Positions 1 through 64,000 of a DNA stretch of 64,000 nucleotides are shown here, piece by piece. The notes beneath the pieces are model-generated. The model ran no database searches, was not told where the DNA came from, and saw only the letters and a program-made list of their open reading frames with translations. How positions within the stretch are numbered: position 1 is the first letter of the stretch; every line of letters begins with the position of its first letter. The stretch lies in the IMG/VR virus record IMGVR_UViG_3300025012_000027, positions 1-64,000 of that record; one strand, given 5' to 3'. The position numbers and the translations under genes were made by a program.

Positions 1-1
1 T

Positions 2-58
2 TATCACTCTGCCGCCATTCACTTTTATGACGCGGGCAACGCATACCCTAATTCTTAA
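2..58 (+). CDS. C-terminal end of an upstream RCC1-repeat protein (partial, begins before window)
   Basis: Frame from nt 2 reads YHSAAIHFYDAGNAYPNS*, matching the YHTAAI blade end of the two downstream RCC1 proteins. Confidence 0.6.
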   Translation, partial: YHSAAIHFYDAGNAYPNS

Positions 59-79
59 TCACATTAATGGAAAATAATT

Positions 80-733
80 ATGTTCGTAATCGTACACAAT
101 AACTCAGTAATTCTAGGGCCTATGAGATGGAATCGGTATAGGTTTGAAAACGTCATTCAGGAAGAATGTGAACTATCTGTATCATTACCATCCAGTAATG
201 AGAAAGATCCATTGTTGCTGTCAGCTGATGTACGAATATTACCAGTTGAACCTCTACCTCTTCCAGAATTCAATTCGAAGATCGAGTTTCTGCACGGTCC
301 ATTCTGGGAATTTACAGATCAAAAAGCTATATCATCATTCACAGTACAGCGACTCCCGATAGACGCCGTGAAAAACAAATTAATCAGCGTTTGCGCGGAT
401 GAACGTTGGCGCAGAGAATCGGTTGGTGTAAAAACTAATATTCAGGGAGCAGACATAACTGTAGATACTCGCCGTGGTAATCGGGATATATTTGTTCAGA
501 AGTACCTACTGATGAATGAAAGTGATACTGTTCGGTGGAAGTTTCCAGAAGAATGGGCAACACTCTCTAAAGTAGATCTAGCCCAAATCGTTTCAGCTGG
601 TGCTGGTTATATCCAATCGCAATTTGATTGGGAATCTAGTATGGTCGATTCTATAAATGCTTGCAGCACCCTCGAAGAATTGGATGCATTGGTTATCGTA
701 GAACCGGTCAACGAAAACCGTAGGGTAGTATAA
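80..733 (+). CDS. DUF4376-domain tail-fibre-associated protein
   Basis: C-terminal ERWRRESVGV..TVDTRRGNR..VRWKF..QSQFDWE..INACSTLEELDA pattern typical of DUF4376. Confidence 0.65.
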   Translation: MFVIVHNNSVILGPMRWNRYRFENVIQEECELSVSLPSSNEKDPLLLSADVRILPVEPLPLPEFNSKIEFLHGPFWEFTDQKAISSFTVQRLPIDAVKNKLISVCADERWRRESVGVKTNIQGADITVDTRRGNRDIFVQKYLLMNESDTVRWKFPEEWATLSKVDLAQIVSAGAGYIQSQFDWESSMVDSINACSTLEELDALVIVEPVNENRRVV

Positions 734-1941
734 TGCCAATTGGAATAACAACGGGGTTTAAAAACTCATCGGGGGAAGACATCGGGGAGAAACTCGTCCC
801 CAAGAGTTATTTGATTGACCGGTATCCAGAATTGGTTGATACGTTTCGTTTTTCTGGATTATGGATGTGGGGTCATAATAACTATGGCGGACTAGGTGAT
901 AACTCTGTCATCCATAAAAGTTCTCCAATACAAACTATCGCTGGTGGAACGAACTGGAAAACGGTTTCTGGTAGTGGATATCACACATCTGCCATAAAAA
1001 CTGACGGTACTTTGTGGACGTGGGGCCATAATAACTATGGACAATTAGGTGATAACACTATTGATAATAAAAGTTCTCCAGTACAAACTATTGCAGGTGG
1101 AACGAACTGGAAGCAAGTATCTAGCGGTTGGTTTCACACATCTGCCATAAAAACTGACGGTACTTTGTGGACGTGGGGTCTTAATAATAATGGTCAATTA
1201 GGTGATAACTCTGTCATCCGTAAAAGTTCTCCAATACAAACTGTTGCTGGAGGAACGAACTGGAAAACGGTTTCTGGTAGTATATATCATACGGCTGCTA
1301 TAAAAACTGACGGTACTTTATGGACATGGGGTCGTAATAACTATGGTCAACTAGGTGATAGCACTGTTGCTAATAAAAGTTCCACCGTGCAAACTATTGC
1401 TGGAGGAACGAACTGGAAACTGGTTGATTGTGGTGCACATCACACATCTGCTATAAAAACTGACGGTACTTTGTGGCTGTGGGGTTACAATGGATACGGT
1501 CAACTAGGTGATAGCACTGTTGCTAGTAAAAGTTCTCCAGTGCAAACTGTCGCTGGTGGAACGAACTGGAAGTTGGTTGCTGGTGGTGCATATCATACGG
1601 CTGCCATTAAAACCGATGGTACTTTATGGACATGGGGTCGTAATAACTATGGTCAACTAGGTGATAACACTGATGCTAATAAAAGTTCTCCAGTACAAAC
1701 TATTGCAGGTGGAACGAACTGGAAACTAGTGGCCGGTGGATCATATCACACATCTGCTATAAAAACCGATGGTACTTTATGGCTGTGGGGTTACAATGGA
1801 TACGGTCAACTAGGTGATAGCACTGTTGCTAATAAAAGTTCCACCGTGCAAACTATTGCTGGAGGAACGAACTGGAAACTGGTTGATTGTGGTGGTTATC
1901 ACACTATAGCCATACGAGACGATTCAGACGACTATATATGA
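733..1941 (+). CDS. RCC1-repeat (7-blade beta-propeller) protein, probable receptor-binding/fibre-tip protein
   Basis: Seven 51-aa repeats HTxAIKTDGTLWxWGxNxYGQLGDxT..KSSPVQTIAGGTNWK. Confidence 0.85.
   Translation: MPIGITTGFKNSSGEDIGEKLVPKSYLIDRYPELVDTFRFSGLWMWGHNNYGGLGDNSVIHKSSPIQTIAGGTNWKTVSGSGYHTSAIKTDGTLWTWGHNNYGQLGDNTIDNKSSPVQTIAGGTNWKQVSSGWFHTSAIKTDGTLWTWGLNNNGQLGDNSVIRKSSPIQTVAGGTNWKTVSGSIYHTAAIKTDGTLWTWGRNNYGQLGDSTVANKSSTVQTIAGGTNWKLVDCGAHHTSAIKTDGTLWLWGYNGYGQLGDSTVASKSSPVQTVAGGTNWKLVAGGAYHTAAIKTDGTLWTWGRNNYGQLGDNTDANKSSPVQTIAGGTNWKLVAGGSYHTSAIKTDGTLWLWGYNGYGQLGDSTVANKSSTVQTIAGGTNWKLVDCGGYHTIAIRDDSDDYI
862..1914 (+). repeat. 153-bp coding tandem repeat (7 units)
   Basis: Near-identical units at 153-bp period; 1345-1435 is identical to 1804-1894. 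Confidence 0.9.
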
Positions 1942-2435
1942 TACACCCACTCGTTAAAATAATCACGGTCGATGGGTTCTTCACCCACGAGCAGGCGAAT
2001 TCGCTAGTCGCGTCAACATACAACCTCGAGTATGTCTCAACCGAGTTTGGAAAAGAAATACCAAACTTTAATCTGATATCACCTAACTTCAATGAATCTG
2101 CTTCGGCGATGTTGAATACATCGATAGAAGTTGATGAATCTAGGTCCGGGTTCTTTAGGCTGCCTGAGAATTTTATACATTTCGAAGGATTCGATAGCAC
2201 AGATGAATGGGTGTTTGCTGTAGCTCTGCAACAATCTACGTTCAACGTATTCGAGCATAAATCTGGAGCAACTACGGCTTTGCACGGACATAAATATAAC
2301 TATCGAGACCTGTTCCAGTGGGATTTAAAAATTAACTATGTGTTAGATCCTGGGCAAGGCGTACTGTTCAGACCGTGGTTATTTCATTCGTTCGATACTG
2401 GACTGATCCAAACATTTAGGGTAACTGAACGATGA
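1938..2435 (+). CDS. 2OG-Fe(II) oxygenase-like / DUF6445-like protein
   Basis: IITVDGFF start, IHFE, GVLFRPWLFHS motifs; ATG 1938 overlaps upstream TGA (ATGA). Confidence 0.5.
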   Translation: MIHPLVKIITVDGFFTHEQANSLVASTYNLEYVSTEFGKEIPNFNLISPNFNESASAMLNTSIEVDESRSGFFRLPENFIHFEGFDSTDEWVFAVALQQSTFNVFEHKSGATTALHGHKYNYRDLFQWDLKINYVLDPGQGVLFRPWLFHSFDTGLIQTFRVTER

Positions 2436-3604
2436 CAATTAATTTTAGAACAACGATTCAAGATCCCACCGGGGCTGGTAGTGATTTAGGAGATCTTTTC
2501 ATTCCTAGATCACTGTTTAGTGATGCTGGATTATGGACGTGGGGCCGTAATAGCTATGGTCAGTTAGGTGATAGCACTGGTGCTAGTAAAAGCTCTCCAG
2601 TACAAACTATCGCCGGTGGTACGAACTGGAAGCTGGTTGCTGGTGGTCGATATCACACAGCCGCCATAAAAACCGATGGTACTTTATGGTCGTGGGGTCG
2701 TAATACCTATGGCGAACTAGGTGATAACACCATCGCCCATAAAAGCTCTCCAGTACAAACTATCGCTGGAGGAACTAACTGGAAACTGGTGGCTAGCGGG
2801 TGGTTGCACACAGCCGCAATTAAAACCGATGGTACTTTATGGACATGGGGATATAATTACTATGGTACACTCGGTGATAACACTATTGCTAATAAAAGCT
2901 CACCAGTACAAACTATCGCTGGAGGAACGAACTGGAAACTGGTAGCTGGTGGCCGATATCACACAGCCGCAATTAAAACCGATGGTACTTTATGGCTGTG
3001 GGGTCGCAATAACTATGGTCAACTAGGTGATAACACTCGCGTCAGTAAAAGCTCTCCTGTACAAACTATAGATGATGAAGGAACCAACTGGAAATCTGTT
3101 TCAGGCGGGACCGCCCACACAGCCGCAATTAAAACCGATGGTACTTTGTGGCTGTGGGGTACTAATTATTATGGTACACTCGGTGATGAAACTATCATCG
3201 ATAAAAGCTCTCCTATACAAACTGTCGCCGGTGGCACGAACTGGAAACTGGTAGCTAGTGGTGATTATTATACTGCTGCCATTAAAACTGACGGTACTTT
3301 ATGGACATGGGGTCGCAATAACTATGGCTCTCTCGGTGACAACACTATTGCTCATAAAAGTTCTCCAATACAAACTATCGCTGGAGGAACGAACTGGAAG
3401 CAGGTTGAATGTGGAACAGATTACATAGCCGCCATTAAAACTGATGGTACTTTATGGACGTGGGGGGCTAATTTCTATGGTATGCTAGGTGATAACACTG
3501 ACATCAGTAAAAGTTCTCCCGTACAAACTATCGCTGGTGGAACGAACTGGAAGTTGATTGGTGGTGGCATGATGCATACTGTAGCCATAAGAGACGATTC
3601 ATAG
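2432..3604 (+). CDS. Second RCC1-repeat beta-propeller protein
   Basis: Seven repeats of the same 51-aa unit as 733..1941. Confidence 0.85.
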   Translation: MTINFRTTIQDPTGAGSDLGDLFIPRSLFSDAGLWTWGRNSYGQLGDSTGASKSSPVQTIAGGTNWKLVAGGRYHTAAIKTDGTLWSWGRNTYGELGDNTIAHKSSPVQTIAGGTNWKLVASGWLHTAAIKTDGTLWTWGYNYYGTLGDNTIANKSSPVQTIAGGTNWKLVAGGRYHTAAIKTDGTLWLWGRNNYGQLGDNTRVSKSSPVQTIDDEGTNWKSVSGGTAHTAAIKTDGTLWLWGTNYYGTLGDETIIDKSSPIQTVAGGTNWKLVASGDYYTAAIKTDGTLWTWGRNNYGSLGDNTIAHKSSPIQTIAGGTNWKQVECGTDYIAAIKTDGTLWTWGANFYGMLGDNTDISKSSPVQTIAGGTNWKLIGGGMMHTVAIRDDS

Positions 3605-3609
3605 TAGCA

Positions 3610-3615
3610 TAAATA
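3610..3615 (+). promoter_or_regulatory. T4-type late promoter (TAAATA)
   Basis: CATAAATA in intergenic gap, 20 nt upstream of ATG 3636; gp55/gp33 are encoded in the window. Confidence 0.6.
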
Positions 3616-3635
3616 TAGTTTTACATTGGTATATT

Positions 3636-4199
3636 ATGAAAATAAATATTGGATCTGGTAGTAAGCGATATGATGGTATAATCAACATTGATTCTGATGC
3701 GGGGTCTAACCCAGATTTCGTTGTAAATCTCGAAACTGAGAATCTGCCGTTTGATGACAACAGTGTTGATTACGTCATGGCACATCACATTTTAGAGCAT
3801 TTAGGCGATGGATTCTTTCATTGCCTGAAAGAAATATATCGAGTGTGCAAACATGGTGCGATCATTGATGTGCGTGTCCCACATCCCCGACACGACACGT
3901 TCTTAATTGACCCCACACATAAACGCCCTATATATCCACATACGTTGGATATGTTTTCAAAGGCTCGTAATAAGAGAGACCTTGATAGCAACGGGTGTGA
4001 AACGCCGCTTGGATTTATCAATGATATTGACCTACAGGTGGTTGATCATAATTTTGTTTTAGACGAATACTGGATACAGAAATTCAAACATCTATCTGAG
4101 GATGAATGTGAGCATATTGCTAGATCTATGAATAACGTGATTCTCGAAATATCAATAAAACTGAAAGTGGTTAAGCAAAACAATACTCGCAGAGATTGA
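3636..4199 (+). CDS. Class I SAM-dependent methyltransferase (Methyltransf_11-like)
   Basis: INIGSG motif I, LPFDDNSVD, HILEHL, EIYRVCKHG, DPTH. Confidence 0.8.
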   Translation: MKINIGSGSKRYDGIINIDSDAGSNPDFVVNLETENLPFDDNSVDYVMAHHILEHLGDGFFHCLKEIYRVCKHGAIIDVRVPHPRHDTFLIDPTHKRPIYPHTLDMFSKARNKRDLDSNGCETPLGFINDIDLQVVDHNFVLDEYWIQKFKHLSEDECEHIARSMNNVILEISIKLKVVKQNNTRRD

Positions 4200-4206
4200 A
4201 TATACT

Positions 4207-5523
4207 ATGAATCCATTAGCAACAGTTGAGTTTTTTATACATATAAATCAGTTTGAAAAAGCTAAAATAGTTCTCGATTTATTAAAACCATATGCAAGAT
4301 CCGTGCAAGAGATTGATCAGTTAGGTAAGCTATATGCCGATATACGAGAATTTGCCGACACTCTCGAATTAGGGCAACGGATATATGAGTTAGTTGACCA
4401 CCCTCAAGCAAAGTATGATTCTAGAGTGAACATAATACGAGCATTGCTTAATCTGAATAAGCCAAATGAAGCTCTTGAACTCATTCTGATAAACGAACAA
4501 GAGCAGCCTGACGATCATCCAAATCAGATGGATAAGGCGATGTGTTTTTTCCTATTAGACCAAAAGGATTCTGGCGAAGCCATTCTTAGACAAATATTAT
4601 CTGAGCCGCACACTCAAGATATCGATAATCGGGTGAGGTTCAATCTTGGCACATATGACTTGCGCAACGGTAATTTTAAACAAGGCCTGCGAGAGGTTTT
4701 GCTAGGCGGCAGGAAACTTAACATATGGCATGAATTCAAGTTTCCAAAATCTCAATTGTGGGAAGGCAATCCGCAACCAGGCAAACGCATTCTCGTATGC
4801 GCTGAGGGTGGAATAGGAGATGAGATAATATCGGTTAGATTCATGAAGCATTTGCGCGATGCTGGGATGCTCCCGATTTGGTACACTGATAGAGAAGATA
4901 TTCGGACTATCTTCACTCGGAATGGTTTTGAAACAACCACTAACATAAGCATATTACCGGCCGACTGGTTATGGACGTATTCTATGCCTATACCATCATA
5001 TCTAGATCTATCAGAGGATGCTGTGTGGTATGGTCCATATATTTCACCTACCAATCAAACACCAAAATTATCCACTTCAGGAAAGAAGAAGATTGGTATA
5101 AAGTGTATGGGCAACCCTAAGTATGATCAAGATTTACATAGGACAGTACCTTTCATAGAATTGATAGACAGCATTCCAGATGAATATGAGATATACTCGT
5201 TTCATATAGATGAAGATTTCACCCACCCCAGAGTCATCCAGTTGAAAGATAAGATACACTCGTGGGATGATACCTTGGATTATATAACCCAAATGGATAT
5301 CATTGTTTCTAGCTGTACTTCTTTGATACATGCGGCGGGTGCTATGGGCAAATCATCGATCGTCATTGTGCCTATACTAACGTATTACACATGGGCAAAA
5401 CCTGGTCTGAGGTCTTTGTGGTATGGCGATAATTTACGGGTCTTGAGGCAGGTTGAATATGACAACTGGTCCGCTCCCCTTAATGAACTCAACAAAATAC
5501 TATGCCCGTCAAATACCGTATAA
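4207..5523 (+). CDS. TPR-repeat + glycosyltransferase family 9-like protein
   Basis: Helical N-terminus; WEG..GKRILVCAEGGIGDEI, MDIIVSSCTSLIHAAGAMG, WY..LRVLRQ motifs. Confidence 0.75.
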   Translation: MNPLATVEFFIHINQFEKAKIVLDLLKPYARSVQEIDQLGKLYADIREFADTLELGQRIYELVDHPQAKYDSRVNIIRALLNLNKPNEALELILINEQEQPDDHPNQMDKAMCFFLLDQKDSGEAILRQILSEPHTQDIDNRVRFNLGTYDLRNGNFKQGLREVLLGGRKLNIWHEFKFPKSQLWEGNPQPGKRILVCAEGGIGDEIISVRFMKHLRDAGMLPIWYTDREDIRTIFTRNGFETTTNISILPADWLWTYSMPIPSYLDLSEDAVWYGPYISPTNQTPKLSTSGKKKIGIKCMGNPKYDQDLHRTVPFIELIDSIPDEYEIYSFHIDEDFTHPRVIQLKDKIHSWDDTLDYITQMDIIVSSCTSLIHAAGAMGKSSIVIVPILTYYTWAKPGLRSLWYGDNLRVLRQVEYDNWSAPLNELNKILCPSNTV

Positions 5524-5858
5524 TAAATATCAACTTAACATCCTCGGTGTCCGATGCTCCTATAGCTGATGTGCCATGCAATGGGTGCATTAGGTGCTGT
5601 GAATTATTGACTCCCTTCCTAACCCCCGAAGAACTGAGTTCTGGCCTATACCCTATAAGTCTGATTCAACCGTCTGAAGATGCCGTGTTAGCAACACCTG
5701 ATATAGGCCCTCTGATTTCACTATATCGGAAGCCAGATGGTGGGTGTAGTATGCTAGTCGATGGACAGTGTACAATATATGACATTAGGCCAAAAGCGTG
5801 TCGACAATTCGATTGCCGTAAAGGACATCATCCCAAAATCCCCAACATGACGATATAA
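5502..5858 (+). CDS. YkgJ-family (CxxCxxCC) cysteine-cluster protein
   Basis: CNGCIRCC ... CSML..CTIYDIRPKACRQFDC. Confidence 0.8.
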   Translation: MPVKYRIININLTSSVSDAPIADVPCNGCIRCCELLTPFLTPEELSSGLYPISLIQPSEDAVLATPDIGPLISLYRKPDGGCSMLVDGQCTIYDIRPKACRQFDCRKGHHPKIPNMTI

Positions 5859-5859
5859 T

Positions 5860-6651
5860 ATGGAAAAAACTTATCACTTTCTTTCAGGACTTCCTAGATC
5901 AGGTTCCACCGTTTTAGCATCAATACTGAATCAAAATCCCGAGGTATATGTTACCCCAACTTCACCTATGCTAAACGTGGCAGTAAAAATGCAAGAGGCA
6001 TGGCGCAACGATCCCACGGTTAAAGCAAATTACTACGAAGAACAAGCGCGCGATTTGACTAAAGCTATCCTGCCAGCATTTTGGAAACACCGGCCTGAAT
6101 CTATTATCATCGATAAAGGAAGAGGGTGGGCTAAGAATATGCCAACCGCATCGGCACTGTTTGGTAAAAAAATTAAAGCTATCGTGATGACTCGTGATCT
6201 TCCTAGCATAATGGCTAGTTGGTTGACAATCATCAGAAACCAACCTGGGTGTTTTGTTGATAAGAATCTCTTGTTAACCGGGCATCTCGTTACAGATGAA
6301 AATAGAGTCGGTGAGATGTGGTTTAATATGGTTAAAGATTGTATGGAGGGGCTTCATCAAATAAAGAGAGAGGCGGCCGACCAAATTGTCATCGTAGAAT
6401 ATGACAAATTTATAGAAACCCCGATGGTAGAGCTTGATAGGATTGCAGACTTTCTGCAATTGCCGTCATTCGAGTATGACGTAAATACGATAGAAAATGA
6501 TACAGCTGATGATGATTTGATTGCATGGGGGTTTGAAGGATTACATACCATCAGGCCTGTGTTAGGGAAAACGTCAAAACACCCTCGTGAAGTTTTGGGT
6601 GATATGCTGTATTATCGATTCGTCGAACTTGAAAAACAATACATTCTTTAA
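5860..6651 (+). CDS. Sulfotransferase family protein
   Basis: 5'-PSB motif LSGLPRSGSTVLASILNQNP, IIDKGRGW, MTRDLPSIMAS. Confidence 0.85.
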   Translation: MEKTYHFLSGLPRSGSTVLASILNQNPEVYVTPTSPMLNVAVKMQEAWRNDPTVKANYYEEQARDLTKAILPAFWKHRPESIIIDKGRGWAKNMPTASALFGKKIKAIVMTRDLPSIMASWLTIIRNQPGCFVDKNLLLTGHLVTDENRVGEMWFNMVKDCMEGLHQIKREAADQIVIVEYDKFIETPMVELDRIADFLQLPSFEYDVNTIENDTADDDLIAWGFEGLHTIRPVLGKTSKHPREVLGDMLYYRFVELEKQYIL

Positions 6652-6657
6652 GTTTAT

Positions 6658-7092
6658 ATGAAAAAGATTCTCATTATGGGACTACCTGGATCTGGAAAAA
6701 CCTTTTTAGCGTCTGCTCTGAAAGATCGATTGATCGATTCGAACAAGACCGTTGACTGGTTTAACGCAGATGATATCAGGCGCAGATATGATGATTGGGA
6801 TTTTTCAACCGACGGTCGCATTAGACAGTCCGTGAGGATGGCACAGCTCGCCAATGAATCAGTATCTGATTTTGTAATTGCTGATTTTGTCGCACCGCTC
6901 ATAAAAATGAGGGAAAATTTCAATTCCGATTACACTATATGGGTTGACACGATCGATAAGAGCAGGTATCCAGATACGAATATAGCATTCATCCCGCCAA
7001 CGACGTATGATTTTAGAGTAACTGAGCAGAATTCTGACCATTGGGCTAGTATCATCGCAAATTCTATTCTAAGAGATCGGTGTTGGTTATAG
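6658..7092 (+). CDS. cysC: Adenylyl-sulfate (APS) kinase-like P-loop protein
   Basis: ILIMGLPGSGKT, NADDIR, DFSTDGRIRQ, ADFVAP; adjacent to the sulfotransferase. Confidence 0.75.
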   Translation: MKKILIMGLPGSGKTFLASALKDRLIDSNKTVDWFNADDIRRRYDDWDFSTDGRIRQSVRMAQLANESVSDFVIADFVAPLIKMRENFNSDYTIWVDTIDKSRYPDTNIAFIPPTTYDFRVTEQNSDHWASIIANSILRDRCWL

Positions 7093-7108
7093 TAGCAGCG
7101 TGAACGAC

Positions 7109-7203
7109 GCTTAAATAGTATGAGTAACTAATTGGATACCTTATGCGACTAACTCTAGAAGAAACACAATACCTGTTAGATGAATCTACTCAACATCTAA
7201 CCG
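7109..7203 (+). repeat. Copy 1 of late-promoter + 5'-gene repeat
   Basis: 92/95 nt identical to 15353-15447; contains TAAATA 7112-7117 and ATG 7143. Confidence 0.95.
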
Positions 7204-7244
7204 CGCGAGTTGCGGCAATCGATCCAGAAGGAGGTATACTGTGA
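7143..7244 (+). CDS. 33-aa chimeric mini-ORF (N-terminus of gene 15387 fused to unrelated tail); possibly a pseudogene/leader peptide
   Basis: MRLTLEETQYLLDESTQHLTARVAAIDPEGGIL*; its TGA overlaps the GTG start of 7241. Confidence 0.45.
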   Translation: MRLTLEETQYLLDESTQHLTARVAAIDPEGGIL

Positions 7245-7759
7245 AAGCAAGCTACATTTACATTCCGCTCATCGGCCTGTTCAGGGTATTTTTATCATTT
7301 ACTGCGCCAATAGTCGTACTGCTGGCCCTACCGTTTATCAAATGGGATAAAGAGCCTTCCGTTGGTCCACAAAGAACCAATCCTCCAACGCCCACGATCA
7401 TGGGCGATTTCCCGAACTGGCTCTCGTGGCTCAGTACTCCAGATCAACGATTACCATGTGATACAGGTATACCAACATGTAAAGCATGGGTAGATCGGTA
7501 TGGTAAGTGGGTAGCTGCTTGGTTATGGGCTGGAGTGCGAAATCAGTATTTCGGATTCGCTATATGGCTAGGCAACCAAACTTCCAACTATGCTCCCTAC
7601 GACATTGAAGGCTATTGGGAGCGTACCGACCAATATGGTACGATTTGGAGGTATCGGAAGACTTTTGGTAAGATCAGCATCATGACCGGATACAATGTTT
7701 ACGCTATGCTAGATGGATCTTTCCATACAGCGCCAATCCTCACAGTTAAACTTCGTTGA
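7241..7759 (+). CDS. Hypothetical membrane-associated phage protein
   Basis: GGAGG SD before GTG; hydrophobic N-terminus, Trp-rich (WLSWLSTPD, WLWAGVRN). Confidence 0.7.
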   Translation: MKASYIYIPLIGLFRVFLSFTAPIVVLLALPFIKWDKEPSVGPQRTNPPTPTIMGDFPNWLSWLSTPDQRLPCDTGIPTCKAWVDRYGKWVAAWLWAGVRNQYFGFAIWLGNQTSNYAPYDIEGYWERTDQYGTIWRYRKTFGKISIMTGYNVYAMLDGSFHTAPILTVKLR

Positions 7760-7781
7760 CATTATCATTACTGGCTGACAA

Positions 7782-7864
7782 CTTAAATAGTAAGAGTAAC
7801 TAATTGGGATACCTCATGCAACTAACTCTAGAAGACACGCGACAGCTAACCGAGGAACTGCTGC
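7782..7864 (+). repeat. Copy 2 (diverged, 24-nt in-frame deletion) of late-promoter + 5'-gene repeat
   Basis: cttaaatagtaagagtaactaattgggatacctcatgcaactaactctagaaga...gctaaccgaggaactgctgc aligns to 15354 onward. Confidence 0.9.
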
Positions 7865-7908
7865 GGGCGAAAACAACTTCTCGAATCGGTGCTCGATGTA
7901 TCAAGTAA
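7816..7908 (+). CDS. 30-aa mini-ORF derived from the N-terminus of gene 15387
   Basis: MQLTLEDTRQLTEELLRAKTTSRIGARCIK*. Confidence 0.4.
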   Translation: MQLTLEDTRQLTEELLRAKTTSRIGARCIK

Positions 7909-7922
7909 ATTTGGAGTAAAAT

Positions 7923-8552
7923 ATGAATATTGACTTTACCTATGCAATAACAAGCGTCAATCACGCAACAAAAACTATGATGGTATCGTATTCTGCCACC
8001 AATTACCCAACGGTATCCAAAGAGGTGCGCATACCATGGCGTGAAGAAGATCTCGATATCGTATTGCGAGAGTATGCTCCGTACGGCGTGTGGTGGGCAT
8101 ATAATAAGCCAACTAAAGATATTGTTGTAGGTACTAAAGGATTGATCAACTCTCAAAATAAGCCTGCTGTAAAGGTAATTCCACAAACTGATGTAAACAC
8201 CGTTAAAGCAGAGCAAATATCTAAAATTGCGCAATCTAGATATCTGTATGAGACGAGTGGTATAAATATAAACGGCACTCGATTCAAAACGGATCGCGAA
8301 TCGCAGGCAGCTATCACATCAGCATTTATCAGTCTATCGCAGGGATTATTGACTACGGTAGATTGGAAAACTGAACCTTCTGTATGGATTACGTTAGATT
8401 TGCAGAAAATTACTGATGTCTACAATGCAGTTATGACTAAAGTGCAATTGGGGCATACTACAGAAAAAGAATTGGTCACATCTATCAATAACGTCGATGC
8501 CAAATTAGACAACGCTATCAAACTCATTGAGGATATCGTATGGCCTCAATGA
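7923..8552 (+). CDS. DUF4376-domain tail-fibre-associated protein
   Basis: IAQSRYLYETSGININGTRFKTDRESQAAI..VDWKT..IVWP. Confidence 0.75.
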   Translation: MNIDFTYAITSVNHATKTMMVSYSATNYPTVSKEVRIPWREEDLDIVLREYAPYGVWWAYNKPTKDIVVGTKGLINSQNKPAVKVIPQTDVNTVKAEQISKIAQSRYLYETSGININGTRFKTDRESQAAITSAFISLSQGLLTTVDWKTEPSVWITLDLQKITDVYNAVMTKVQLGHTTEKELVTSINNVDAKLDNAIKLIEDIVWPQ

Positions 8553-9448
8553 GTTTGTATGTGCCTTTGCCGGATCAAGAAGTCGGCATTCTATCATATA
8601 AGCCAATATTGGATGAGTTAGACATCACAATTACGTCCATTAAAAATACATCGGCTTATGCTTTTCCTGTATCAAACAGAGGAACTAGCTACTGTGGGGA
8701 TCATCCTAAATACATGTCACTTGAGAGTCTAAATACTCTGACATATAAGAGTGAGCTACATAAAACAGGCATACTTACCATTCCGACAGAAATTGTTCAA
8801 GAAATTGGAGATACTTCTTTATATTTTTTCAAGCCAAATTCTATATTTAGCAACGAACTTGTAAGACGCCCAAGGGTTGCGAGCCCTATCGCCCAGTATG
8901 AAGTGACGTTTTCTGTAAATGAATTCAATGAGATCTATGTGTTTAATACATCGAGACACATATTTAATAATGCAGATACGTCTGGGGCTTGTGTACAGAC
9001 ATCTGAAAATAGTGTAGAATCCATCTATATGATAGATCAAGTGAGACAAGCTGTTATTAGATTAAACGTTCGTGGTGGCATACATAATGTGCAGTTTATA
9101 TATTATAATAACGAATTAGTTTTAATAGACTGGAATGCTAGACCACCAACAGTTCTTACCGAAGGTTTCGCAGCATATAACCATCCTAATATCATTAGTA
9201 CGGTAAGACACGCACTCGGACTCCCAATTCTGCCAAGAGAACCTATGTCTGTTATTTTTAGAGATTATTCGGATAATCCTATACCCGTTTCAAAACGGGA
9301 TCTTATCGTTAGTTTTGGACTACTTCCTAGAAAAGTTTGGGGTAAAGGGATTGATTATCCATTCATACGAGTCAGTGGGCTTGGATCTTCGGATGAAGAG
9401 CTGAATTCGAGATTTGATCAAATGGAACTGGCAGTATTTAGTAATTAA
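8540..9448 (+). CDS. ATP-grasp-fold protein (divergent)
   Basis: FFKP, YEVTF, GIHNVQFIYYNNELVLIDWNARP resemble ATP-grasp motifs. Confidence 0.6.
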   Translation: MASMSLYVPLPDQEVGILSYKPILDELDITITSIKNTSAYAFPVSNRGTSYCGDHPKYMSLESLNTLTYKSELHKTGILTIPTEIVQEIGDTSLYFFKPNSIFSNELVRRPRVASPIAQYEVTFSVNEFNEIYVFNTSRHIFNNADTSGACVQTSENSVESIYMIDQVRQAVIRLNVRGGIHNVQFIYYNNELVLIDWNARPPTVLTEGFAAYNHPNIISTVRHALGLPILPREPMSVIFRDYSDNPIPVSKRDLIVSFGLLPRKVWGKGIDYPFIRVSGLGSSDEELNSRFDQMELAVFSN

Positions 9449-9450
9449 CT

Positions 9451-10527
9451 ATGTTTTATTATTTTGATGATGGTACAAAATGTACATCGAAGATAGAAGC
9501 TATAAAATATGGTTTGGCGAAACAATTAACTCCGAAGTTTTATTATTACGATCACATCTATGAAAAATTAAATTGGAGTGTCGAACCATCTCAAAGTTTA
9601 GATTACTATTATAAAGAACAAGCTCAAAATATTAGAGATAATTATGATTATGTAATTTTAGCATATTCTGGTGGGTATGACTCAACCAATATACTTGAAA
9701 CCTTTCATTTCAATAATATAAAATTAGATAAGATATTGATCGTCGGCGCATTTAAACAAGATAGCTCATATGGAGTCGATGAAAACCATAATGGAGAATT
9801 GTATCATAACGCATTTCCATATGTAAAGGATCTTGGCTTGGACCATATCACTCAAGTTATAGACTATACAGAGTTATTCGATAGCACAAAAAACTTTAGT
9901 ATTTCAGTATATAACGAGAATTGGGTTGATACCATTGGAGCGTGGTTCAGTCCTCATAATTGGTTCTGGAAAGATGTAGAGAGGCACATTGTTCCACTAG
10001 AGTGGAGAGGTAAACGAGTCGCTCTAGTATTTGGTAAAGATAAACCCGGACTGTATCACAATGTTCATGCAACCCGTCGCGGTATAGGAATTCAAGGCGA
10101 TGCCCTTAATCCAACGGGATTTCATTTTAGAGACACGCCGTGTTTAAGTTACGCAGATACTAATGCAGATGAAAGTATTGACAGAGTAAACTTTTACTGG
10201 GATCCTGAAAACCCACAAATTTTATTAAAACAATTGCATGTGATTAAGAGAGTAACTGAAATAAATGAAATTGCTCCGCTCAAGTTACTAAATATAAATG
10301 AAATTGTGTACAGTCTCAAACGACCTTTGTTATTTAAGTCACCGAAGAGCGGTAGTAACTTATTTAGTCTTAGAGATGAATACTTAAAGACCAATAAGGC
10401 ATCTGATGTATTTTCTTTATATGCCGCTGGAATTAATAAGATAGACCGAGAAATAGGGGTAAGTAATATTGGTCCTATATTTTCCAAACATTATAGCATG
10501 CTAAGTGGCTTGCACGCGATAACGTAG
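9451..10527 (+). CDS. PP-loop (adenine nucleotide alpha-hydrolase-like) protein
   Basis: VILAYSGGYDSTNIL PP-loop. Confidence 0.65.
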   Translation: MFYYFDDGTKCTSKIEAIKYGLAKQLTPKFYYYDHIYEKLNWSVEPSQSLDYYYKEQAQNIRDNYDYVILAYSGGYDSTNILETFHFNNIKLDKILIVGAFKQDSSYGVDENHNGELYHNAFPYVKDLGLDHITQVIDYTELFDSTKNFSISVYNENWVDTIGAWFSPHNWFWKDVERHIVPLEWRGKRVALVFGKDKPGLYHNVHATRRGIGIQGDALNPTGFHFRDTPCLSYADTNADESIDRVNFYWDPENPQILLKQLHVIKRVTEINEIAPLKLLNINEIVYSLKRPLLFKSPKSGSNLFSLRDEYLKTNKASDVFSLYAAGINKIDREIGVSNIGPIFSKHYSMLSGLHAIT

Positions 10528-10537
10528 AAAGAATGAT

Positions 10538-11527
10538 ATGACAATAAAAACTTCCGGGTCTCTTTCATTAAATGAAATCAATTCTGAATTTGGGAGAGGG
10601 TATAACTTAAACGCATATAGAGGCACTTCCTATTGGAATAGTAACGCTACTCTGGGTACGTTTTCAAGCGTAGCTATTTCAATCAATGATTTTTTTGGTA
10701 AGGCTCTATCTCGACCACCCATCACCGCTCAAGTATTGGTTGTGGGTGGTGGTGGAGGCGGCGGTTCTGGAACACATGATTCTGTTGGCGGTGGAGGGGG
10801 CGGTGGAGGGGGCGGTCAATTCTTATCATTTGATGTAACATTATACCCCGGTGCTCCAGCTTCAATTAGTATAGGGGGTGGTGGTGCCGGTGGATACTAT
10901 TACATCTACTATACCGGCCCTTATGGTGACCAAGCTAATTATGCGTATGTAGCAGGGAATACTGGTGGATCCAGTTCTGCAGTATTCAATGGATCTACAT
11001 ACACTGCGGTAGGGGGGCTATATGGTCACCAAAGATGGTATAATGGTGAAAGCTTTACTGTTGACCCAACCCCATATGTTGGTGGGGCAGGTGGTTCGGG
11101 TAATGGCGGGGGTGGGTATGCATCTGCAGGTGGATCAGACGGTATTAGAGCAGGCGGGGGTGGTGGTGGTATAGATGATCAATCGACAGCTGGAGTAGGC
11201 GGAGCGGGTCCGCTGTGGTTTAATGGGTCTAGATATTCGGGTGGTGGTGGTGGTGGTGCTGATGGGTCCGGTCAAGCTTCGGGTGGCGCAGGTGGCGGCG
11301 GAACTGGCGGGTCATCTATGAATGGAACGGCAGGCGCAGCCAATACCGGTGGTGGCGGAGGTGGTGGTGGGTCATCGGGTTTTGTAACCAATGCAGGGGC
11401 CGGTGGCTCAGGCATAGTGATCATTAGATATGTTAGCAGTTTCGCATTCTTCAGTGGTGGGTCAGCGTATTCATCTGGTGGCTACATATACCATGTGTTT
11501 ACGTCTAATGCGTCATTTACAACATAA
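10538..11527 (+). CDS. Glycine-rich tail-fibre adhesin (gp38-like architecture)
   Basis: N-terminal SGSLSLNEINSEFG..ISINDFFGK anchor; many poly-Gly runs; GSGIVIIRY..YHVFTS end. Confidence 0.7.
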   Translation: MTIKTSGSLSLNEINSEFGRGYNLNAYRGTSYWNSNATLGTFSSVAISINDFFGKALSRPPITAQVLVVGGGGGGGSGTHDSVGGGGGGGGGGQFLSFDVTLYPGAPASISIGGGGAGGYYYIYYTGPYGDQANYAYVAGNTGGSSSAVFNGSTYTAVGGLYGHQRWYNGESFTVDPTPYVGGAGGSGNGGGGYASAGGSDGIRAGGGGGGIDDQSTAGVGGAGPLWFNGSRYSGGGGGGADGSGQASGGAGGGGTGGSSMNGTAGAANTGGGGGGGGSSGFVTNAGAGGSGIVIIRYVSSFAFFSGGSAYSSGGYIYHVFTSNASFTT

Positions 11528-12345
11528 TGAATTCATATAATAATTGGATCACGTCTAATGTATCTCAACGATTGACTAATCCCTTAGCCAAATTAAAGTT
11601 AGACATGAAAGTTCCTCTATTCGAGCAAAGGAACTTTCATGAATGTGCATCTGAAGCCGCGCAGCTTATTGCAAAAACTCATGATAATATATATGTGGCA
11701 TTAAGTGGAGGTATGGATTCTGAGTATATTGTTAGAACTTTTCATAAAAACAACGTACCGTTCACCCCAATCATATTAGAATGTGGGAATGAGATAGAGA
11801 GAAGGTACGCTTTTAAAGTATGCGAAGAATTGCGGCTATCTCCTGTCGTTCTACACTTATCAGAAGAAGATATGGTAGATAAATTCTATGAGTCAATCCA
11901 CAAAAAACTTAATGGGGTGGGTTATCATGCTACATTGGTTCTAGCTATCGCAGAGTATGTATACAGTAAACGAGGGGTGTTAGTAACGGGGGATGGATTT
12001 TTTGGAGATGGTGATGAATTGGTTACCGATACTGAGTTTGCTTTATACAATGAATGGGATGATTATATAGACTCTTTAGTTGATATAGATAACATTGGGT
12101 TCTTTCTATATACCCCACAATTGTTATATTCGATGTTTCCTAAAACGTATACTGCATGGAATATTATCAAAACAGAGTTGTATGGTATTGAATATAGGCG
12201 CAAGATGCGCCCTAGGTACAGGGACGACACACTAAATAAACTGCACAGTATAAATTCTAAGGTGATTTATACTTTAGGGAATAATATTTGTAATGTTATT
12301 TATACGAAACAAGAAATTTTAGAAATTTTTAATACGAAGGAATGA
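11527..12345 (+). CDS. Second PP-loop (asparagine-synthase-like C domain) protein
   Basis: IYVALSGGMDSEYIV; LVTGDG. Confidence 0.65.
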   Translation: MNSYNNWITSNVSQRLTNPLAKLKLDMKVPLFEQRNFHECASEAAQLIAKTHDNIYVALSGGMDSEYIVRTFHKNNVPFTPIILECGNEIERRYAFKVCEELRLSPVVLHLSEEDMVDKFYESIHKKLNGVGYHATLVLAIAEYVYSKRGVLVTGDGFFGDGDELVTDTEFALYNEWDDYIDSLVDIDNIGFFLYTPQLLYSMFPKTYTAWNIIKTELYGIEYRRKMRPRYRDDTLNKLHSINSKVIYTLGNNICNVIYTKQEILEIFNTKE

Positions 12346-12352
12346 AATTATT

Positions 12353-13084
12353 ATGAAAAAACTTATAGCACTTGCATTATTGGCTATTTCAATTACATGC
12401 TCAGCTGCACCAATTGAGTTTGTTGTAACGGCATCTGCAGGGGGGCCTAATGATACCGTGACTAGAAAAATAGTAGAAAAAATCTCTACTGAAACTGATT
12501 TGACATTTGTTGTGGTGAATAAGCCGGGTGCTGCACATGTAATTGGCTATAACTTTACAATGAATAGTAAAAAACCCACATTAATTTTATCTACCCCTGA
12601 AATTGCGAATCATGACGTGTATTTACAATTAGATGAACTTTTCACAGTAGGGTATTTTACTAACACTATTTTTGTTTCAACAAAGTCAAATATCACAAAC
12701 ATTAATCAATTAGCTGAATTATCCAAACATAGAGACGTGAATTTTGGGAGTGGTGGTCCGGGAACGTATAGTCATAAAGCAATGGAAATTGTGTGTAAGT
12801 CAACTTTAAAATGTCTATCAGTACCATACAAATCTGGAGCAGAGGGTATGTTAGCCGTAATGACTGGGCAAATAGATACATACGCACTAGTATCATATGG
12901 TTCTTATCAATTTTTGAATAATGATAAGGTTAAAGCGATACATGAAATACAAATGCTGAAAAATGATAATTGGTTAAAGCTATTTGCTAAAAATGTATCT
13001 AATGAAGATAGAGAAAAGATTATGCGAGTGCTAAATTCTCTGAATAAAGAATTCTTCTACGAAATGGGATTTGAAAAACAATAG
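12353..13084 (+). CDS. tctC: Tripartite tricarboxylate transporter substrate-binding protein (TctC/Bug family), compact
   Basis: Signal peptide; PIEFVVTASAGGPND, VVNKPGA, FGSGGPG, VPYKSGAEG..AVMTGQID. Confidence 0.85.
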   Translation: MKKLIALALLAISITCSAAPIEFVVTASAGGPNDTVTRKIVEKISTETDLTFVVVNKPGAAHVIGYNFTMNSKKPTLILSTPEIANHDVYLQLDELFTVGYFTNTIFVSTKSNITNINQLAELSKHRDVNFGSGGPGTYSHKAMEIVCKSTLKCLSVPYKSGAEGMLAVMTGQIDTYALVSYGSYQFLNNDKVKAIHEIQMLKNDNWLKLFAKNVSNEDREKIMRVLNSLNKEFFYEMGFEKQ

Positions 13085-13125
13085 TGCTGCGGTGAGTAAT
13101 ATCCAGTAACATATAACTCTAAATA

Positions 13126-14409
13126 ATGACTTTTGCTATATTATTAGGCCTACTTGCAGGCATTTTTAGTGGTATTATACCTGCCGTAGGAAACTTTACT
13201 ACTATTATACTGTTCATACCATTATTAACTAAATTTAATGTGTATGAGTTGGTGTTGTTTTATATGACACTAACGGCGATAAGTCAATACGTCTGTAGCA
13301 TACCCGCTATATTGTTTGGTATACCTGGAGAAACCAGTAGTATTCCGGTCGTCCAAGAATCCAAAAATCTATCCTGGTCTGAAAAGGTCGAGGCCCTCGT
13401 AGGATGCGCATACGGTAGTTTTATAGGTACTGTGAGTGTGTTCGTATGCATTTACGTATTCTCGAGTCATATAGAGCGCATCGTGCAACCGATGTTCACC
13501 TCGTATATCCTAGCCAGTATGCTATGCGTGTCTTTAATAGCCATCTGCTTGGTGTCTAACAAATCTGCGTGGTTCAGTGTGTTCAATGCTATGTTAGGCG
13601 CAGGTCTTGCGCTGATTGGCATAAACACGTTTTTCAACATCCATTTTACGTTTGGTTTTAGCCTCTTCTCTGGAGGAATCCCAGATATCTTAGTCATCAC
13701 CTTTCTGCTAGGATTTCCGGAACTATATCAAAACGCTAAAATACAAGCGGTCAATCTTCAATTGACCCAAATCGATCACAGACCGTTTACAGCCATAGTT
13801 TTGCCTAAGTGGTATGTTAGTTTGAGTGCGACAGTGGTGGGGGCGCTCGGTGGTATTGTGCCCGGTCTTACCTTCATTGCTAGCAGCAGTATCGCACATA
13901 CTGTTTCAAAGTGGGCGAACGTGCCTGCGTTGCAGAGAATATTTGCTAGCGAATCTGCTAACAATGCTGGGTCTGTAACACAGCTATTACCGTTATTATT
14001 GTTTGCTATCCCGATATCAGGGGGTGAGGCACTTATTCTTATGATGTTGAACCAACAGGCATTCAGCGTGTCGACATATAGTTTCTCATCCATATACGAT
14101 TATGTTGGATACAATTTTCTCATTGTAAATATGTTGGGGTTAGCGATAACATTAGCATTATCGTATGCAGCGTCAAAAGTTACTCGCATCAATGTGCGTC
14201 ATATCGTCACTTTTGCGATGATTGTTATGGTGTCGTCTATTATGTATGAGAGTTTTAGTAAAGGGGTGTTTTTAAATTATGTTTTGATATCTGTATTCTT
14301 ATTACCTTTAGGGTGGGTATTACGCAACCGGAATAATATGCCGTTAGTGTTTTCTTTTTTAGTTTTTGATCGGCTCACAGAAGCTGTATATCGTGTTTTT
14401 ATTTTATGA
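13126..14409 (+). CDS. tctA: Tripartite tricarboxylate transporter large permease (TctA family)
   Basis: Polytopic membrane protein; GIIPAVG, PAILFGIPGETSS, GIVPGL, ASESANNAG, PLLLFAIP signatures. Confidence 0.85.
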   Translation: MTFAILLGLLAGIFSGIIPAVGNFTTIILFIPLLTKFNVYELVLFYMTLTAISQYVCSIPAILFGIPGETSSIPVVQESKNLSWSEKVEALVGCAYGSFIGTVSVFVCIYVFSSHIERIVQPMFTSYILASMLCVSLIAICLVSNKSAWFSVFNAMLGAGLALIGINTFFNIHFTFGFSLFSGGIPDILVITFLLGFPELYQNAKIQAVNLQLTQIDHRPFTAIVLPKWYVSLSATVVGALGGIVPGLTFIASSSIAHTVSKWANVPALQRIFASESANNAGSVTQLLPLLLFAIPISGGEALILMMLNQQAFSVSTYSFSSIYDYVGYNFLIVNMLGLAITLALSYAASKVTRINVRHIVTFAMIVMVSSIMYESFSKGVFLNYVLISVFLLPLGWVLRNRNNMPLVFSFLVFDRLTEAVYRVFIL

Positions 14410-15305
14410 GGACTCTTATGTTTTTAAAATTTATCGTTTCATGCGTTGTATTGTTTAGCAGCGCTTTCGCGTCTGCAGATTCTCTCAAATTAGTATCGCC
14501 GGGATCACAATCGGGCGGCTATATGATTCAACTAGCTGCATATGCTAAAGATCTGTCAAAGGACTATACGATTTCGGCGGTAGCGGCTGGTAATCTGTGT
14601 GAAGCTCTCAAACAAGTATCGGAAAATACTCCGACGCTGTTGCTATGGGGCAATGACTATGAAGCTGAGTATCGTCGAAATATCTGCGGTAATGTTCCGA
14701 ATAATCTAAACTTACGGGATATGATTAGGTTTAATACGAACTCATATATGGTTTGCTCGATTACTCACAAGAAGCCCGAGTTTCTAACAAAGACGGTCAC
14801 TGGTAGAATTGCTCATAGCGTTCCTCGCGACATGTTTACGGCAACTATCAATGAGATCAATGCGACCTTTGGGACTAGTTATGCAGCAATCCCATATAAC
14901 GGCACTGGATTGGCTAGATTAGCATTGGTTAGTGGTGAAGTAGATTATGCAATTCTCCCTAACGAGCATCGTCCATATATTGAACAAAAGGGCGGCGATT
15001 GTTTCTATGTGTTAGGCGATACCGGATCAAACTATCCGACGATCGAAGACTTGCAAAAGTTGGCCCCGACGAAAAAACTAACTCTATCGCTGAACCACGG
15101 ATTGTTTCTGTTGCATGCATCAAAGGCTGAACGAGAAAAAATTGTTACTACGCTGAAGGGGTTGCACGCTGACTGCAACAGCGGAATTGGCATGCATACA
15201 AAATGTGGTAAAGACTTTTTCCCTGTTTGGAATATTACTCCAACATTGGCATCGGCGTGGGAAGCTGAGGTGCTCTCATTTGGAAAGTTTTTAGCCAGTA
15301 AGTAA
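14406..15305 (+). CDS. Second, divergent TctC-like periplasmic binding protein
   Basis: Signal peptide; LVSPGSQSGG; IPYNGTGLARLALVSGEVDY. Confidence 0.6.
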   Translation: MRTLMFLKFIVSCVVLFSSAFASADSLKLVSPGSQSGGYMIQLAAYAKDLSKDYTISAVAAGNLCEALKQVSENTPTLLLWGNDYEAEYRRNICGNVPNNLNLRDMIRFNTNSYMVCSITHKKPEFLTKTVTGRIAHSVPRDMFTATINEINATFGTSYAAIPYNGTGLARLALVSGEVDYAILPNEHRPYIEQKGGDCFYVLGDTGSNYPTIEDLQKLAPTKKLTLSLNHGLFLLHASKAEREKIVTTLKGLHADCNSGIGMHTKCGKDFFPVWNITPTLASAWEAEVLSFGKFLASK

Positions 15306-15317
15306 CGTTTTTGCAGC

Positions 15318-15350
15318 GCCAACATCCCGTTAAAATTCGTTGATGTTGGC
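15318..15350. other. Inverted repeat (9-bp stem, 15-nt loop) just upstream of the late promoter
   Basis: gccaacatc ... gatgttggc. Confidence 0.6.
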
Positions 15351-15352
15351 CT

Positions 15353-15447
15353 GCTTAAATAGTATGAGTAACTAATTGGATACCTTATGCAACTAACTCT
15401 AGAAGAAACACAATACCTGTTAGATGAATCTACTCAACCGCTAACCG
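15353..15447 (+). repeat. Copy 3 (intact source) of late-promoter + 5'-gene repeat
   Basis: TAAATA 15356-15361 followed by start of the 749-aa ORF. Confidence 0.95.
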
Positions 15448-17636
15448 AGGAACTGCTGCAGGTATTGGTTGAAAATCGTATCGAGTACATAAAATCTGCA
15501 ATGGCGGACAAGCTGTCAACTGCACACGATCCAGAATCTAGCAATTTGTCTGCTGGTAAGATCATAGATCACATCGCAAAGAAAGTTGACCCAACTACTC
15601 GCAAGACTCAAACTGAATGGCTCGTTAATCGATACCATGCAGGCGAGTTTAAATTAGGCGATTCCAAGGCAATCAAGAAGACTATGTCTACGTATGAGGA
15701 AGCCGTCCCTCATATGGAAAACAAAGACATCAAGTCGTTCAAATCACTAGGAGATCTTCGAGACGCCGTTGCAACGACCCACGTCAAGCGTAAGATGGTA
15801 GATGCATCGGATAATCAGCCCGTCGAGACCGGCGAAACGAAACTGTATGATCAGGATGGTGTTCAGGGGTTCAAGTTAACTAACAAGAAAACGAGTATCC
15901 ACAATTACGGCCCTAATGGCAAAGTTGCAAAGACTAGTTGGTGCACTGCATCTGAAGGGGCCAACAATCAGTTTGCTGGATATGCTGGTGGGAAATACCC
16001 TATGAGATTCCCTAATGGTGAAGTATTGCAAATCCACCATCAATCTGCTCAACTGCAGGATGTCAATAACAGACCGGTTTCGATGGCCGATCCTAGATTT
16101 GCGCCATACAAAGAACACATTGAGAATTTCATCAAGCAAACGGCAGACTCAGAGAATCTTGCATCGCCGAGCGAATTGGTGAAGCGACACGTGCCAACAT
16201 CATCGGATGAACTACAACCGTTGATCGATAAGCATACTGCGTTGATGGCACCCGTCCACGCAAAAACATATGTACCTTATGGTCATTCGCGTCATGTGCG
16301 CGAAGCAATGAACGACATTAAGGATGTAATTCAAAGATCTCGTATTACCGATCCTCAATTTGAACATCTTAAGAATGTGTCTACGCTGGATGGGTGGAAT
16401 GATACCCCCGAGCCAGCACGTCTATCGAATTGGTTAGCTAACAGCCCACACTTACAGCCGCATCAGGTAACTAGCCTCGTTGATGATTTAGTTAACAGAC
16501 CATCGGACGCTGACGACGAGAACTTCAAACCCATATTAGTTCACCCAAACATTTCCGACCATGACATACATAAATTGATTGGATGGAGTGGCGCAACAGA
16601 TAAAGCACACACATCTGCTCGTAGATCTTTTCTATTGAACACACCAAGCATCAAAGAAGAGCATTTGGACCGAATCAACCCGTCCATTGACGAACGGGAA
16701 GCGATGATTGATAGGTCTATGGCCAAAAGCATCCCAGATGATTATTTCAGAGACGTGATGCATAAGACCCCACACGTCGTTGCAGAAAACCCAATCACAC
16801 CCGCCCACGTTCTGCGCGAATTGCATGATACGAAAGCCGCCACTCCAGCATTGCATACGAGCTTGCTGAAAAACCCAAATTTACCAAAAGACGTGTTCAT
16901 GAAAGCGGTGACCGCGGATCTAGTTCATCCAGTTGATACAAATATACGAGTGGCAGTTGAACGCCCAGATCTAGAACCATCGGAAAGATCTATGGTCGTT
17001 AAGCGTCATATGGATGGTAAGTTGAATGATACGGGATTTGGAAGCTTTGCAGCATCTAATCGTCTATCAAGAGATGATATACACACAATAATAAACCACC
17101 CTGATTTGGATATTCGTCGAATGCAATCCGTCATTAGCAATCCGAAAATTCGGCACGGTGAATTAGAACGTATAGTGAATCACCCTAAATTCTCATCTGA
17201 TGTCATAAGTGATGTGATCGAGTCTCCATACATTAGATCTTCTACGGTAGATGCGCTAACTAGCTTGCCTGAGCATAATCGTGAAGTGCTTGATCAGATA
17301 TCTAAGACGCATTCAACAGCTATTGAGGGGCGTCACTTGACGCAGGTGTTGAGTCATCCGACGACAAATTTTGCGACTAAAGTGGCAGCACTTAAACATC
17401 CAGCAAACACTCCTGAACATTTTCATATGTTGAAAGACAATCCTAGATTTCATGGAGCTATAAGCAACAGTGTTAACGCACCTCCATCTATATTGCATGG
17501 GTTGTCCTCATCTCCAGCCGATCACGTCAGACTGAACGTTGCGAATAACCCAAACACCGAACCATCGACCCTGAATATTTTGTCGACTGATTCGGTCCCA
17601 GAAATTGCAGCAGTAGCAAAGAAGAAACTGAAATGA
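15387..17636 (+). CDS. Large protein with WCT motif and C-terminal HEAT/LRV-like helical repeats; possible internal head protein
   Basis: TSWCTA motif; repeated AxNPxxPxxxL units (VAENPITPAHVL, VRLNVANNPNTEPSTL); late promoter. Confidence 0.55.
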   Translation: MQLTLEETQYLLDESTQPLTEELLQVLVENRIEYIKSAMADKLSTAHDPESSNLSAGKIIDHIAKKVDPTTRKTQTEWLVNRYHAGEFKLGDSKAIKKTMSTYEEAVPHMENKDIKSFKSLGDLRDAVATTHVKRKMVDASDNQPVETGETKLYDQDGVQGFKLTNKKTSIHNYGPNGKVAKTSWCTASEGANNQFAGYAGGKYPMRFPNGEVLQIHHQSAQLQDVNNRPVSMADPRFAPYKEHIENFIKQTADSENLASPSELVKRHVPTSSDELQPLIDKHTALMAPVHAKTYVPYGHSRHVREAMNDIKDVIQRSRITDPQFEHLKNVSTLDGWNDTPEPARLSNWLANSPHLQPHQVTSLVDDLVNRPSDADDENFKPILVHPNISDHDIHKLIGWSGATDKAHTSARRSFLLNTPSIKEEHLDRINPSIDEREAMIDRSMAKSIPDDYFRDVMHKTPHVVAENPITPAHVLRELHDTKAATPALHTSLLKNPNLPKDVFMKAVTADLVHPVDTNIRVAVERPDLEPSERSMVVKRHMDGKLNDTGFGSFAASNRLSRDDIHTIINHPDLDIRRMQSVISNPKIRHGELERIVNHPKFSSDVISDVIESPYIRSSTVDALTSLPEHNREVLDQISKTHSTAIEGRHLTQVLSHPTTNFATKVAALKHPANTPEHFHMLKDNPRFHGAISNSVNAPPSILHGLSSSPADHVRLNVANNPNTEPSTLNILSTDSVPEIAAVAKKKLK

Positions 17637-18526
17637 CACTAAAACAGACAAAAATAGGCGACGATAAGATTTTATATTCTGATTCGGAAACGAACGATCC
17701 GGTCGCTACTGCTAGGATCATACCTGACAGGTGGAATCGTCGGGACAAAGTGTATCATCTCGCATGGCATCCGAATATGAAGACATTGTACCCAACAGGT
17801 ACATCATCACTAACATTAAGGAACTTTTCCCCATCTAAGTCAGCGAGCGAATCGATTGGTACGGCCGTTTCACATTATGATCAATTAGTTAATGGGCCCG
17901 AGAATCCAGACCCACTCAAAGTGACTGATACTGGGGAAATGGTTGAGAAGTCTATTGAAGGACATGCAGACCCGCATAAGTTCTCACACTTTCATATACA
18001 CGATCCAAAAACTGACCAACCCGTCGCGTCTTTGTTCATCAATAAATCGAGTATGGCCGAGCCATTGGATGCAGATGGTAGGTTCACTCACCACAAGCAT
18101 GCGCATGTTGTCTATCATGGTGACGAACCATCAGAAGAACAAGCAAATGTGCTTGCAAGGAAACACCCAGGTGGGTCGCCTCTGTCACTAGTAAATCGAG
18201 TAAAGACATGGTTGGAAACTAGGACCAAGACTCCAAAATTTGTTGGTAGTCATTCGTCTTCTGGATTCAAATCATACAAGACATCTCTGCCAGTAGAGAA
18301 GGCAGGCCAAGAGTACGTTGATCATATAAAAACACAGTATTCGTTTAAAAATCATTCATTCAAAGAAGTTGGCCCAGGCATGTTCATGGGATCGGCTGAT
18401 GGGTATGATGGCACTAACCACGAACTTATTGATGCAAGAACTCCTGGCGTCATTACCCACCATTCGTTTAACTCAAAACCAGCTGATCACTATTCATCAA
18501 AGAAGTTGAACGATGTCGTTTACTAA
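17633..18526 (+). CDS. Hypothetical protein
   Basis: 297-aa ORF, ATGA-coupled to upstream gene. Confidence 0.7.
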   Translation: MTLKQTKIGDDKILYSDSETNDPVATARIIPDRWNRRDKVYHLAWHPNMKTLYPTGTSSLTLRNFSPSKSASESIGTAVSHYDQLVNGPENPDPLKVTDTGEMVEKSIEGHADPHKFSHFHIHDPKTDQPVASLFINKSSMAEPLDADGRFTHHKHAHVVYHGDEPSEEQANVLARKHPGGSPLSLVNRVKTWLETRTKTPKFVGSHSSSGFKSYKTSLPVEKAGQEYVDHIKTQYSFKNHSFKEVGPGMFMGSADGYDGTNHELIDARTPGVITHHSFNSKPADHYSSKKLNDVVY

Positions 18527-18601
18527 AACATATACGTAGGTATTACTAGGGACAAAGAACCTGTTGTAGACGCTCCTAATAGCGTCTAGCAGTATAAACA
18601 C

Positions 18602-18679
18602 ATGGTGTCTGTAGCAGCAAGTGCAGATCCAGACAACTACAATTTCTCTACCGGGTGGACAGACCACTATCAAGTATGA
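18602..18679 (+). pseudogene. Remnant C-terminus of a DUF4376-like gene
   Basis: MVSVAASADPDNYNFSTGWTDHYQV* resembles the 'DPxxYxFSxGW' DUF4376 terminus; ATGA-coupled to next gene. Confidence 0.4.
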
Positions 18680-19161
18680 AATACAATGAAGCCAGACCGA
18701 TAATCCGTAGCGGCGATCTAATCGCTCAAGGTCACGGTGACTGGAAAAGCTGGACCGGTATTAAAGTCAATCTAGTTAGATTTTTCACTAGATCAACCTA
18801 TAGTCACGTTGGTATTGCTTGGGTAGTTGGTGGTAGGGTTATGTTACTTGAGGCGGTCATGCCAAAACTTAGAATATTTCCACTTTCACTGGCAGGGGAT
18901 TTCTTTTGGATACCGATGAATGCCCCTTGGACCGAACAAACCGAAGAATTTGCGTTGTCTAAGATCGGTGTCGATTACAGCCAAAAAGATGCAATAAAAG
19001 CATTCTTCAAACCGTTAGAAGATGGAAATGTGAATGAATGTGCTGCATATGTGCGAGAAGTATATGAATTAGACGGTATAGATTTGGGCGAACTATCCAG
19101 ACCGGATTCTGTAGTTCAAGCAGCCCTAGAACGAGGATCAGACCTGCGATTTGTTGGGTAG
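18676..19161 (+). CDS. Permuted papain-like amidase (YiiX/YebB-like NlpC/P60)
   Basis: IRSGDLI, YSHVGI (His first), LEA, NECAAYV (Cys later). Confidence 0.75.
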   Translation: MKYNEARPIIRSGDLIAQGHGDWKSWTGIKVNLVRFFTRSTYSHVGIAWVVGGRVMLLEAVMPKLRIFPLSLAGDFFWIPMNAPWTEQTEEFALSKIGVDYSQKDAIKAFFKPLEDGNVNECAAYVREVYELDGIDLGELSRPDSVVQAALERGSDLRFVG

Positions 19162-19168
19162 TAAATAC

Positions 19169-19196
19169 TTGACACTGTGCGATACAGTGTTATAAT
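19169..19196 (+). promoter_or_regulatory. Sigma70-type early promoter with palindromic spacer, preceded by late TAAATA (19162-19167)
   Basis: TTGACA-N16-TATAAT with extended -10 TG; acactgt/acagtgt inverted repeat 19172-19190. Confidence 0.8.
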
Positions 19197-19221
19197 ATTT
19201 GTTTTAACTATAGGAAATCTC

Positions 19222-19410
19222 ATGATCCAATTGAACCTTGAAATCGCTGAAGTGAATACCGTTTTGGCCGGCCTGAATAAACTCACTATGGAACAAGCTA
19301 TGCCAACATGGCAAAAAATTGTGGCTCAAGCACAACCACAGGCTCAAGCACAACCGGCAGACACCGGTCCCATGGAACCTACAGTGTCGGATGTCTCTCA
19401 AAAGGCTTGA
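19222..19410 (+). CDS. Small hypothetical protein
   Basis: AGGA SD; MIQLNLEIAEVNTVLAGL.. QAQPQ. Confidence 0.65.
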   Translation: MIQLNLEIAEVNTVLAGLNKLTMEQAMPTWQKIVAQAQPQAQAQPADTGPMEPTVSDVSQKA

Positions 19411-20059
19411 TACCGAATTTGGTAGATATTATGTCACTCCCGACGGTATCTACCCTTCGGTGACTACGGTTCTGTCAAGCATCCCACATCCAGAATTGGA
19501 TGCTTGGCGAGACTCAATGGGACACGAAAAAGCAGACGCATACACTATGCGAGCTGCTAATATTGGCACCCAGATGCACGCATTTTGCGAACAGTATCTA
19601 CAAGGCGAATCTCCAACATTAGGTCTGATTGATCGATATCGTTTCAGTGGGATCATCCCATATCTGAAACGAATTGACCCGATACATATAGAACATAGTA
19701 TGTGGAGCAACAAGTTAAAGGTTGCTGGCACATCTGACGTGATTGGAATCTATGATGGAAAACTATCGATCATAGACTTCAAATCAACATCAAGACTAAA
19801 ATATGATGGAGACTTTGATGGGTACTGGATGCAGTGTGCGGCATATGCTGTAATGGCATATGAGCGACTGGGACTTTATGCAGAAGATCTTGTTATAATC
19901 ATGCAAGACATATCATCGGGAGAATGTAATGGCTACACGCAAAAGACAAAAGGTTGGGTCTCTAAGTTCAAATCGATTAGGGATGCTTACAACGATCAAT
20001 CAGCACTTCTTTCCAGACAAAGAGAATGTGAATCAAGCATTTCTGTATCTGAAGGGTGA
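19391..20059 (+). CDS. PD-(D/E)XK (Cas4/RecB-like) exonuclease
   Basis: YPSVTTVLS, GTQMH, VAGTSD, IIDFKS, QCAAYA. Confidence 0.85.
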   Translation: MSLKRLDTEFGRYYVTPDGIYPSVTTVLSSIPHPELDAWRDSMGHEKADAYTMRAANIGTQMHAFCEQYLQGESPTLGLIDRYRFSGIIPYLKRIDPIHIEHSMWSNKLKVAGTSDVIGIYDGKLSIIDFKSTSRLKYDGDFDGYWMQCAAYAVMAYERLGLYAEDLVIIMQDISSGECNGYTQKTKGWVSKFKSIRDAYNDQSALLSRQRECESSISVSEG

Positions 20060-20576
20060 TGTTTCGATCAATTCATGCAGTGAAGTTATCGCGGATATCA
20101 TTACGTTAAATCTTCCGCAAACATATATTGATCCCAAGACTGGATTGCAGGATGAAACCCCGCCAGACGTGATTAACCTGCTGATCACGAGTGTAGGTGG
20201 TGACATGTCTGCAGCGTATGCACTCATATCAGTTATCCGTGGAAGTAAAATTCCTGTACGGACAATTGCATTGGGTGAAGCTATCAGTGCTGCCCTGTGC
20301 ATTTTGATGTGCGGCCATCAGCGAGTAGCAACTCCATTCACCAGTCTTATGAGTCACCAGTTTCTCACAGGAACAGAGGGATCATATGATTACATCAAGA
20401 ACTTAGTGACCGAGTTCGATACATACTACAATAAGATGTATGCGCTGTATCAGGAATGTACTGGATTGGACGAGGCGTTTATTCGAGACAAGTTGTTGAG
20501 CAGTCGAGAACACTATTTCAACCCCCAGGATGCTTTACAATACAACATTGTCGATCTGGTAGCTGGATTGGAATAA
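19983..20576 (+). CDS. clpP: ClpP-family protease
   Basis: LLITSVGGD, GEAISAA (catalytic Ser), LMSHQ (His), EHYFNPQDALQYNIVD; start uncertain (19929 or 19983). Confidence 0.8.
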   Translation: MLTTINQHFFPDKENVNQAFLYLKGDVSINSCSEVIADIITLNLPQTYIDPKTGLQDETPPDVINLLITSVGGDMSAAYALISVIRGSKIPVRTIALGEAISAALCILMCGHQRVATPFTSLMSHQFLTGTEGSYDYIKNLVTEFDTYYNKMYALYQECTGLDEAFIRDKLLSSREHYFNPQDALQYNIVDLVAGLE

Positions 20577-20586
20577 TACAAGTGTA

Positions 20587-20614
20587 TTGACTTTTAATTT
20601 TTATCTGTTATAAT
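20587..20614 (+). promoter_or_regulatory. Sigma70-type early promoter
   Basis: TTGACT-N16-TATAAT with extended -10 (TGtTATAAT). Confidence 0.8.
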
Positions 20615-20690
20615 TTTATTTGTGCTGTTGAGCGTGGGGCCTGTTCAACGTAAAGCACTTGATAGGCCTGTTCTTAAATTAGGAGTTAGT

Positions 20691-20918
20691 ATGAAGAAAG
20701 TCGGTAAAGAGAATCGTTTCCTGCAAATCTTGTTGGACGGCAAAACTGTCAGTCGCCGTATGGCAAAGGTACGCTATCGGTTGGGCAACCCTAGCGCAAC
20801 TGTCCTGCGCATTCAAGAAGCTGGGTATGAACTCAAACGTCAATATGTCCGCACTAGCAAGCGCATTGCTGGCAAACGTCATATTACTCGAACGGTCAAA
20901 TACAGTATCAGCATGTAA
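20691..20918 (+). CDS. Small basic HTH DNA-binding protein
   Basis: AGGAG SD; LLDGKTVSRRMAKVRYRLGNPSATVLRIQEAGY. Confidence 0.7.
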   Translation: MKKVGKENRFLQILLDGKTVSRRMAKVRYRLGNPSATVLRIQEAGYELKRQYVRTSKRIAGKRHITRTVKYSISM

Positions 20919-20931
20919 TTGACGATCAAAG

Positions 20932-20954
20932 ACCCCCTTAACCGGGGGTTGTTA
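20932..20954 (+). terminator. Probable intrinsic terminator/attenuator hairpin
   Basis: accccc-ttaacc-gggggt followed by a weak T-rich tail. Confidence 0.5.
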
Positions 20955-20966
20955 ACTGGAGCGCTA

Positions 20967-22556
20967 ATGGATTGTATCGAATGTTGGTCAACAAACACCA
21001 ATAAACGCGGATTTACTGAAACATCCCAAGGTCTCAAACAACGCTACAAATGCACTGAATGTGGCAAACACTTTTCAATCTTAGCAGAATCAGTACCTGC
21101 TACCGAAGATGACATAATCATATATGACGATGATGACTTAGATTCATCCAGCAAATATGTTCGAAGCGATGAATGGCTGACACATAACGTTTATAGCAAG
21201 CGCACAATTGTCATTACCGCCGTCCAGAATAACACCGAGCTTGAAGAAGATTTTCTGCAATGTTTAAACACATTTGTGCAAGACCGCGACGCACGTCTCA
21301 TTGCTATCCCGATAAAGTACAAGACAATCAATGCTAGCGATGATTTGTTCGCGGATTTATATGATCAACGAATGGAACCATTTTTGGTCGAAAACACGTT
21401 GGCGTGGCCTGAATATGGTCTCAAAGTATATGCCGGTTTGAAGATTCAAGCAACAGCCGAGAATCCACTCAGTGGATTGGATCCATTGAGCAAGGGGTCG
21501 TCGATCATTATCGGACATGCCCAAGTACAGCTCAAGACACTACCAAATCTACACAATCATATCAGCAGTATCATTACGTCGACCGGTGTGTTGACGCAAA
21601 AGAACTACAGCAATACAAAGATTGGCGAAAAGGCTAGGTTCAACCATAGTCTCTCAGCCATTGTAGTTGAATTTGATACTAATCATTATCACCTCAGGCA
21701 TCTAAACTACGATCCCGTATCTAAAGCATTCTGTGATTTGGATAAGCAATATTCCAGCGATGGTACTATTAGGATGGTAGAAATTGAAGCTATTGTGACG
21801 GGCGATGAACATACAATCTTTAAAGATGAGAATGTCGAACAAATGACCTATCTCAATGAAGATAGCGTGATCAATGTTCTGCGACCAAAGTATATCGTTC
21901 GAGGTGATGTTCTAGATTCTTATTCGATCAGTCATCATCATCGGAAGAATGTCTTTACTCAGTATGCTAAGTGGCAGTCTGGGATGAACTCTATCGAGGC
22001 CGAACTAGAAGGTGTTATTGAGTACATCAACAAAACTACTCCTGAGTTTGCCACGAGTATCATTGTCCAGAGTAATCACAATGAGCACTTGCTCAGATGG
22101 TTAAACGACGTTGATATTAAGGTTGAGCCTTGGAACGCTAAGATTTACCATTACTTGATGTATCGAATGCTAAAAGATACCTCGATGGGCGAAACCGGTA
22201 CCGTGACCCCAAATCCACTTGAATTGATGTGTGAGGGTAGATTCAATGATAATATATCGTTTATTGATCGAAGTGGAATGTCAATCCTCGATATTGAAGT
22301 TGGGCAGCACGGCGACTATGGGGTGAATGGTGCTCGCGGTTCGGCGAAATCGTTTGCCAGAATGCCTGAGAAAATGATTGTCGGTCACTCACACTCACCG
22401 TCGATTGAAAAGGGCGCGTATGTTGTTGGCACTAGCTCTAAGCTCAGACTAGAGTATAACAAAGGTGCATCTACTTGGCATCACGCTCACTGTATCATTC
22501 ATAAGAACGGTAAACGTCAACTATTGTTTATTACTCCTGATGGATGGCGACTGTGA
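20967..22556 (+). CDS. T5 A1-like metallophosphoesterase with N-terminal zinc ribbon
   Basis: GDEH, GDVLD, SNHNEH, HGDYGVNGARGS, GHSHSP motifs; CxxC..QRYKCxxCGK N-terminus. Confidence 0.7.
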   Translation: MDCIECWSTNTNKRGFTETSQGLKQRYKCTECGKHFSILAESVPATEDDIIIYDDDDLDSSSKYVRSDEWLTHNVYSKRTIVITAVQNNTELEEDFLQCLNTFVQDRDARLIAIPIKYKTINASDDLFADLYDQRMEPFLVENTLAWPEYGLKVYAGLKIQATAENPLSGLDPLSKGSSIIIGHAQVQLKTLPNLHNHISSIITSTGVLTQKNYSNTKIGEKARFNHSLSAIVVEFDTNHYHLRHLNYDPVSKAFCDLDKQYSSDGTIRMVEIEAIVTGDEHTIFKDENVEQMTYLNEDSVINVLRPKYIVRGDVLDSYSISHHHRKNVFTQYAKWQSGMNSIEAELEGVIEYINKTTPEFATSIIVQSNHNEHLLRWLNDVDIKVEPWNAKIYHYLMYRMLKDTSMGETGTVTPNPLELMCEGRFNDNISFIDRSGMSILDIEVGQHGDYGVNGARGSAKSFARMPEKMIVGHSHSPSIEKGAYVVGTSSKLRLEYNKGASTWHHAHCIIHKNGKRQLLFITPDGWRL

Positions 22557-22786
22557 CAGTTTCGTTGCATGAATTAATCCGAGAAGCTGGTATGTTCGGC
22601 TCGGCCGCATGTGATGCAGGTAAACACACTTGGGTATCTGCAGGTGGTAGGCGCTGCCCTAAAGATTTGACCGACGACTGTTCCCAAGGTGTATACAGAT
22701 GCACTTCGTGTGGCGATTATGATTATGGGGAAGTTGGTGGGCCTGGGGCAACTGACTGTGCTACATCATGCTTATATTCTAACTAG
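22544..22786 (+). CDS. Small Cys-rich hypothetical protein
   Basis: 80 aa with multiple Cys, including CTSC. Confidence 0.6.
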   Translation: MATVTVSLHELIREAGMFGSAACDAGKHTWVSAGGRRCPKDLTDDCSQGVYRCTSCGDYDYGEVGGPGATDCATSCLYSN

Positions 22787-22837
22787 AACCGTCTACACTG
22801 CGTTAGTTTGATGAACTAGTACCCACGTACATATATC

Positions 22838-22864
22838 AAAAAGAAAGGCTCCTAGGAGCCTTTC
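22838..22864 (-). terminator. Intrinsic terminator for phoH (possibly bidirectional)
   Basis: Perfect palindrome gaaaggctcctaggagcctttc with A-run on the left, between convergent genes. Confidence 0.85.
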
Positions 22865-22869
22865 GATGC

Positions 22870-23736
22870 TTACGTTAATCCTAATTTTTCGCAAGTAATG
22901 ATCCAGGACTTGACGAATTCACTTCGACAAATATCGTCGCTAGTGAATCTGAAGTTTCTAAACTCCGGCATCTTCCGAGACACTTCTACAAATTCTCTGA
23001 ATCCCGAGACATCATGCTTTGATTTGGTTAAATCGTTTTGCGCTCCATCTCCACATACGATCAATTTTGAATTTTTTCCCATCCGCGTCACTATAGTATG
23101 ACATTCGCCAAAGGTTCCGTTTTGCATCTCATCGACGATAACTATGCAATCATGGAATGTAGAGCCTCGAAGAAACGACGTAGAGCAGAACTCGATCTTG
23201 CCCATATCTTTCAGCTTGTCGTATGCACCTTTTTTGTTGGTTAAATCGTATAAAATTCCATCATATGGAGCTTCAAACGGAGCCATTTTTTCCTCCAGCG
23301 ATCCAGGAAGAAACCCCTGATCCCGCGTTTGTACGCTTGATCTAACAATGATGATCTTTTCATACAAAGAGTCTGGTTCCAGTACTGCTAGCAATGCGTG
23401 ATACAATGCAATGAATGTCTTTCCAGTGCCAGCCGAACCGTATAACACATAGCCGTCTGCGTCTTGGTTCTCCCAGGATTGGAAAAAGTTAAATTGAGTG
23501 TCTGTAAGTGGTTCTATTCTTCCTATGTCTTGTAACTTGATAACTCGTTGGGTGAATGGATTGTTGAGATCTGTAATGTTGGATAATCCTGTCGTTTTTT
23601 CTAGTTTCTTTTGTTGTCTACTCAAACGTTTTGCTTGTCTTTCAACATCCAGATTGAACAGTTCTGGCTGTCTACTCTGTGCTCGTGCGTTTGTACGATT
23701 TCTTGCGGTTCCGGCTAAAGCATTACTGCGACCCAT
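22870..23736 (-). CDS. phoH: PhoH-family ATPase
   Basis: GSAGTGKT, GFLPGSLEEK, FLRGSTF, IVDEMQN, TRMGKNSKLIVCGD. Confidence 0.95.
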   Translation of the reverse strand: MGRSNALAGTARNRTNARAQSRQPELFNLDVERQAKRLSRQQKKLEKTTGLSNITDLNNPFTQRVIKLQDIGRIEPLTDTQFNFFQSWENQDADGYVLYGSAGTGKTFIALYHALLAVLEPDSLYEKIIIVRSSVQTRDQGFLPGSLEEKMAPFEAPYDGILYDLTNKKGAYDKLKDMGKIEFCSTSFLRGSTFHDCIVIVDEMQNGTFGECHTIVTRMGKNSKLIVCGDGAQNDLTKSKHDVSGFREFVEVSRKMPEFRNFRFTSDDICRSEFVKSWIITCEKLGLT

Positions 23737-23847
23737 TAAGACTCCTTAGTAGATGAAGATGGCACAATGACTACGTTCCTCCCATACAGAATACAGTTGG
23801 AAATAGACGATTGTGCCTAGAGCATGAAATAGAATGTTTCATACAAC

Positions 23848-23886
23848 TATTTAACAAAATGTGGGGTTGCCCGCTCGCATTAAATA
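23848..23886. promoter_or_regulatory. Back-to-back T4-type late promoters
   Basis: TATTTA 23848-23853 (minus, toward phoH) and TAAATA 23881-23886 (plus, toward 23918). Confidence 0.6.
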
Positions 23887-23917
23887 CTCATATAACCCAC
23901 TATAGTAAGAAAACCGA

Positions 23918-25495
23918 ATGGCCGCAGCAGTATACACCACCGATCTTGTTGATATCATTGCAAACATAACGTCTATCACTGGTTGGACTGCCCTCGGGGG
24001 TGGCGCGTCAGGTTTAGGATTTGGCCCAGACTTTGCGATGCAGGGAACAAACGCCGTTGATAAGGCAGTTACTGCATCCGAGAAAGGACACGTCTTTGGA
24101 TCGGGCGCAATCACTCCTGGGACGAATACTCATTTCTTTGTATGGGCGTTCTTAGCTACACCTGGGGTGTCTGATACCTTGGCTAATAGAGGATTAACTA
24201 TTGCTATAGGGACATCAACGACTGCATATAATAAATTCCACGTTGAGGGGTCGAATACATATGGGGCTATTGGACGTGTTGGAAGATGCTATCCAATTCG
24301 ATATGTCACAACTGGGAACGCATCGGCGCCGTATCGTACATTAGTCGGTGCACCAACTGCAAATCCAACACAGTTTGGGGCATTGGCTAACATCCTTGGA
24401 ACTGTTAAAAGTTCCAACTTAGGCATTAGTGCAATTCGGTATGGGACTGGATTGTTTGTGACCGCAGGCGACTCTGGGGCTCCAGCTACATTGTCGGCAG
24501 CGGCTGCACAGAACGACACAGTTGCAAACCGCTGGGGCATTTTAACGTTCTTGGGTGGGTCGGCTTATGAATTGCAAGGAAAATTGGTTATCGGACAAAC
24601 TAGTGCTGGAACTCCAACATTATCATACTTTTCAGACTCAAACAAATCTATTCTGGTTGTTGATACCCCTCACAGTCTCCCAGATTTTTCGCAAATTATA
24701 ATTGACCACGCATCAACTCAGTTTCACTTGTCGGGTATGACTATAGAAGCCGCCGGTACAAATAATCCAGGCCAGTTAATATTCAACAACGCAAGTACCG
24801 TATCCAGTCTTTCTGGATGTTCTTTTGTAAAGATTGGCGAAACGACATTGCGAGCGGGAGTTACCGTTAATGGATGCACTTGGCGCCAGGCCGGTCTAGT
24901 TACGACCAATGGGGCAACTCTAACCAATAGCTCGTTTTCCTCTAGCAGCGCAACTACCGCAGTCTCGGTATCAGCTCTAAGCCAATTAGTCGATTGCAGT
25001 TTTACATCTGATGGTACCGGGCATGCGGTTAACTTAGGTACTGTTGCATCTAGCACAACTATGTCATGGGATTGTGTAGATTCTGGATATGCAGTAACTA
25101 ATGGTAGTAGTGGTAATGAGACTATATTGGTTTCCGTTAGTTCTGGGCAAACACTAACCATCAACGTTGGGGCTGGAAAATCTACCCCTACATATTACAA
25201 TACAGGCGCAGGTAGCGTATCTGTCGTGTCTGGACAAGTATCGTTGACTATAACTGGGTTAGTTGCTGGATCTGACGTCGTGTTGTTAGTTGCAGGAACT
25301 ACTACCCCTATCGTAAATATCGACGCGAATGCTGGTACGTCATATACATACTCATACACATACGCCGCCGGGACCTATATAGATGTAGGAGTATTCAAAG
25401 CTGGGTACGTAGCGAAATATGTTAGAAACTATCTATTGTCCGATGTAAACTCTTCGTTGCCAATCGAGCAGATTGTCGACAGAGCATATTATTAA
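23918..25495 (+). CDS. Virion structural protein (beta-rich, G/S/T-rich)
   Basis: Late promoter; beta-helix-like middle, Ig-like C-terminus. Confidence 0.6.
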   Translation: MAAAVYTTDLVDIIANITSITGWTALGGGASGLGFGPDFAMQGTNAVDKAVTASEKGHVFGSGAITPGTNTHFFVWAFLATPGVSDTLANRGLTIAIGTSTTAYNKFHVEGSNTYGAIGRVGRCYPIRYVTTGNASAPYRTLVGAPTANPTQFGALANILGTVKSSNLGISAIRYGTGLFVTAGDSGAPATLSAAAAQNDTVANRWGILTFLGGSAYELQGKLVIGQTSAGTPTLSYFSDSNKSILVVDTPHSLPDFSQIIIDHASTQFHLSGMTIEAAGTNNPGQLIFNNASTVSSLSGCSFVKIGETTLRAGVTVNGCTWRQAGLVTTNGATLTNSSFSSSSATTAVSVSALSQLVDCSFTSDGTGHAVNLGTVASSTTMSWDCVDSGYAVTNGSSGNETILVSVSSGQTLTINVGAGKSTPTYYNTGAGSVSVVSGQVSLTITGLVAGSDVVLLVAGTTTPIVNIDANAGTSYTYSYTYAAGTYIDVGVFKAGYVAKYVRNYLLSDVNSSLPIEQIVDRAYY

Positions 25496-25512
25496 TCTAA
25501 CTAAATAAGTAT

Positions 25513-25725
25513 ATGAAAATACAAATCACGTCATCAACCGATAGTAAAAACCTAGGACTCATCTTTGAAGACACGTTCCCGGTCATGCTGGGGGAGATGG
25601 AATTCATGCCCGAGGGGACTCCGATTCGGATAGGAGCTAAGATAACTAGATATTATAACTCCAATTATGCGATTGATTGCATTGAGCAACCAGCAGCACA
25701 AACTATAAACAACGAAGGTAATTAA
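25513..25725 (+). CDS. Small hypothetical protein
   Basis: TAAATA at 25502; fills the gap between structural genes. Confidence 0.6.
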   Translation: MKIQITSSTDSKNLGLIFEDTFPVMLGEMEFMPEGTPIRIGAKITRYYNSNYAIDCIEQPAAQTINNEGN

Positions 25726-25727
25726 AA

Positions 25728-27377
25728 ATGGCAAAGATCATATCCAAAGCAGATTTAGCAGTAGGTACCGAACTAACGATTAATACTACTAGCAAAATTA
25801 TTACGCTGAACGTAGCGGGGAATTTAGTTGCTAAGGACGGCGTGTCTTGGCAGGCTCTGTATTCAAAGTTCGTAGATTTATGGACAACGGCTGACTATAA
25901 CGAATTCCCATTCCCATTCTATGCACTTGACGTATTGTCTGGTCAATTCTTAATGGGGACTGATGGTGCTACGTATAACGGTTGGAAGTTCTCTGACGTA
26001 GACGCAAACGCATCTCGCGGATATATGCGAGACGGTGGTTGGTCTGAATATAATTCATCTGGGGTGCTTGCTAGACAATACACAGGTATTATTTCCCTGG
26101 GTTCTGTGTCGGCTGGTTCGCAGTTGTATTATCAAACAACGTCTAATGGCGCACCAACAAACTTCATATACGATGACGCTGCTAACCAAGGTGTGCAAGT
26201 ATATGGAGACGCAGTCGCCGACACTGATACCACTACATTCGACACTCGAACATTCTTTAAGGGCTTTGTTCGTGAATATGCGAAAAAGTATAAAGACTCT
26301 GTGTTGGCGGATACTGGTAAAACAGCTACCGGCGCGTATATCGTTAATTTACTGTTATCCAATGAAACCGACTTGGACATTACGGTAAACGACGCGGGTA
26401 TCACTGGATCGCCGTATTCAGCAATCAATGTGAAATATTTTCCATCAGCGTTCAACAAAGATATCGACGTTAGCGGAACCCCTAGAGCATTCGGTATTGT
26501 TGTAGACGTTGGCACCCACTCTGGCGTAGACGGTGCGGGCGCAAGCGCGGCTACTGCATTGACTTCCGCGGCAGCCGGCATCACGATCTCGGATTACTAT
26601 AACGGTACATTGACTATTCATAACGGGGCAGCAAAAGGCACGTATACGATTGATAGCAGCGGTGGGTCGGCAACTTCTGTACCGATAACAACCGGATTGT
26701 TGGGTATCGCATCGGGGGCATCGTTTACGTTACAGAGAGCAACCCCGATCACTGCATCACTACAGCAAATCTATACTAAGATTCAGTATCAAATTCGTCA
26801 GACAGGTAACATAAATGGACTGGCGTCGGCTGGAGCGATCGTTGGTAAAACAGCTACACAGCAATTGAACTTCGTGGGACCAGCACTTAACGCAGGTTTC
26901 TATGCTCCAGCAAATCCAAATGGTGGTGGCAGTGGTGTTACTATTCTTGGATATACTGCGAACGACGTTAACAGCTTCACCTCTTACGATAACACAGCGA
27001 CGGCTAGAAACTATCCATTCCAATCTGCTGGTGCATTGAACACCAATGCTAACCTGACACAAGGCAGCACTGGATACTATCGTATGTATTTTACTACCAA
27101 CCCAGCTGGTAATTATGGCACCGCAGATGCAGTGACCGTTAATGATGCTTCTGGCAATCCAATTGCGGGTACGATTACATCTAGCACGATCAATTTCACA
27201 TATGACTGGACGGGTAATGTTCAGGGTGGTCGAACTGGCGGTGTTGATGCAGCGGTTACTGTTGTTGCGGGGAATGCGGGTGTCGCGAAACCAGTTGTTG
27301 CGACAGGTTTATTAAATGCATCGAAAGCGATTTCAATTGCTGTTTCTGCAGAAACAGAACGCGCTTACTTAGCCTAA
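25728..27377 (+). CDS. Virion structural protein
   Basis: 549 aa, A/G/T-rich, late cluster. Confidence 0.6.
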   Translation: MAKIISKADLAVGTELTINTTSKIITLNVAGNLVAKDGVSWQALYSKFVDLWTTADYNEFPFPFYALDVLSGQFLMGTDGATYNGWKFSDVDANASRGYMRDGGWSEYNSSGVLARQYTGIISLGSVSAGSQLYYQTTSNGAPTNFIYDDAANQGVQVYGDAVADTDTTTFDTRTFFKGFVREYAKKYKDSVLADTGKTATGAYIVNLLLSNETDLDITVNDAGITGSPYSAINVKYFPSAFNKDIDVSGTPRAFGIVVDVGTHSGVDGAGASAATALTSAAAGITISDYYNGTLTIHNGAAKGTYTIDSSGGSATSVPITTGLLGIASGASFTLQRATPITASLQQIYTKIQYQIRQTGNINGLASAGAIVGKTATQQLNFVGPALNAGFYAPANPNGGGSGVTILGYTANDVNSFTSYDNTATARNYPFQSAGALNTNANLTQGSTGYYRMYFTTNPAGNYGTADAVTVNDASGNPIAGTITSSTINFTYDWTGNVQGGRTGGVDAAVTVVAGNAGVAKPVVATGLLNASKAISIAVSAETERAYLA

Positions 27378-27427
27378 TATTGCCCATTAAATACATTTAT
27401 GTATATGTGAGAAGAAAAGGATAACTA

Positions 27428-28801
27428 ATGGCAACTAACAGCTTTGTCCGGGTTCCGCCGGACAGTACGGGAAAACGGTTACACGCATTAGCGCACACCG
27501 TGGACGCCACACCTGTCCATGTACAAACGTTCCATATGGCGGACCCAGATAACCCGGAAAACGCTGTTGCTGTTGATGTGCGAGGAGCCGCATCTATAAG
27601 ATTCTCAGAAGGTCAACCAACTCTTAGTGGGTTTGGTGGACTGAACGTTACCCAAGGATGTGCGCTTGGCGTATATGAGTCTTCATCTGGGAGTTATGAC
27701 GCACTATTTTCTATCAATACTGTGAGTGGTGGGACTAATGTTTACGATGATATAGGTCATAGCGTATTGCTTGGTACTTCTACTCTAAATGGTAGCGAAG
27801 TAACTCGAACGACTAATCGATATCACTATTATCTACCAGGATCGGCCAACATCGCAATCTTTACGGCATCTTGCGGTGATACTGGCAAAGCTGGAAACGC
27901 CAGACGATGGGGAGCTTTTGATGATAACGATGGCATATTCTTTGAATTGTATGAATCAACCATCAATGCAGTAATTCGGTCCAGCACCACTGGTGCTGTA
28001 GTTGAAGTAAAAGTTCCGAAAGGATCTTGGAACTCCGATCCACTAGACGGTACCGGTCCCAGTGGGATGATTCTTGATATTACGAAGGTCAATTTGTGGT
28101 GGATTGACTACCAGTGGTTAGGTGCTGGTAGAGTTCGATTTGGCGTATTCGCGCCTGATGGGTCTCGCGTGACTTGCCATTATGTAGCAAATGGCGGAGA
28201 ACATGACGTGCCGTATATGAGAGCCGGCACTCTGCCGCTACGAACTCAAAATATAAATTTTGCCGGGACGGGATCTACATCCCAGTTGCGCGAAGTTTGT
28301 ATGGCGATGTATTCGGAAGGAAAATATGATGATTGGACATTCTGGAGAGCATCTGACCTAGATGCAACGAATGTAACAGTTGGGGCCACCGATACGCTAT
28401 TGTTTGCTGTCAGATCTAAATTGACAGCTCCTGGATTAAATCATCACAATAACGTCATCGCCTATCCAGAAACATTAAATGTGTATTGCGATCAACCGTT
28501 CAGATTAGACATAACTCAAGATGTTACTGCGACAGGCGGCACCTGGAATGTAACCAATGGCGATGTAACAATTGAAGGTAGTCTGGATACAGTTATAACA
28601 GATTCGGGAACACCATTTAAAACTATTTTCTTTGGCCCAGGTACCCATTCCATGGATTTGACTAGCTTCTTTGAAATCAATGATGAAGGTATCGGTTTGA
28701 ATGCAGATTCAACTCAAGAAGTTTGGGCATTCACTGGTAAGCGTCTTTCCGGGACTAATTCAAACGTAACTGTGAACCTGGGCTATAAGGAACTCTGGTA
28801 A
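27428..28801 (+). CDS. Virion structural protein (lectin/jelly-roll-like)
   Basis: TAAATA 27388; IDYQWLGAGRVRFG motif common in phage fibre/structural proteins. Confidence 0.6.
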   Translation: MATNSFVRVPPDSTGKRLHALAHTVDATPVHVQTFHMADPDNPENAVAVDVRGAASIRFSEGQPTLSGFGGLNVTQGCALGVYESSSGSYDALFSINTVSGGTNVYDDIGHSVLLGTSTLNGSEVTRTTNRYHYYLPGSANIAIFTASCGDTGKAGNARRWGAFDDNDGIFFELYESTINAVIRSSTTGAVVEVKVPKGSWNSDPLDGTGPSGMILDITKVNLWWIDYQWLGAGRVRFGVFAPDGSRVTCHYVANGGEHDVPYMRAGTLPLRTQNINFAGTGSTSQLREVCMAMYSEGKYDDWTFWRASDLDATNVTVGATDTLLFAVRSKLTAPGLNHHNNVIAYPETLNVYCDQPFRLDITQDVTATGGTWNVTNGDVTIEGSLDTVITDSGTPFKTIFFGPGTHSMDLTSFFEINDEGIGLNADSTQEVWAFTGKRLSGTNSNVTVNLGYKELW

Positions 28802-29478
28802 TGTCTGCTCTTATATGGGGCGCTTGGGGTATAGAGTGGGAACTTGATGAGAAAGTGTCTTTCGATGGAGAGATGCGCGAAATCCACGTGCACGATCATG
28901 CGGGGTCATTAGACATCCGGTCAGACCTATATTCGGCTTGGGTTAGATGGTCTGAACGCGAATCATGGGCATTACCCGCCATTAGATACGCTGGATTGGA
29001 TCCTATTCCTGGAGGATTCACGGGCGATATTTACTTCTTGATCAATGGTTGGAAGGTAATCGTTAACTTGAGTCTGGTTGCGGTGTCCGGGGTGCTATAT
29101 TCAGATGACTATACCACAGCATATTATACTGATGATATGATGCCGCAATATCCGGCAACGGTTTCCTCATTGGTTAATTTAGCAGTAACTACTCAGAATG
29201 TAGTTACTGGCGATATATCATCCATACCTCAAGCAGCATCTCCTGTTGATATAGCAACCGAAGTGAGAACGAATCTGACTCCTGAATTAAATAAAATCAA
29301 TGCTCAGGTAGATGGTTTGACCGCCTCGCAGCAAACCATGCTAATCGAGATGTTTAAGTTGTTTGGCCTCGACCCAACAGTTCCTCTCGTTGTCACGGAT
29401 ACGGTGCGACAAGCAGGTCCTACGATTAATCAGACTATTCAGTCAACGGCAAATCAAACGATTGTTACGAGAATATAA
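28801..29478 (+). CDS. Probable structural protein
   Basis: DLYSAWVRW..YFLINGW, similar to the N-terminus of 25728; translationally coupled. Confidence 0.55.
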   Translation: MSALIWGAWGIEWELDEKVSFDGEMREIHVHDHAGSLDIRSDLYSAWVRWSERESWALPAIRYAGLDPIPGGFTGDIYFLINGWKVIVNLSLVAVSGVLYSDDYTTAYYTDDMMPQYPATVSSLVNLAVTTQNVVTGDISSIPQAASPVDIATEVRTNLTPELNKINAQVDGLTASQQTMLIEMFKLFGLDPTVPLVVTDTVRQAGPTINQTIQSTANQTIVTRI

Positions 29479-29834
29479 TGTTTAGGAAGCATTATAATAT
29501 TGCTGTAGATGGAATTCGTGCCGGGCACAGAATGATTGCCAAATTAGGATTTGGCTTCCAGATAGAAATAATAGTTACGTCTCCTGAGGTATCAGGCGGT
29601 GGGGGTGGCTGGTACCCTCCATACCCACAGCCGTTTCAAGTAACGGTTAAGATTACTCGTAAAGAAAAGGTGTGGCAACAATCGTTTAGTGCGAGTGAAT
29701 TTACTGCTAAATCTGTCGAGAAAATTGTACTTACATTGAAAAGCATTAACCGAGCATACGATTACATTACATTCAGTATAAGCAAGCCGTTCATAAATAT
29801 TAAAAAGATAGTCGTCGGCGTATTCAAAAAATAA
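29478..29834 (+). CDS. Hypothetical protein
   Basis: Coupled ORF with GGGGG/PPYP linker. Confidence 0.6.
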   Translation: MFRKHYNIAVDGIRAGHRMIAKLGFGFQIEIIVTSPEVSGGGGGWYPPYPQPFQVTVKITRKEKVWQQSFSASEFTAKSVEKIVLTLKSINRAYDYITFSISKPFINIKKIVVGVFKK

Positions 29835-29851
29835 TTTAGAGAGAATCCACT

Positions 29852-30517
29852 ATGTTACTAGGCAAACTTGAACTTAATGAGTCACAGACAATAAACTTCG
29901 GCATAGATGTTTTTGGTACGTCTCAGCAACCATCGTCGATTCGATTCATCATCGAAGGAGCTGAGTTTGACATTGTATGCAGATGCAAGCAAGTCGATGG
30001 CGATCTCGAAGTTATCATTCCGAAACTAAAGGGAATTCTAGAGTCAAAAGAATACTCCACTCGTTTAGAAGTAGTAATAGGGGACAAGTTATTCGTTCCT
30101 CTACGAGAATCTGTGGAATTCAATCCATTAGTTGAATTCGGGGTAAAAAAGAAAGACATTAAACGGGCCGAATCAGCATCTATAAAAGTCAATGCTAAAT
30201 TGCATGAATCATCGGCTGAAGATCGCCGGTACGCTGAGCGTCGTGTGACTGTCAACTTTAATGCTGTATCAGAAGACCGTCGCAAAGCAGACCGTCGATC
30301 TGCGGTTAAAGTAAATGCCGTTTCGTCTGGTAAGAGAAACTCTCTACAAGAAAACATTTCAAAGATGTCTAACAAATACGAGATCAGAACTATCAAAGGG
30401 TTCAACGTATTGTGCAAGGACGACAAGTATTATGGGTTTGTTTCTGAACAAAACATCGTAGAGTCAAAGATTGGATATCACAATCTAGCTGAATTAGTTG
30501 ATTCACTTTCAAACTAA
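29852..30517 (+). CDS. Hypothetical protein with duplicated EDRRxxxRR segment
   Basis: TAAATA 29794; LEVVIGDKLFVP motif. Confidence 0.65.
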   Translation: MLLGKLELNESQTINFGIDVFGTSQQPSSIRFIIEGAEFDIVCRCKQVDGDLEVIIPKLKGILESKEYSTRLEVVIGDKLFVPLRESVEFNPLVEFGVKKKDIKRAESASIKVNAKLHESSAEDRRYAERRVTVNFNAVSEDRRKADRRSAVKVNAVSSGKRNSLQENISKMSNKYEIRTIKGFNVLCKDDKYYGFVSEQNIVESKIGYHNLAELVDSLSN

Positions 30518-30592
30518 TACTCATCATGCAATATTCTATGTCATGCAACTTTATCAATCGTAAATATACGATAATATCATTAAAGATGTACT

Positions 30593-32428
30593 ATGGCATA
30601 TTCAATCAGAAAACAGTTTCACTCTTCAATTGCTAATACGGTTTTAACCGACATACAGTTTCATCGAGATTCGTATTACTACTTTTTAGGTAAGCTGACC
30701 CCATGGGGCACCCTCGACGAACCGAGTGATACGCCTCCAGCACTAACGTCAGCTGTTGATATGGACGTTAGGAACGGTATAGCGTTCTTCAAGCAAATAA
30801 CGGCCAATGATGTTTCTCTAATGGTCAGCCGTAATGATTGGGTATCGGGTACGGTGTACAGTCAATGGGACGATACTGTAGATATGGAGGAACTACCGTT
30901 TTTCGTATTAACGTCCAACAATCAAGTGTTCAAATGTTTGTTCAATAATCATGGTGCTGCTTCAACATCCATGCCTAACATTGCGTCATATTCGCCGTTA
31001 GTAACCGCTGACGGATATATTTGGAAGTATATGTACTCTATCCCAGAGTTCAAACATAATAAGTTTTCTAACGAAACGCTAATTCCTGTGCAGACGACAT
31101 TATCAGATGGGTTTTATGATCCCGGCGCAGTAGATGCTATTGCTATATCTGATTCGGGGAGCGGATACACTGACAGTCTTTTGACATATATCACGGTGTC
31201 TGCGGCATCTGGGTCTGGTGCGATTCTAGTTCCAAAGATATCAGCAGATACAGGTTCGATAATTGGAGTGACAATTGTTAACGGTGGTACTGGGTATGAT
31301 CCACTTGCGCTGCCGCTTGTCGAGGTCCAGGTACTGGCAGGTCAAACTCCTGGAACCAATCTATACCCAGAAAATATAAGCATAGGAACTGCTATACTAT
31401 CCCCGGTTGTTTCCGAGGGGGTTATAAAGTCAGTTTCTATTATAGATCCAGGTATAGACTATCCTCACGAAAATACTACTGTTATATCGGTTGTTGGTGA
31501 TGGGACTGGGATGATATTGCGTCCGGTAGTTTATGCTGGTATGTTAGTTGATGCTATAATTGACGCGGCCGGTACTGGATACACCTTTGCAAATATAACG
31601 GTGAGTGGGGTAGGCTCTGGTGCATCGGTATATGCTATATTCGCATCGTCAGATTTAGTATCTGATCAGAATGTAGTCGAACAGTCTGCTATATCGGGGG
31701 CCATATATGCGGCGAATGTTATAACCCCGGGTACAGGGTACACAAATACTACGACAGTAAGCATTACAGGTGATGGCACAGGCGCAACGGCGACCGCCAC
31801 CGTTTCTGGAGGATCCATTACTGCAATTGATATAACCAGTTATGGATATGGATACACATATGCCAATATTGCCTTTTCGGATGTGAATCGCATAGGCACG
31901 TTTATTGACGCGACAGCATATGCTATTCTACCACCAATTGGTGGCCATGGCGCAATGGCTATTCGGGAATTATATGGTAGAATTCTCGCGGCTGTGAGTT
32001 CTGTCCGAGTTTCTACTATCGTGCCAAATTCTGAACAGGACTGGCACCAATATGGGCTCATTAAAAAGCCCAGAAACCTGTATAGCAATACTGTAGCGAC
32101 GGTGGGCGTTGATACTGCTACGTATGAAGTAGTATTCGATACTGTATCTAATTTGGCGTTGGATCAAACCTTGTTGTTGGATGGCAAGTATCCGTATACG
32201 GTTAGCTTTATTTCTGGTAACAATGTGTTTCTTCAGGCCAATCATACCGCTCAAATTGACCCAATAGGTAATTTAGCTAATGGTCCAAACGCATATGTAT
32301 CTACAAGCGTCGTCACAAGGCCTACTATAAATAAGTATAGCGGAGATCTATTATTCGTATCAAATGAACTACCGTTCCTTTTTTCCGAATCTCAAGGTCT
32401 AACGATTAAAACCTACATAACATTCTAA
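30593..32428 (+). CDS. gp8: Baseplate wedge subunit gp8-like
   Basis: RNDWVSGTVYSQWDD, FFVLTSNNQVFKCLFNN, TADGYIWKYMYSI, INKYSGDLLF; TAAATA 30561. Confidence 0.85.
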   Translation: MAYSIRKQFHSSIANTVLTDIQFHRDSYYYFLGKLTPWGTLDEPSDTPPALTSAVDMDVRNGIAFFKQITANDVSLMVSRNDWVSGTVYSQWDDTVDMEELPFFVLTSNNQVFKCLFNNHGAASTSMPNIASYSPLVTADGYIWKYMYSIPEFKHNKFSNETLIPVQTTLSDGFYDPGAVDAIAISDSGSGYTDSLLTYITVSAASGSGAILVPKISADTGSIIGVTIVNGGTGYDPLALPLVEVQVLAGQTPGTNLYPENISIGTAILSPVVSEGVIKSVSIIDPGIDYPHENTTVISVVGDGTGMILRPVVYAGMLVDAIIDAAGTGYTFANITVSGVGSGASVYAIFASSDLVSDQNVVEQSAISGAIYAANVITPGTGYTNTTTVSITGDGTGATATATVSGGSITAIDITSYGYGYTYANIAFSDVNRIGTFIDATAYAILPPIGGHGAMAIRELYGRILAAVSSVRVSTIVPNSEQDWHQYGLIKKPRNLYSNTVATVGVDTATYEVVFDTVSNLALDQTLLLDGKYPYTVSFISGNNVFLQANHTAQIDPIGNLANGPNAYVSTSVVTRPTINKYSGDLLFVSNELPFLFSESQGLTIKTYITF

Positions 32429-32429
32429 A

Positions 32430-35400
32430 ATGACTATCAACCGTAACACAAACCCATACTTCGATGATTTCGATGATACAAAGAACTATCATCAGATTTT
32501 GTTCAAACCTGGGTACCCGGTACAGGCTCGAGAACTAACTCAAACCCAAAGCATATTACAGAATCAGATATCGAAACTGGGTGATAGTATCTACCAGCAA
32601 GGTTCCATCGTAATCCCCGGAAATTCTAGAGGCGATCTCAACGTACCGTATCTGAAGGTTGAAACAACATACAATAGTGTTGAACTAGATCTTTCACTAT
32701 TCGACAACAATATTATTGTTGGTGCGACATCGGGGGTGAAGGCGATTGTCAAGAAGACTGTCCAGAATACGGTTACTGACCCAACAACCTTCTATCTTGC
32801 ATATACATCAGCCGGTGTTGTTAGCGGTGTTCCTAATGGAAAATTAGAGTTTGATGTTGGTGAAGATGTATATGTGGAAACAAATCCTTCGGTTATAGCA
32901 ACTGTTAAATCAGATGTTGGGTCTACAGGTGTAGGATCGATGGCATATGTTAACCAAGGCGTCTATTATGTAAATGGATATTTCGTGACGGTAAACACGC
33001 AGTCGATTGTTATCTCGAAGTATGACAACCTACCATCATGCAAAGTGTTGTTGCAGATTGTTGAATCGTTAGTCGACTATACTGAAGATGGTTCGTTGTT
33101 AGATCCAGCCCAAGGTTCGTATAACTTTGCGGCACCTGGCGCTGATAGATATAAGATTGACCTGGTATTGACTTCGCTAGCATATGATGCCGCGATTTCT
33201 GATAACTATGTCGAGATTATGAGATATAATGCAGGCGTACTTGAAGAGCATAGTACATATCCGAAATATAGTGAGCTTGAAAAATCTCTTGCTCGTAGAA
33301 CTCATGATGAATCTGGCAACTATGTTGTAAATGGTTTGAGTGGCGACATCCGTGAAGCCAAGAAAATTGGAAACAACGGTGGATTCTCCGAATCTGAAGA
33401 TATTGACGATTTTGCAGTAACAGTCAATCCCGGCAAGGCATACATAAACGGTTTCGAGGTTCGTAGGTTGGCAGGCACTACGTTGATCCAACCTAAAGCC
33501 AGAACAGACATTCACGTTAAGACAAAGACAATAAATACTCGTCCAGAATACGGTCGATATATTCTTATCAGTAATGTGACAAATGGACCGTCTATCGCAA
33601 CTCGCGAAATCGTTTCATTCTTAAACACCTCGGGCGCAGGTCCAACTACGATTGGGTCAGCGAGAGTTTTAGCGATTGATTACGAAACGGGCGATCCTGC
33701 ATTACCATCGTGTGTGTATAAATTGTATGTGACTGATGTGAAATATACATCGACCGCATATTCATCAGTTAATGTTGGTGGGTTGACATTCTCAGGTGGA
33801 ACTGCATATGTCGTCCAGAAACTAACGACGAATCTGACTGCCGGTACATATAATATCGGTGATATCGTGAACAGCGACGCGGGTGTTAGAACTGCAACTG
33901 TTGATTACTGGAATCCTAGTACTGGTACGCTGTATGTGCATAAACACGCAGCTGCATCTGATACCCCTCTAATCGGCGATCAACTTATAGACGCAACTAC
34001 CAGTGCAACGAGCGTTGTTAAAGGTAAGCAAGCATACTTCGGTGTTGCTCAGAATTCAACGGTTTTCACACTACCTGTTGAAACACCTAAGTCGTTGAAG
34101 AATTCGGGTAATGTCTATGACTGCGTATATTCCGTACAGAAACAACTGACTATAACAACGAACGGTTCTGGAGCAGGTTCTGTCACTATCGGCGACGGTA
34201 CGTTTGAAACGCCGGCAGCGGGAACATTCGTTGCTCTGTCCAGTACGAGTTCAGTAAGCCCTACCCTGTTCACATTATCCGGGTCTAATAATGTGCTGAA
34301 TATAGCAGGCGGGCCATTATCGTCGATCATATACATCTATGCGACCGTGACTAAGACAGCTCTTGCACCAAGAACAAAAACATTGACTACTGTTAATAGT
34401 GAAGCATATGTCGTCGGATCAAGTGTAACATCAATCACTCTAACTAAGAGTGACATATACCGCATAACATTGATACAAATGGGTGGGGCTGATGTAACGA
34501 ATCAATATGTGCTAGACAACGGACAGACTGACTATGGCTATTACAAAGGCAAATTGTCGCTTAAAACGGCAGGCGTAATCCCAGAAGGCACTCTAGATGT
34601 AACATACGAGTATTTTGCTCACACCGCCGGTGATTACTTCAGCATAGACTCGTATTCAGGTAATGCGAATTATCTAGACCTGATCGTTAATTATCGCAAT
34701 GCTTCGGGTACGGTATTCAATCTGCTAAATTGCATTGACGCCAGACCGACGGTTGGATCGGCTGGGACTTTCGATGGCGGAACCGGCGCTATCGTAGGCG
34801 ATATGCTAGTCAGCGCAGAGCTATACACCAGTTCGGTACAATATTTCGTACCTAGATATGATGTATTGACCATCAACAAAGATGCCGTGGTATCAGTCGT
34901 CACAGGTACTCCTGACGACTCCCCCGTAATACCAGAGACATCCGAAGGTACTGTTGCTCTCGAGACATATTTTGTTCCGGCATATACGAAGCAAGTTTCT
35001 GCAATTAAGAAAACTAGAAACTTAGTTGATCGATACACTATGAATGGAATAGCTAAGTTAGAACAACGAGTTGCTAGACTAGAAGTATTCTCTACGCTGT
35101 CCCAAGCAGAATCGTCTACTATACATTTTGAGGTTGTAGATCCAGCGACTGGTATTTCTAGATTCAAAACTGGATATCTAGTTGAAAACTTTACATCCCC
35201 ATTCACAATAGGTGATATCGGAAACCCAGATTTTGGGGTATCGTTTGATTATAGTACGCTGAACAGCGGATTAGAACGTATGGAATGTTCTACGACGGTG
35301 TTACCATCTTCTGGACACTATGTCAATGTCGATGGTATGTATATGTTGCCATACACAGAAGTGACGTTTGCATCCCAGCCGCTAAGTTCTAGAGTCACTA

Positions 35401-35720
35401 ATCTAAATCCATTCCTGATGATTACATGGGATGGATCTATGAACGTGACACCATCAGCTGATAACTGGATCGATATCCTGGATCTTCCTACAGTATTCAA
35501 TGAAATTCAAGAACCAGATGTCAACCTAATAAACTGGGTACCGTCTCCAGTATCGGCTCCGGCTATACCGCAAACGAATTTGCCCGTAACGGCGCCAAGC
35601 ACAGGAGGTTCAGCTACAACACAACCACTGACCGTTGTTCGCTGGTTGGGTGCTGACTCTGGATGGTTATATTCTGACGGAACCACGTCTGGCGGATTTG
35701 GTGGTGGCAGCAGTGCGTAA
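32430..35720 (+). CDS. VrlC-like (DUF4815) virion protein, N-terminal part
   Basis: NPYFDDFD..YHQILFKPGYPVQARELTQ, APGADR, LARRTHDESGNY, RFKTGYLVENF. Confidence 0.8.
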   Translation: MTINRNTNPYFDDFDDTKNYHQILFKPGYPVQARELTQTQSILQNQISKLGDSIYQQGSIVIPGNSRGDLNVPYLKVETTYNSVELDLSLFDNNIIVGATSGVKAIVKKTVQNTVTDPTTFYLAYTSAGVVSGVPNGKLEFDVGEDVYVETNPSVIATVKSDVGSTGVGSMAYVNQGVYYVNGYFVTVNTQSIVISKYDNLPSCKVLLQIVESLVDYTEDGSLLDPAQGSYNFAAPGADRYKIDLVLTSLAYDAAISDNYVEIMRYNAGVLEEHSTYPKYSELEKSLARRTHDESGNYVVNGLSGDIREAKKIGNNGGFSESEDIDDFAVTVNPGKAYINGFEVRRLAGTTLIQPKARTDIHVKTKTINTRPEYGRYILISNVTNGPSIATREIVSFLNTSGAGPTTIGSARVLAIDYETGDPALPSCVYKLYVTDVKYTSTAYSSVNVGGLTFSGGTAYVVQKLTTNLTAGTYNIGDIVNSDAGVRTATVDYWNPSTGTLYVHKHAAASDTPLIGDQLIDATTSATSVVKGKQAYFGVAQNSTVFTLPVETPKSLKNSGNVYDCVYSVQKQLTITTNGSGAGSVTIGDGTFETPAAGTFVALSSTSSVSPTLFTLSGSNNVLNIAGGPLSSIIYIYATVTKTALAPRTKTLTTVNSEAYVVGSSVTSITLTKSDIYRITLIQMGGADVTNQYVLDNGQTDYGYYKGKLSLKTAGVIPEGTLDVTYEYFAHTAGDYFSIDSYSGNANYLDLIVNYRNASGTVFNLLNCIDARPTVGSAGTFDGGTGAIVGDMLVSAELYTSSVQYFVPRYDVLTINKDAVVSVVTGTPDDSPVIPETSEGTVALETYFVPAYTKQVSAIKKTRNLVDRYTMNGIAKLEQRVARLEVFSTLSQAESSTIHFEVVDPATGISRFKTGYLVENFTSPFTIGDIGNPDFGVSFDYSTLNSGLERMECSTTVLPSSGHYVNVDGMYMLPYTEVTFASQPLSSRVTNLNPFLMITWDGSMNVTPSADNWIDILDLPTVFNEIQEPDVNLINWVPSPVSAPAIPQTNLPVTAPSTGGSATTQPLTVVRWLGADSGWLYSDGTTSGGFGGGSSA

Positions 35721-35816
35721 CACATCTATTTTATGCGGTGTAAATATATCGAGTATATTCGAAGGTATGTCTGACATCAATACACTCGAAATATAATATC
35801 AAGGAATCCCTAAAAC

Positions 35817-38168
35817 ATGGCTACTACCGTAACAACTTCATCTAGCACGACTAGCACTAGAAATCTAGTCAGTGTTAACTCGATCATGTATATTAGACCC
35901 ATCGTTTTAACGATGCGAGTGTCTGGTTGCCGACCAAATACATTTATGAATGTATATTTTGATTCAACTAATATGAATCATGCAGCAACACCTATAGGAT
36001 CTAGTGCGGTGATTGATTCTACAAAATTAGTCACAGATTCGAACGGATTCGTAACGTTTACGATGGCAATTCCTGGAGGAACATTCACTACAGGTAATAA
36101 ACAAATCCTAGTGACCGACGCGGCATCAATTGCTCTATTGGAAACCACTGGTTCAACATATGGTAGCGCTACCGCGTTTTTCACTTCGTCTGGGGCACAG
36201 CAAGTATTTCAAACGATTTCCACTACGGTGCGTCAGAATACCGTTACTACAGATCAATTCATCCCAGCACCACCTGTAGTTATTCCGCCACCCGTCGTAG
36301 TTGCGCCGGCCCCGGTCCCACTGCCAGCAATCGTGCAACCAGCCCCAGTATTTGATTGGAATCGTTGGGACGGCGGTGGCGGTCAGGGTGGTAATGGTAG
36401 TGATCCTCTTGCTCAGAGTTTCTTCACATATGGAAAGACCGGAGGAGCATTTTTAACTTCCATCGAAATCTTCTTCCAAACAAAGGATAGCACGATCCCA
36501 GTTAGAGTTGAGCTGAGAGATATGGTGAACGGATACCCCGCATCTGGAGTAACAGATAATGAACTGTTAATAGTGTACAAGAATCCATCAGACGTTAGTG
36601 TTTCGACAGACGCATCTGTGGGAACTAAGTTCACATTCAAGTACCCAGTATACCTAGAACAAGATAAAGATTATTGCTTCGTTGTTTTCAGTAACTCAAA
36701 ACAGTATCATCTATTCACGTCTAAGCTAGGCGAAGCATCAATCGAAACTGGTCGCACTATCTTTGAACAGCCATATGTCGGGACTCTGTTCAAATCAAGT
36801 AATAATATTACATGGAATGCCGAGCAGTTTGAAGACATAAAATTCAACATGAAGATTGCTCAGTTCGACATATCTGCTAGTGCGACGATTGATATCGCTG
36901 CCAAGGCATCGTACTTCGCAATTCCAGGCGTTAGTTTTTCCACAGAAACTGGTAGCTCTGTAATCACATACAAGCAATCGCAGAAACATGGGCTGTCTGT
37001 TAGCGATAAGATCTATGTCGTATCTGATCAGAACGCTACGTATAACGGTATATCAACCGCTGATTTGTCTGGTAATAGAACTGTTACAGATGTGGTTGAT
37101 GAATATACGGTGAAATATGATGCATCGGCGAATGCTCTTTCATCGGGGGTTATTAGAAGCGGCGGTCAAGTTAAACGCATTATCGTGACGGCCGGTGGAT
37201 CTGGATACACAGTTGCGCCAACCGTGCAACTCTCTAGTACGAGTGGTTCAGGTGCAACGGCGACCGCAGTCCTCTTAAATGGATCGGTTGTTGATATCAA
37301 AATTACAAGTGCTGGTACTGGATATTCAACCCCGCCGACTATTCTAATAACCGGTGGTGATGGTACTGGGGCTGCTGCGACGGTGTTGATTGATGCAATG
37401 TTCTCGGTCATCACAAACAAACCAACCAACTTCATTGTATCAAACATTCCGACGATGAATATGCCAGGGACGAGTGTTTCAGCAACCGTGTCGACCACTC
37501 AGTTAAATTTCCCAGGCGGTAATTTGTCGACATATGTCCCAGCAGAAACTTTGGATATGAACGTCCAAGGTAAGACTATGCTTAACATAAATGCTGTAGT
37601 CGCTTCACCTCAGAATGAAACTGCGAATATGTCTGGCAACCCGTCGTTGCTAACAAATTTCTTGTTGCGATCTAGTAATCCAAATGTGTCTCCCATATTG
37701 GATATGCGTGGATCACCTACGATCACTTCATATTCATATAAGATCAACGATCAAGTTGGTGAGAATGTTGGTGGGTCGAATCCGTTAGGCACGGCAAATA
37801 CTGAGCTGGATGCTACTGGTGGGACTGCTCTGGCAAAGTATTACACCAAGAAACAAGGATTGACTACTCCATCAACGGGCATCTTGTTGATGTCTGATAT
37901 ATATTCTCAAGATGCATCTAGAGTTGAATGGTATGTTCGAACAAGTGTTGCTAGTAGCCAAGAAGATTTTGATACACTGCCTTGGCAACTATTGACGAGT
38001 GACCGTACTGTGAATAGGTCAACATTGCCTGGACAGTTTTGGTCATATGAATTCTACTTATACGATATACCAACGTTTGATACGTATGCATTGAAGGCGG
38101 TGTTGAGAACCACCAATCCTGCAATCGTGCCTATTGTCAATAACTATAGTGTCATCGTATCCGTATGA
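35817..38168 (+). CDS. VrlC-like virion protein, C-terminal part
   Basis: MYIRP, DPLAQSF, FLTSIEIFFQTKD, QPYVGTLFKSSN..W..EQFEDIKF; TAAATA 35741. Confidence 0.75.
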   Translation: MATTVTTSSSTTSTRNLVSVNSIMYIRPIVLTMRVSGCRPNTFMNVYFDSTNMNHAATPIGSSAVIDSTKLVTDSNGFVTFTMAIPGGTFTTGNKQILVTDAASIALLETTGSTYGSATAFFTSSGAQQVFQTISTTVRQNTVTTDQFIPAPPVVIPPPVVVAPAPVPLPAIVQPAPVFDWNRWDGGGGQGGNGSDPLAQSFFTYGKTGGAFLTSIEIFFQTKDSTIPVRVELRDMVNGYPASGVTDNELLIVYKNPSDVSVSTDASVGTKFTFKYPVYLEQDKDYCFVVFSNSKQYHLFTSKLGEASIETGRTIFEQPYVGTLFKSSNNITWNAEQFEDIKFNMKIAQFDISASATIDIAAKASYFAIPGVSFSTETGSSVITYKQSQKHGLSVSDKIYVVSDQNATYNGISTADLSGNRTVTDVVDEYTVKYDASANALSSGVIRSGGQVKRIIVTAGGSGYTVAPTVQLSSTSGSGATATAVLLNGSVVDIKITSAGTGYSTPPTILITGGDGTGAAATVLIDAMFSVITNKPTNFIVSNIPTMNMPGTSVSATVSTTQLNFPGGNLSTYVPAETLDMNVQGKTMLNINAVVASPQNETANMSGNPSLLTNFLLRSSNPNVSPILDMRGSPTITSYSYKINDQVGENVGGSNPLGTANTELDATGGTALAKYYTKKQGLTTPSTGILLMSDIYSQDASRVEWYVRTSVASSQEDFDTLPWQLLTSDRTVNRSTLPGQFWSYEFYLYDIPTFDTYALKAVLRTTNPAIVPIVNNYSVIVSV

Positions 38169-38359
38169 TAAAGGTTAAGGACATTGACGGTAAGGAAGTT
38201 AAGGGGTTATACAGAAATCCCAACGGGACTCTTATCGTCAAAGACGATATCGCATATTTGAAATATCAGGCTAGCTTAAAGGATAGGCAGCGCATTCAGG
38301 ATCTCGAGAACCAACTTCTCGAGATCAAAACTTTACTAGTGTCTCTAATGAACAAATGA
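38165..38359 (+). CDS. Small conserved T4-like protein (coiled-coil)
   Basis: GLYRNPNG..IQDLENQLLEIKTLL. Confidence 0.65.
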   Translation: MIKVKDIDGKEVKGLYRNPNGTLIVKDDIAYLKYQASLKDRQRIQDLENQLLEIKTLLVSLMNK

Positions 38360-38712
38360 TAACAACAAATCACGAATTTTTAGATCTTGCAATGAAGTCA
38401 TACAATAATCCGGCTTGTATAACACTAGATGAATTTAACCAAGATCTGAATTCATATGTGTTTATCAAAAAGAATGCTAGAAAATATCTTCAAGAACCAG
38501 AAAAGCTCAGACAGTTAGTAAACCAGCTCGTCATTTTCTACAATTGCTTTGGCACAGCCGGGACAGACCTTCTTCTATACAAAATCGTTGAAGAGGACGT
38601 ACTTAGCATCCTACTACCAATTATATTGTACTTGGGACGCTCTACACCAACCGTAGACACATTGACGGTGCCCTTAAATATAAATGTTATTGTTCAACTA
38701 AACGAGTTATAA
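38356..38712 (+). CDS. Conserved T4-like hypothetical protein
   Basis: AMKSYNNPACITLDEFNQDL..LVNQLVIFYNCFG. Confidence 0.7.
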   Translation: MITTNHEFLDLAMKSYNNPACITLDEFNQDLNSYVFIKKNARKYLQEPEKLRQLVNQLVIFYNCFGTAGTDLLLYKIVEEDVLSILLPIILYLGRSTPTVDTLTVPLNINVIVQLNEL

Positions 38713-38714
38713 GA

Positions 38715-39161
38715 ATGCTTACCCAACACACCTTTGTTAAGGCGATATTAGAAGGCGATCAGTCGGTCGCTGAGTTGTCTCGACTACTAGGTGATGTGAA
38801 CGAAGATTATATTAGAAGACTTTCCACTATGATGTTTATCATGGAAAACTGCAAAGCTAATGGCAGAAATGATGTCGCTATTTTTGAATATATCAACAAC
38901 AACTTCTCAAAAGTGTTGTCTATCGTCGAGCAGCACAATCTAGTATTACCTGAAGAAGTGATTGTCATTGAGAGAGTCGTAAAACAGCTAGCTGAAGAAG
39001 GTGCTCCGGGAATCATGGGAGGAACAGCCGCTGGTACTATAAACACCGCAGCAGCAGTAGCAACATCGCAGATAGATACCGATGCAGTGGATGCTACTAC
39101 TCCCCGCATCTACCCTGGTAAGAAAAAGAAAAAGGATTCTAATAATGTTATCCTCAGTTAA
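38715..39161 (+). CDS. Hypothetical late protein
   Basis: TAAATA 38675; LAEEGAP..basic tail. Confidence 0.6.
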   Translation: MLTQHTFVKAILEGDQSVAELSRLLGDVNEDYIRRLSTMMFIMENCKANGRNDVAIFEYINNNFSKVLSIVEQHNLVLPEEVIVIERVVKQLAEEGAPGIMGGTAAGTINTAAAVATSQIDTDAVDATTPRIYPGKKKKKDSNNVILS

Positions 39162-39552
39162 ACTATACATCGCTCTGGGATTGATCGCAGCATCATTGAC
39201 GATGACCGGCGTTGCCTACTATAAAGGTAAAAGTGCAGGCCATGCAAAAGCCGTTGCCTACTACCAACCTATTTTGGACAAGCAAGTTGCGATGGTCAAA
39301 GAGTTAGAAGCTCGTCAACCCATAATCAATGAAGTGGTGGTTACAAAATATCTAACGAAATATGTTACCGTCACCGAAACGATTGACAGAATTATCCAAG
39401 GCACTTCAGAGGCACTCTCAAATGAAAACGCTACTTGCACTATTGGTCCTAACTTTATCCGCTTGCACAACGCTGCAGCCAACACTGGCCCCGTACCCGG
39501 GAGCCCCGGAGCAGTTGATGCAGTCGGCTCAGCCACTGAAGCTACTCCCTGA
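39145..39552 (+). CDS. Inner-membrane spanin (Rz-like)
   Basis: N-terminal TM helix, coiled region, CTIGPNFIRLHNAAA. Confidence 0.75.
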   Translation: MLSSVKLYIALGLIAASLTMTGVAYYKGKSAGHAKAVAYYQPILDKQVAMVKELEARQPIINEVVVTKYLTKYVTVTETIDRIIQGTSEALSNENATCTIGPNFIRLHNAAANTGPVPGSPGAVDAVGSATEATP

Positions 39553-39706
39553 AACGACAAATTTGATAGAAGTTTCTACCACCATCACTCACAACTATGG
39601 CATGTATGCCACGCTTGCTGCTCAATTAACGGCATTGCAAGAATGGGTAACCCGAACACGCGAGGAATCGTTAAATGTCATTCATAACAATCAAGCAAAC
39701 AAATAA
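39422..39706 (+). CDS. Outer-membrane spanin lipoprotein (Rz1-like), overlapping the i-spanin
   Basis: Lipobox MKTLLALLVLTLSAC; Pro-rich; NY..Y..QLTALQEW. Confidence 0.75.
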   Translation: MKTLLALLVLTLSACTTLQPTLAPYPGAPEQLMQSAQPLKLLPETTNLIEVSTTITHNYGMYATLAAQLTALQEWVTRTREESLNVIHNNQANK

Positions 39707-40082
39707 CAAATTTGTTGATGTTGATTTGTCTTTTATGATGCATCCGTCGTCTAACGACATCGCGGAGAAACTTAACGAAAACGCCGTAATCGCATCTATT
39801 AAGAATTTGTGTGCTACTAGGCAGTATGAGAGACCATTTCACCCAGAACTATCGTCTCAGGTGTATGACTTGTTATTCGAACCATTGACGCATGTTGTAG
39901 CAGCAACCATTAAAAGAACGCTCACATATGTTATCAATAATTTTGAACCTAGGGTAAATATATTGATGCTTGACGTTCAAGATTCGGCTGACAGTAACTC
40001 CCTGCAAGTGATTCTGCATTTCAATATCGTTGGCACAGTTAATACAATAAAAACAGCATTCTTACTAGAACGAACACTATGA
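39675..40082 (+). CDS. gp25: Baseplate wedge subunit gp25
   Basis: DVDLSFMMHP, SIKNL, ERPFHPEL, LLFEP, NFEPRV. Confidence 0.9.
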   Translation: MSFITIKQTNNKFVDVDLSFMMHPSSNDIAEKLNENAVIASIKNLCATRQYERPFHPELSSQVYDLLFEPLTHVVAATIKRTLTYVINNFEPRVNILMLDVQDSADSNSLQVILHFNIVGTVNTIKTAFLLERTL

Positions 40083-41839
40083 CAACATTACGAGTAGCAG
40101 AGTTAGATTTTGACACTATAAAGTTCAATCTAAAGCAATTCCTGTCTTCGAAGCCAGAGTTCACTGATTACGACTTTGAGGGATCTGGTCTGTCTGTGAT
40201 CATTGACCTGTTGGCATACAATACGCATTACAATGCCGTGATCGGCAACATGCTCATCGAGGAGATGTTTCTTGATACAGCAGTTAAGCCGGCTAGCATC
40301 GCTCTGATCGCCAAGCGGCTCGGCTACACTCCAATGAGCATGCGATCACCAGTCGCGACTATCTCGATCGAGGTTTTCCCATCAGATTCTCCTGCAAGCA
40401 TAACCCTTGGTAAGAATGCAAAATTCTCAGCAACAATTGATAATAATACATCGGTTACTTTTGTTACCCGGGACGCATATACTATTACGGCTAATGGTGA
40501 AGGTAGATATATATTTCCAGCAGTCAAGATATATGAGGGTGCTAACTACTCATTCAGCTATGTAGTTGATACAAGTGAGTACCAAAGATTCGAGATCCCA
40601 TCAACGTCGGTTGATATGTCACTGTTGACGGTGACAGTCCAAGACTCAACATCTAGTACGAATGTGGTCGAATGGACTGGATTTAGTTCCATTCTCGACT
40701 TAGAAGCTGATACGCAAGCATACTTCACCAAGATAAACGAAAAAACTCAATATGAAGTGTATTTTGGAGATGGTGTATTTGGTCAATCAATTATCACGGG
40801 TAATGTAGTTACTCTGAACTATTTGAACACTAATGGTCCGGTTGCTAACGGAGCATCCAGATTCACATTCGCTGATAGCATTGGTGGGTACAGTAATTTC
40901 CAAATTACGCTAGTATCCAAGGCGCTTGGCGGAGCATACGCCGAAAGCATCGAGAGCATTCGAAAGAATGCTCAGAACACGGTGTTCTCACAGAATCGAG
41001 CAATAACTGAAAATGATTATGCTACATTGATTAATAAGTTCATCCCAGTCGAATCTATATCCGTATGGGGCGGAGAAACTCTTACGCCACCTGTGTATGG
41101 CAAGATATTCATTGCTATCAAGCAGCCAAATACTACTACAAATTTAGATGCTGATCAGAAACAAGAGTTGTTGGCAAACATTCAAAGTAGGACTTCAATG
41201 GGGCTCATCAAAGAGATCGTTGACGTAGAATATGTTAATCTAGCTATAAAAACTGATATCAAGTATGATAGTGGGAGAACTACTCTAGGTCCTTCAACTA
41301 TAATTACTAATGTTGTCAATTCACTTGCATCATGGGGAGCGGCTACGTTAAACGTATTCAACTCAGACTTTGAGTTTTCAAAGTTAGTTGCATACATAGA
41401 CGATATTAGCCCGGCGTTTTTGGCCAATGATACTGATATCACGTTCAGTAAGACAAAGTCTCTGGTATTGAACATCAATACATCATACGTGTTTGATTTC
41501 TACAGTAGCATTAAACAAAGTAACTCTATTGAGAATAACATCACGTCAACGCCCTTTAGAACAGCCGCAGATATTACTCGCGATGTATATCTAGCAGACA
41601 CGGCTGGTGTACTTTACACATACTATATCAGGAATTCTGAGAGAATCATACTAACAAAAAATGTTGGTACGGTTGATTATGCTACGGGTAAGGTTAGTTT
41701 ATCGACTACGATGGTTGCGAGTGATGCAAATACATTAACTGTGACGGTTATACCGGATAACAAAAACAGCATTCAAAGTAGAAATAACATCATCACCCTT
41801 GATACCAATGATATCGAAGTGACTCTGAGATCAGCATGA
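40079..41839 (+). CDS. gp6: Baseplate wedge subunit gp6
   Basis: ELDFDTIK..FTDYDFEGSGLS..LAYNTHYN, YEVYFGDG, QNRAIT..DY, VWGGE. Confidence 0.92.
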   Translation: MTTLRVAELDFDTIKFNLKQFLSSKPEFTDYDFEGSGLSVIIDLLAYNTHYNAVIGNMLIEEMFLDTAVKPASIALIAKRLGYTPMSMRSPVATISIEVFPSDSPASITLGKNAKFSATIDNNTSVTFVTRDAYTITANGEGRYIFPAVKIYEGANYSFSYVVDTSEYQRFEIPSTSVDMSLLTVTVQDSTSSTNVVEWTGFSSILDLEADTQAYFTKINEKTQYEVYFGDGVFGQSIITGNVVTLNYLNTNGPVANGASRFTFADSIGGYSNFQITLVSKALGGAYAESIESIRKNAQNTVFSQNRAITENDYATLINKFIPVESISVWGGETLTPPVYGKIFIAIKQPNTTTNLDADQKQELLANIQSRTSMGLIKEIVDVEYVNLAIKTDIKYDSGRTTLGPSTIITNVVNSLASWGAATLNVFNSDFEFSKLVAYIDDISPAFLANDTDITFSKTKSLVLNINTSYVFDFYSSIKQSNSIENNITSTPFRTAADITRDVYLADTAGVLYTYYIRNSERIILTKNVGTVDYATGKVSLSTTMVASDANTLTVTVIPDNKNSIQSRNNIITLDTNDIEVTLRSA

Positions 41840-43104
41840 TACATAACAAGCTAAGTCCGTCGAAGATTGTAGCGTCGCAGATACCACGATATCTTCGTGA
41901 AAACAATCCGCTGTTCGTTAAGTTCATGCAGTATTATTATGAATTCATCGAGCAATCGAAAATTCAAGATATAACTCAAGATGCACTAACATACAACGAT
42001 AACGACTCGGTTGAGTTAGAATTCCTGAACAACTTCTATGAAGAAATGAAGGGATTGCCTAGCACGATAACCGCAGATCCTCGGTTGGTTGCAAAGTTTA
42101 TCTATGACCTGTATAAGAGTAAGGGCACAGAAGCTGCTACAGCACTGCTATTCAAAATTTTATACGGCGAAGACATAACAGTTACATACCCCTCAGAAAA
42201 CATACTGAGAGCGTCTGTTGGGAATTGGGTCCGCGACACAATATTGACAGTTACGGTCGACAGTGGTAACGTCACTGATGGCGCAGATTCTATCAGATTG
42301 ACGTCTATATTTGGGTCGTCTTCATATAAGATAGACTCTATTGAACCGTTGCTCAATTCTACAGTATATAGAATACATACCAGATTACCTAGTGGATTCA
42401 ATGTATCAACTTCTGCCGTTGAGATTTATTCTGGCGATGTGCTAGATGCTTCAGGCTCACTTATCGACACCCCCGATACTATAACTATAACAACCGGTGG
42501 GTTAGATTGGAAAGTTGGGCAATTGATTATATTCCCATCAACGAGTAAAAGTACCATTGCTCAAATAAAGAAAGTATCTGCGGTCGGCTCTATACAGCAA
42601 TTGCGCATTGTACAGTATGGGTATGAAGACCTAACTACACCATATGTTGTATCTCCATACGACAATCAAATTGATACTGCGATTTTACCGCCACCGACCA
42701 TACCCGCGGGAACGTATAATGATTCAAAAGCAACGCTTCAATTGACGTTTGCAATACAATCATTATCGGATGGTCGGTTCAAATCGTTAGATGGTATGTT
42801 GTCCGTACCGACTATGAATTTGCAAGACAACTTCTTCTATCAAGTATATTCGTATGTGATCAAATCACAACATCAGATACCTGAGTTTGAAAACGCCTTG
42901 AAGATGATTCATCCGGCTGGGGTGAAATACTTCGCCGAATCACATAAAGAATCCAATATTGTTAATACCACATACGATGTATCGTTTTCAGCAGATTACA
43001 ATATATTGTTAACGTTGTATGACACATATGGCGAAGATGGATTATCCACGCTATTAGCGATTGCGCAATTCGCTAACGTAGATACGTTGGTTTTATCTCC
43101 GTAA
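41836..43104 (+). CDS. Baseplate wedge initiator gp7-like
   Basis: FVKFMQYYYEF, YKSKGT, LQDNFFYQVYSYVIKS, HPAG. Confidence 0.75.
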   Translation: MIHNKLSPSKIVASQIPRYLRENNPLFVKFMQYYYEFIEQSKIQDITQDALTYNDNDSVELEFLNNFYEEMKGLPSTITADPRLVAKFIYDLYKSKGTEAATALLFKILYGEDITVTYPSENILRASVGNWVRDTILTVTVDSGNVTDGADSIRLTSIFGSSSYKIDSIEPLLNSTVYRIHTRLPSGFNVSTSAVEIYSGDVLDASGSLIDTPDTITITTGGLDWKVGQLIIFPSTSKSTIAQIKKVSAVGSIQQLRIVQYGYEDLTTPYVVSPYDNQIDTAILPPPTIPAGTYNDSKATLQLTFAIQSLSDGRFKSLDGMLSVPTMNLQDNFFYQVYSYVIKSQHQIPEFENALKMIHPAGVKYFAESHKESNIVNTTYDVSFSADYNILLTLYDTYGEDGLSTLLAIAQFANVDTLVLSP

Positions 43105-43150
43105 TACGCATACGTTAAATACTATAAATGAATAATACCCCGGAGCATAC

Positions 43151-43561
43151 ATGCCAGCTATTACTATAACCGATCTATTTAATGCAAAACTAGATGTAGA
43201 TCACATTGCCGATATAGCGGTTAGTGCATCCCCGACTAGCATAGACCGTCTTGGCAACACCAAGCAAACTATGTCTGGGTTATTGGCCGAGTTAAATGCG
43301 ACTGCTACGATGACAGCCGCTGCGACTAGTGCAGCCGAAGCACAATTGGCACTTGACGCATTCGACGATCGGTATCTAGGATCTAAGGCAAGTCCTCCTA
43401 CAGTGGACAACGACGGGGACCCTCTTATAGTAGGGGCTCTGTATTTCGACACTGAAATTGCGTCTATTCGCGTATGGTCAGGCGACGTGTGGGTCTCGGC
43501 TTCTACAACGGTACAGCCATTCGTAAAAACTTTTTCAGCATATCAATACGGAGGTCTATAA
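43151..43561 (+). CDS. Tail fibre/tailspike N-terminal anchor protein
   Basis: TAAATA 43116; DRLG anchor motif; FDDRYLG..PTVDNDGDPL..GALYFD. Confidence 0.65.
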   Translation: MPAITITDLFNAKLDVDHIADIAVSASPTSIDRLGNTKQTMSGLLAELNATATMTAAATSAAEAQLALDAFDDRYLGSKASPPTVDNDGDPLIVGALYFDTEIASIRVWSGDVWVSASTTVQPFVKTFSAYQYGGL

Positions 43562-43978
43562 ATGGCTCAAAACACGTCACCTATTTTCCCGCTTATTCCT
43601 AGAGTGTCTTGGAATACCACTGCTATTACTACGGCGGTCACTGCCAAAGATGGCACAGGAACAGTTAGTAGTATCTTTACAGCAGATTCGGTTGATGGTT
43701 CGCGAGTCGATTACTTGAAAGTACGCGCCTTGGGGACCAATGTTGCTACGGTAATGCGAGTGTTCATAAACAATGGTCAGGTTAATAGTACGCCGGCTAA
43801 TAATGTTTTGTTCATGGAGAGAACTATTCCAGCAACTACGATTTCAGAGACCTCAGAACTAGCAGATAATTTCATCCCGTTGAATATTTCGTTACCAGCT
43901 GGTTACCAGATTAATGTAACTATCGGCACCTCCGTTGCTGCTGGGTTAATGGTTACTGCTATCGGAGGAGATTACTAA
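43562..43978 (+). CDS. Tail-fibre-associated structural protein
   Basis: MAQNTSPIF..GGDY; coupled within the fibre operon. Confidence 0.6.
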   Translation: MAQNTSPIFPLIPRVSWNTTAITTAVTAKDGTGTVSSIFTADSVDGSRVDYLKVRALGTNVATVMRVFINNGQVNSTPANNVLFMERTIPATTISETSELADNFIPLNISLPAGYQINVTIGTSVAAGLMVTAIGGDY

Positions 43979-45072
43979 TGTTCCCTAGTAGCCCGCGAGT
44001 TCGGGATAATGTAAAGGTCATTCGCCTTGGAACGGTTAGCCATATATCGCTGGCAGAAGACGATCCAGATACGATCATACTTGAAGTGTTTAACACATCG
44101 TTCGATGGATCTAAGATTGTTTTGCCATTAACGGCTACTATTGGGAAGGTGTTTAAGTTTGCATTAGTCACGGATAAGATATCTAATCCGACGATGTCAA
44201 CATCCTATGTTGACATCGTCGTTCCACAATCCAGTGGCGCAGTGAATGTTGATTGGCGTATGTTTTCTGGGCAAAGACCAGAATTTGTATATTGTTCTTC
44301 TGGGTGGCATTCGTCAGCCGGTGGCGCTCTAACTAATATTGGATCGAATAACACCACAGATATTTCCATCGGGGATAATGCTAATGGAAGCTATGGTGGG
44401 GTATCGATAGGCAGGGGTTCATCTGGTCATACAAACGGATCATCTTTTGGACAAGGTGCCGTTGGTCATACAAACGGATCATCTTTTGGACAAGGTGCCG
44501 TTGGTCATACAAACGGATCATCTTTTGGACAAGGTGCAGTTGGTCATACAAACGGAACTGCGATTGGATACCGTTCAAATACAAATGATCAGGACAAAGC
44601 TGTTGCATTAGGATATTATTCTACAGCATATCGTTATCGAGAACTTGTTAAGTCGGCAGACGGCGAAGCCACTTCTCTACAATCGTGGAGCATGGTGAAT
44701 TGGTATACAGACACCACCAACGCGACCGCAACTGAAGCATTGTTAGGGGGAACTGCTGGGAAATATTGTGTCTTGCTAAATAACTCTGCGGTTCAATTTA
44801 ATATACAGATCATAGCAGGGGTAACCGGTGGAGGAAATACATCTAGCTGGACAATTTCTGGGGCGATAAAGAGAGGCTCGACCGCGGCATATACCTCGTT
44901 GGTAGGGGTGCCAGTAGTAATGATGACGGGTCAAGACGCAGGTGCATCTTCGTGGAATGTCTCTGTCTCAGCAGACATTGTCAATGGTTCGTTAAAACTT
45001 ACTGTAACAGGTGCAGCAGGAACAACAATACGCTGGAATGCTACTGCGACACTTTCTGAAATGAGATTCTAA
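43978..45072 (+). CDS. Tail fibre with YadA-head-like repeats
   Basis: SIG/SFG/AIG/ALG 13-aa repeats. Confidence 0.65.
   Translation: MFPSSPRVRDNVKVIRLGTVSHISLAEDDPDTIILEVFNTSFDGSKIVLPLTATIGKVFKFALVTDKISNPTMSTSYVDIVVPQSSGAVNVDWRMFSGQRPEFVYCSSGWHSSAGGALTNIGSNNTTDISIGDNANGSYGGVSIGRGSSGHTNGSSFGQGAVGHTNGSSFGQGAVGHTNGSSFGQGAVGHTNGTAIGYRSNTNDQDKAVALGYYSTAYRYRELVKSADGEATSLQSWSMVNWYTDTTNATATEALLGGTAGKYCVLLNNSAVQFNIQIIAGVTGGGNTSSWTISGAIKRGSTAAYTSLVGVPVVMMTGQDAGASSWNVSVSADIVNGSLKLTVTGAAGTTIRWNATATLSEMRF
44425..44556 (+). repeat. 39-bp coding tandem repeat (3 full + 1 partial)
   Basis: ggtcatacaaacggatcatcttttggacaaggtgc(c/a)gtt at 44425, 44464, 44503, partial at 44542. Confidence 0.95.
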
Positions 45073-45073
45073 A

Positions 45074-45886
45074 ATGGCAATTAAAATAGATACAGCTACG
45101 CGGACCATTTCGTTCACCGATGGAACTGGCACTTTTACCGGGGAGGCGTCCAGTGCTGGGTTGGTGACCAACGGGGTTTATCTCACATCTGTTCAAACGC
45201 TGACTAATAAAACCCTCAACCTAAGCAACAATATCTTGACGGGTACGTTGGCCCAGTTCAACGCTGCACTAAGCGACGCAGACTTTGCTACGGGCGGTGG
45301 CACGGCCACGGGCACAAACACGGGGGATCAGACCAACATCAGTGGTAATGCGGGCACTGTGACTAATGGGGTATATACCACAGGGGATCAGACGATTGGC
45401 GGGGCTAAGACCTTCTCAAGCCGCATGTTTGTTGTGAGTGGTGCAGCCGCCACTCCGGGCATCACTTTTGATGCTGACACCGGCAAGGATACCGGATTCT
45501 ATTGGGGTGGTGATGGGGTCATCGGCTTCACATCAAACGCAGTTCACGCAGGACAAATTGTAGCAGGCGGCAACCTGACCATGGTTGGCAACGTCACAGC
45601 GTACTCCGACGAGCGCCTGAAGACCAACTGGCAAGGATTGCCACTTGATTTCGTTGAGCGTCTTGCACAGATCAAGTCCGGTACCTTTGATCGCCTCGAT
45701 GTTGAGATGACTCAGGTCGGTGTCTCTGCGCAGTCGCTGCAAACCCTGATGCCCGAAGCGGTGCTGACAGACACTGACGGGATGCTGTCAGTATCTTATG
45801 GAAATGCCGCATTAGCAGCTTGCGTAGAACTAGCTAAACAGGTTGTTGAACTCAAGCAGCGCCTTGCTGCACTTGAGGCTAACTAA
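45074..45886 (+). CDS. Tail fibre with C-terminal intramolecular chaperone (Peptidase S74)
   Basis: GNVTAYSDERLKTN, GVSAQSLQTLMPEAV, LSVSYGN, ELKQRLAALE. Confidence 0.85.
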   Translation: MAIKIDTATRTISFTDGTGTFTGEASSAGLVTNGVYLTSVQTLTNKTLNLSNNILTGTLAQFNAALSDADFATGGGTATGTNTGDQTNISGNAGTVTNGVYTTGDQTIGGAKTFSSRMFVVSGAAATPGITFDADTGKDTGFYWGGDGVIGFTSNAVHAGQIVAGGNLTMVGNVTAYSDERLKTNWQGLPLDFVERLAQIKSGTFDRLDVEMTQVGVSAQSLQTLMPEAVLTDTDGMLSVSYGNAALAACVELAKQVVELKQRLAALEAN

Positions 45887-45917
45887 TATACTTCAAAATC
45901 AGTAAACGCTGCCTGAT

Positions 45918-46280
45918 CTATAGTTTATAGGAATTAGAAACCCGATCTTCCCAATCGGGGTCTAGGTTTCTAACTCCGGCGACCCAAGTTTCCATATAGA
46001 ACCGTTCTAGTTCGACATCAGCTACACTATCTTTGAAGTTAGGATAGTCAATCTTATCAATCGTGGCCATCATGCATTTCTGCAATTCTTCTTTGGATAC
46101 GGTGCAGCGAAAATGATAGTCGCTACGCGGAGTAGACACGATTGCTGGCGGCACACCGACCACGAGTGGTTTAATGAAGTTAATTACGTCAGTCAATCGA
46201 CGACCGCGAACCAGATACTGATCGGGATTTCGCGTATCCTCGACAATACTAACAAAACTATCGTTAAGACAAATCCACAT
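45918..46280 (-). CDS. Conserved hypothetical phage protein
   Basis: MWICLNDSFVSIV..LVRGR..DYHFR..IDYPNFKDSV. Confidence 0.7.
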   Translation of the reverse strand: MWICLNDSFVSIVEDTRNPDQYLVRGRRLTDVINFIKPLVVGVPPAIVSTPRSDYHFRCTVSKEELQKCMMATIDKIDYPNFKDSVADVELERFYMETWVAGVRNLDPDWEDRVSNSYKL

Positions 46281-46759
46281 TAAAGAATTTCCAGCGATGT
46301 GATGTTGTCAACGGAAATCGTCATAAACTTAACCGCTTCCTCGACGCCTTGATTGTTTGTCGAGGATGGTTTCTTTTTAGGCATCCATGGGTCGATCGTT
46401 GATTCTTCAATTGGCTCAGATTCAAACATGAACGACTTGCCTTGCGATTCTTTCAAGATGCAGCTAATGTACAGCTTGCCATTGTTGTCTACGACACCAT
46501 TCCCGAGATTCGTTCCCCAAGCACGAGCGCCGGCCTCGAAGGTCTTTTCTTTACCTTCAGTTTCGCGTTGATCGTTCACCGCCTTTTCATATTGTGGAGC
46601 GAGTTCGACAATCATTTTAGCAAGCTTTCGAGTGCCGATATACGGATTCTCGATCGTTTTGGTCTCGACGTCTTTCTTATTGAGTTTTACCTCGGTGTTT
46701 GTAGTGATAATAGCCAAGGTTGGCTTGGTCAATGCTTTTACTGTTTCAACGTAGTCCAT
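46280..46759 (-). CDS. Hypothetical protein
   Basis: AGGA SD and promoter at 46782. Confidence 0.7.
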   Translation of the reverse strand: MDYVETVKALTKPTLAIITTNTEVKLNKKDVETKTIENPYIGTRKLAKMIVELAPQYEKAVNDQRETEGKEKTFEAGARAWGTNLGNGVVDNNGKLYISCILKESQGKSFMFESEPIEESTIDPWMPKKKPSSTNNQGVEEAVKFMTISVDNITSLEIL

Positions 46760-46781
46760 GATGTAGTTCCTTTAAAAATGT

Positions 46782-46791
46782 ATTATAACAC
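46782..46791 (-). promoter_or_regulatory. Extended -10 early promoter GTGTTATAAT
   Basis: attataacac on + strand; same 10-mer at 47441, 51198, 52382, 54068. Confidence 0.7.
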
Positions 46792-46793
46792 AC

Positions 46794-47276
46794 TCAAACT
46801 CGATTTGCGTATTTTGCTTGCAGTCGAGTGAGTTCTCGCAATTCTCTCTTCTCAGTCTCGGCTTTTTTGAGTGCTGCATGAGCGAGCCGCTTGTCTTCCT
46901 CGTATTTGCGAGCAGCTTCTAGTGCGAGTCGTTCAGCTTCCTTTTTATCAGCTCGCAACTGTCGCAATTTTTCATGAGCAATCTCAAGGATATGGCCGCG
47001 TAGAGTTTTAATCTCTTCCCACCTCTCAACGGCAATGTCTGAATGCCCGTCAAATTCATTCAATCCATCAATCAAAATCGTGTGTTGGAAAGAATGATAC
47101 TCGTCCGGTGTTGTTAAGCACTCTTCAGCAAACAGCATACGAGCCAGCTCGGTAGCAATATCATTGCTGGTAAAGAACACTTCAATATAATACTCAGATT
47201 CGGTTGAGCTCTCACGTTCTTGGTGATACCAGATCTCACGTTCTGGCCTGTATGAAATGAGTGTGTATGTAGTCAT
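46794..47276 (-). CDS. Hypothetical protein with C-terminal coiled coil
   Basis: GGAG SD before ATG 47276; E/K/R-rich tail. Confidence 0.65.
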   Translation of the reverse strand: MTTYTLISYRPEREIWYHQERESSTESEYYIEVFFTSNDIATELARMLFAEECLTTPDEYHSFQHTILIDGLNEFDGHSDIAVERWEEIKTLRGHILEIAHEKLRQLRADKKEAERLALEAARKYEEDKRLAHAALKKAETEKRELRELTRLQAKYANRV

Positions 47277-47278
47277 AA

Positions 47279-47434
47279 TTAACTCCGTTGTTGTTTGCCG
47301 GTTCCACCACATGCCGAGCATTTCGGACTATTTTTAATATCGTAATAACCAGACCCACCGCACGCAGTACACGGACGTTCTTTAATCGATTTAGATTCTC
47401 TCAAAGATTTACGAATTAGTTTGTTGTGCTTCAT
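47279..47434 (-). CDS. 51-aa DnaJ-type zinc-finger protein (not in ORF track)
   Basis: MKHNKLIRKSLRESKSIKERPCTACGGSGYYDIKNSPKCSACGGTGKQQRS*; two CxxCxGxG motifs. Confidence 0.7.
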   Translation of the reverse strand: MKHNKLIRKSLRESKSIKERPCTACGGSGYYDIKNSPKCSACGGTGKQQRS

Positions 47435-47440
47435 ATTGAC

Positions 47441-47450
47441 ATTATAACAC
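47441..47450 (-). promoter_or_regulatory. Extended -10 early promoter GTGTTATAAT
   Basis: -10 ends 6 nt before ATG 47434 (leaderless geometry). Confidence 0.7.
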
Positions 47451-47461
47451 AGATTCGGTGA

Positions 47462-47797
47462 TCAAGAATAGTCTAGTGTCAAGAAGTCAGTCTCTTCCGG
47501 CATAACTTCAATAGTTACTGTGTCAGCCCCCTCCTCGATCATTTGTTGTAGCACAGACCACGCATACGATGATGATCCATACATACCATCAACACAATCA
47601 TATACGGATCCACTATGTCCAGTGAAGATGTATACTCCGTCAACTATTTCACATGACGTTATCCCGGAATTCAGCTTCCAAGAATCGCTGCCAGCAAACC
47701 CACCATACCAAGATCCAAACACTCGGTAATGTGTTCCTGCGTGGCTAGTTAGTTTAACAACCAACCACTTGTCTGGGTTATACGTCGTCATTATCAT
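47462..47797 (-). CDS. Conserved hypothetical phage protein
   Basis: YNPDKWLVV..WYGGFAGSDSWKLNSGIT..GHSGSVYDC. Confidence 0.75.
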   Translation of the reverse strand: MIMTTYNPDKWLVVKLTSHAGTHYRVFGSWYGGFAGSDSWKLNSGITSCEIVDGVYIFTGHSGSVYDCVDGMYGSSSYAWSVLQQMIEEGADTVTIEVMPEETDFLTLDYS

Positions 47798-48071
47798 TCC
47801 ATTCAGTGAAAAATGTTCGTTGTTTTAGATCGATGTCCCAGTCAGCGCAATAAGCATTATCGGCGTCGCACATTTGCATGGATTCGTCAAACTCAATCAC
47901 TCGATGAGATACAATCTGTTCGCCTAAGTATTCTTGACTAAACTCCTTTGCTTCATTCATAGTCACTGTATCTAGTGCGTAATAGTCTTTGCCTACAGGC
48001 ACCTCGACCATATATCGAGTCCTGAATGTATTGATGCATTCCACCAATACCAATTCTGTTTCATTCTGCAT
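47778..48071 (-). CDS. Hypothetical protein
   Basis: LVECINTFRTRYMV..EFSQEYLGE; overlapping chain of ORFs. Confidence 0.7.
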   Translation of the reverse strand: MQNETELVLVECINTFRTRYMVEVPVGKDYYALDTVTMNEAKEFSQEYLGEQIVSHRVIEFDESMQMCDADNAYCADWDIDLKQRTFFTEWNDNDDV

Positions 48072-48327
48072 AAAATTTCTCCAAATCTTCTTTCAATCTA
48101 TGATGGAATGTTTCTTCACCATCATCGCCAGAAACAAGCCAATCTATCCGTTGTAGATATATGGCGGCTGTTCGCAACAACACCAATCCTTTCTTAAACT
48201 CGATGATCGTATCATCCGAATATCGATAGTCTTTTTCTACAGTCTCATTAGCCTCAATCAATGCTGATAGCGATTCTGCTTCTTGATCGCAACGATATTG
48301 TACATAATCAAAGTGTCCGCCGCTCAT
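48061..48327 (-). CDS. Conserved hypothetical phage protein
   Basis: MSGGHFDY..RIDWLVSGDDGEE. Confidence 0.75.
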   Translation of the reverse strand: MSGGHFDYVQYRCDQEAESLSALIEANETVEKDYRYSDDTIIEFKKGLVLLRTAAIYLQRIDWLVSGDDGEETFHHRLKEDLEKFYAE

Positions 48328-49178
48328 TTCAGTGCCTCCTCGAGTAATTGGATAGCAGTATCTTCTAGCTCACCCGGCTCATGTGGTCCACACCATTTCA
48401 GGGCATCGAGCCCAAGCATCGCAGCAGTTTGCAATGCGTTGTAGCGGTTTCCAAGCTCATCAGGCGTCATATTGAGATGCCCAAACACCGCTGTATAGCT
48501 GCCCTTTTCGACAGCCGACCCCATTACTTGCCTGTAATGGCTAAATTTATCTCTAGCCATTTTTCGTGCAGTCTCTTCTATAATACGTTCTTCTGGATGC
48601 TCAGGTTGATGGGTATATAGTCGATGATTGATCCCGGGTGCCCCGCCATGTCCGTTTTTGCACACCATCCCAGAGGGCGTCCAGCGTTGCCAGTCACCAC
48701 ACACCGAGCAGGTGCATCCAATGGCATTAGCTGGCTGTGCCGGTGCTGCAGATAGCATAGCATTGTAGATTAGATCAAATGGCACCGACTTCACGTACCC
48801 AGCGTCTGACCACACCTTTTGCGCAGCAGCATACATTTCTTTGGTAGGCTGCGCTGTTGATGGTGCACTACAGAAAACACACTCACACAAATCATCACCA
48901 TCAGAAAGGGTACGCACAAACTCGATGGATTTCAAATCTCCAACTACCCCTGCTGTTACTGCTGCTTTGTAATACTCTTTTGCACGGTCTACTTCAACCC
49001 GCTTATCTACTTCAATCCAGTCGGGAGGCTCAATCCGTTCAGCCTGCTCGATGGCTTGGTGCAGGGCTGTGATAGCTGCTTCACCTTTTCTGATGGCACC
49101 ATCTCTGTCTAATGGGTACTTGTGTTGCACATTGCATTCCAGCGCCTCAAGCGCCTGTTTCATTGCGGTGATGATCAT
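48324..49178 (-). CDS. Mosaic hypothetical protein
   Basis: AMKQALEALE, ITALHQAIEQAE, YNAMLSAAP modules. Confidence 0.6.
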   Translation of the reverse strand: MIITAMKQALEALECNVQHKYPLDRDGAIRKGEAAITALHQAIEQAERIEPPDWIEVDKRVEVDRAKEYYKAAVTAGVVGDLKSIEFVRTLSDGDDLCECVFCSAPSTAQPTKEMYAAAQKVWSDAGYVKSVPFDLIYNAMLSAAPAQPANAIGCTCSVCGDWQRWTPSGMVCKNGHGGAPGINHRLYTHQPEHPEERIIEETARKMARDKFSHYRQVMGSAVEKGSYTAVFGHLNMTPDELGNRYNALQTAAMLGLDALKWCGPHEPGELEDTAIQLLEEALK

Positions 49179-49492
49179 TTCATTTCTCCCAAGAGAACGT
49201 ATTTACTGATATCCTGTTCGCCGGTTTCAATATGCTCAAGGTTGCCGTTTCGTCCGGTCTTAAACATTCCCATTGGCAAGTACCGCCTCGGGAACTCCCC
49301 GTGCCACTCACCCAGGTTTGTCGGTGTTCCGTCGACGTAATGTGTTGGGGCATCAGCACTGCACAATTTCTTCCCCCTGCGGTCCTCAAAGCCATTCCAA
49401 TCAAAGAAGCGTTCTGCGTAGCCGTCGCAACCTTGAAACGCGAGGGCGGTGTTTTCGCAACACCCACACACCTGACACTGAAATAAGCTCAT
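49175..49492 (-). CDS. Cys-containing hypothetical protein
   Basis: MSLFQCQVCGCCENTA..LCS..GEWHGEF. Confidence 0.65.
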   Translation of the reverse strand: MSLFQCQVCGCCENTALAFQGCDGYAERFFDWNGFEDRRGKKLCSADAPTHYVDGTPTNLGEWHGEFPRRYLPMGMFKTGRNGNLEHIETGEQDISKYVLLGEMK

Positions 49493-49587
49493 TAAGACCT
49501 CCAGTCAATATATCCAAGCAACGTGCCCGCAAGCAGTATGCAAACAATTACTAATCCTGCAATTCCAAACATATCAGCGAGGTTCAT
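49492..49587 (-). CDS. 31-aa single-TM peptide (not in ORF track)
   Basis: MNLADMFGIAGLVIVCILLAGTLLGYIDWRS*, coupled to both neighbours. Confidence 0.5.
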   Translation of the reverse strand: MNLADMFGIAGLVIVCILLAGTLLGYIDWRS

Positions 49588-49808
49588 TTCATTTCTCCTG
49601 TCGTATGGGAGCTTTGCTTCGTAACATTGCAAACGATTATCCAGTCTATATCGGGTGCGTTGGTTTTTGCTAGTTCAAGCTGTATTAGAGCATCGTACAA
49701 ATCATCGCAGTCTTTACCGAACGACTCGTGGCCCATGCCACCTTCTTCATTCCAAAATGCCTGGACACTAAATGTAACGATGTGTGAAACCGTTATACGT
49801 ATTTTCAT
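49584..49808 (-). CDS. Hypothetical protein
   Basis: GGAG SD; ATGA coupling. Confidence 0.6.
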   Translation of the reverse strand: MKIRITVSHIVTFSVQAFWNEEGGMGHESFGKDCDDLYDALIQLELAKTNAPDIDWIIVCNVTKQSSHTTGEMK

Positions 49809-50308
49809 TTCGTTTCTCCTTTGATGCCGTGGGCGGCTTCTGCGGCTTTTACGCCAAGGTTGAATGCAGTAAGGTGATGATGTGCCCCGATAGCGTCCAT
49901 CCGAAAGTCACGGTTGTTTTCGGCAAGCTCTATCAGTGGAAGGTCTTTTGGGTACAGTTTTCCAAACTCTGATTTGATCTTCTCATCTGTCAGTGGCTGC
50001 TGCGCCTGTGCTGTTGGTGGGTGGGTGTAAAGCGGTGTTTCTTCCCAGCAGGCAGGGTCAAGATAGTTCCCTGTTTTTCGCTTGTCTGAAATCTCTTGGA
50101 AGAATCCTCCCGGTGTCCCGGCTTCATATAGCCACCGCACAGGTTCTACCTTCTCAGCCTGCTCGATGGCTTGGCGCAGTTCACGGATTTCGTCCAGCAT
50201 ACAGAGTACAGTCGGGGATGTTTTACATGGCCCTACACCGAACGCCAGTTCGTTTCCTGTGTACTCCATGTCACGTATCCGCTCTCGCCATGTCTTGCAT
50301 TGCTTCAT
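49805..50308 (-). CDS. Mosaic hypothetical protein
   Basis: AGGA SD before ATG 50308; LRQAIEQAEKVEPV, PLYTHPP, AAEAAHGIKGE modules. Confidence 0.6.
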   Translation of the reverse strand: MKQCKTWRERIRDMEYTGNELAFGVGPCKTSPTVLCMLDEIRELRQAIEQAEKVEPVRWLYEAGTPGGFFQEISDKRKTGNYLDPACWEETPLYTHPPTAQAQQPLTDEKIKSEFGKLYPKDLPLIELAENNRDFRMDAIGAHHHLTAFNLGVKAAEAAHGIKGETK

Positions 50309-51027
50309 GATTGTTTCCTTGTTAGTACTGCGCGGACGATAGTTTCTGTTTGCGAGCCGGGAGCCGCCCACTCCGTCACCTTTTCCAGCGCATCCCGCAG
50401 CACCTCGTTTTCTGTTTCCGCGTTCATCGCCCGTATAACTTGGTCGGCATAGTCTGCCTCAAGCTCCGCAATCTCAGCCTGAAGCACCTCGTTTTCTGCT
50501 GCCAGCTTGTCGCGATCTTCGTAGGGATTAGGCAGCGGTGAAAACACGCCGTCCGAATATGCTTTGGTGATAGCGCGGATCGGCGGGTAATGGGCAATGC
50601 AGCTCAGCGCCTCTTTTGGCGTCATGTGTGGCTTTGATGCATGGTGCACTGCCCAACGTTCCACAAATATAAGCTCAGCCTTGAGCGCATCACACTCCTG
50701 CACCATACCTTCAGGCACTGGCTGCGCTCCTGCTGCGAGATAGAGTCCCGCATTTACGAACCCGTGGGCCTTTTGGCTTGAGGAAAGCTTTTGACTAAAG
50801 CTGAGGCTTTTTACCTCTGGTTTCTTTCTTGCGTAGCTTACCCAAGCCACAGGCTCTTGCTTTTTGTATAGTGCAACCTCTACCAATGCTGCATCGCGCT
50901 CCTGCACCAGTGCTTCGATAGCGGCTTGCAGGGCTGCCCCCCGCTGATCCTCGTCATCCCAAGGCGTAACGGCGCATAGGCGTTTCGCAAGCGCCATGAT
51001 CTGTTCTGTTCTCATTTCATTACTCAT
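50305..51027 (-). CDS. Mosaic hypothetical protein
   Basis: QEPVAW, LYLAAGAQPVPEG, repeated ENEVL. Confidence 0.6.
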   Translation of the reverse strand: MSNEMRTEQIMALAKRLCAVTPWDDEDQRGAALQAAIEALVQERDAALVEVALYKKQEPVAWVSYARKKPEVKSLSFSQKLSSSQKAHGFVNAGLYLAAGAQPVPEGMVQECDALKAELIFVERWAVHHASKPHMTPKEALSCIAHYPPIRAITKAYSDGVFSPLPNPYEDRDKLAAENEVLQAEIAELEADYADQVIRAMNAETENEVLRDALEKVTEWAAPGSQTETIVRAVLTRKQS

Positions 51028-51172
51028 GCTTGCTCCTTTGTACGGTTAAGCCAGTCACTGTGACTTGACCTTGCACCAGTGATTCAACAGCGGATTGCAG
51101 GTCAAATCTATCTGCTTTTGAGTGGTGGCTGGCATAGCTATCAGCCAGCGTCATGATCCGTTCTACATTCAT
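51020..51172 (-). CDS. 50-aa ORF paralogous to the N-terminus of 50305..51027 (not in ORF track)
   Basis: MNVERIMTLAD..DLQSAVESLVQ vs MRTEQIMALAK..ALQAAIEALVQ. Confidence 0.45.
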   Translation of the reverse strand: MNVERIMTLADSYASHHSKADRFDLQSAVESLVQGQVTVTGLTVQRSKHE

Positions 51173-51179
51173 TTTAAGG

Positions 51180-51207
51180 TCTCTTGTTGATATGGTTATT
51201 ATAACAC
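51180..51207 (-). promoter_or_regulatory. Early promoter/leader element, near-duplicate of 52365-52391
   Basis: tctcttgttgatatg(g)ttattataacac shared by both sites. Confidence 0.75.
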
Positions 51208-51220
51208 GAATCTATTATCT

Positions 51221-52165
51221 TTAGAATTTATTTTCATCTTGTAATTGAGGGGCATGCACAATTGCAATCCCTCGACCAATGCTGGGACGTGCCAATGTAG
51301 GGTGGCTTCGCATCCATTGTTGAACGAAATGCAATTGACCGCATCCGCCCCCGATATCATCTTGCCCGGCTGGGTCGAAGCAACGAGTTGAGTATCCTAG
51401 AGCACCTAGTTTCTCCATGAAATCTACCGCTAGTTTGCGTTGACGAGCATTTGAAGCCGAGATTGATTCGTCGCGTTCACAGATCACGCTGATAGTTGCT
51501 TGCCAGATGCTAGGATCGAACATGGAATAGATGTTGGACGCATCCCAGTCGGATGTATTCGTATCATGTGCGCAATAATTGAAGAACGGCTGACGTCCGG
51601 TGGCAGCAAACCACTTCTCTCCCTCGGAAGCGATCTGTGCTAGAGTCAACTTTGCTTTGAATGGAATCAACTTGTTACGAGCGTCGTCATTGCTTTCATG
51701 TACAGAGAACTGAAGACCGACGGTGGGAATTTCAACTGATAAATCTCGAACCCGTTTATAGTCTACATCTGGAGCGCTGGTGCTAATCAGTTGCGAAAAT
51801 CGTGGATACATAACATACAGCTTGCGAATAGCATCACTGAGACCTTTGAAGTTCAGTAGTGGTTCACCCATTGACATAAACATTATTTGGCACTTCTGTA
51901 CTTTTTCCGGATCAATTCCTCGATCAGAAAACAAGTATTGAACTTGGGCGACGATCTCGTCGCCGGTCAATGATCGCACAAATGCATCGCCTGCACCACA
52001 GAACCTACATCCAACTGGGCATCCGCTTTGAGTGCTGCAGCAAATCACCGTGCGATCTTCGTATGTCGGATATTTATAGAGTACAGCTTCGGCGACGGCA
52101 TTGCCAAAGTCGAAGACATATTTGCTGACGTTATCGTCAGTCGAATCAATACGGTTAACTTTCAT
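51221..52165 (-). CDS. RlmN/Cfr-family radical SAM enzyme (N-terminally short)
   Basis: ICCSTQSGCPVGCRFC, MSMGEPLLN, FSVHE, DIGGGCGQL. Confidence 0.85.
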   Translation of the reverse strand: MKVNRIDSTDDNVSKYVFDFGNAVAEAVLYKYPTYEDRTVICCSTQSGCPVGCRFCGAGDAFVRSLTGDEIVAQVQYLFSDRGIDPEKVQKCQIMFMSMGEPLLNFKGLSDAIRKLYVMYPRFSQLISTSAPDVDYKRVRDLSVEIPTVGLQFSVHESNDDARNKLIPFKAKLTLAQIASEGEKWFAATGRQPFFNYCAHDTNTSDWDASNIYSMFDPSIWQATISVICERDESISASNARQRKLAVDFMEKLGALGYSTRCFDPAGQDDIGGGCGQLHFVQQWMRSHPTLARPSIGRGIAIVHAPQLQDENKF

Positions 52166-52167
52166 TC

Positions 52168-52359
52168 CTATTCCTCAACCAATTCAAATTCGTTTGCTGG
52201 CCAAAACCCAATGCCTTTCGGGCATTGAATCTGGATGAACTGTCGTTCTTCGAGACCGGCAACGCCGGCAACTGGCGGCTTGACGTCTAGCACAACGAAC
52301 TCGCCTTTTGGTGTGTTGTCGATCCGTTTCACGATGTCGTTAACTTTAAATTCGGTCAT
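52168..52359 (-). CDS. Small hypothetical protein (SH3/KOW-like)
   Basis: FKVNDIVK..FWPANEFELV. Confidence 0.65.
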   Translation of the reverse strand: MTEFKVNDIVKRIDNTPKGEFVVLDVKPPVAGVAGLEERQFIQIQCPKGIGFWPANEFELVEE

Positions 52360-52364
52360 ATGAT

Positions 52365-52391
52365 TCTCTTGTTGATATGTTATTATAACAC
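52365..52391 (-). promoter_or_regulatory. Early promoter/leader element
   Basis: GTGTTATAAT followed by the leader shared with 51180-51207. Confidence 0.75.
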
Positions 52392-52396
52392 ATAAT

Positions 52397-52786
52397 TCAC
52401 GTTGCTAGCTTCTCAAATGAATATTTTGTGGGCGCGCTAACCCCATAGTATTGGACAACGCTATTCGTCCGAATAAAATCGATAATCATCTGACCTAGCA
52501 ACCGCTCATCTTCGATTGACATATCGAGACACGGTTCGTCTGCACAAATTTCGTCTTGCATTCTACAATCCAGCATCTCCATGACATCTTCCCCAATCAA
52601 CGGCGAAATCGTGTCGATTGGGTGGACGCATTGCGCGATCCAATATTCACTTAGTTGTCCAGGTAAACAATCTTCGTATAATTGTTCATGCGCGGCAAGA
52701 CGAGCATCTTTCTCGGTATCAAATTTGCCAGAATAAGATTCTTCATCTACACTAAAACACCATTTTCCAATTACGTCATTCATCAT
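52397..52786 (-). CDS. Acidic hypothetical protein
   Basis: WCFSVDEESYSGKFDTEKDA. Confidence 0.65.
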   Translation of the reverse strand: MMNDVIGKWCFSVDEESYSGKFDTEKDARLAAHEQLYEDCLPGQLSEYWIAQCVHPIDTISPLIGEDVMEMLDCRMQDEICADEPCLDMSIEDERLLGQMIIDFIRTNSVVQYYGVSAPTKYSFEKLAT

Positions 52787-53054
52787 TATTCCTCGTTAAA
52801 CATTCAAACACTCTAGAAGCATACATAGCAAACGCTGCATCTTTTGCAGACTCAACTGAGCTGTATGCACTCACATTCAGGTAATCGTGCCCAGGACATT
52901 CGTCAATGGTTGGCCAGTCGTTATCTTTCCAACCTTTCCACGTAATGAGGATACGACCAAACGCTGTCATTGCAAAAGTATGATCGTATGGTATATCTGA
53001 GTTTGATTTTGATATAGGTGACCATACGAGCGGTTTGACGGCGATCTTGTTCAT
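52776..53054 (-). CDS. Hypothetical protein
   Basis: Coupled ORF in early block. Confidence 0.6.
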   Translation of the reverse strand: MNKIAVKPLVWSPISKSNSDIPYDHTFAMTAFGRILITWKGWKDNDWPTIDECPGHDYLNVSAYSSVESAKDAAFAMYASRVFECLTRNNDE

Positions 53055-53254
53055 TGTGTGTCCCTGTCCGCTTTCAATTTGTTCAGCCGCGCAAGGGCTG
53101 TATTACGAGCATAATCGATGGTAAACCTACTGTGACAGAACCCAAATGATAACATTCTAACAAGTCCATCAGCGATTTGACACATACCGAACCCCATGCA
53201 ATTTAGCCTACCAGCAGGGTTTCTATTGCGTTCAAAGTTTTTAAGAAAGTTCAT
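53051..53254 (-). CDS. Hypothetical protein
   Basis: GGAGG SD before ATG 53254 (MNFLKNF). Confidence 0.55.
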   Translation of the reverse strand: MNFLKNFERNRNPAGRLNCMGFGMCQIADGLVRMLSFGFCHSRFTIDYARNTALARLNKLKADRDTQ

Positions 53255-53600
53255 CTGGTACCTCCACTTCGTCGCCCAACTTGCTGACAACGTAGCAGCG
53301 CATTGCCGCAACAAGGCGAGTAGAACCATACTGCTGAAAATATATCTCTGGATGCTCATGATCCGGGACTATCACAGCCTTGAATCCAAGGTCTGTAGCT
53401 GTGTTGAAGGTGTCGATGTCTGCGCTATCAATGATCGGCCCGCCTTGCGCCCAGTCGAATGAGTAGCTCAACTCGTCCCAGTTTAAATTGAACGCTTCAA
53501 CAGCCAAATACCCAGGATTCACCCCAGAAGCAGATACTTCACATTTCGTGACCAGCCAGTCAAGCTGGATGTTTGTGGCTTCACTTGTTTTGATTTTCAT
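53241..53600 (-). CDS. NinX/DUF2591-family phage protein
   Basis: KTSE...LDWLV, DWAQGGPII, GSTRLVAAMRCYVVSKLGDEVEVP. Confidence 0.8.
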   Translation of the reverse strand: MKIKTSEATNIQLDWLVTKCEVSASGVNPGYLAVEAFNLNWDELSYSFDWAQGGPIIDSADIDTFNTATDLGFKAVIVPDHEHPEIYFQQYGSTRLVAAMRCYVVSKLGDEVEVPDELS

Positions 53601-53775
53601 ATGCTTCTCGCAATTGAGCGTAGTTTCTCATGACAAATGTATATTCTTCAGACGTTAAGCCAGACGCCCATTGGGCTTGTCGATCAAACATATTCCACCG
53701 ACCAGAATCGCGAACCGTTTCGTACCGAACGTACCATTGAAGATGCCATCGACGTTGCTCATTAGTATATTCCAT
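53581..53775 (-). CDS. Hypothetical protein
   Basis: YETVRDSGRWNMFD..FVMRNYAQL. Confidence 0.6.
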   Translation of the reverse strand: MEYTNEQRRWHLQWYVRYETVRDSGRWNMFDRQAQWASGLTSEEYTFVMRNYAQLREAYENQNK

Positions 53776-53779
53776 ATAG

Positions 53780-54043
53780 TTACCTATCGGTTGTTTTCCA
53801 AATTCCACGTTCTAATTTGCGAACGCTTACATTTGGCACGCGTCCACATCGTCCAGGTTTGCGATACAGATACCCACATTTGATTTGATCGATGCAGCCT
53901 TCAGGTGTCTTGATCGTGATATATTTGTTACCATCATACCACAAAACCTTGACTCGTCGAATCGGAGCTTTCTTGCCAGGCAGGTCGCCTAATGCAATGA
54001 TTGGGTAATCTGTCCACCCAGTAATATTAGAACATCGCTTCAT
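53780..54043 (-). CDS. Hypothetical protein
   Basis: WTDYPIIALGD..APIR..YDGNKY..IKCGYLY; AAGGA SD. Confidence 0.7.
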   Translation of the reverse strand: MKRCSNITGWTDYPIIALGDLPGKKAPIRRVKVLWYDGNKYITIKTPEGCIDQIKCGYLYRKPGRCGRVPNVSVRKLERGIWKTTDR

Positions 54044-54067
54044 GTAGAATCCTTAACATATGGTCAG

Positions 54068-54095
54068 ATTATAACACATCTTTTCACCCAGTCAA
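54068..54095 (-). promoter_or_regulatory. Full sigma70-type early promoter heading the early block
   Basis: TTGACT-N16-TATAAT with GTGT extension. Confidence 0.85.
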
Positions 54096-54138
54096 CCAAC
54101 CGTTGTTAAATATAAACAGTGACCAAGGAGAAACCACT

Positions 54139-54396
54139 ATGCCAATTTATGATTACAAATGTAAAGCATGCGACCACGAGTTTGAAAAGAACGTAAAGAT
54201 CGCGAATATGACCGACCCACAAGAATGTCCCGAGTGTAAAGGGGAGACGGAACGAGTCATCCGCGGTGCGCCGAGTATGGGAGATCCAGTTAGATTGGGG
54301 TTGATTCGCCCCGATAATGGATTCAGAGACGTTCTCAGAAAAATCCATGCAACGACTCCTGGATCGTGCCTAAACAATAATTCTAGTTACATTTAG
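54139..54396 (+). CDS. FmdB-family zinc-ribbon protein
   Basis: MPIYDYKCKACDHEFE..CPECKG; AGGAG SD; TAAATA 54107. Confidence 0.85.
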   Translation: MPIYDYKCKACDHEFEKNVKIANMTDPQECPECKGETERVIRGAPSMGDPVRLGLIRPDNGFRDVLRKIHATTPGSCLNNNSSYI

Positions 54397-54411
54397 AGTT
54401 TTCAATCGTAG

Positions 54412-54435
54412 AAAAAGGGACCTAGGTCCCTTTTT
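54412..54435. terminator. Bidirectional intrinsic terminator
   Basis: aaaaa-gggacctaggtccc-ttttt between convergent genes. Confidence 0.9.
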
Positions 54436-54448
54436 GTCATTCGTTGGC

Positions 54449-55375
54449 CTAGATTTCTTCCAACATCTTTTTAAAGCTAGCGAGGTCATCATCGCCTTCA
54501 TCATCGTCTAGTTTTGGTTTAGCCTCGATCTTTTTAGGTTGTTTTTCAGCAGATGCTTTCTTAACTTCCTTTTCTAGATCGAACTTATCAGCCGAATCGT
54601 CATTCATTGCATCAGCTGCTGTTTGACCCAATCCACCGTTCATCGCCTTGTCGAACTGTTTCTTAAGTTCGTCGTAGCTCTTGAAACGAGCTGGATCAGT
54701 AAACTCGGACAGTTTGTAGCATGTATCAATCGCCTTCTGCATCTCGTCTTCTTCGCCGTCGAACAATGCTGATTGAGCCGCCCATTCGCTGCTATCATAG
54801 TTAGGATATTTGTCCTTGATTTTGATGCGCAGTTTGAGGTTCGCACCCTCATCCAAATCCCATACATAGAACGGAGAATCATCTTCGAACTCTGGTTTTG
54901 CCTTTGAGGTAATCATCTCATGAATCTTCTTACCGTATTTGTACAGGAAGACTTTACCTTCGTTGTCAGGATTTGCAGGATCTTTCAACACCACAATGTT
55001 GCTGATGAATTGTGTACGACGACTACGAGTTCTTGCGTCGGCCTTACCTTCATCTCCTCGAGCATAACATTGGCCATTGTATTCCAACACAGGGTCTGGG
55101 AGACCGATCGTGCTAGGGCTGTCGTTGATATACCATTTACCAGTAGCTGTTTTAAACCCATAACTAAACACGCGAACCCATGGGAATTCATCACCGTTAA
55201 CTGGTGGGAGGAATCGGATGATTGCCGAACCATTACCAGCTTTGTCTTGGACAAGTTTCCAGAATCGCTTGTCTTCGTCTTTGTTGAATTGCTTACCGCC
55301 AGAATCAAGATCTTTGACGATCTTATCCATCATTGCTGATTTGTTCTTACGGAGTTGTGATAGAGTTGTTGCCAT
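54449..55375 (-). CDS. gp32: Single-stranded DNA-binding protein gp32
   Basis: DKRFWK..DKAGNGSAIIRFLP, GKVFLYKYGKKI, NYDSSEW, FKSYDELK, acidic tail. Confidence 0.95.
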   Translation of the reverse strand: MATTLSQLRKNKSAMMDKIVKDLDSGGKQFNKDEDKRFWKLVQDKAGNGSAIIRFLPPVNGDEFPWVRVFSYGFKTATGKWYINDSPSTIGLPDPVLEYNGQCYARGDEGKADARTRSRRTQFISNIVVLKDPANPDNEGKVFLYKYGKKIHEMITSKAKPEFEDDSPFYVWDLDEGANLKLRIKIKDKYPNYDSSEWAAQSALFDGEEDEMQKAIDTCYKLSEFTDPARFKSYDELKKQFDKAMNGGLGQTAADAMNDDSADKFDLEKEVKKASAEKQPKKIEAKPKLDDDEGDDDLASFKKMLEEI

Positions 55376-55958
55376 GATTTTCCTTTTCTATAGTTGCTAA
55401 AAAACTGTCAATGTGGCTGATGTGACGTAAGTCTAAAGTGCCTTTGTTGACAAACTTGCTTGCTTTGTTCATGCGAACTTTATATTTAAGAGCATCAAAT
55501 CCTTCGATATTGCATATGATAGGAATTCGTCTATCTAACAACATAAAGGTTTCATACTCAACCCTTTGCGACAATAAGTCGCTTATTACTTGTTTTCTCA
55601 AGTAATCTCGTAGAGTACAATTATGAGTCATCAGAAACGCCTCTATCGTACTCAAATCTTTTTCTAAAGTATATGTCAACGATTGTTTGATCGTTATCCA
55701 ATGCTTATAGTTTGTCTCTGCCCATTGTGGATCGTATAAGAACAGCGGGTTGCCGTATAAATGGTTTGATGCACAATATTCGATTAGTTCTCGTTCGGTC
55801 TTAACGACGCGCAATACGTCATGAATCAGATTGAAATCTTTTCGTTCAAGTAACGCTGCTTTGCCCCTGAATTTAGTTCCGGACTCAAACACATCATATT
55901 CTGATATGAAATGTAACCTAACAGCGAAGTATAGTTGAAACGCCTTCTCAGGATACAT
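55347..55958 (-). CDS. gp59: Helicase loader gp59
   Basis: AFQLYFAVRLHF..YDVF; synteny between genes 33 and 32. Confidence 0.8.
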   Translation of the reverse strand: MYPEKAFQLYFAVRLHFISEYDVFESGTKFRGKAALLERKDFNLIHDVLRVVKTERELIEYCASNHLYGNPLFLYDPQWAETNYKHWITIKQSLTYTLEKDLSTIEAFLMTHNCTLRDYLRKQVISDLLSQRVEYETFMLLDRRIPIICNIEGFDALKYKVRMNKASKFVNKGTLDLRHISHIDSFLATIEKENHGNNSITTP

Positions 55959-56211
55959 CGTCTAACGTAGCTGCCGTCATCTTCGGCATTGCATAGCAAC
56001 TAACGGCTTCTTCATAGATTCGCTGCTTCAATGTTGGGCTCACTAGTGCCGCAGCAGTCTCATATTCTGCTCCTGATGTTTCACAGAAATTTGACAGTGC
56101 TTCTAGGTGTGTGATGTTGCCTTCTTTGGCAAGTCGCTCAATGTAAATTGAGAACTGCGTTGTGCTTTCAAAATACCTAACGTATTCTGGTTCGATATCA
56201 ATGTCGGTCAT
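55948..56211 (-). CDS. gp33: Late-transcription coactivator gp33
   Basis: FSIYIE..HLEAL..LVSPTLKQRIYEEA; synteny. Confidence 0.85.
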   Translation of the reverse strand: MTDIDIEPEYVRYFESTTQFSIYIERLAKEGNITHLEALSNFCETSGAEYETAAALVSPTLKQRIYEEAVSCYAMPKMTAATLDDVS

Positions 56212-56229
56212 TTACTGGCCCATAGGTTA

Positions 56230-56258
56230 ATTGTAACAAGAAAAAGTCTTGTTGTCAA
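56230..56258 (-). promoter_or_regulatory. Sigma70-type promoter for genes 33-59-32 with palindromic spacer
   Basis: TTGACA-N17-TACAAT; spacer acaaga-aaaag-tcttgt. Confidence 0.75.
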
Positions 56259-56262
56259 GAGG

Positions 56263-57966
56263 TTAAGCAATATTGATCACCGAGAAATCTCGGACTTTAG
56301 TGACACTAATGTGCCTGTCAAAAAGTTCTGGTATCAGTGTTCTGTGTGAGATGACTACGGTGTTAGCGGTCTCTTCAATTGATCCAAGTATAGATATGAA
56401 TATATCAACTGATTCTTCATCCAAACTTTGATCTAACGTTTCATCGAATATAAGCAAGTTAGATGAGATGCTATTGCGGCTCATTGCAATCTTACGCCAT
56501 GCAAATAGAATGGAAAGATCGATCTTTGCCTTTTCACCTTCGGAAAACGAGTTATAACTGAATGCGTCTCGGTTTCTCGATTTTATAGTTTCATTGAACA
56601 TCTCGTCAAGCTCAAAACTAACAAACATGTCAAATTTTTCTAGATATTCGTTAATGAGTTGATTCATTACGGGAATGAATGTACCAATCACCTTTGCTTT
56701 GATACCACTATCCTTCAACACTTCTACGCATGTCTTGAAGTACTCTATATCCTTACTAGCCGTGTTCTTAGACTCCGTTTTGTCCACTAGTATGTCCACG
56801 CATTCTTTTAGCTTAGACCGGCACATATCAATGCTATCGAGTTTTGTTTCTACTTGCAGTTGTTCCAAAATTCGAGATTCACTTTTACGCTCATACTCGA
56901 GGTTTCGTTTGGACTGAGACCATGTATTGAACTTCTCGACAAGAGTCGTTATCTGTTCTGATTTCAACTTAAACGATTCGAGAAGTTCTTGCCCACTTAC
57001 GAGTTGTTCGCGCAACTCTTTTGTCGCGGATTCGACCTCCAAAGACTTTTCTTCTCGCAACTCAGCCGAAATTGGCTGTTCGCATGTGGGGCATGTATCT
57101 TTAGAGTATAGTCCGAGAACTTTTTCAGCGTCTGTTATCTTAGTTTTGATTTTATACACTTGCTTATCAAGCATGTCTTTTGATTGTGTGATCTTCGCAT
57201 GTTTTGAACTTACGTCACACAGAGCATCTAGAATCGCATCAGCTTTCAAAATCTTTTCTTCGAGATCTGATATACGGGCTCGACATTCGAATTTTTGCTG
57301 GTCGGTTTCTTGAGTCTTTTGAGCCGACTCAGCTTCAAGAGAGTCTAGGAGTTTCTTCTGAGACTCTACTTGATTCTTTTGTAGCCCAATCTCATATGTT
57401 AAACTCTCGATAGTCGATTTACAAAGAGCAGTTTTTTGTTTAGCCAATTCTAACATAGACGAAAAGATTGAAATATCTAATACGTCTTCAGTAATAGACC
57501 GTCGCTCAGCGGGAGTTAGATTCATGAAAGGTACATATGTAGCCTTCCCAATAACAACGATCTGTTTGAAAGTCTTGTAGTTGATACCGATAATATCATT
57601 TTCTAGAACGGCTTGATAATCTTTAGATGCAGCCTCTTCTTTGATCAGATTACCATCTTTCCAAATCTCAAATATACCGGGCTTTTGTCCTCGAACAACC
57701 TTATATCTCGTAGTGCCTATCGAAAACTCAACAGTTACTTTTAAATCTTTTTTGTTGACACTATTGACCAACTGGCCAAGATTCACTTTACGATATGGTT
57801 TGTTGTATATCGCATAGCATACACCATCCAATATACCACTGCTCTTGCCAGTCCCGTTTTTACCAGTAACGATAGTATTTCTGTGCGTGTCTAGAGAGAT
57901 CGTTGTATCTACATTCCCATAGGAGAACAAATTTTTAAAGGTGATTGAGTGGAAGATTATATGCAT
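56263..57966 (-). CDS. gp46: Recombination endonuclease subunit gp46 (Rad50/SbcC-like)
   Basis: FKNLFSYGN, GKNGTGKS, CPTC hook, FSEGEK, LLIFDE, VISH. Confidence 0.95.
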   Translation of the reverse strand: MHIIFHSITFKNLFSYGNVDTTISLDTHRNTIVTGKNGTGKSSGILDGVCYAIYNKPYRKVNLGQLVNSVNKKDLKVTVEFSIGTTRYKVVRGQKPGIFEIWKDGNLIKEEAASKDYQAVLENDIIGINYKTFKQIVVIGKATYVPFMNLTPAERRSITEDVLDISIFSSMLELAKQKTALCKSTIESLTYEIGLQKNQVESQKKLLDSLEAESAQKTQETDQQKFECRARISDLEEKILKADAILDALCDVSSKHAKITQSKDMLDKQVYKIKTKITDAEKVLGLYSKDTCPTCEQPISAELREEKSLEVESATKELREQLVSGQELLESFKLKSEQITTLVEKFNTWSQSKRNLEYERKSESRILEQLQVETKLDSIDMCRSKLKECVDILVDKTESKNTASKDIEYFKTCVEVLKDSGIKAKVIGTFIPVMNQLINEYLEKFDMFVSFELDEMFNETIKSRNRDAFSYNSFSEGEKAKIDLSILFAWRKIAMSRNSISSNLLIFDETLDQSLDEESVDIFISILGSIEETANTVVISHRTLIPELFDRHISVTKVRDFSVINIA

Positions 57967-59012
57967 TATGCGTGACAGGCTTCATTAAAAATTTCCAACA
58001 ACATCTGCGTCAATCTAGTCTTGTCGACAGATTCATTCACTTGAATGTTTTCAACATAATCAGATATCATTGAATCTACACCAACGAATGTTTGATACTT
58101 AGAAGTATCAACACTGATTTCTTCGACTAGTGCCTCGGTCTGGATTAACTTAACGTCATTGGGCCTCATTGAATATAACAAGTCCAAAGCAGCTTCGCGC
58201 TCCTTTGGCTCCCATGAGCCAGTCATTTTTACTTTAAGGATCTTGTCTTCGACATCAATCGCATTGACAGGAGATCCTTTTTCCAACGACAAACTAACGT
58301 ATAGTTTATGCGGATTTTCGACGAACGTCAACTGCTTTTCGTCATTGAGGACAAAGAATCCCTTTGCCGTATTGGAATCCTGCCACGTCAATTCATACGG
58401 GGTTCCCGTATAGAGTACGTTGTCTCTCGAACTCATTGCATGGTAGTGTCCAGAAATCACTTGTTTGAACTTCTTGTATTCAGTATGCTTGTATGAACTC
58501 TTGGCCATCTGTCCTTTGAACAGTTCAAACCCATCAAACTCAAAGTGTCCGATACAAAATATACTCTTACTTTTCTTGATAGAGGCGCTTACAGCTTCTG
58601 CATTCTCTTTACATACCCACGGTACCATTAAGAATGAATGATCCTCTATGATAAGATCCGTTGGTTCTTTGACTATATGGAACCAGTTATCATATGGGGT
58701 GAGTACTTCCTCAACCGATGACACTTCAAGAGATTCTCGATAGTATATGTCATGATTCCCTAATAAGACCCAGACATCTAGATTTCTAGAAATGCATGGT
58801 TTCAGAAACGTCTCGCGAAAGAAATTGGATGACCAGGTGTTGATGTGTTTGCGAACATCAAACAGGTCGCCTAGTTGTATAATTTTTGTAATTTTATTTG
58901 CATCTACATACTCAAAGAAGTCCGCAAAGAACTTTTTCATATATGCATGGTGGACGGGTGAGGAGTTGTGGCACCCAAAATGCAAATCTCCTAGAATGGC
59001 TATATCAGACAT
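57966..59012 (-). CDS. gp47: Recombination endonuclease subunit gp47 (Mre11/SbcD-like)
   Basis: GDLHFG, LGDLFD, GNHD, GHFE, SGHYH. Confidence 0.95.
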   Translation of the reverse strand: MSDIAILGDLHFGCHNSSPVHHAYMKKFFADFFEYVDANKITKIIQLGDLFDVRKHINTWSSNFFRETFLKPCISRNLDVWVLLGNHDIYYRESLEVSSVEEVLTPYDNWFHIVKEPTDLIIEDHSFLMVPWVCKENAEAVSASIKKSKSIFCIGHFEFDGFELFKGQMAKSSYKHTEYKKFKQVISGHYHAMSSRDNVLYTGTPYELTWQDSNTAKGFFVLNDEKQLTFVENPHKLYVSLSLEKGSPVNAIDVEDKILKVKMTGSWEPKEREAALDLLYSMRPNDVKLIQTEALVEEISVDTSKYQTFVGVDSMISDYVENIQVNESVDKTRLTQMLLEIFNEACHA

Positions 59013-59550
59013 CTAGAGCGTTTTCTGCAGGTTTTACTTTTTTAGTTTTGTCTTTGACGCGCTTCAAATCTTTCTTACGCTCATACTCGTCTATATCGAA
59101 GTATGTGATAAACGTATTATTGTCGGCGGTACTATTGCTGTCGTCATCCGTATCGTTTAGATCGGAATCGGCCATGGGGTTTTCGTGGAAGATGTTTTGA
59201 AACGATTTTGCTTTGATATAACTCATCTTTTCTTCGGCATTGATCACATCGACCATTGCTCGCCAGCATACATTAGTGAAGTATGCAAACCCATTATCAC
59301 TGATAGTGATATCGAACTTTCGAATCTTTGCACAGCATGCATATAATGCGCTGCTAACCATTTCATCGTTGAACGTATATCCAACGAAGTTGTACCTAGA
59401 TCCTAGTTTCTGTGCTATCAACAAAAATTGTCTAGCGATAACATCTGGAATAACGAGTATCTCTTCCCCTCGATCTTCTCGTTCTTTGCAGTCCGTTATG
59501 TATTCGACCAACGATTTTGTAAATTCTTTATTAGATATGTAGAATGCCAT
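59005..59550 (-). CDS. gp55: Late sigma factor gp55
   Basis: YISNKEF, IAQKL..NFVGYTFNDEMV, NGFAYFT. Confidence 0.9.
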   Translation of the reverse strand: MAFYISNKEFTKSLVEYITDCKEREDRGEEILVIPDVIARQFLLIAQKLGSRYNFVGYTFNDEMVSSALYACCAKIRKFDITISDNGFAYFTNVCWRAMVDVINAEEKMSYIKAKSFQNIFHENPMADSDLNDTDDDSNSTADNNTFITYFDIDEYERKKDLKRVKDKTKKVKPAENALDV

Positions 59551-59577
59551 ATAAGTCGCAAAAGTTTCATTGTGCTT

Positions 59578-59606
59578 ATTATAACATAGCACAATGTAAA
59601 AGTCAA
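59578..59606 (-). promoter_or_regulatory. Sigma70-type promoter for genes 55-47-46
   Basis: TTGACT-N17-TATAAT with extended -10. Confidence 0.8.
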
Positions 59607-59608
59607 CT

Positions 59609-61963
59609 CTATGCTAGAACTAATTTACCATAATCAGATATCTTCCTATGATTGAACATCGTGAATATCTCTCGTCTATTTTTACTACCTGCGTATGATA
59701 CGTGCAACCAAGTAGTATTCTTTCCCTCATATTCCAGTAACAGTTGATCATACGGCACTACATCTTTAATATTAGTAATTGCCTTGATATAATCTTCTCT
59801 AGAGAATCCAGGAAACTGTATATCAGCAGCTTGTCCGATATAGTGACGACTAGTTTTAGACGAGTTTGCAGCATCTCCGGGTCTGCGATATCCACTAGAT
59901 ATAACCATATTAGGATACATTACTTTTATAGTATCAAGCACATTAATACTAAGCAATTTCAAATTACATGCAATTTGTCCAGGAGTAAGTCCCATCTGCG
60001 GTATAAGTTTGCGGAAGCCATTCTTGTTCAAATCACCTATAGTGAAATACTTCGACAATACCAGAGACGGCGGAAACTCTAGTAGGTTAGATATACCATC
60101 ACAATCATTCGAGACAATAGGAGCTTTAGTGGTCTGATCAACGTCGGTGGTTGTTTCGGTGGTCGGCTCCATTGTAATCGACTCCTTAGTCGTATCACCT
60201 GATTGAAGCCGATTCACATTATATTGAGAACTATCACCTTCGTCTGGTGATTCATATTGCATAGCTGATTCGTTTTCTCGAGTAGCAACATGCAATTTGC
60301 TGAATGTAGGAATTACCGGTGATTGAGCTGGCCCTGGGCTTGGTACACCTGATGCAGTCCCTGAGTTGAGATATATCGACGGGGCATCTATACCAACAGT
60401 TCCTGCAGATTTTATCATAGTGCTACCACCAACGGATGCAGTTAGATTACCAGAAACGTTTATAGTTGCATTGTTGTATATGTTTATTGTTGAGGCGCCC
60501 GATATTTCTACATCAAGCGAGTTAGCTACCTTTAGTGTATGCGCGCCATCAACGGTGACGTTCAGTGTGCCGCGCACATGGACGAATCCATTACGTTCTA
60601 GAATCTCGTATCCATCGCCAACGATACGATTTACCTGCGTACCATTATCATCGATCTCTGTAAACGTACCTGCAGCATGATATAAGTGAACTCGTCTAGA
60701 ATGCTCTGTATCGTCAAACTCTAACAAGTGGCCAGATTCGGTAGCCATAACCTTATTGAATGGATACTTAGCATTGTATGGCACATCTGTTTGATCCCAA
60801 GTACCGCCGTTTGCGATAGGGATTCCAATGTCTCTAGCGGCTTCTTTTTTATAAACTACTGTCTGGCCTATGTTTTGATTTCGAGCAAGTCTGTGAGTAT
60901 CCGGTTCTTGATAGTATAACGGATACTTGCCTGTAGGATCAGTGAATCCGCGCATGGCGTTCACTTTGTTTGTATCGATCTTCTTGGTTACAGTTTTGTT
61001 GCCAGCGGCATCGGTTGTAGTGATTTGACTCACAGCCGAGTTAGTTTTTTCAAGAGGTTTAAGATCACCCGTGGCAGTCGGTATGCCATCTTTCAAGAAT
61101 AGGTCACGCTCAGCCGCTCGACGAATGATAATGCCGCCACCACCGACGTCCCAATCCGCAAATCTAGATGCGGCTAACAGATATTTCTCGGAGTTCAAAT
61201 CAGACAGCAGCGTAGAATTAGCGAACGCCCCGGCACCTACGTTGAACGAAAAATCAACTAATGCATCGACCATGCTTTGAGTCACTAGCACTTTCACATT
61301 TCTATGAACTGCTGGGAGCCTAGTATTGTTTACATCTTCTAACAATGCAGTATTAGCATCTGCTTTTGAGATGGTTTGTCCTTCTATAACGGCCTTGTCA
61401 TTAACGGTTTGAGTACCGTATCCGATAGACCACTTACCATTTTTATCTAAGTAAGCCTTTGCTGAAAAAGATTCAGACCGCTTGATCAAATCTATACACG
61501 CCTGTGTCACTGATTTGAAGTCAGTTGCCCGTCTAGCACCTGTCAGAACCGTCTCAGCTACGTTTGGCGGCGTACCTGTGTCCGTGGGTACTATACTACC
61601 GCTAGAATCTTTTATGACAGCATTTGATTCATCTATATCACCGAATCCAGTCTCTTCAATTGCTGGAGTTTGATTGATAGAATCAATAGGGATACCATGA
61701 AAGCTACCAAGTATTATTGGATACTGATTGTCGCTGTCCAAGAACGTTAGTATTACCCACGAACCGTTTAGCAATCCATTAGGCGATACCCCGAACCCAG
61801 ACATACTAGCAGATGTAGTTGGTGTGATGACTTGAGCCCAAGGCAACGATTCGGTTGGGATAAGTGACTTATCATCAGTGTGCAACCCAAATACTCGCAC
61901 CTTCGCACGACCCATCATCAATGGGTCATTTATGTCTTCAATAACGCCTTGGAATAATCTCAT
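59609..61963 (-). CDS. gp5: Baseplate hub/tail lysozyme gp5 with GH24 lysozyme and C-terminal Peptidase M15 domain
   Basis: OB-fold GVIEDINDPLMMGRAKVR..LPWA; IDLIKRSES..AYLD..SIGYG; YPFNKV..ESGH..EFDDT; SSGYR..SRH..GQAADI..WLHVS. Confidence 0.9.
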   Translation of the reverse strand: MRLFQGVIEDINDPLMMGRAKVRVFGLHTDDKSLIPTESLPWAQVITPTTSASMSGFGVSPNGLLNGSWVILTFLDSDNQYPIILGSFHGIPIDSINQTPAIEETGFGDIDESNAVIKDSSGSIVPTDTGTPPNVAETVLTGARRATDFKSVTQACIDLIKRSESFSAKAYLDKNGKWSIGYGTQTVNDKAVIEGQTISKADANTALLEDVNNTRLPAVHRNVKVLVTQSMVDALVDFSFNVGAGAFANSTLLSDLNSEKYLLAASRFADWDVGGGGIIIRRAAERDLFLKDGIPTATGDLKPLEKTNSAVSQITTTDAAGNKTVTKKIDTNKVNAMRGFTDPTGKYPLYYQEPDTHRLARNQNIGQTVVYKKEAARDIGIPIANGGTWDQTDVPYNAKYPFNKVMATESGHLLEFDDTEHSRRVHLYHAAGTFTEIDDNGTQVNRIVGDGYEILERNGFVHVRGTLNVTVDGAHTLKVANSLDVEISGASTINIYNNATINVSGNLTASVGGSTMIKSAGTVGIDAPSIYLNSGTASGVPSPGPAQSPVIPTFSKLHVATRENESAMQYESPDEGDSSQYNVNRLQSGDTTKESITMEPTTETTTDVDQTTKAPIVSNDCDGISNLLEFPPSLVLSKYFTIGDLNKNGFRKLIPQMGLTPGQIACNLKLLSINVLDTIKVMYPNMVISSGYRRPGDAANSSKTSRHYIGQAADIQFPGFSREDYIKAITNIKDVVPYDQLLLEYEGKNTTWLHVSYAGSKNRREIFTMFNHRKISDYGKLVLA

Positions 61964-62799
61964 TATGAATCGTTTCTTGATATGGTTGCATGGTGTAGAT
62001 ATACTCGGTCCGATTGCCCACGAGCTATAACTTGGCGTTTTGAGTGATCTATGTTCAACGTCAATTTTCGAGGCAATATAAACTCTCGCTCTGCAGGTAT
62101 AGAACTATATTCTGGAACATATAACCCAGCATGATTTTTTGGGATATGTAATGCAACTACATCACCTCCTCTAGACTGAGCAAATCCCGTCGCCAGTCGC
62201 AGGCTAAGCGAAGATGATAGAAACGCTGGATGATATACTTTATCATTGTGTCGAAGAAGGTTTGAGTGTCTGCTGCTAGTACCGCTATACACTACAAGGT
62301 CGGCTGGAGTTTTTCCTCTAGATATAGCTGTGTCTAGATGACTTACGGTTTCAGCATGCTCGGAATCAACGGTGTTTGCTAATAGGTGTTGGTTGATTCC
62401 AGAGGTGAATGTGTATTTTGCTATAGCTTTAGCTTCGGGCATGTTCAGAGCAGTGTGCTGCCGATAATGACCAACTAGTTCATCGTTTAACGCAATGACA
62501 CCATCTCGTTGACGATTCCCCAGTTCGAAGTCGTGATTCGCAGCATCATTTAGAGTATCAAATTGCTTGGGTGTAGATGTTCCGGAAAAGTGAAAGAATT
62601 TCCCTGGGTGGGCTGGATGTTCCCATACATTTGGTTCTCCGGGATATAGATTGAACCCACGATTCTCTGGAGAGTGTTCTTCTGGACCAACATATCCTAG
62701 AAAATGTTCGACTTTGCGTTCTTCTTCCAGCACATCATCGCGGATGCTAAGATGAACGCTTGGAATATGATTCTTAGCGTATTCGGTAAACCTAAGCAT
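61963..62799 (-). CDS. ADP-ribosyltransferase (Vip2/Alt-like exoenzyme fold)
   Basis: AIAKYT..INQHL, VVYSG, FLSSSL, AEREFILPR (ExE). Confidence 0.75.
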   Translation of the reverse strand: MLRFTEYAKNHIPSVHLSIRDDVLEEERKVEHFLGYVGPEEHSPENRGFNLYPGEPNVWEHPAHPGKFFHFSGTSTPKQFDTLNDAANHDFELGNRQRDGVIALNDELVGHYRQHTALNMPEAKAIAKYTFTSGINQHLLANTVDSEHAETVSHLDTAISRGKTPADLVVYSGTSSRHSNLLRHNDKVYHPAFLSSSLSLRLATGFAQSRGGDVVALHIPKNHAGLYVPEYSSIPAEREFILPRKLTLNIDHSKRQVIARGQSDRVYLHHATISRNDS

Positions 62800-64000
62800 T
62801 GTTTGGTCCTTTATGCAACGAGTCTTTGTTTATCTGCAGACTAACAGTATGACGTTTTCGATCAAATACATGCTTTATAGACGTTACTAGGTATCGACCA
62901 CTCAACGTTTGATCTAATAACGACCCCATATCCTTTTCGGCGGTGTCTGATGTTGGAATATGAGACACTGGGACAACTAAGTTAATCACATTCCCAGCAT
63001 AGATGTTCATGCGACCAGCAACTTCGAGGAACACGGTCTGACTATTTATAGACGCCATTTCAGTTAACCTCTGAGCAAACCATTCATGATTCATTTCAGT
63101 CGGCATACTTGGATGACTATTCGACTCAAACGTCCTAACTCGAAATACTGAATTTATGCGTCGAACAGCTTTTTCTGATCCTAAAGGTACTGGATTCAGT
63201 CTGGCAAACTTTCCATATGAATCGAGAAAGTCGTAGTATCTATATGCATATCGCTTGTTTGTTGTATTGACCGACAGGGTTCTGTTACCATAAGTGCCAG
63301 TCATAATACGGTCTATATAATCAAAGTTATCATCAACATATAGCTTATGGACAATCCCCTGCTCCGTCTCGTTCAATACATCTCCAGCATGAGTATTAAC
63401 TGAGTATAGATAGTCGAACGATGCTGGTTGAGCAATCAGAATATCTATAGGAGAGAATATAAACGATTTCTTGGTCTCATAAAACACATATGATGGAGAT
63501 AACGAATCGGCACTAACGGATCTATCACACAGATATTTTATGTTCTGCATAGGCGACCAGTAGTTCGAGATGTATGATACCGCATTCTTGGTTGGATGGC
63601 AGTATAGCTCTTTCTTTACAGATAGATTTTCTTTACAGATATGCTCTCGAACAATATCCGATGGCTGCCCACTAAATGCCTTGGACAATTTGATGTTCAT
63701 ATCTATGATAGCTTCGCCTGATATACAGTGCAAAGTATAAGTAGCAGCTCTGTCAGATACATTTATACGATCAGACATCTTATACACATAGAATCCCTGT
63801 TGCCGCATTCCAACTTCACCATCTGGACCAACAATATCTATTTCGAGGTATTCTTCACCCATCAACGGTAGAAGACTGTTCAAAGACATAGCATCGAGTA
63901 TGTTCACCTTCATCGTTATGAATGGAGAATACATCGACTCATATACCTCGACGTAGTTTATTAGCTTAGTTATATCAATCGGCGTGTCTGATCGACTAGA
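62792..64000 (-). CDS. Baseplate hub/tail-initiator protein (gp27-like), partial
   Basis: Frame stays open to the window edge (..IDITKLINYVEVYESMYSPF..); LSGRYLVTSIKHVF; immediately upstream of gene 5. Confidence 0.65.
   Translation of the reverse strand, partial: SSRSDTPIDITKLINYVEVYESMYSPFITMKVNILDAMSLNSLLPLMGEEYLEIDIVGPDGEVGMRQQGFYVYKMSDRINVSDRAATYTLHCISGEAIIDMNIKLSKAFSGQPSDIVREHICKENLSVKKELYCHPTKNAVSYISNYWSPMQNIKYLCDRSVSADSLSPSYVFYETKKSFIFSPIDILIAQPASFDYLYSVNTHAGDVLNETEQGIVHKLYVDDNFDYIDRIMTGTYGNRTLSVNTTNKRYAYRYYDFLDSYGKFARLNPVPLGSEKAVRRINSVFRVRTFESNSHPSMPTEMNHEWFAQRLTEMASINSQTVFLEVAGRMNIYAGNVINLVVPVSHIPTSDTAEKDMGSLLDQTLSGRYLVTSIKHVFDRKRHTVSLQINKDSLHKGPNNA

What the first reader, a model, noticed from the sequence alone, without database searches (positions are those of the whole stretch)
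8540..12345. ATP-grasp and two PP-loop adenylating enzymes bracketing a glycine-rich adhesin
Seen: a divergent ATP-grasp protein (IDWNARP), an SGGYDS PP-loop, the adhesin and an SGGMDS PP-loop are tightly packed or coupled. The enzyme genes look AT-richer than the core genes by eye. Established: both folds activate carboxylates for amide or ester formation (graspetide ligases, lasso cyclases, Asn synthetase, QueC). Neither PP-loop protein shows a glutaminase domain. Inference: an uncharacterised amide-forming pathway acting on the adhesin, a peptide, or an imported carboxylate.
Basis: partly seen in the sequence, partly recalled or inferred. Interest (0 to 1): 0.6.

Follow-up and report, generated by a model that had tools for sequence, protein, structure and literature searches.

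The report
Phage ligase cassette with carboxylate uptake
A groundwater T4-like phage carries three ATP-dependent carboxylate-activating enzymes beside a tail-fibre-type protein and its own periplasmic carboxylate-uptake genes; pairing of these enzymes with such a binding protein recurs in hundreds of uncultured phages and I found no description of it.

Summary
Window 8540-12345 carries four tightly packed + strand genes of a 216-kb T4-like groundwater phage. They are a true ATP-grasp enzyme with a reduced lid, an AsnB/beta-lactam-synthetase-type PP-loop enzyme without a glutaminase domain, a glycine-rich tail-fibre/adhesin-type protein, and a shorter PP-loop paralogue. All four are AT-rich at third codon positions.

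The genes sit in a repeat-flanked eight-gene cassette (7868-15352). It starts with a DUF4376 tail-fibre chaperone and ends with a secreted TctC-like binding protein, a TctA permease and a second binding protein.

Across 63 non-redundant related phage loci, the PP-loop family has a secreted TctC-like protein nearby in 44 and directly adjacent in 36. The glycine-rich family is nearby in only 9. The ATP-grasp family is followed by a TctC-like protein of a separate clade in at least 10 of 17 loci.

The best reading is a phage accessory module that imports a carboxylate and activates it for amide formation. The substrate is unknown. Modification of the adhesin is a weaker rival. The "7816 peptide" is a duplicated 5' fragment of gene 15387. 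None of these families occurs in cultured phages, and my literature searches found no account of a phage TctC.

The parts
7109..7203 (+). Direct repeat copy 1: leader plus first codons of gene 15387
   Evidence: 97% identical over 95 nt to 15353-15447. Only three copies exist in the 216-kb genome.
7782..7867 (+). Direct repeat copy 2. It holds the 30-codon '7816 peptide' ORF and marks the left border of the cassette.
   Evidence: 83-96% identical to the other two copies. Sequence read.
7923..8552 (+). DUF4376 protein (209 aa), a probable tail-fibre chaperone
   Evidence: Pfam DUF4376 E 2.1e-15; phrog_10508 tail fiber E 1.6e-21. DUF4376 proteins of Alteromonas phages V22 (gp27) and A5 (gp9) are described as tail-fibre chaperones (PMC7289586, PMC10579305). 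This gene lies directly upstream of the ATP-grasp gene in 8 or more related loci.
8540..9448 (+). g1: ATP-grasp ligase of a new phage family with a reduced lid (B) domain
   Evidence: AF2 pLDDT 95.7. VIA Z 17.6 to PurK, 16.9 to an L-amino-acid ligase, 16.7 to a biotin carboxylase domain. The profile aligns Q185/D197/N199/R201 with CPS Q829/E841/N843/R845. K98, D197, W198, N199 are nearly invariant and R201 invariant in 40 relatives. No Pfam or PHROG hit.
9451..10527 (+). g2: PP-loop A, an AsnB/beta-lactam-synthetase-type adenylating domain without a glutaminase domain
   Evidence: AF2 pLDDT 92.1. VIA Z 11.3, 11.2 and 9.4 to beta-LS, AsnB and CarA, over model residues 1-342. S73, G75, D77, D93, D138, G195, K198, P199 and D228 are invariant in 65 sequences. 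At least 537 relatives in IMG/VR; none in cultured phages.
10538..11527 (+). g3: glycine-rich tail-fibre/adhesin-type protein
   Evidence: Pfam Gly_rich_2 E 1.2e-14. Its N-terminal domain of about 100 aa is shared with proteins that precede DUF4376 chaperones in other phages. Some of those hit tail-fibre PHROGs, and the genes at the same position in L094 and L095 hit Pfam GP38.
11527..12345 (+). g4: PP-loop B, a shorter paralogue of g2
   Evidence: Pfam Asn_synthase E 3.5e-4, 20.8 bits against a cut-off of 21. The profile hits NH3-dependent NAD synthetase 3p52 at E 0.0045. hhalign to the g2 family gives 96.6%. S60, G61, G62, D64 and S65 are invariant. Present in 37 of 63 non-redundant g2 loci.
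12353..13084 (+). Secreted TctC-like solute-binding protein (243 aa, Sec-type signal peptide)
   Evidence: Pfam TctC E 6.1e-9, 36.2 bits against a cut-off of 27. PDB hits to TTT binding proteins: 4x9t at 8.7e-10, then BugD, TphC and Bug27. 64 of 66 family members have a hydrophobic N-terminal signal. It sits in the short clade linked to the PP-loop genes.
13126..14409 (+). TctA-type permease (427 aa)
   Evidence: Pfam TctA E 7.4e-39, covering profile positions 2-412 of 423.
14406..15305 (+). Second, very divergent TctC-like secreted protein (299 aa)
   Evidence: Pfam TctC E 0.015, below the cut-off. Signal-peptide-like N-terminus. It groups loosely with other TctA-adjacent copies on a long branch.
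15353..15447 (+). Direct repeat copy 3: the true 5' end of gene 15387-17636 and the right border of the cassette

Best explanation
The four genes belong to an eight-gene, repeat-flanked accessory cassette (about 7868-15352) in the hyperplastic tail-fibre region of a T4-like groundwater myophage. The cassette merges two modules that are each widespread in uncultured phages. One is [DUF4376 fibre chaperone]-[ATP-grasp]-[secreted TctC-like protein]. The other is [PP-loop A]-[PP-loop B]-[secreted TctC-like protein], here together with a TctA permease.

Proposed mechanism: during infection the phage exports its own TctC-family binding protein to the host periplasm. There it captures a carboxylate-bearing solute and hands it to a tripartite tricarboxylate-type permease, either the phage's TctA or the host's TctAB. 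In the cytoplasm the carboxylate is activated by the phage enzymes: as an acyl-phosphate by the ATP-grasp enzyme, and as an acyl-adenylate by the AsnB-type PP-loop enzymes. It is then resolved by ammonia or an amine into an amide. No glutaminase is encoded, so glutamine is not the nitrogen donor unless a host subunit is recruited.

Shown: the folds, the intact nucleotide and metal motifs, the signal peptides, the gene order and the comparative linkage. Inferred: transport, the order of steps, amide formation and joint action of the enzymes. The substrate and product are unknown. The glycine-rich protein is most likely a fibre/adhesin that is a positional neighbour rather than the substrate.
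For: Folds: g1 is an ATP-grasp with the Q/D/N/R metal-phosphate quartet and K98 conserved. g2 is an AsnB/beta-LS-type synthetase domain with an invariant PP-loop and a G-x-D-K-P motif. g4 is a paralogue.

Transport parts: TctC is above the Pfam cut-off and matches solved TTT binding proteins. TctA is full length. Signal peptides occur in 64 of 66 phage TctC-like proteins.

Linkage: among 63 non-redundant g2-family loci, TctC is present in 44 and directly adjacent to a g2-family gene in 36. With 4 kb or more on both sides, it is present in 32 of 42. The A-T adjacency persists in at least six different flanking gene backbones. The ATP-grasp family is followed directly by TctC in at least 10 of 17 loci and by TctA in one. 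ATP-grasp-linked TctCs form one clade (SH-aLRT 100), distinct from the PP-loop-linked clades.

Unit: genes 8540-13084 share an unusually low GC3, and the cassette is bracketed by direct repeats.

Precedent: a phage-encoded binding protein that plugs into a host transporter is known from cyanophage PstS (bioRxiv 10.1101/2021.07.20.453049).
Against: No substrate is identified and nothing was assayed. No RNA run holds the region. Most loci carry only the binding protein (TctA in 5 of 63, no TctB here), so uptake depends on an unverified fit to host permeases. The short TctC-like proteins (about 243 aa) lack part of the usual C-terminal region. The cassettes always sit next to tail-fibre genes, which also fits a role in host recognition or the envelope. 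The related loci also hold oxygenases (Rieske, fatty-acid-hydroxylase-like, 2OG-Fe) and a twitch radical SAM enzyme. That suggests a longer tailoring pathway than simple assimilation. The ATP-grasp lacks the usual glycine-rich lid loop, so its activity is not assured. Related phages share labels on the TctC tree, so the clade pattern alone does not prove co-evolution.
Confidence: 0.45

Rival explanations
1. Protein modification: the ATP-grasp and PP-loop enzymes modify the glycine-rich adhesin or another fibre component after translation. Examples would be side-chain amidation, isopeptide or ester cross-links, or C-terminal amino-acid addition, by analogy with RimK/TTL-type ATP-grasp enzymes, graspetide ligases and lasso cyclases.
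For: g3 lies between g2 and g4 here, in close relative L011 and in L012, and directly upstream of g2 in L020 and L014-L016. The ATP-grasp gene overlaps the DUF4376 chaperone gene and follows a glycine-rich or GP38-type fibre gene in many loci. AsnB-type and ATP-grasp enzymes are known to make peptide cross-links (established knowledge).
Against: The glycine-rich N-terminal family is present in only 9 of 63 non-redundant g2 loci, against 44 for TctC. No RiPP recognition element, leader peptidase or precursor was seen in the Pfam and NCBIfam scans of neighbours. The lasso-cyclase model scores 11 bits against a cut-off of 525. The 7816 ORF is a duplication scar. This reading leaves the conserved TctC and TctA partners unexplained.
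Confidence: 0.13
2. Envelope or receptor remodelling: the enzymes amidate carboxylates of host surface polymers or their precursors (uronic acids of LPS or capsule, peptidoglycan stem peptides). This would block superinfection or stop progeny from adsorbing to debris, with the secreted TctC-like protein acting in the periplasm.
For: The cassette lies beside receptor-binding genes, where exclusion and conversion genes often sit (established knowledge, for example T5 llp next to its receptor-binding gene). Upstream neighbours in the window are a sulfotransferase, an APS-kinase-like kinase and a methyltransferase, which are typical glycan-decorating functions. AsnB-type enzymes amidate sugar acids and meso-diaminopimelate in bacteria (established knowledge, not tested here).
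Against: A full-length TctA permease in this and several other loci points to import. No glycosyltransferase, flippase or Wzx/Wzy-type gene was found in the cassette. The upstream sulfation genes lie outside the repeat-bounded cassette and are not conserved in related loci.
Confidence: 0.15
3. No joint pathway: the genes are independent accessory genes that collect in the hyperplastic region after the fibre genes. The window's arrangement would then be a chance merger of unrelated cassettes.
For: The ATP-grasp and PP-loop families co-occur only in the window and its close relative L011: 1 of 63 groups. GC3 differs between genes 8540-13084 and the TctA and second TctC genes. The direct repeats suggest stepwise insertion. 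There is no promoter or terminator signal above chance.
Against: The pairings A-TctC, A-B and ATP-grasp-TctC each recur across several different phage backbones, far beyond this genome. The binding-protein clades also track the enzyme class.
Confidence: 0.15
4. Nucleic-acid modification: the PP-loop proteins act on tRNA (TilS, TtuA or MnmA-like) or on 7-deazaguanine precursors (QueC-like) for the phage's 24 tRNAs or its DNA.
For: There are weak QueC and tRNA_Me_trans Pfam hits in some g4 relatives. TilS and NcsA appear at VIA Z 8.1. The genome has 24 tRNAs, including three with a CAT anticodon.
Against: AsnB, beta-LS and CarA score clearly higher (Z 9.4-11.3) and align over the whole protein. 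The genome has no TGT/DpdA or QueC. The conserved partner is a secreted solute-binding protein, not a nucleic-acid enzyme.
Confidence: 0.05

Closest known systems
Class II asparagine synthetase superfamily, synthetase domain (AsnB, beta-lactam synthetase, carbapenam synthetase, TsnB9)
   Same: g2 has the same PP-loop ATP-pyrophosphatase fold over its whole length (VIA Z 11.3-8.9). It has an SGGxDS loop and a later invariant Gly/Asp motif. g4 is borderline on Pfam Asn_synthase. The expected chemistry is carboxylate adenylation followed by attack of a nitrogen nucleophile.
   Different: There is no N-terminal glutaminase domain; only a vestige of about 45 residues aligns to its end. Sequence identity is 9-13%. 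g2 has no Pfam or NCBIfam hit. The families are virus-only, occur as 2-3 paralogues per locus, and are coupled to secreted TctC-like proteins.
PurK / biotin carboxylase / L-amino-acid ligase branch of the ATP-grasp superfamily
   Same: g1 shares the three-layer ATP-grasp architecture (Z 17.6-15, 275-290 residues aligned). It also has the Q/E(D)/N/R metal and phosphate site.
   Different: Identity is 8-12%, and no ATP-grasp Pfam model reaches significance. The protein is about 60-90 residues shorter. The glycine-rich lid loop after the ATP-binding lysine is absent. The genomic context is a fibre chaperone plus TctC, not purine or fatty-acid synthesis.
Cyanophage PstS (a phage-encoded periplasmic binding protein that works with the host transporter)
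   Same: A lytic T4-like phage encodes a secreted solute-binding protein as an accessory gene (10.1101/2021.07.20.453049).
   Different: The transporter class differs (TTT, not ABC) and the solute differs (a carboxylate, not phosphate). Here the binding protein is genetically coupled to cytoplasmic ligases and sometimes to its own permease.
Bacterial tripartite tricarboxylate transporters (TctCBA, Bug proteins)
   Same: TctC and TctA both pass Pfam thresholds. The TctC matches solved Bug/TTT binding proteins.
   Different: No TctB was found. The first binding protein is short (243 aa) and the second is very divergent. The genes are phage-borne; none was found in 50,697 cultured-phage records.
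Fibre plus DUF4376 chaperone host-recognition modules (Alteromonas phages V22 and A5); gp38-type glycine-rich adhesins of T4-type phages
   Same: A DUF4376 protein of about 200 aa follows a fibre/adhesin gene (PMC7289586, PMC10579305). Glycine-rich motifs occur in adhesins (PMC3157838). The fibre genes at the same position in L094 and L095 hit Pfam GP38.
   Different: In the window the chaperone gene is not directly after g3, and the enzymes lie between them. The ATP-grasp and TctC genes appended to this module are not part of the described systems.
Lasso-peptide and graspetide RiPP systems
   Same: They use the same two enzyme superfamilies to form intramolecular amide or ester bonds.
   Different: No precursor peptide, recognition element or leader protease was found. 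The lasso-cyclase model is far below its cut-off. Graspetide ligases are not among the top 50 structural matches.

Membership tests
ATP-grasp superfamily (g1) | ATP-grasp fold spanning the N, central and C domains | tested here: met
   AF2 pLDDT 95.7. Foldseek PDB E 1.6e-11. VIA Z 17.6, with 290 of 302 residues aligned to PurK.
ATP-grasp superfamily (g1) | Conserved Mg/phosphate site (Gln ... Glu-x-Asn-x-Arg) and ATP-binding Lys | tested here: met
   The profile alignment to E. coli CPS places Q185, D197, N199 and R201 on Q829, E841, N843 and R845. K98, D197 and N199 are nearly invariant and R201 invariant. Glu is replaced by Asp.
ATP-grasp superfamily (g1) | Flexible glycine-rich lid (B domain) that closes over ATP | tested here: not met
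   Only about 8 residues separate the K98 strand from the next core strand, and no glycine-rich loop is present. Longer relatives have an insert of about 35 residues that also lacks a glycine-rich loop.
PurK (N5-CAIR synthetase) | Sequence membership (Pfam/NCBIfam model) and a purine-pathway context | tested here: not met
   No Pfam or NCBIfam hit apart from CPS at E 0.026. Identity is 8-12%. The neighbours are fibre and Tct genes.
Asparagine synthetase B family (g2, g4) | PP-loop SGGxDS in a synthetase domain of AsnB type | tested here: met
   The motifs are invariant. g2 has VIA Z 11.2 to AsnB residues 144-515. g4 scores 20.8 bits on Pfam Asn_synthase against a cut-off of 21.
Asparagine synthetase B family (g2, g4) | N-terminal Ntn glutaminase domain with catalytic Cys | tested here: not met
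   The proteins are 358 and 272 aa long and the PP-loop is at residues 73 and 60. There is no GATase_7 or GATase hit in the whole genome.
Beta-lactam / carbapenam synthetase | Catalytic Tyr-Glu dyad and Lys of beta-LS; a beta-amino-acid substrate pocket | not tested
   Only fold-level matches were obtained. No residue-level superposition was available.
Lasso peptide cyclase system | Cyclase model score, precursor peptide, and a leader protease or recognition element nearby | tested here: not met
   NF033535 scores 11.1 bits against a cut-off of 525. No such neighbours were found. The 7816 ORF is a duplication scar.
QueC / 7-deazaguanine pathway | A QueC model hit, with TGT/DpdA and the other pathway genes present | tested here: not met
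   No QueC or TGT hit in the genome. Only weak QueC hits occur in some g4 relatives.
Tripartite tricarboxylate transporter | TctC binding protein with a signal peptide | tested here: met
   Pfam 36.2 bits against a cut-off of 27. PDB TTT binding proteins match at E 1e-9. A signal peptide is present.
Tripartite tricarboxylate transporter | TctA large permease and TctB small subunit | tested here: inconclusive
   TctA is present at E 7.4e-39. TctB was not found at E 0.1, but the TctB model is weak even in control genomes.
Tail-fibre chaperone DUF4376 module | A protein of about 200 aa with a C-terminal DUF4376, encoded directly after its fibre gene | tested here: inconclusive
   The domain is present at E 2.1e-15. 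In the window, however, the gene before it is a DUF7338 membrane protein in a separate repeat-bounded cassette, and the glycine-rich gene lies two genes downstream.

The most novel reading that the evidence does not exclude
The ligases build an amide-linked product from the carboxylate captured by the matched TctC-like protein, and that product is attached to the receptor-binding fibre or to the host receptor. Nutrient capture would then be mechanistically tied to host recognition. This would explain why both cassette types always sit at the end of fibre/chaperone modules, and why a lid-less ATP-grasp (a lid may be unnecessary if a macromolecule covers the active site) is translationally coupled to the fibre chaperone.
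Probability: 0.08. Interest if true: 0.85.

Novelty: new variant of a known kind. Interest (0 to 1): 0.6.

Why it matters
Phage accessory metabolic genes are usually recognised because they resemble host enzymes. Here, two virus-only enzyme families are each wired to a secreted TctC-family binding protein. One is an AsnB-type PP-loop family with at least 537 relatives in IMG/VR. The other is a lid-reduced ATP-grasp family. Neither pairing occurs in the 50,697 cultured-phage records searched, and the literature searches found no account of a phage TctC.

If the capture-and-ligate reading is right, this is a common but unrecognised way for aquatic and groundwater phages to tap an external carboxylate pool during infection. 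It would also give direct handles for finding the substrate, namely the binding protein and the ligases. If the enzymes instead modify fibres or receptors, it would be a new mechanism in host-range biology. In either case the families are good targets for biochemical characterisation.

Tried and rejected
- Cultured phages: blastn and tblastn of the region and of g1, g2, g4 and TctC found no match.
- Single-sequence and profile searches of the PDB with g2 and its family gave no meaningful hit. Only structure comparison placed it.
- PADLOC defence models: no hit for any of the eight proteins.
- Sigma-70 promoter, intrinsic terminator and T4-type late-promoter (TATAAATA) scans gave no more sites than in shuffles, so operon structure is inferred from packing only.
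- Bacterial and archaeal genomes hold only two short MAG contigs with g2 relatives, probably binned phage DNA. No cellular context was therefore available.
- Complex prediction on g2 plus g4 (a heterodimer idea) gave no verdict (score 0.00). This is not evidence either way.
- The search for related loci with the full ATP-grasp alignment failed for lack of a conserved stretch. It was redone with two sub-alignments.
- The careful TctC tree did not finish in time, so the quick tree was used.
- A fuzzy-regex scan of all loci for the repeat timed out. A BLAST against L011 and L093 showed the repeat is absent there.
- Literature searches for phage TctC or a TTT accessory gene found nothing relevant.
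- The N-terminal extension of some ATP-grasp relatives matches only phrog_7759 of unknown function, so there is no Rosetta-stone clue.
- The purine-pathway (PurK) and NAD-salvage (NadE/Bug27) ideas were considered but have no support beyond fold-level resemblance.

Full report
**What the window is.** The window is the first 64 kb of a 216,115-bp IMG/VR virus record that CheckV rates complete. Baseplate and fibre genes show that it is a T4-like myovirus. Its gp6-type baseplate wedge protein is 35-37% identical to those of Methylophilales phage Melnitz, Pelagibacter phage Mosig and cyanomyophages. The DNA occurs at near identity in groundwater and sediment metagenomes from three samples of two studies. 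Independent contig pieces bridge every gene junction between 7718 and 13500, so the arrangement is not an assembly chimera. Only genetic code 11 was used.

**The observation.** All genes of the finding are real, co-directional and tightly packed.
- DUF4376 gene 7923-8552 overlaps g1 (8540-9448) by 13 nt.
- g2 (9451-10527) follows after 2 nt.
- g3 (10538-11527) follows after 10 nt.
- g4 (11527-12345) overlaps g3 by 1 nt.
- A TctC-like gene (12353-13084) follows after 7 nt.

The quoted motifs are present. The enzyme genes are AT-rich. Gene GC is 0.344-0.374 against a genome gene mean of 0.434 (sd 0.037). GC3 of the five genes from 8540 to 13084 is 0.25-0.32, which puts them in the lowest 1-6% of 226 genes. 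The glycine-rich gene is one of the five; its overall GC of 0.50 is carried by Gly codons. The TctA gene and the second TctC-like gene are genome-like.

**g1 is an ATP-grasp enzyme.** It has no Pfam, PHROG or NCBIfam assignment and only two word-search relatives. The exhaustive search found 43 cluster representatives. With that alignment, AF2 gives pLDDT 95.7.
- The model matches PurK, L-amino-acid ligases, PylC, biotin carboxylase and CPS: Foldseek E 1.6e-11; VIA Z 17.6, rmsd 4.7, 290 residues aligned.
- The family profile hits CPS at E 0.002. It aligns Q185, D197, N199 and R201 with CPS Q829, E841, N843 and R845. By established knowledge these are the metal and phosphate ligands of that ATP site.
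- K98, D197, W198, N199 and R201 are invariant or nearly so.
- The usual glycine-rich lid is missing. Only about eight residues link the K98 strand to the next core strand.

g1 is therefore a divergent ATP-grasp with an intact metal site and a reduced lid.

**g2 and g4 are PP-loop enzymes of the AsnB type.** g2 has no family hit, and neither its sequence nor its profile finds anything meaningful in the PDB. It belongs to a large family: 365 proteins in the word search and at least 537 stretches in IMG/VR.
- AF2 gives pLDDT 92.1.
- Best structural matches are beta-lactam synthetase (Z 11.3), AsnB (11.2), human ASNS (10.9), carbapenam synthetase (9.4) and TsnB9 (8.9). They cover model residues 1-342 against chain residues of about 142-515.
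- Other PP-loop enzymes (NcsA, TilS, NadE, LarE, GMP synthetase) score 7-8 over the core only.

g2 is thus an AsnB-type synthetase domain with only a vestige of the N-terminal domain. In 65 sequences, S73, G75, D77, D93, D138, G195, K198, P199 and D228 are invariant.

g4 scores just under the Pfam Asn_synthase cut-off. Its profile hits NH3-dependent NAD synthetase at E 0.0045. It is homologous to g2 across the PP-loop half (hhalign 96.6%). Atlas clusters of g4 length match the g2 model at TM 0.59-0.73. No glutaminase domain or stand-alone amidotransferase exists anywhere in the genome.

**g3 is probably a fibre/adhesin.** It passes Pfam Gly_rich_2. Its N-terminal domain of about 100 residues recurs in proteins that sit directly upstream of DUF4376 genes in other phages. 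Some of these hit tail-fibre PHROGs, including one annotated "host specificity", and the fibre genes at the same position in L094 and L095 hit Pfam GP38. DUF4376 proteins of about 200 aa are described as tail-fibre chaperones in Alteromonas phages V22 and A5 (PMC7289586, PMC10579305). Glycine-rich motifs are typical of gp38-type adhesins (PMC3157838).

**The unit is larger than the finding.** Downstream lie three more genes:
- a secreted TctC-family binding protein (Pfam above cut-off; solved Bug/TTT binding proteins at E 1e-9);
- a full-length TctA permease (E 7.4e-39);
- a second, very divergent secreted TctC-like protein.

Three direct copies of the 5' end of gene 15387 (leader plus the first 18-30 codons) lie at 7109-7203, 7782-7867 and 15353-15447, and nowhere else in the genome. 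They bracket two inserted cassettes: 7204-7781 (one DUF7338 gene) and 7868-15352 (the eight genes from DUF4376 to the second TctC). This resembles the repeat-mediated modular shuffling described for T4-type hyperplastic regions (PMC2839356, PMC4122927), although these repeats include coding sequence.

**Comparative genomics of the PP-loop family.** I clustered all ORFs of 79 IMG/VR loci plus the window. After collapsing loci whose g2-family anchors are 90% or more identical, 63 groups remain.

| Feature in the locus | Groups (of 63) |
|---|---|
| TctC-like protein present | 44 |
| TctC-like directly adjacent to a g2-family gene | 36 |
| Two or more g2-family paralogues | 42 |
| g4 family present | 37 |
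| Glycine-rich N-terminal family present | 9 |
| TctA present | 5 |
| ATP-grasp present | 1 (the window) |

Among groups with 4 kb or more on both sides, 32 of 42 have a TctC-like protein. The TctC-A adjacency is seen in at least six different flanking gene backbones, so it is more than inherited synteny. Of 66 TctC-like proteins, 64 begin with a Sec-type hydrophobic signal.

Related loci often add a short fatty-acid-hydroxylase-like protein or a Rieske protein between A and B. They can also add a 2OG-Fe oxygenase and a twitch radical SAM enzyme (NF033640). The window's genome lacks these. Fibre-type genes (collagen-like, PHROG tail fibre) commonly lie upstream.

**Comparative genomics of the ATP-grasp family.** In 17 loci from assemblies and IMG/VR, the recurring order is fibre/adhesin, DUF4376, ATP-grasp, TctC-like. 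The TctC-like gene directly follows in at least 10 loci. TctA follows in one. Only the window and its 70%-identical relative L011 have the PP-loop block in between. Some of these contigs are podovirus-like (SU10-type portal, with lysis genes next), so the cassette crosses phage families.

On a quick maximum-likelihood tree of 86 TctC-like proteins, the ATP-grasp-linked ones form a single clade (SH-aLRT 100). The window's first TctC sits in a clade of short, PP-loop-linked proteins. The second sits on a long branch with other TctA-adjacent copies. Related phages share labels, so this shows consistent pairing but not proven co-evolution.

**Interpretation.** Two unrelated carboxylate-activating enzyme classes are each tied to their own clade of secreted carboxylate-binding proteins. 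Some phages, this one included, also carry the permease. The simplest reading is an accessory capture-and-ligate module. The binding protein takes a carboxylate in the periplasm, a TTT permease imports it, and the cytoplasmic enzymes convert it by way of an acyl-phosphate or acyl-adenylate into an amide. The nitrogen donor would be ammonia or an amine, because no glutaminase is encoded. Cyanophage PstS is the precedent for a phage-encoded binding protein working with a host transporter (10.1101/2021.07.20.453049).

The steps beyond folds, motifs, signal peptides and linkage are inference, and the substrate is unknown. I put this reading at about 0.45. The rivals are:
- envelope or receptor remodelling beside the receptor-binding genes (0.15);
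- no joint pathway (0.15);
- modification of the adhesin (0.13);
- nucleic-acid modification (0.05). The last is disfavoured by the structural ranking and by the absence of TGT/DpdA and QueC, although the phage has 24 tRNAs.

**Comparison and novelty.** g1 and g2/g4 work like ATP-grasp and AsnB-type ligases, but they are not members of any curated family. PurK, AsnB proper, lasso cyclase and QueC each fail a defining feature (see the membership table). None of g1, g2, g4 or the TctC-like protein has a relative in 50,697 cultured-phage records. Cellular genomes hold only two short MAG contigs that are probably phage DNA. Atlas neighbours are all viral and unnamed. The literature searches found no account of a phage TctC, and the DUF4376 papers that turned up do not mention these genes. 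I class the finding as a new variant of known kinds: new families of known enzyme folds in a previously undescribed but widespread phage cassette.

**Limits.** Nothing was assayed. No RNA run holds the region. Promoter and terminator scans are uninformative. My ORF calling masked a few genes behind spurious opposite-strand ORFs, so counts of adjacency are lower bounds. g4 and the TctC-like proteins were not folded. The g2-g4 complex prediction gave no verdict.

Noticed in passing
window 7109-7203, 7782-7867, 15353-15447: Three direct copies (83-97% identical) of the leader plus first 18-30 codons of gene 15387-17636. They occur nowhere else in the 216-kb genome and bracket two inserted cassettes. 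The 30-codon ORF at 7816 is the truncated middle copy.
   Followed up: yes
window 3636-7092: A run of decorating enzymes just upstream: a methyltransferase (3636-4199), a TPR protein (4207-5523), a CxxCxxCC Fe/Zn-binding protein (5502-5858), a sulfotransferase (5860-6651) and an APS-kinase-like P-loop kinase (6658-7092). Together they look like a possible phage-encoded sulfation set.
   Followed up: partly
window 80-3604: A second DUF4376 protein (80-733) is followed by two RCC1-repeat beta-propeller proteins (733-1941 and 2432-3604; Pfam RCC1-like domain (WD40_RLD) E 7e-78 and 1.2e-120). RCC1 propellers next to a fibre chaperone may be receptor-binding proteins.
   Followed up: no
window 15387-17636: A 749-aa protein has only a weak leucine-rich-repeat-variant hit. 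Its 5' end is the sequence that was duplicated twice upstream.
   Followed up: partly
related loci, e.g. L003:5471-5914, L039:8071-8928, L044:11926-12546, L003:6320-7660: In related phages a 148-aa fatty-acid-hydroxylase-like protein or a 285-aa Rieske protein alternates at the same position between PP-loop A and B. A 2OG-Fe oxygenase and an N-terminal-twitch radical SAM enzyme (NF033640, E 2e-83) are frequent neighbours. This hints at an oxidative tailoring pathway that the window's phage lacks.
   Followed up: partly
proteins P0149, P0155, P0160, P0165, P0170: Some ATP-grasp relatives (about 450 aa) carry an N-terminal extension of about 130 residues that matches phrog_7759 of unknown function.
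   Followed up: partly
genome G000:C1 149314-165700: The phage carries 24 tRNA genes in one minus-strand cluster outside the window. Three have a CAT anticodon, and one of these could be a tRNA-Ile2 that needs lysidine.
   Followed up: no
L012 (CAZKLA010000077.1) and L013 (CAIUKX010000168.1): The only 'genome' hits for the PP-loop family are 6.8-kb and 1.9-kb contigs binned into an Aquiluna MAG and a Flavobacteriales MAG. Their gene content (PD-(D/E)XK nuclease, PP-loop A, glycine-rich protein, PP-loop B, TctC) looks like phage DNA mis-binned into MAGs.
   Followed up: partly
window 19319-23736: A PD-(D/E)XK nuclease (19319-20059), a ClpP-like protease (19929-20576), a DNA-transfer-protein PHROG (20919-22556) and PhoH (22870-23736, minus strand) lie here. 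The nuclease and PhoH are syntenic with the PP-loop cassette in many related phages.
   Followed up: no

Follow-up and report, generated by a model that had tools for sequence, protein, structure and literature searches.

The window analysed here is a stretch of 64,000 nucleotides from the genome of a groundwater phage (216,115 bp, GC content 42%), and all features described below lie on its plus strand. In a preliminary description, made from the sequence alone, it had been proposed to carry a phage-encoded tripartite tricarboxylate transporter (TTT) consisting of TctC, TctA and a second, divergent TctC-like protein (TctC'), without TctB. This set was confirmed by HMM, profile and structure tests, and all three open reading frames were found: a compact TctC-type periplasmic binding protein of 243 aa with a putative signal peptide (12353..13084; Pfam TctC and phmmer), a short TctA permease of 427 aa with about 11 membrane helices (13126..14409; Pfam TctA and AF2 model) and the TctC-family binding protein TctC' of 299 aa, also with a putative signal peptide (14406..15305; family profile). 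The start of TctC' overlaps the stop codon of TctA (ATGA), and an alternative start, the ATG at 14418, would result in a protein of 295 aa.

The transporter genes are tightly packed in one block with an ATP-grasp gene and two PP-loop genes. A tail-fibre-type protein (DUF4376, 7923..8552; Pfam PF14301, E 2e-15; PHROG 10508 tail fiber protein, E 2e-21) is followed by an ATP-grasp fold enzyme of the carboxylate-amine ligase type with 302 aa (8540..9448; ESM Atlas structure matches), a PP-loop ATP pyrophosphatase of 358 aa (9451..10527; SGGxDS motif, AF2 model and generic PP-loop fold matches), a glycine-rich protein (Gly_rich_2) that is probably part of a fibre or adhesin (10538..11527; Pfam PF21722, E 1e-14) and a second, shorter PP-loop enzyme of 272 aa with the motif SGGMDS (11527..12345; blastp, hhalign and hmmsearch). 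Downstream of the block lies a helical-repeat protein of 749 aa whose role is unknown (15387..17636).

The block is bracketed by a 95-nt direct repeat, of which copy 1 (7109..7203) and copy 3 (15353..15447) are 97% identical over 95 nt; a partial copy 2 (7782..7867) was detected by repeat comparison and motif search. Copy 3 forms the leader and the true 5' end of the gene for the 749-aa protein. Copy 1 contains a 26-nt motif, an ATG and codons for MRLTLEETQYLLDEST and opens an ORF of only 33 aa (7143-7244), and copy 2 opens an ORF of 31 aa (7816-7908) upstream of the DUF4376 gene; the first approximately 25 residues of the 749-aa protein are common to both short ORFs. The 26-nt motif occurs three times in the whole genome, compared to zero expected occurrences. 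The block has a slightly reduced GC content, namely 0.365-0.369 in the segments 8-10 kb and 12-14 kb, compared to approximately 0.42-0.43 elsewhere. A scan for promoters and terminators between 7 and 21 kb yielded no more sites than were found in shuffled sequences and none inside the cassette, and none of the RNA runs that were searched contained the locus.

Components of the transporter

The first binding protein (TctC) matched Pfam PF03401 with an E-value of 6e-9 and 36.2 bits (cut-off 27) over profile positions 1-174 of 274, and phmmer matched it to the solved TTT binding proteins 4x9t, 7ndr, BugD and TBP with E-values from 9e-10 to 4e-7. Both canonical Gly-rich ligand loops are kept. The protein is indeed short, as had been remarked before; its small size results from internal loop deletions in comparison to a 302-aa relative in viral locus L072, and a truncation was ruled out, since the alignment reaches the end of this relative with internal gaps. 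The N-termini of TctC and TctC', as read from their residues, are basic, then hydrophobic and then continue into an AxA-like stretch.

The permease TctA matched Pfam PF01970 with an E-value of 7e-39 and 134 bits (cut-off 28.9) over profile positions 2-412 of 423, and a search of the genome yielded 133.8 bits. The ESANNA motif is present, with E276, N279 and N280 kept, as are GIPGE, G68 and both of the G-Hy3-G-Hy3-G-Hy2-P-G-Hy-G motifs that were defined for TctA in a preprint (10.64898/2026.07.27.740893), here represented by G8/G12/G16/P19/G22 and G239/G243/P246/G247. The transport-motif residues are invariant or nearly so among 65 viral TctAs. Membership of the transporter family and intactness of the motifs are thereby shown, and the earlier claim of clear TctC/Bug motifs beside a TctA with ESANNA held, with both Pfam matches above their cut-offs. 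The viral TctA is about 75 aa shorter than the canonical TctA of about 500 aa and 12 helices, and does not reach this number of helices; when aligned with 12 canonical TctAs, it was found to lack ~16 aa at the N-terminus as well as the last helix (residues 459-499 in a TctA of 501 aa). The AF2 model (pLDDT 90, pTM 0.90) fitted a bacterial TctA with a TM-score of 0.85 over residues 22-456 of 502. Its best matches among solved structures were the elevator carriers DASS, INDY, AbgT, ArsB and TRAP with middling Z-scores of 5.2-7.9, and Foldseek searches returned no meaningful match in the PDB and none in BFVD.

No match to TctB (PF07331) was obtained in the whole phage genome, even at E-values up to 1, so that the absence of TctB is shown and the statement that no small-permease gene is visible held; nor was a conserved small multi-helix ORF found near TctA in 78 viral loci. 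[quoted passage not shown] Function of this TctA without TctB is plausible and may be considered possible, but it is unproven.

As a single sequence, TctC' gave no Pfam hit (PF03401 remained below threshold with 14.8 bits) and only noise in the PDB. A profile of 48 viral TctC' homologues, in contrast, matched 7ndr, BugE, BugD and Bug27 over nearly the whole length with E-values from 3e-11 to 8e-9; the description as a second, divergent TctC-like protein held, but only by means of this family profile. Pfam TctC was reached at E<0.01 by 8 of the 48 family members, and signal-peptide-like N-termini were seen in 41 of them, although only by a crude hydropathy test. Four cysteine columns are conserved in the family, and the second canonical Gly-rich ligand loop has been lost, which is why the ligand of TctC' is possibly not a simple carboxylate. 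The predicted complex of TctA and TctC', which was built on our own alignments, had an ipSAE of 0.59 (0.57-0.61) versus 0.00 in three controls, with at least 82% of the contacts agreeing between runs and a partner pLDDT of at least 79. This was rated as weak support; in calibration, the ipSAE mark was reached by 58 of 80 solved complexes and by 2 of 110 mismatched pairs.

Viral clade and gene neighbourhood

Scanning viral contigs with a single protein gave nothing, and matches were obtained only with a profile of nine homologues. This search revealed a clade of short TctAs (~430 aa, 11 helices) on 78 IMG/VR viral contigs, and the module is widespread among viral contigs from groundwater, freshwater and marine habitats. 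The clade comprises more than 150 protein clusters, 71 of them at E<=1e-30, and the best 150 cluster matches have lengths of 403-470 aa, except for two shorter fragments. The canonical 500-aa TctAs are split from it by a branch with a support of 99, so that the phylogeny suggested in the preliminary description does place the viral TctA in a clade of its own; its nearest Atlas clusters are 77-94% viral. When 185,579 species genomes were searched with a six-sequence profile, there was a single match, namely a viral contig binned into a MAG that carries the viral cassette. No matches were found in 50,697 GenBank phages for the cassette (megablast) or for TctC' and the PP-loop protein (tblastn), and TctA had only two weak matches there, on unannotated faecal contigs. 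Neither TctA nor TctC' nor the PP-loop protein is represented by a family in PHROGs. The short TctA clade is virus-restricted and has been found so far only in uncultivated phages, and the transporter is not a recent host gene. The notion that a phage acquired a TTT of the host type has to be corrected accordingly: the permease belongs to a clade of short TctAs that is confined to viruses and has a binding-protein family of its own. The expansion of Bug proteins in Betaproteobacteria, which had also been mentioned, has no bearing here, and nothing ties this phage with 42% GC to Betaproteobacteria.

Linkage of the viral TctA with a binding protein and with a PP-loop enzyme is shown: within at most four genes of TctA, a TctC-like gene is located in 74 and a PP-loop gene in 40 of the 78 viral loci, while 38 loci, some of them on truncated contigs, have no PP-loop gene within this distance. 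Both the Gly-rich and the PP-loop neighbours (10538..11527 and 11527..12345) that had been reported at the present locus are real, and the PP-loop gene 9451..10527 and the ATP-grasp gene 8540..9448 are added to them. Only 7 of the 78 loci, however, have a Gly-rich gene close to TctA; the adhesin link is merely local, and a general one is ruled out. In some phages the pairs of TctA and binding protein are multiplied in tandem, and viral locus L087 has extra orphan binding proteins of the TRAP and TTT type. Elsewhere among the viral loci, the triad of TctA, TctC' and PP-loop enzyme is adjoined by genes for a DegT/EryC1 aminotransferase, a GDP-mannose 4,6-dehydratase/epimerase and a carbamoyltransferase as well as by radical SAM enzymes, a Rieske oxygenase and AspH-like cupins. 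An AspH-like cupin was also searched for in the genome of the window and was not found anywhere.

In the PP-loop enzyme 9451..10527 the residues S73-G74-G75-x-D77-S78 are invariant or nearly so across 47 homologues. Its AF2 model (pLDDT 81) matched AsnB, carbapenam synthetase, TtuA, NcsA, LarE and NadE with Foldseek probabilities of 0.9-1.0 and TM-scores of only 0.25-0.39, and Foldseek searches of PDB and Swiss-Prot yielded generic superfamily matches only. The nearest Atlas clusters are 100% viral, and the enzyme belongs to a virus-only family accompanying the viral TctA. No above-threshold match placed this family in the AsnB, QueC, NadE, TilS, TtuA or sugar amidotransferase subfamilies, Pfam and NCBIfam gave only stray matches among the 47 members, the best match of the family profile in the PDB was LarE with an E-value of 0.008, and no cysteines are conserved in the 47 sequences. 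The second PP-loop enzyme (11527..12345) is a paralogue of the first according to a blastp match, with a weak Pfam match to Asn_synthase, an hhalign probability of 94% to the PP-loop family and an hmmsearch E-value of 3e-8. For the ATP-grasp enzyme (8540..9448) no Pfam sequence match and only a faint NCBIfam match to the ATP-grasp part of CPSase were obtained; the Atlas model of the exact protein (pTM 0.81) matched clusters of PurK, LAL and ATP-grasp_3/4 with TM-scores of 0.72-0.77 over approximately 290 residues. Beyond the 40 loci with a PP-loop gene, a conserved gene of 388 aa is located 3' of TctA in a further 19 marine loci. It could be ATP-grasp-like, an assignment that rests only on the reading of two motifs; a PDB profile search with it was empty, and its hhalign comparison with the ATP-grasp enzyme 8540..9448 was not significant.

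Proposed function and rival explanations

The reading that we slightly favour, with a probability of roughly 0.55 and in the absence of ligand, transport or expression data, is that the block encodes a phage-native, two-component relative of the TTT systems that is independent of TctB, depends on binding proteins and feeds carboxylate-activating enzymes. During infection, TctC and TctC' would be exported to the host periplasm via their signal peptides, where each would capture a small ligand of the organic-acid type and dock on the 11-helix TctA. TctA would then move the ligand inwards by an elevator movement driven by an ion gradient. In the cytoplasm, the PP-loop enzymes, here together with the ATP-grasp enzyme, would use ATP to activate a carboxyl group and link this group to ammonia or an amine, resulting in a phage-specific product. 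The direction of transport, ion-driven carboxylate uptake, the ligand class, the coupling to ligases and late-gene timing are only inferred. The same applies to the action of the PP-loop enzyme on the imported acid, which rests on gene linkage alone because the enzyme fits no characterised subfamily. Substrate import for the neighbouring ligases, one of the roles proposed in the preliminary description, nevertheless gains real support from the conserved synteny with PP-loop genes.

A bolder version, to which we give rather less than even odds, regards the triad of TctA, TctC' and PP-loop enzyme as a self-contained, virus-restricted "import and ligate" pathway without TctB, which would provide an unusual acid for attachment by phage enzymes to a phage-specific product, e.g., a modification of the virion, the DNA or the envelope. 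The tandem multiplication would in that case represent diversification of ligand specificity under host-phage conflict, and, if this reading is true, phages would for the first time be shown to have a native lineage of secondary transporters that depend on binding proteins.

Nutrient scavenging and superinfection exclusion, which had been proposed alongside ligase supply, remain as rivals. General scavenging remains possible but is rather unlikely; the transporter would then act on its own, without a specific ligase link, as an auxiliary metabolic gene that increases the uptake of common di- or tricarboxylates or amino acids to gain energy or biomass during infection. The known import substrates of canonical TTT systems comprise citrate, C4-dicarboxylates, amino acids and aromatic acids (review PMC5812351), a tctA on viral contigs of SUP05 has already been classed among putative auxiliary metabolic genes (PMC4164917), the canonical carboxylate-binding loops are kept in TctC, and a nearby PP-loop gene is missing in 38 of the 78 loci. 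Under this explanation, however, a host-like transporter would be expected, whereas the clade is deeply separated and has its own binding-protein family; the recurrent linkage to PP-loop or ATP-grasp-like and sugar-modifying genes and the tandem pairs of TctA and binding protein point to specialised chemistry.

A role in glycan or sugar-acid chemistry is unlikely. Here a carboxylated sugar or amino-sugar precursor, e.g., nonulosonic-acid-like, would be moved for modification of the virion, the phage DNA or the host surface, and the PP-loop enzyme would be a sugar amidotransferase. Sugar-modifying and related enzymes do adjoin the triad in other viral loci, and the module often adjoins tail-fibre genes; secondary carriers that depend on a binding protein, such as TRAP SiaPQM, are classic transporters of sugars of the sialic-acid type. 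Against it, none of those sugar enzymes lies near the cassette in the genome of the window, which also lacks the AspH-like cupin, and the PP-loop family has no match to the N-acetyl sugar amidotransferase or other NCBIfam subfamily models.

Receptor interference or superinfection exclusion, in which the binding proteins or TctA would mask or displace a host envelope component on which competing phages rely or feed host signalling without any import, is considered very unlikely. The block lies in a tail-fibre/adhesin region here and in viral loci L013 and L033, receptor-blocking genes often adjoin receptor-binding genes, as known for llp of T5, and the paralogues are expanded, with orphan TRAP and TTT binding proteins in L087. 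Against this stand the near-invariance of the TctA transport motifs across the clade, the scarcity of Gly-rich adhesin genes near TctA and the nature of the other conserved partner, a cytoplasmic enzyme that would not be needed for purely periplasmic blocking.

Stand-alone 11-helix TctA-like proteins of archaea are required by Methanococcus for natural transformation and resemble the viral TctA in being short, with about 11 helices, and without TctB (PMC10133366), but a corresponding handling of nucleic acid instead of a small acid is all but excluded by a TM-score of the viral model of 0.85 to bacterial TctA versus 0.56 to archaeal MJ1079 and by the nearly constant pairing with a TctC-type binding protein, which is absent in archaea.

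An assembly artefact, a fusion of bacterial DNA with a phage contig or a non-functional, decaying remnant can likewise be practically dismissed: only the slightly lower GC content and the direct repeat bracketing the block speak for it, whereas the cassette occurs with an identical protein and the same gene order on eight contigs from different samples, of which four are larger than 200 kb, as well as in a sediment study conducted separately, is flanked on both sides by phage tail genes, has only intact ORFs with conserved catalytic and transport motifs, and belongs to a clade that is absent from the cellular genomes searched apart from the viral contig in the MAG. Because it is present on several independently assembled contigs of more than 200 kb between phage tail genes, the contig is not chimeric. 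The preliminary description would have been refuted by a lack of HMM or structural matches to TctA and TctC or by a chimera with host DNA; the matches exist, and the chimera is excluded.

Comparison with known systems

If the TctB-independent transporter favoured here is functional, TctA can work with a binding protein and without TctB, which bears on what TctB does. No TTT membrane component was among the solved structures in the structure searches with the TctA model, and the viral TctA represents a minimal 11-helix TTT for structural work. The virus-only PP-loop enzyme family with its hundreds of members points to an unknown phage metabolic pathway.

The bacterial TTT systems (TctABC of Salmonella, BctCBA of Bordetella; TCDB 2.A.80) have in common with the phage block a TctA permease with Gly/Pro clamshell motifs and the ESANNA hairpin, TctC/Bug-type binding proteins with signal peptides (putative in the phage proteins), adjacent co-oriented genes and a predicted elevator-type fold. 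They differ in that the phage genome has no TctB, the viral TctA is shorter and lacks the last helix, two binding proteins flank the phage permease, the clade is virus-restricted, and the conserved phage partner belongs to a divergent family not recognised by single-sequence Pfam searches. The archaeal TctA-like proteins (arCOG04469/COG1784; MMJJ_13030 of Methanococcus maripaludis) are also short, with about 11 helices, and work without TctB; they are, however, also without TctC, whereas the viral ones nearly always have it. TRAP transporters (SiaPQM, IseQM) are binding-protein-dependent systems for ion-driven secondary uptake, as is proposed for the phage block, and their membrane parts match the viral TctA model with Z-scores of 5.2-6.0, but they belong to a different family (DctP/DctQM).

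With regard to viruses, Roux et al. 2014 (PMC4164917) reported a tctA "domain hit" on viral contigs of SUP05 and counted it among the putative auxiliary metabolic genes, which was repeated in a review (PMC6359870). In that case as well, a gene with a TctA domain is found on contigs of uncultivated phages, and its role was given as unknown; this report consists of one line, without binding protein, TctB absence, enzyme partner, clade or distribution. Apart from this hit, to our knowledge no complete conserved set of permease and binding protein has been described as a viral lineage of its own. Phages carry single binding proteins or channels, and pstS of cyanophages is a precedent for a phage-encoded periplasmic binding protein. 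In that case only the binding protein is supplied, to a host ABC transporter, whereas the present phage also encodes the permease.

The transporter genes

The preliminary description had read three genes of the plus strand as a tripartite tricarboxylate transporter (TTT) set of the order TctC-TctA-TctC′ lacking the small membrane subunit TctB, and this identification was upheld by Pfam and profile matches and by a negative genome-wide search for TctB. The TctA gene (13126-14409, +) encodes a 427-aa permease, which carries the ESANNA motif and matches almost the full Pfam TctA profile with 134 bits (cut-off 28.9). The TctC gene (12353-13084, +; 243 aa) scores 36.2 bits against Pfam TctC (cut-off 27), and its product as a single sequence matches solved TTT binding proteins at E 9e-10. 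The product of TctC′ (14406-15305, +; 299 aa) as a single sequence gave no Pfam match and only noise against the PDB. Its reading as a second, divergent TctC-like protein was confirmed at the family level: 47 viral homologues were found, the homologue profile matched the TTT binding proteins 7ndr, BugE, BugD, Bug27 and the terephthalate-binding protein over nearly the full length (E 3e-11 to 1e-7), eight family members themselves reach Pfam TctC, and the TctC signature VPY..SG....L..GD.D is retained in the family. The first TctC retains the two canonical Gly-rich ligand loops, SAGGPNDT and GSGGPGTYSH, the second of which is missing from TctC′; the two proteins probably bind different ligands, for which no ligand data exist.

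TctB is absent from the entire 216-kb genome. Since a gap of only 41 nt on one side of TctA and an overlap of 4 nt on the other separate the genes, there is no space for TctB among the three. For TctC′, the start may be the ATG at 14406, overlapping the TctA stop (ATGA), or that at 14418 (295 aa) as in public gene calls. A TctA-TctC′ complex was predicted with an ipSAE of 0.59 versus 0.00 in three controls, rated as "weak support" by the tool.

The phage locus

The DNA originates from a groundwater metagenome, and the IMG/VR record of 216,115 bp, whose first 64 kb make up the window, was rated complete by CheckV. A chimera with host DNA, named in the preliminary description as a refutation, was checked and contradicted. 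The identical TctA protein and the same gene order were found on eight contigs from different samples, four of them longer than 200 kb. Public runs of two studies contain the stretch, among them one sediment metagenome with 75% of the sampled words, and the sediment run and a further groundwater sample yielded contigs that tile the cassette, each of them differing from it by one base at most. The cassette is preceded by tail-fibre-type genes (DUF4376, PHROG tail fiber) and followed by virion genes. A chimeric contig can thus be practically ruled out and the cassette regarded as genuine phage DNA.

From position 80 to about 45.9 kb every gene lies on the plus strand, including those for RCC1-repeat, T5 A1-like DNA transfer, virion structural, baseplate wedge and fibre-like proteins. 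At about 45.9 kb the gene orientation switches from plus to minus and the cumulative GC skew has its maximum, a place that is likely to be the boundary between transcription modules. The two proteins with RCC1 repeats (regulator of chromosome condensation-like; 733-1941 and 2432-3604; PHROG E 1e-49 and 2e-57) lie upstream of the tail region. The A1-like DNA transfer protein (20919-22556; PHROG 1745, E 6e-127) has homologues in more than 1,100 GenBank phages and is closest to proteins of Synechococcus, Stenotrophomonas and Xanthomonas phages (38-40% identity). Just 3′ of the cassette region, a perfect 12/12 sigma-70 consensus promoter with TG extension (19169-19196) overlaps a terminator-like hairpin (19170-19192), and an 11/12 sigma-70 promoter follows at 20587-20614. 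Within the cassette block, the sequence scan found promoter- and terminator-like sites to be no more numerous than expected by chance.

The block comprises, in this order, an ATP-grasp gene (8540-9448, +; ESM Atlas structure match, TM 0.72-0.77), PP-loop 1 (9451-10527), a gene for a Gly-rich protein (10538-11527), PP-loop 2 (11527-12345), TctC, TctA and TctC′. It is bracketed by a direct repeat of 95 nt (7109-7203 and 15353-15447, +; 97% identical), of which a third, partial copy (7782-7867, +) shares a 26-nt core that occurs in three copies and nowhere else in the genome, with 0 expected by chance. Each copy carries an ATG start and encodes M(R/Q)LTLEE. A long gene (749 aa) is opened by the copy at 15353-15447 alone; those at 7109-7203 and 7782-7867 open ORFs of 33 and 31 aa. 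The 8.2-kb transporter block is therefore flanked by a duplicated leader and 5′ gene end. The repeat could be the footprint of an insertion or duplication by recombination, or else a shared regulatory leader. Short-read assemblies end at the repeat copies.

Virus-restricted TctA and its partner genes

In a search of 5.8 billion proteins, the TctA of the window matched eight proteins of 417-457 aa (E 1e-86 to 1e-33), after which the matches jumped to canonical TctAs of about 500 aa at E 1e-17 or worse. Exhaustive phmmer against 1.84 billion cluster representatives yielded 71 matches with E<=1e-30; at E<=1e-10 the number rose to 324. Two shorter fragments aside, the top 150 were all 403-470 aa long. 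By profile scan of IMG/VR, 78 distinct viral loci were identified, many on contigs of 50-316 kb. A FastTree phylogeny comprised 65 viral and 51 canonical TctAs together with 36 short metagenomic ones, the cellular sequences being only those most similar to the query; a branch with support 99 separated the canonical TctAs from the viral and short metagenomic ones, which were intermixed. The closest ESM Atlas clusters were 77-94% "Viruses, Uroviricota". Among 185,579 prokaryotic species (one genome each), a short-type TctA occurred at a single locus (E 7e-65), the 9-kb contig NHCZ02000024.1 (L095) of an unclassified marine MAG ("MAG: bacterium TMED46"). Its gene order is TctA, binding protein, cupin, cupin, DegT and PP-loop, and because this viral cassette is 54-73% identical to IMG/VR contigs, the contig is a viral one binned into the MAG. 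Within the databases searched, the viral TctA is restricted to viruses. No counterpart of the clade was present in GenBank phages, PHROGs or BFVD, and in the papers searched the only literature trace was a one-line entry "tctA, protein domain hit only" in a list of putative auxiliary metabolic genes (AMGs) from SUP05 viruses, its role being stated as unknown (PMC4164917).

For the analysis of neighbours, ORFs were called in all loci and clustered by blastp, and the clusters were compared by hhalign. The TctC′ family consists of three sequence clusters (hhalign probability 99.7-99.8), joined by the first TctC of the window at 97.6. In 74 of the 78 loci TctA has a member of this family no more than four genes away, mostly as its direct neighbour; a PP-loop gene is found at this distance in 40. 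The PP-loop family has an invariant SGGxDS loop and no conserved cysteines; no fitting Pfam or NCBIfam subfamily was found, the AF2 model (pLDDT 81) matched only generic PP-loop folds, and the ESM Atlas neighbours were 100% viral clusters. In 19 other loci, a marine group, a conserved 388-aa gene follows TctA in place of PP-loop; its motifs might resemble ATP-grasp, an unconfirmed motif reading. The module is also often accompanied by AspH-like cupins, a DegT aminotransferase, a 4,6-dehydratase/epimerase, a carbamoyltransferase, radical SAM enzymes and a Rieske oxygenase. Elsewhere, the module is flanked by tail-fibre genes (loci L013 and L033) or an endolysin (L009).

The window genome has one module only and no cupins of the module-associated kind. 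Five loci (L067, L074, L076, L079 and L080) contain TctA-binding-protein pairs doubled or tripled in tandem within single phage genomes, beside up to four PP-loop paralogues. In loci L008, L013, L034, L067, L086, L095 and others, the module lies amid sugar-nucleotide-type enzymes, namely the DegT aminotransferase, 4,6-dehydratase/epimerase, carbamoyltransferase, radical SAM/SPASM enzymes, Rieske oxygenase and AspH-like cupins. On one phage-like contig (L087:6731-8753), the TctA/TctC′/PP-loop triad has beside it an additional binding protein of the TRAP type (DctP) and a Pfam-positive TctC without matching membrane parts.

Proposed function and alternatives

Compared with 12 canonical TctAs, the viral TctA is shorter at both ends, by ~16 residues at the N-terminus and by the last membrane helix at the C-terminus. 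Its confident AF2 model (pLDDT 90, pTM 0.90) superimposes on Agrobacterium vitis TctA with TM 0.85 over residues 22-456 of 502. No solved TTT permease was among the structure-search matches; the best VIA matches were the elevator carriers DASS, INDY, AbgT, ArsB and TRAP (Z 5.2-7.9, rated middling). In a modelling study of BctCBA, the elevator domain comprises residues 1-144 and 233-392, and the scaffold, against which BctB is placed, residues 145-231 and 393-507 (preprint 10.64898/2026.07.27.740893). Every elevator-domain motif is invariant or almost invariant in the viral TctAs, and the missing C-terminal helix falls within the scaffold span. A trimmed scaffold with intact elevator motifs is compatible with a TctB-free design but does not prove it.

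In the best-supported reading, which we hold to be somewhat more likely than not (probability about 0.55), the genes would encode an ion-driven, binding-protein-dependent importer functioning without TctB, and the imported ligand would be fed to phage enzymes activating carboxyl groups with ATP. Family membership, intact motifs, viral restriction, the absence of TctB and gene linkage are shown. The direction of import is inferred, all characterised carriers that depend on a binding protein serving as the analogy. The chemical class of the ligand, the coupling to the ligases and expression with the late genes are inferred too; no ligand, transport or expression data are available.

Plain nutrient scavenging, in which the ligand would merely be taken up, remains a possible alternative. 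A sugar-acid or glycan pathway is unlikely; in the window genome, none of the sugar-nucleotide-type enzymes seen beside the module at other loci lies near the cassette, be it DegT aminotransferase, 4,6-dehydratase/epimerase, carbamoyltransferase, radical SAM/SPASM enzyme, Rieske oxygenase or AspH-like cupin. Interference with a receptor is still less plausible. An artefact, contradicted by the independent contigs, and an archaeal-type nucleic-acid role, with the archaeal MJ1079 matching the TctA model at a TM of only 0.56, can both be virtually dismissed.

The gene set behind the favoured importer reading is a TTT-like system of two components that is native to viruses, with a binding-protein family of its own and a PP-loop partner seen only in viruses; its ligand and product have not been identified. 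TTT systems of the bacterial kind are known; what is new is the viral two-component form with its own binding-protein family and PP-loop partner.
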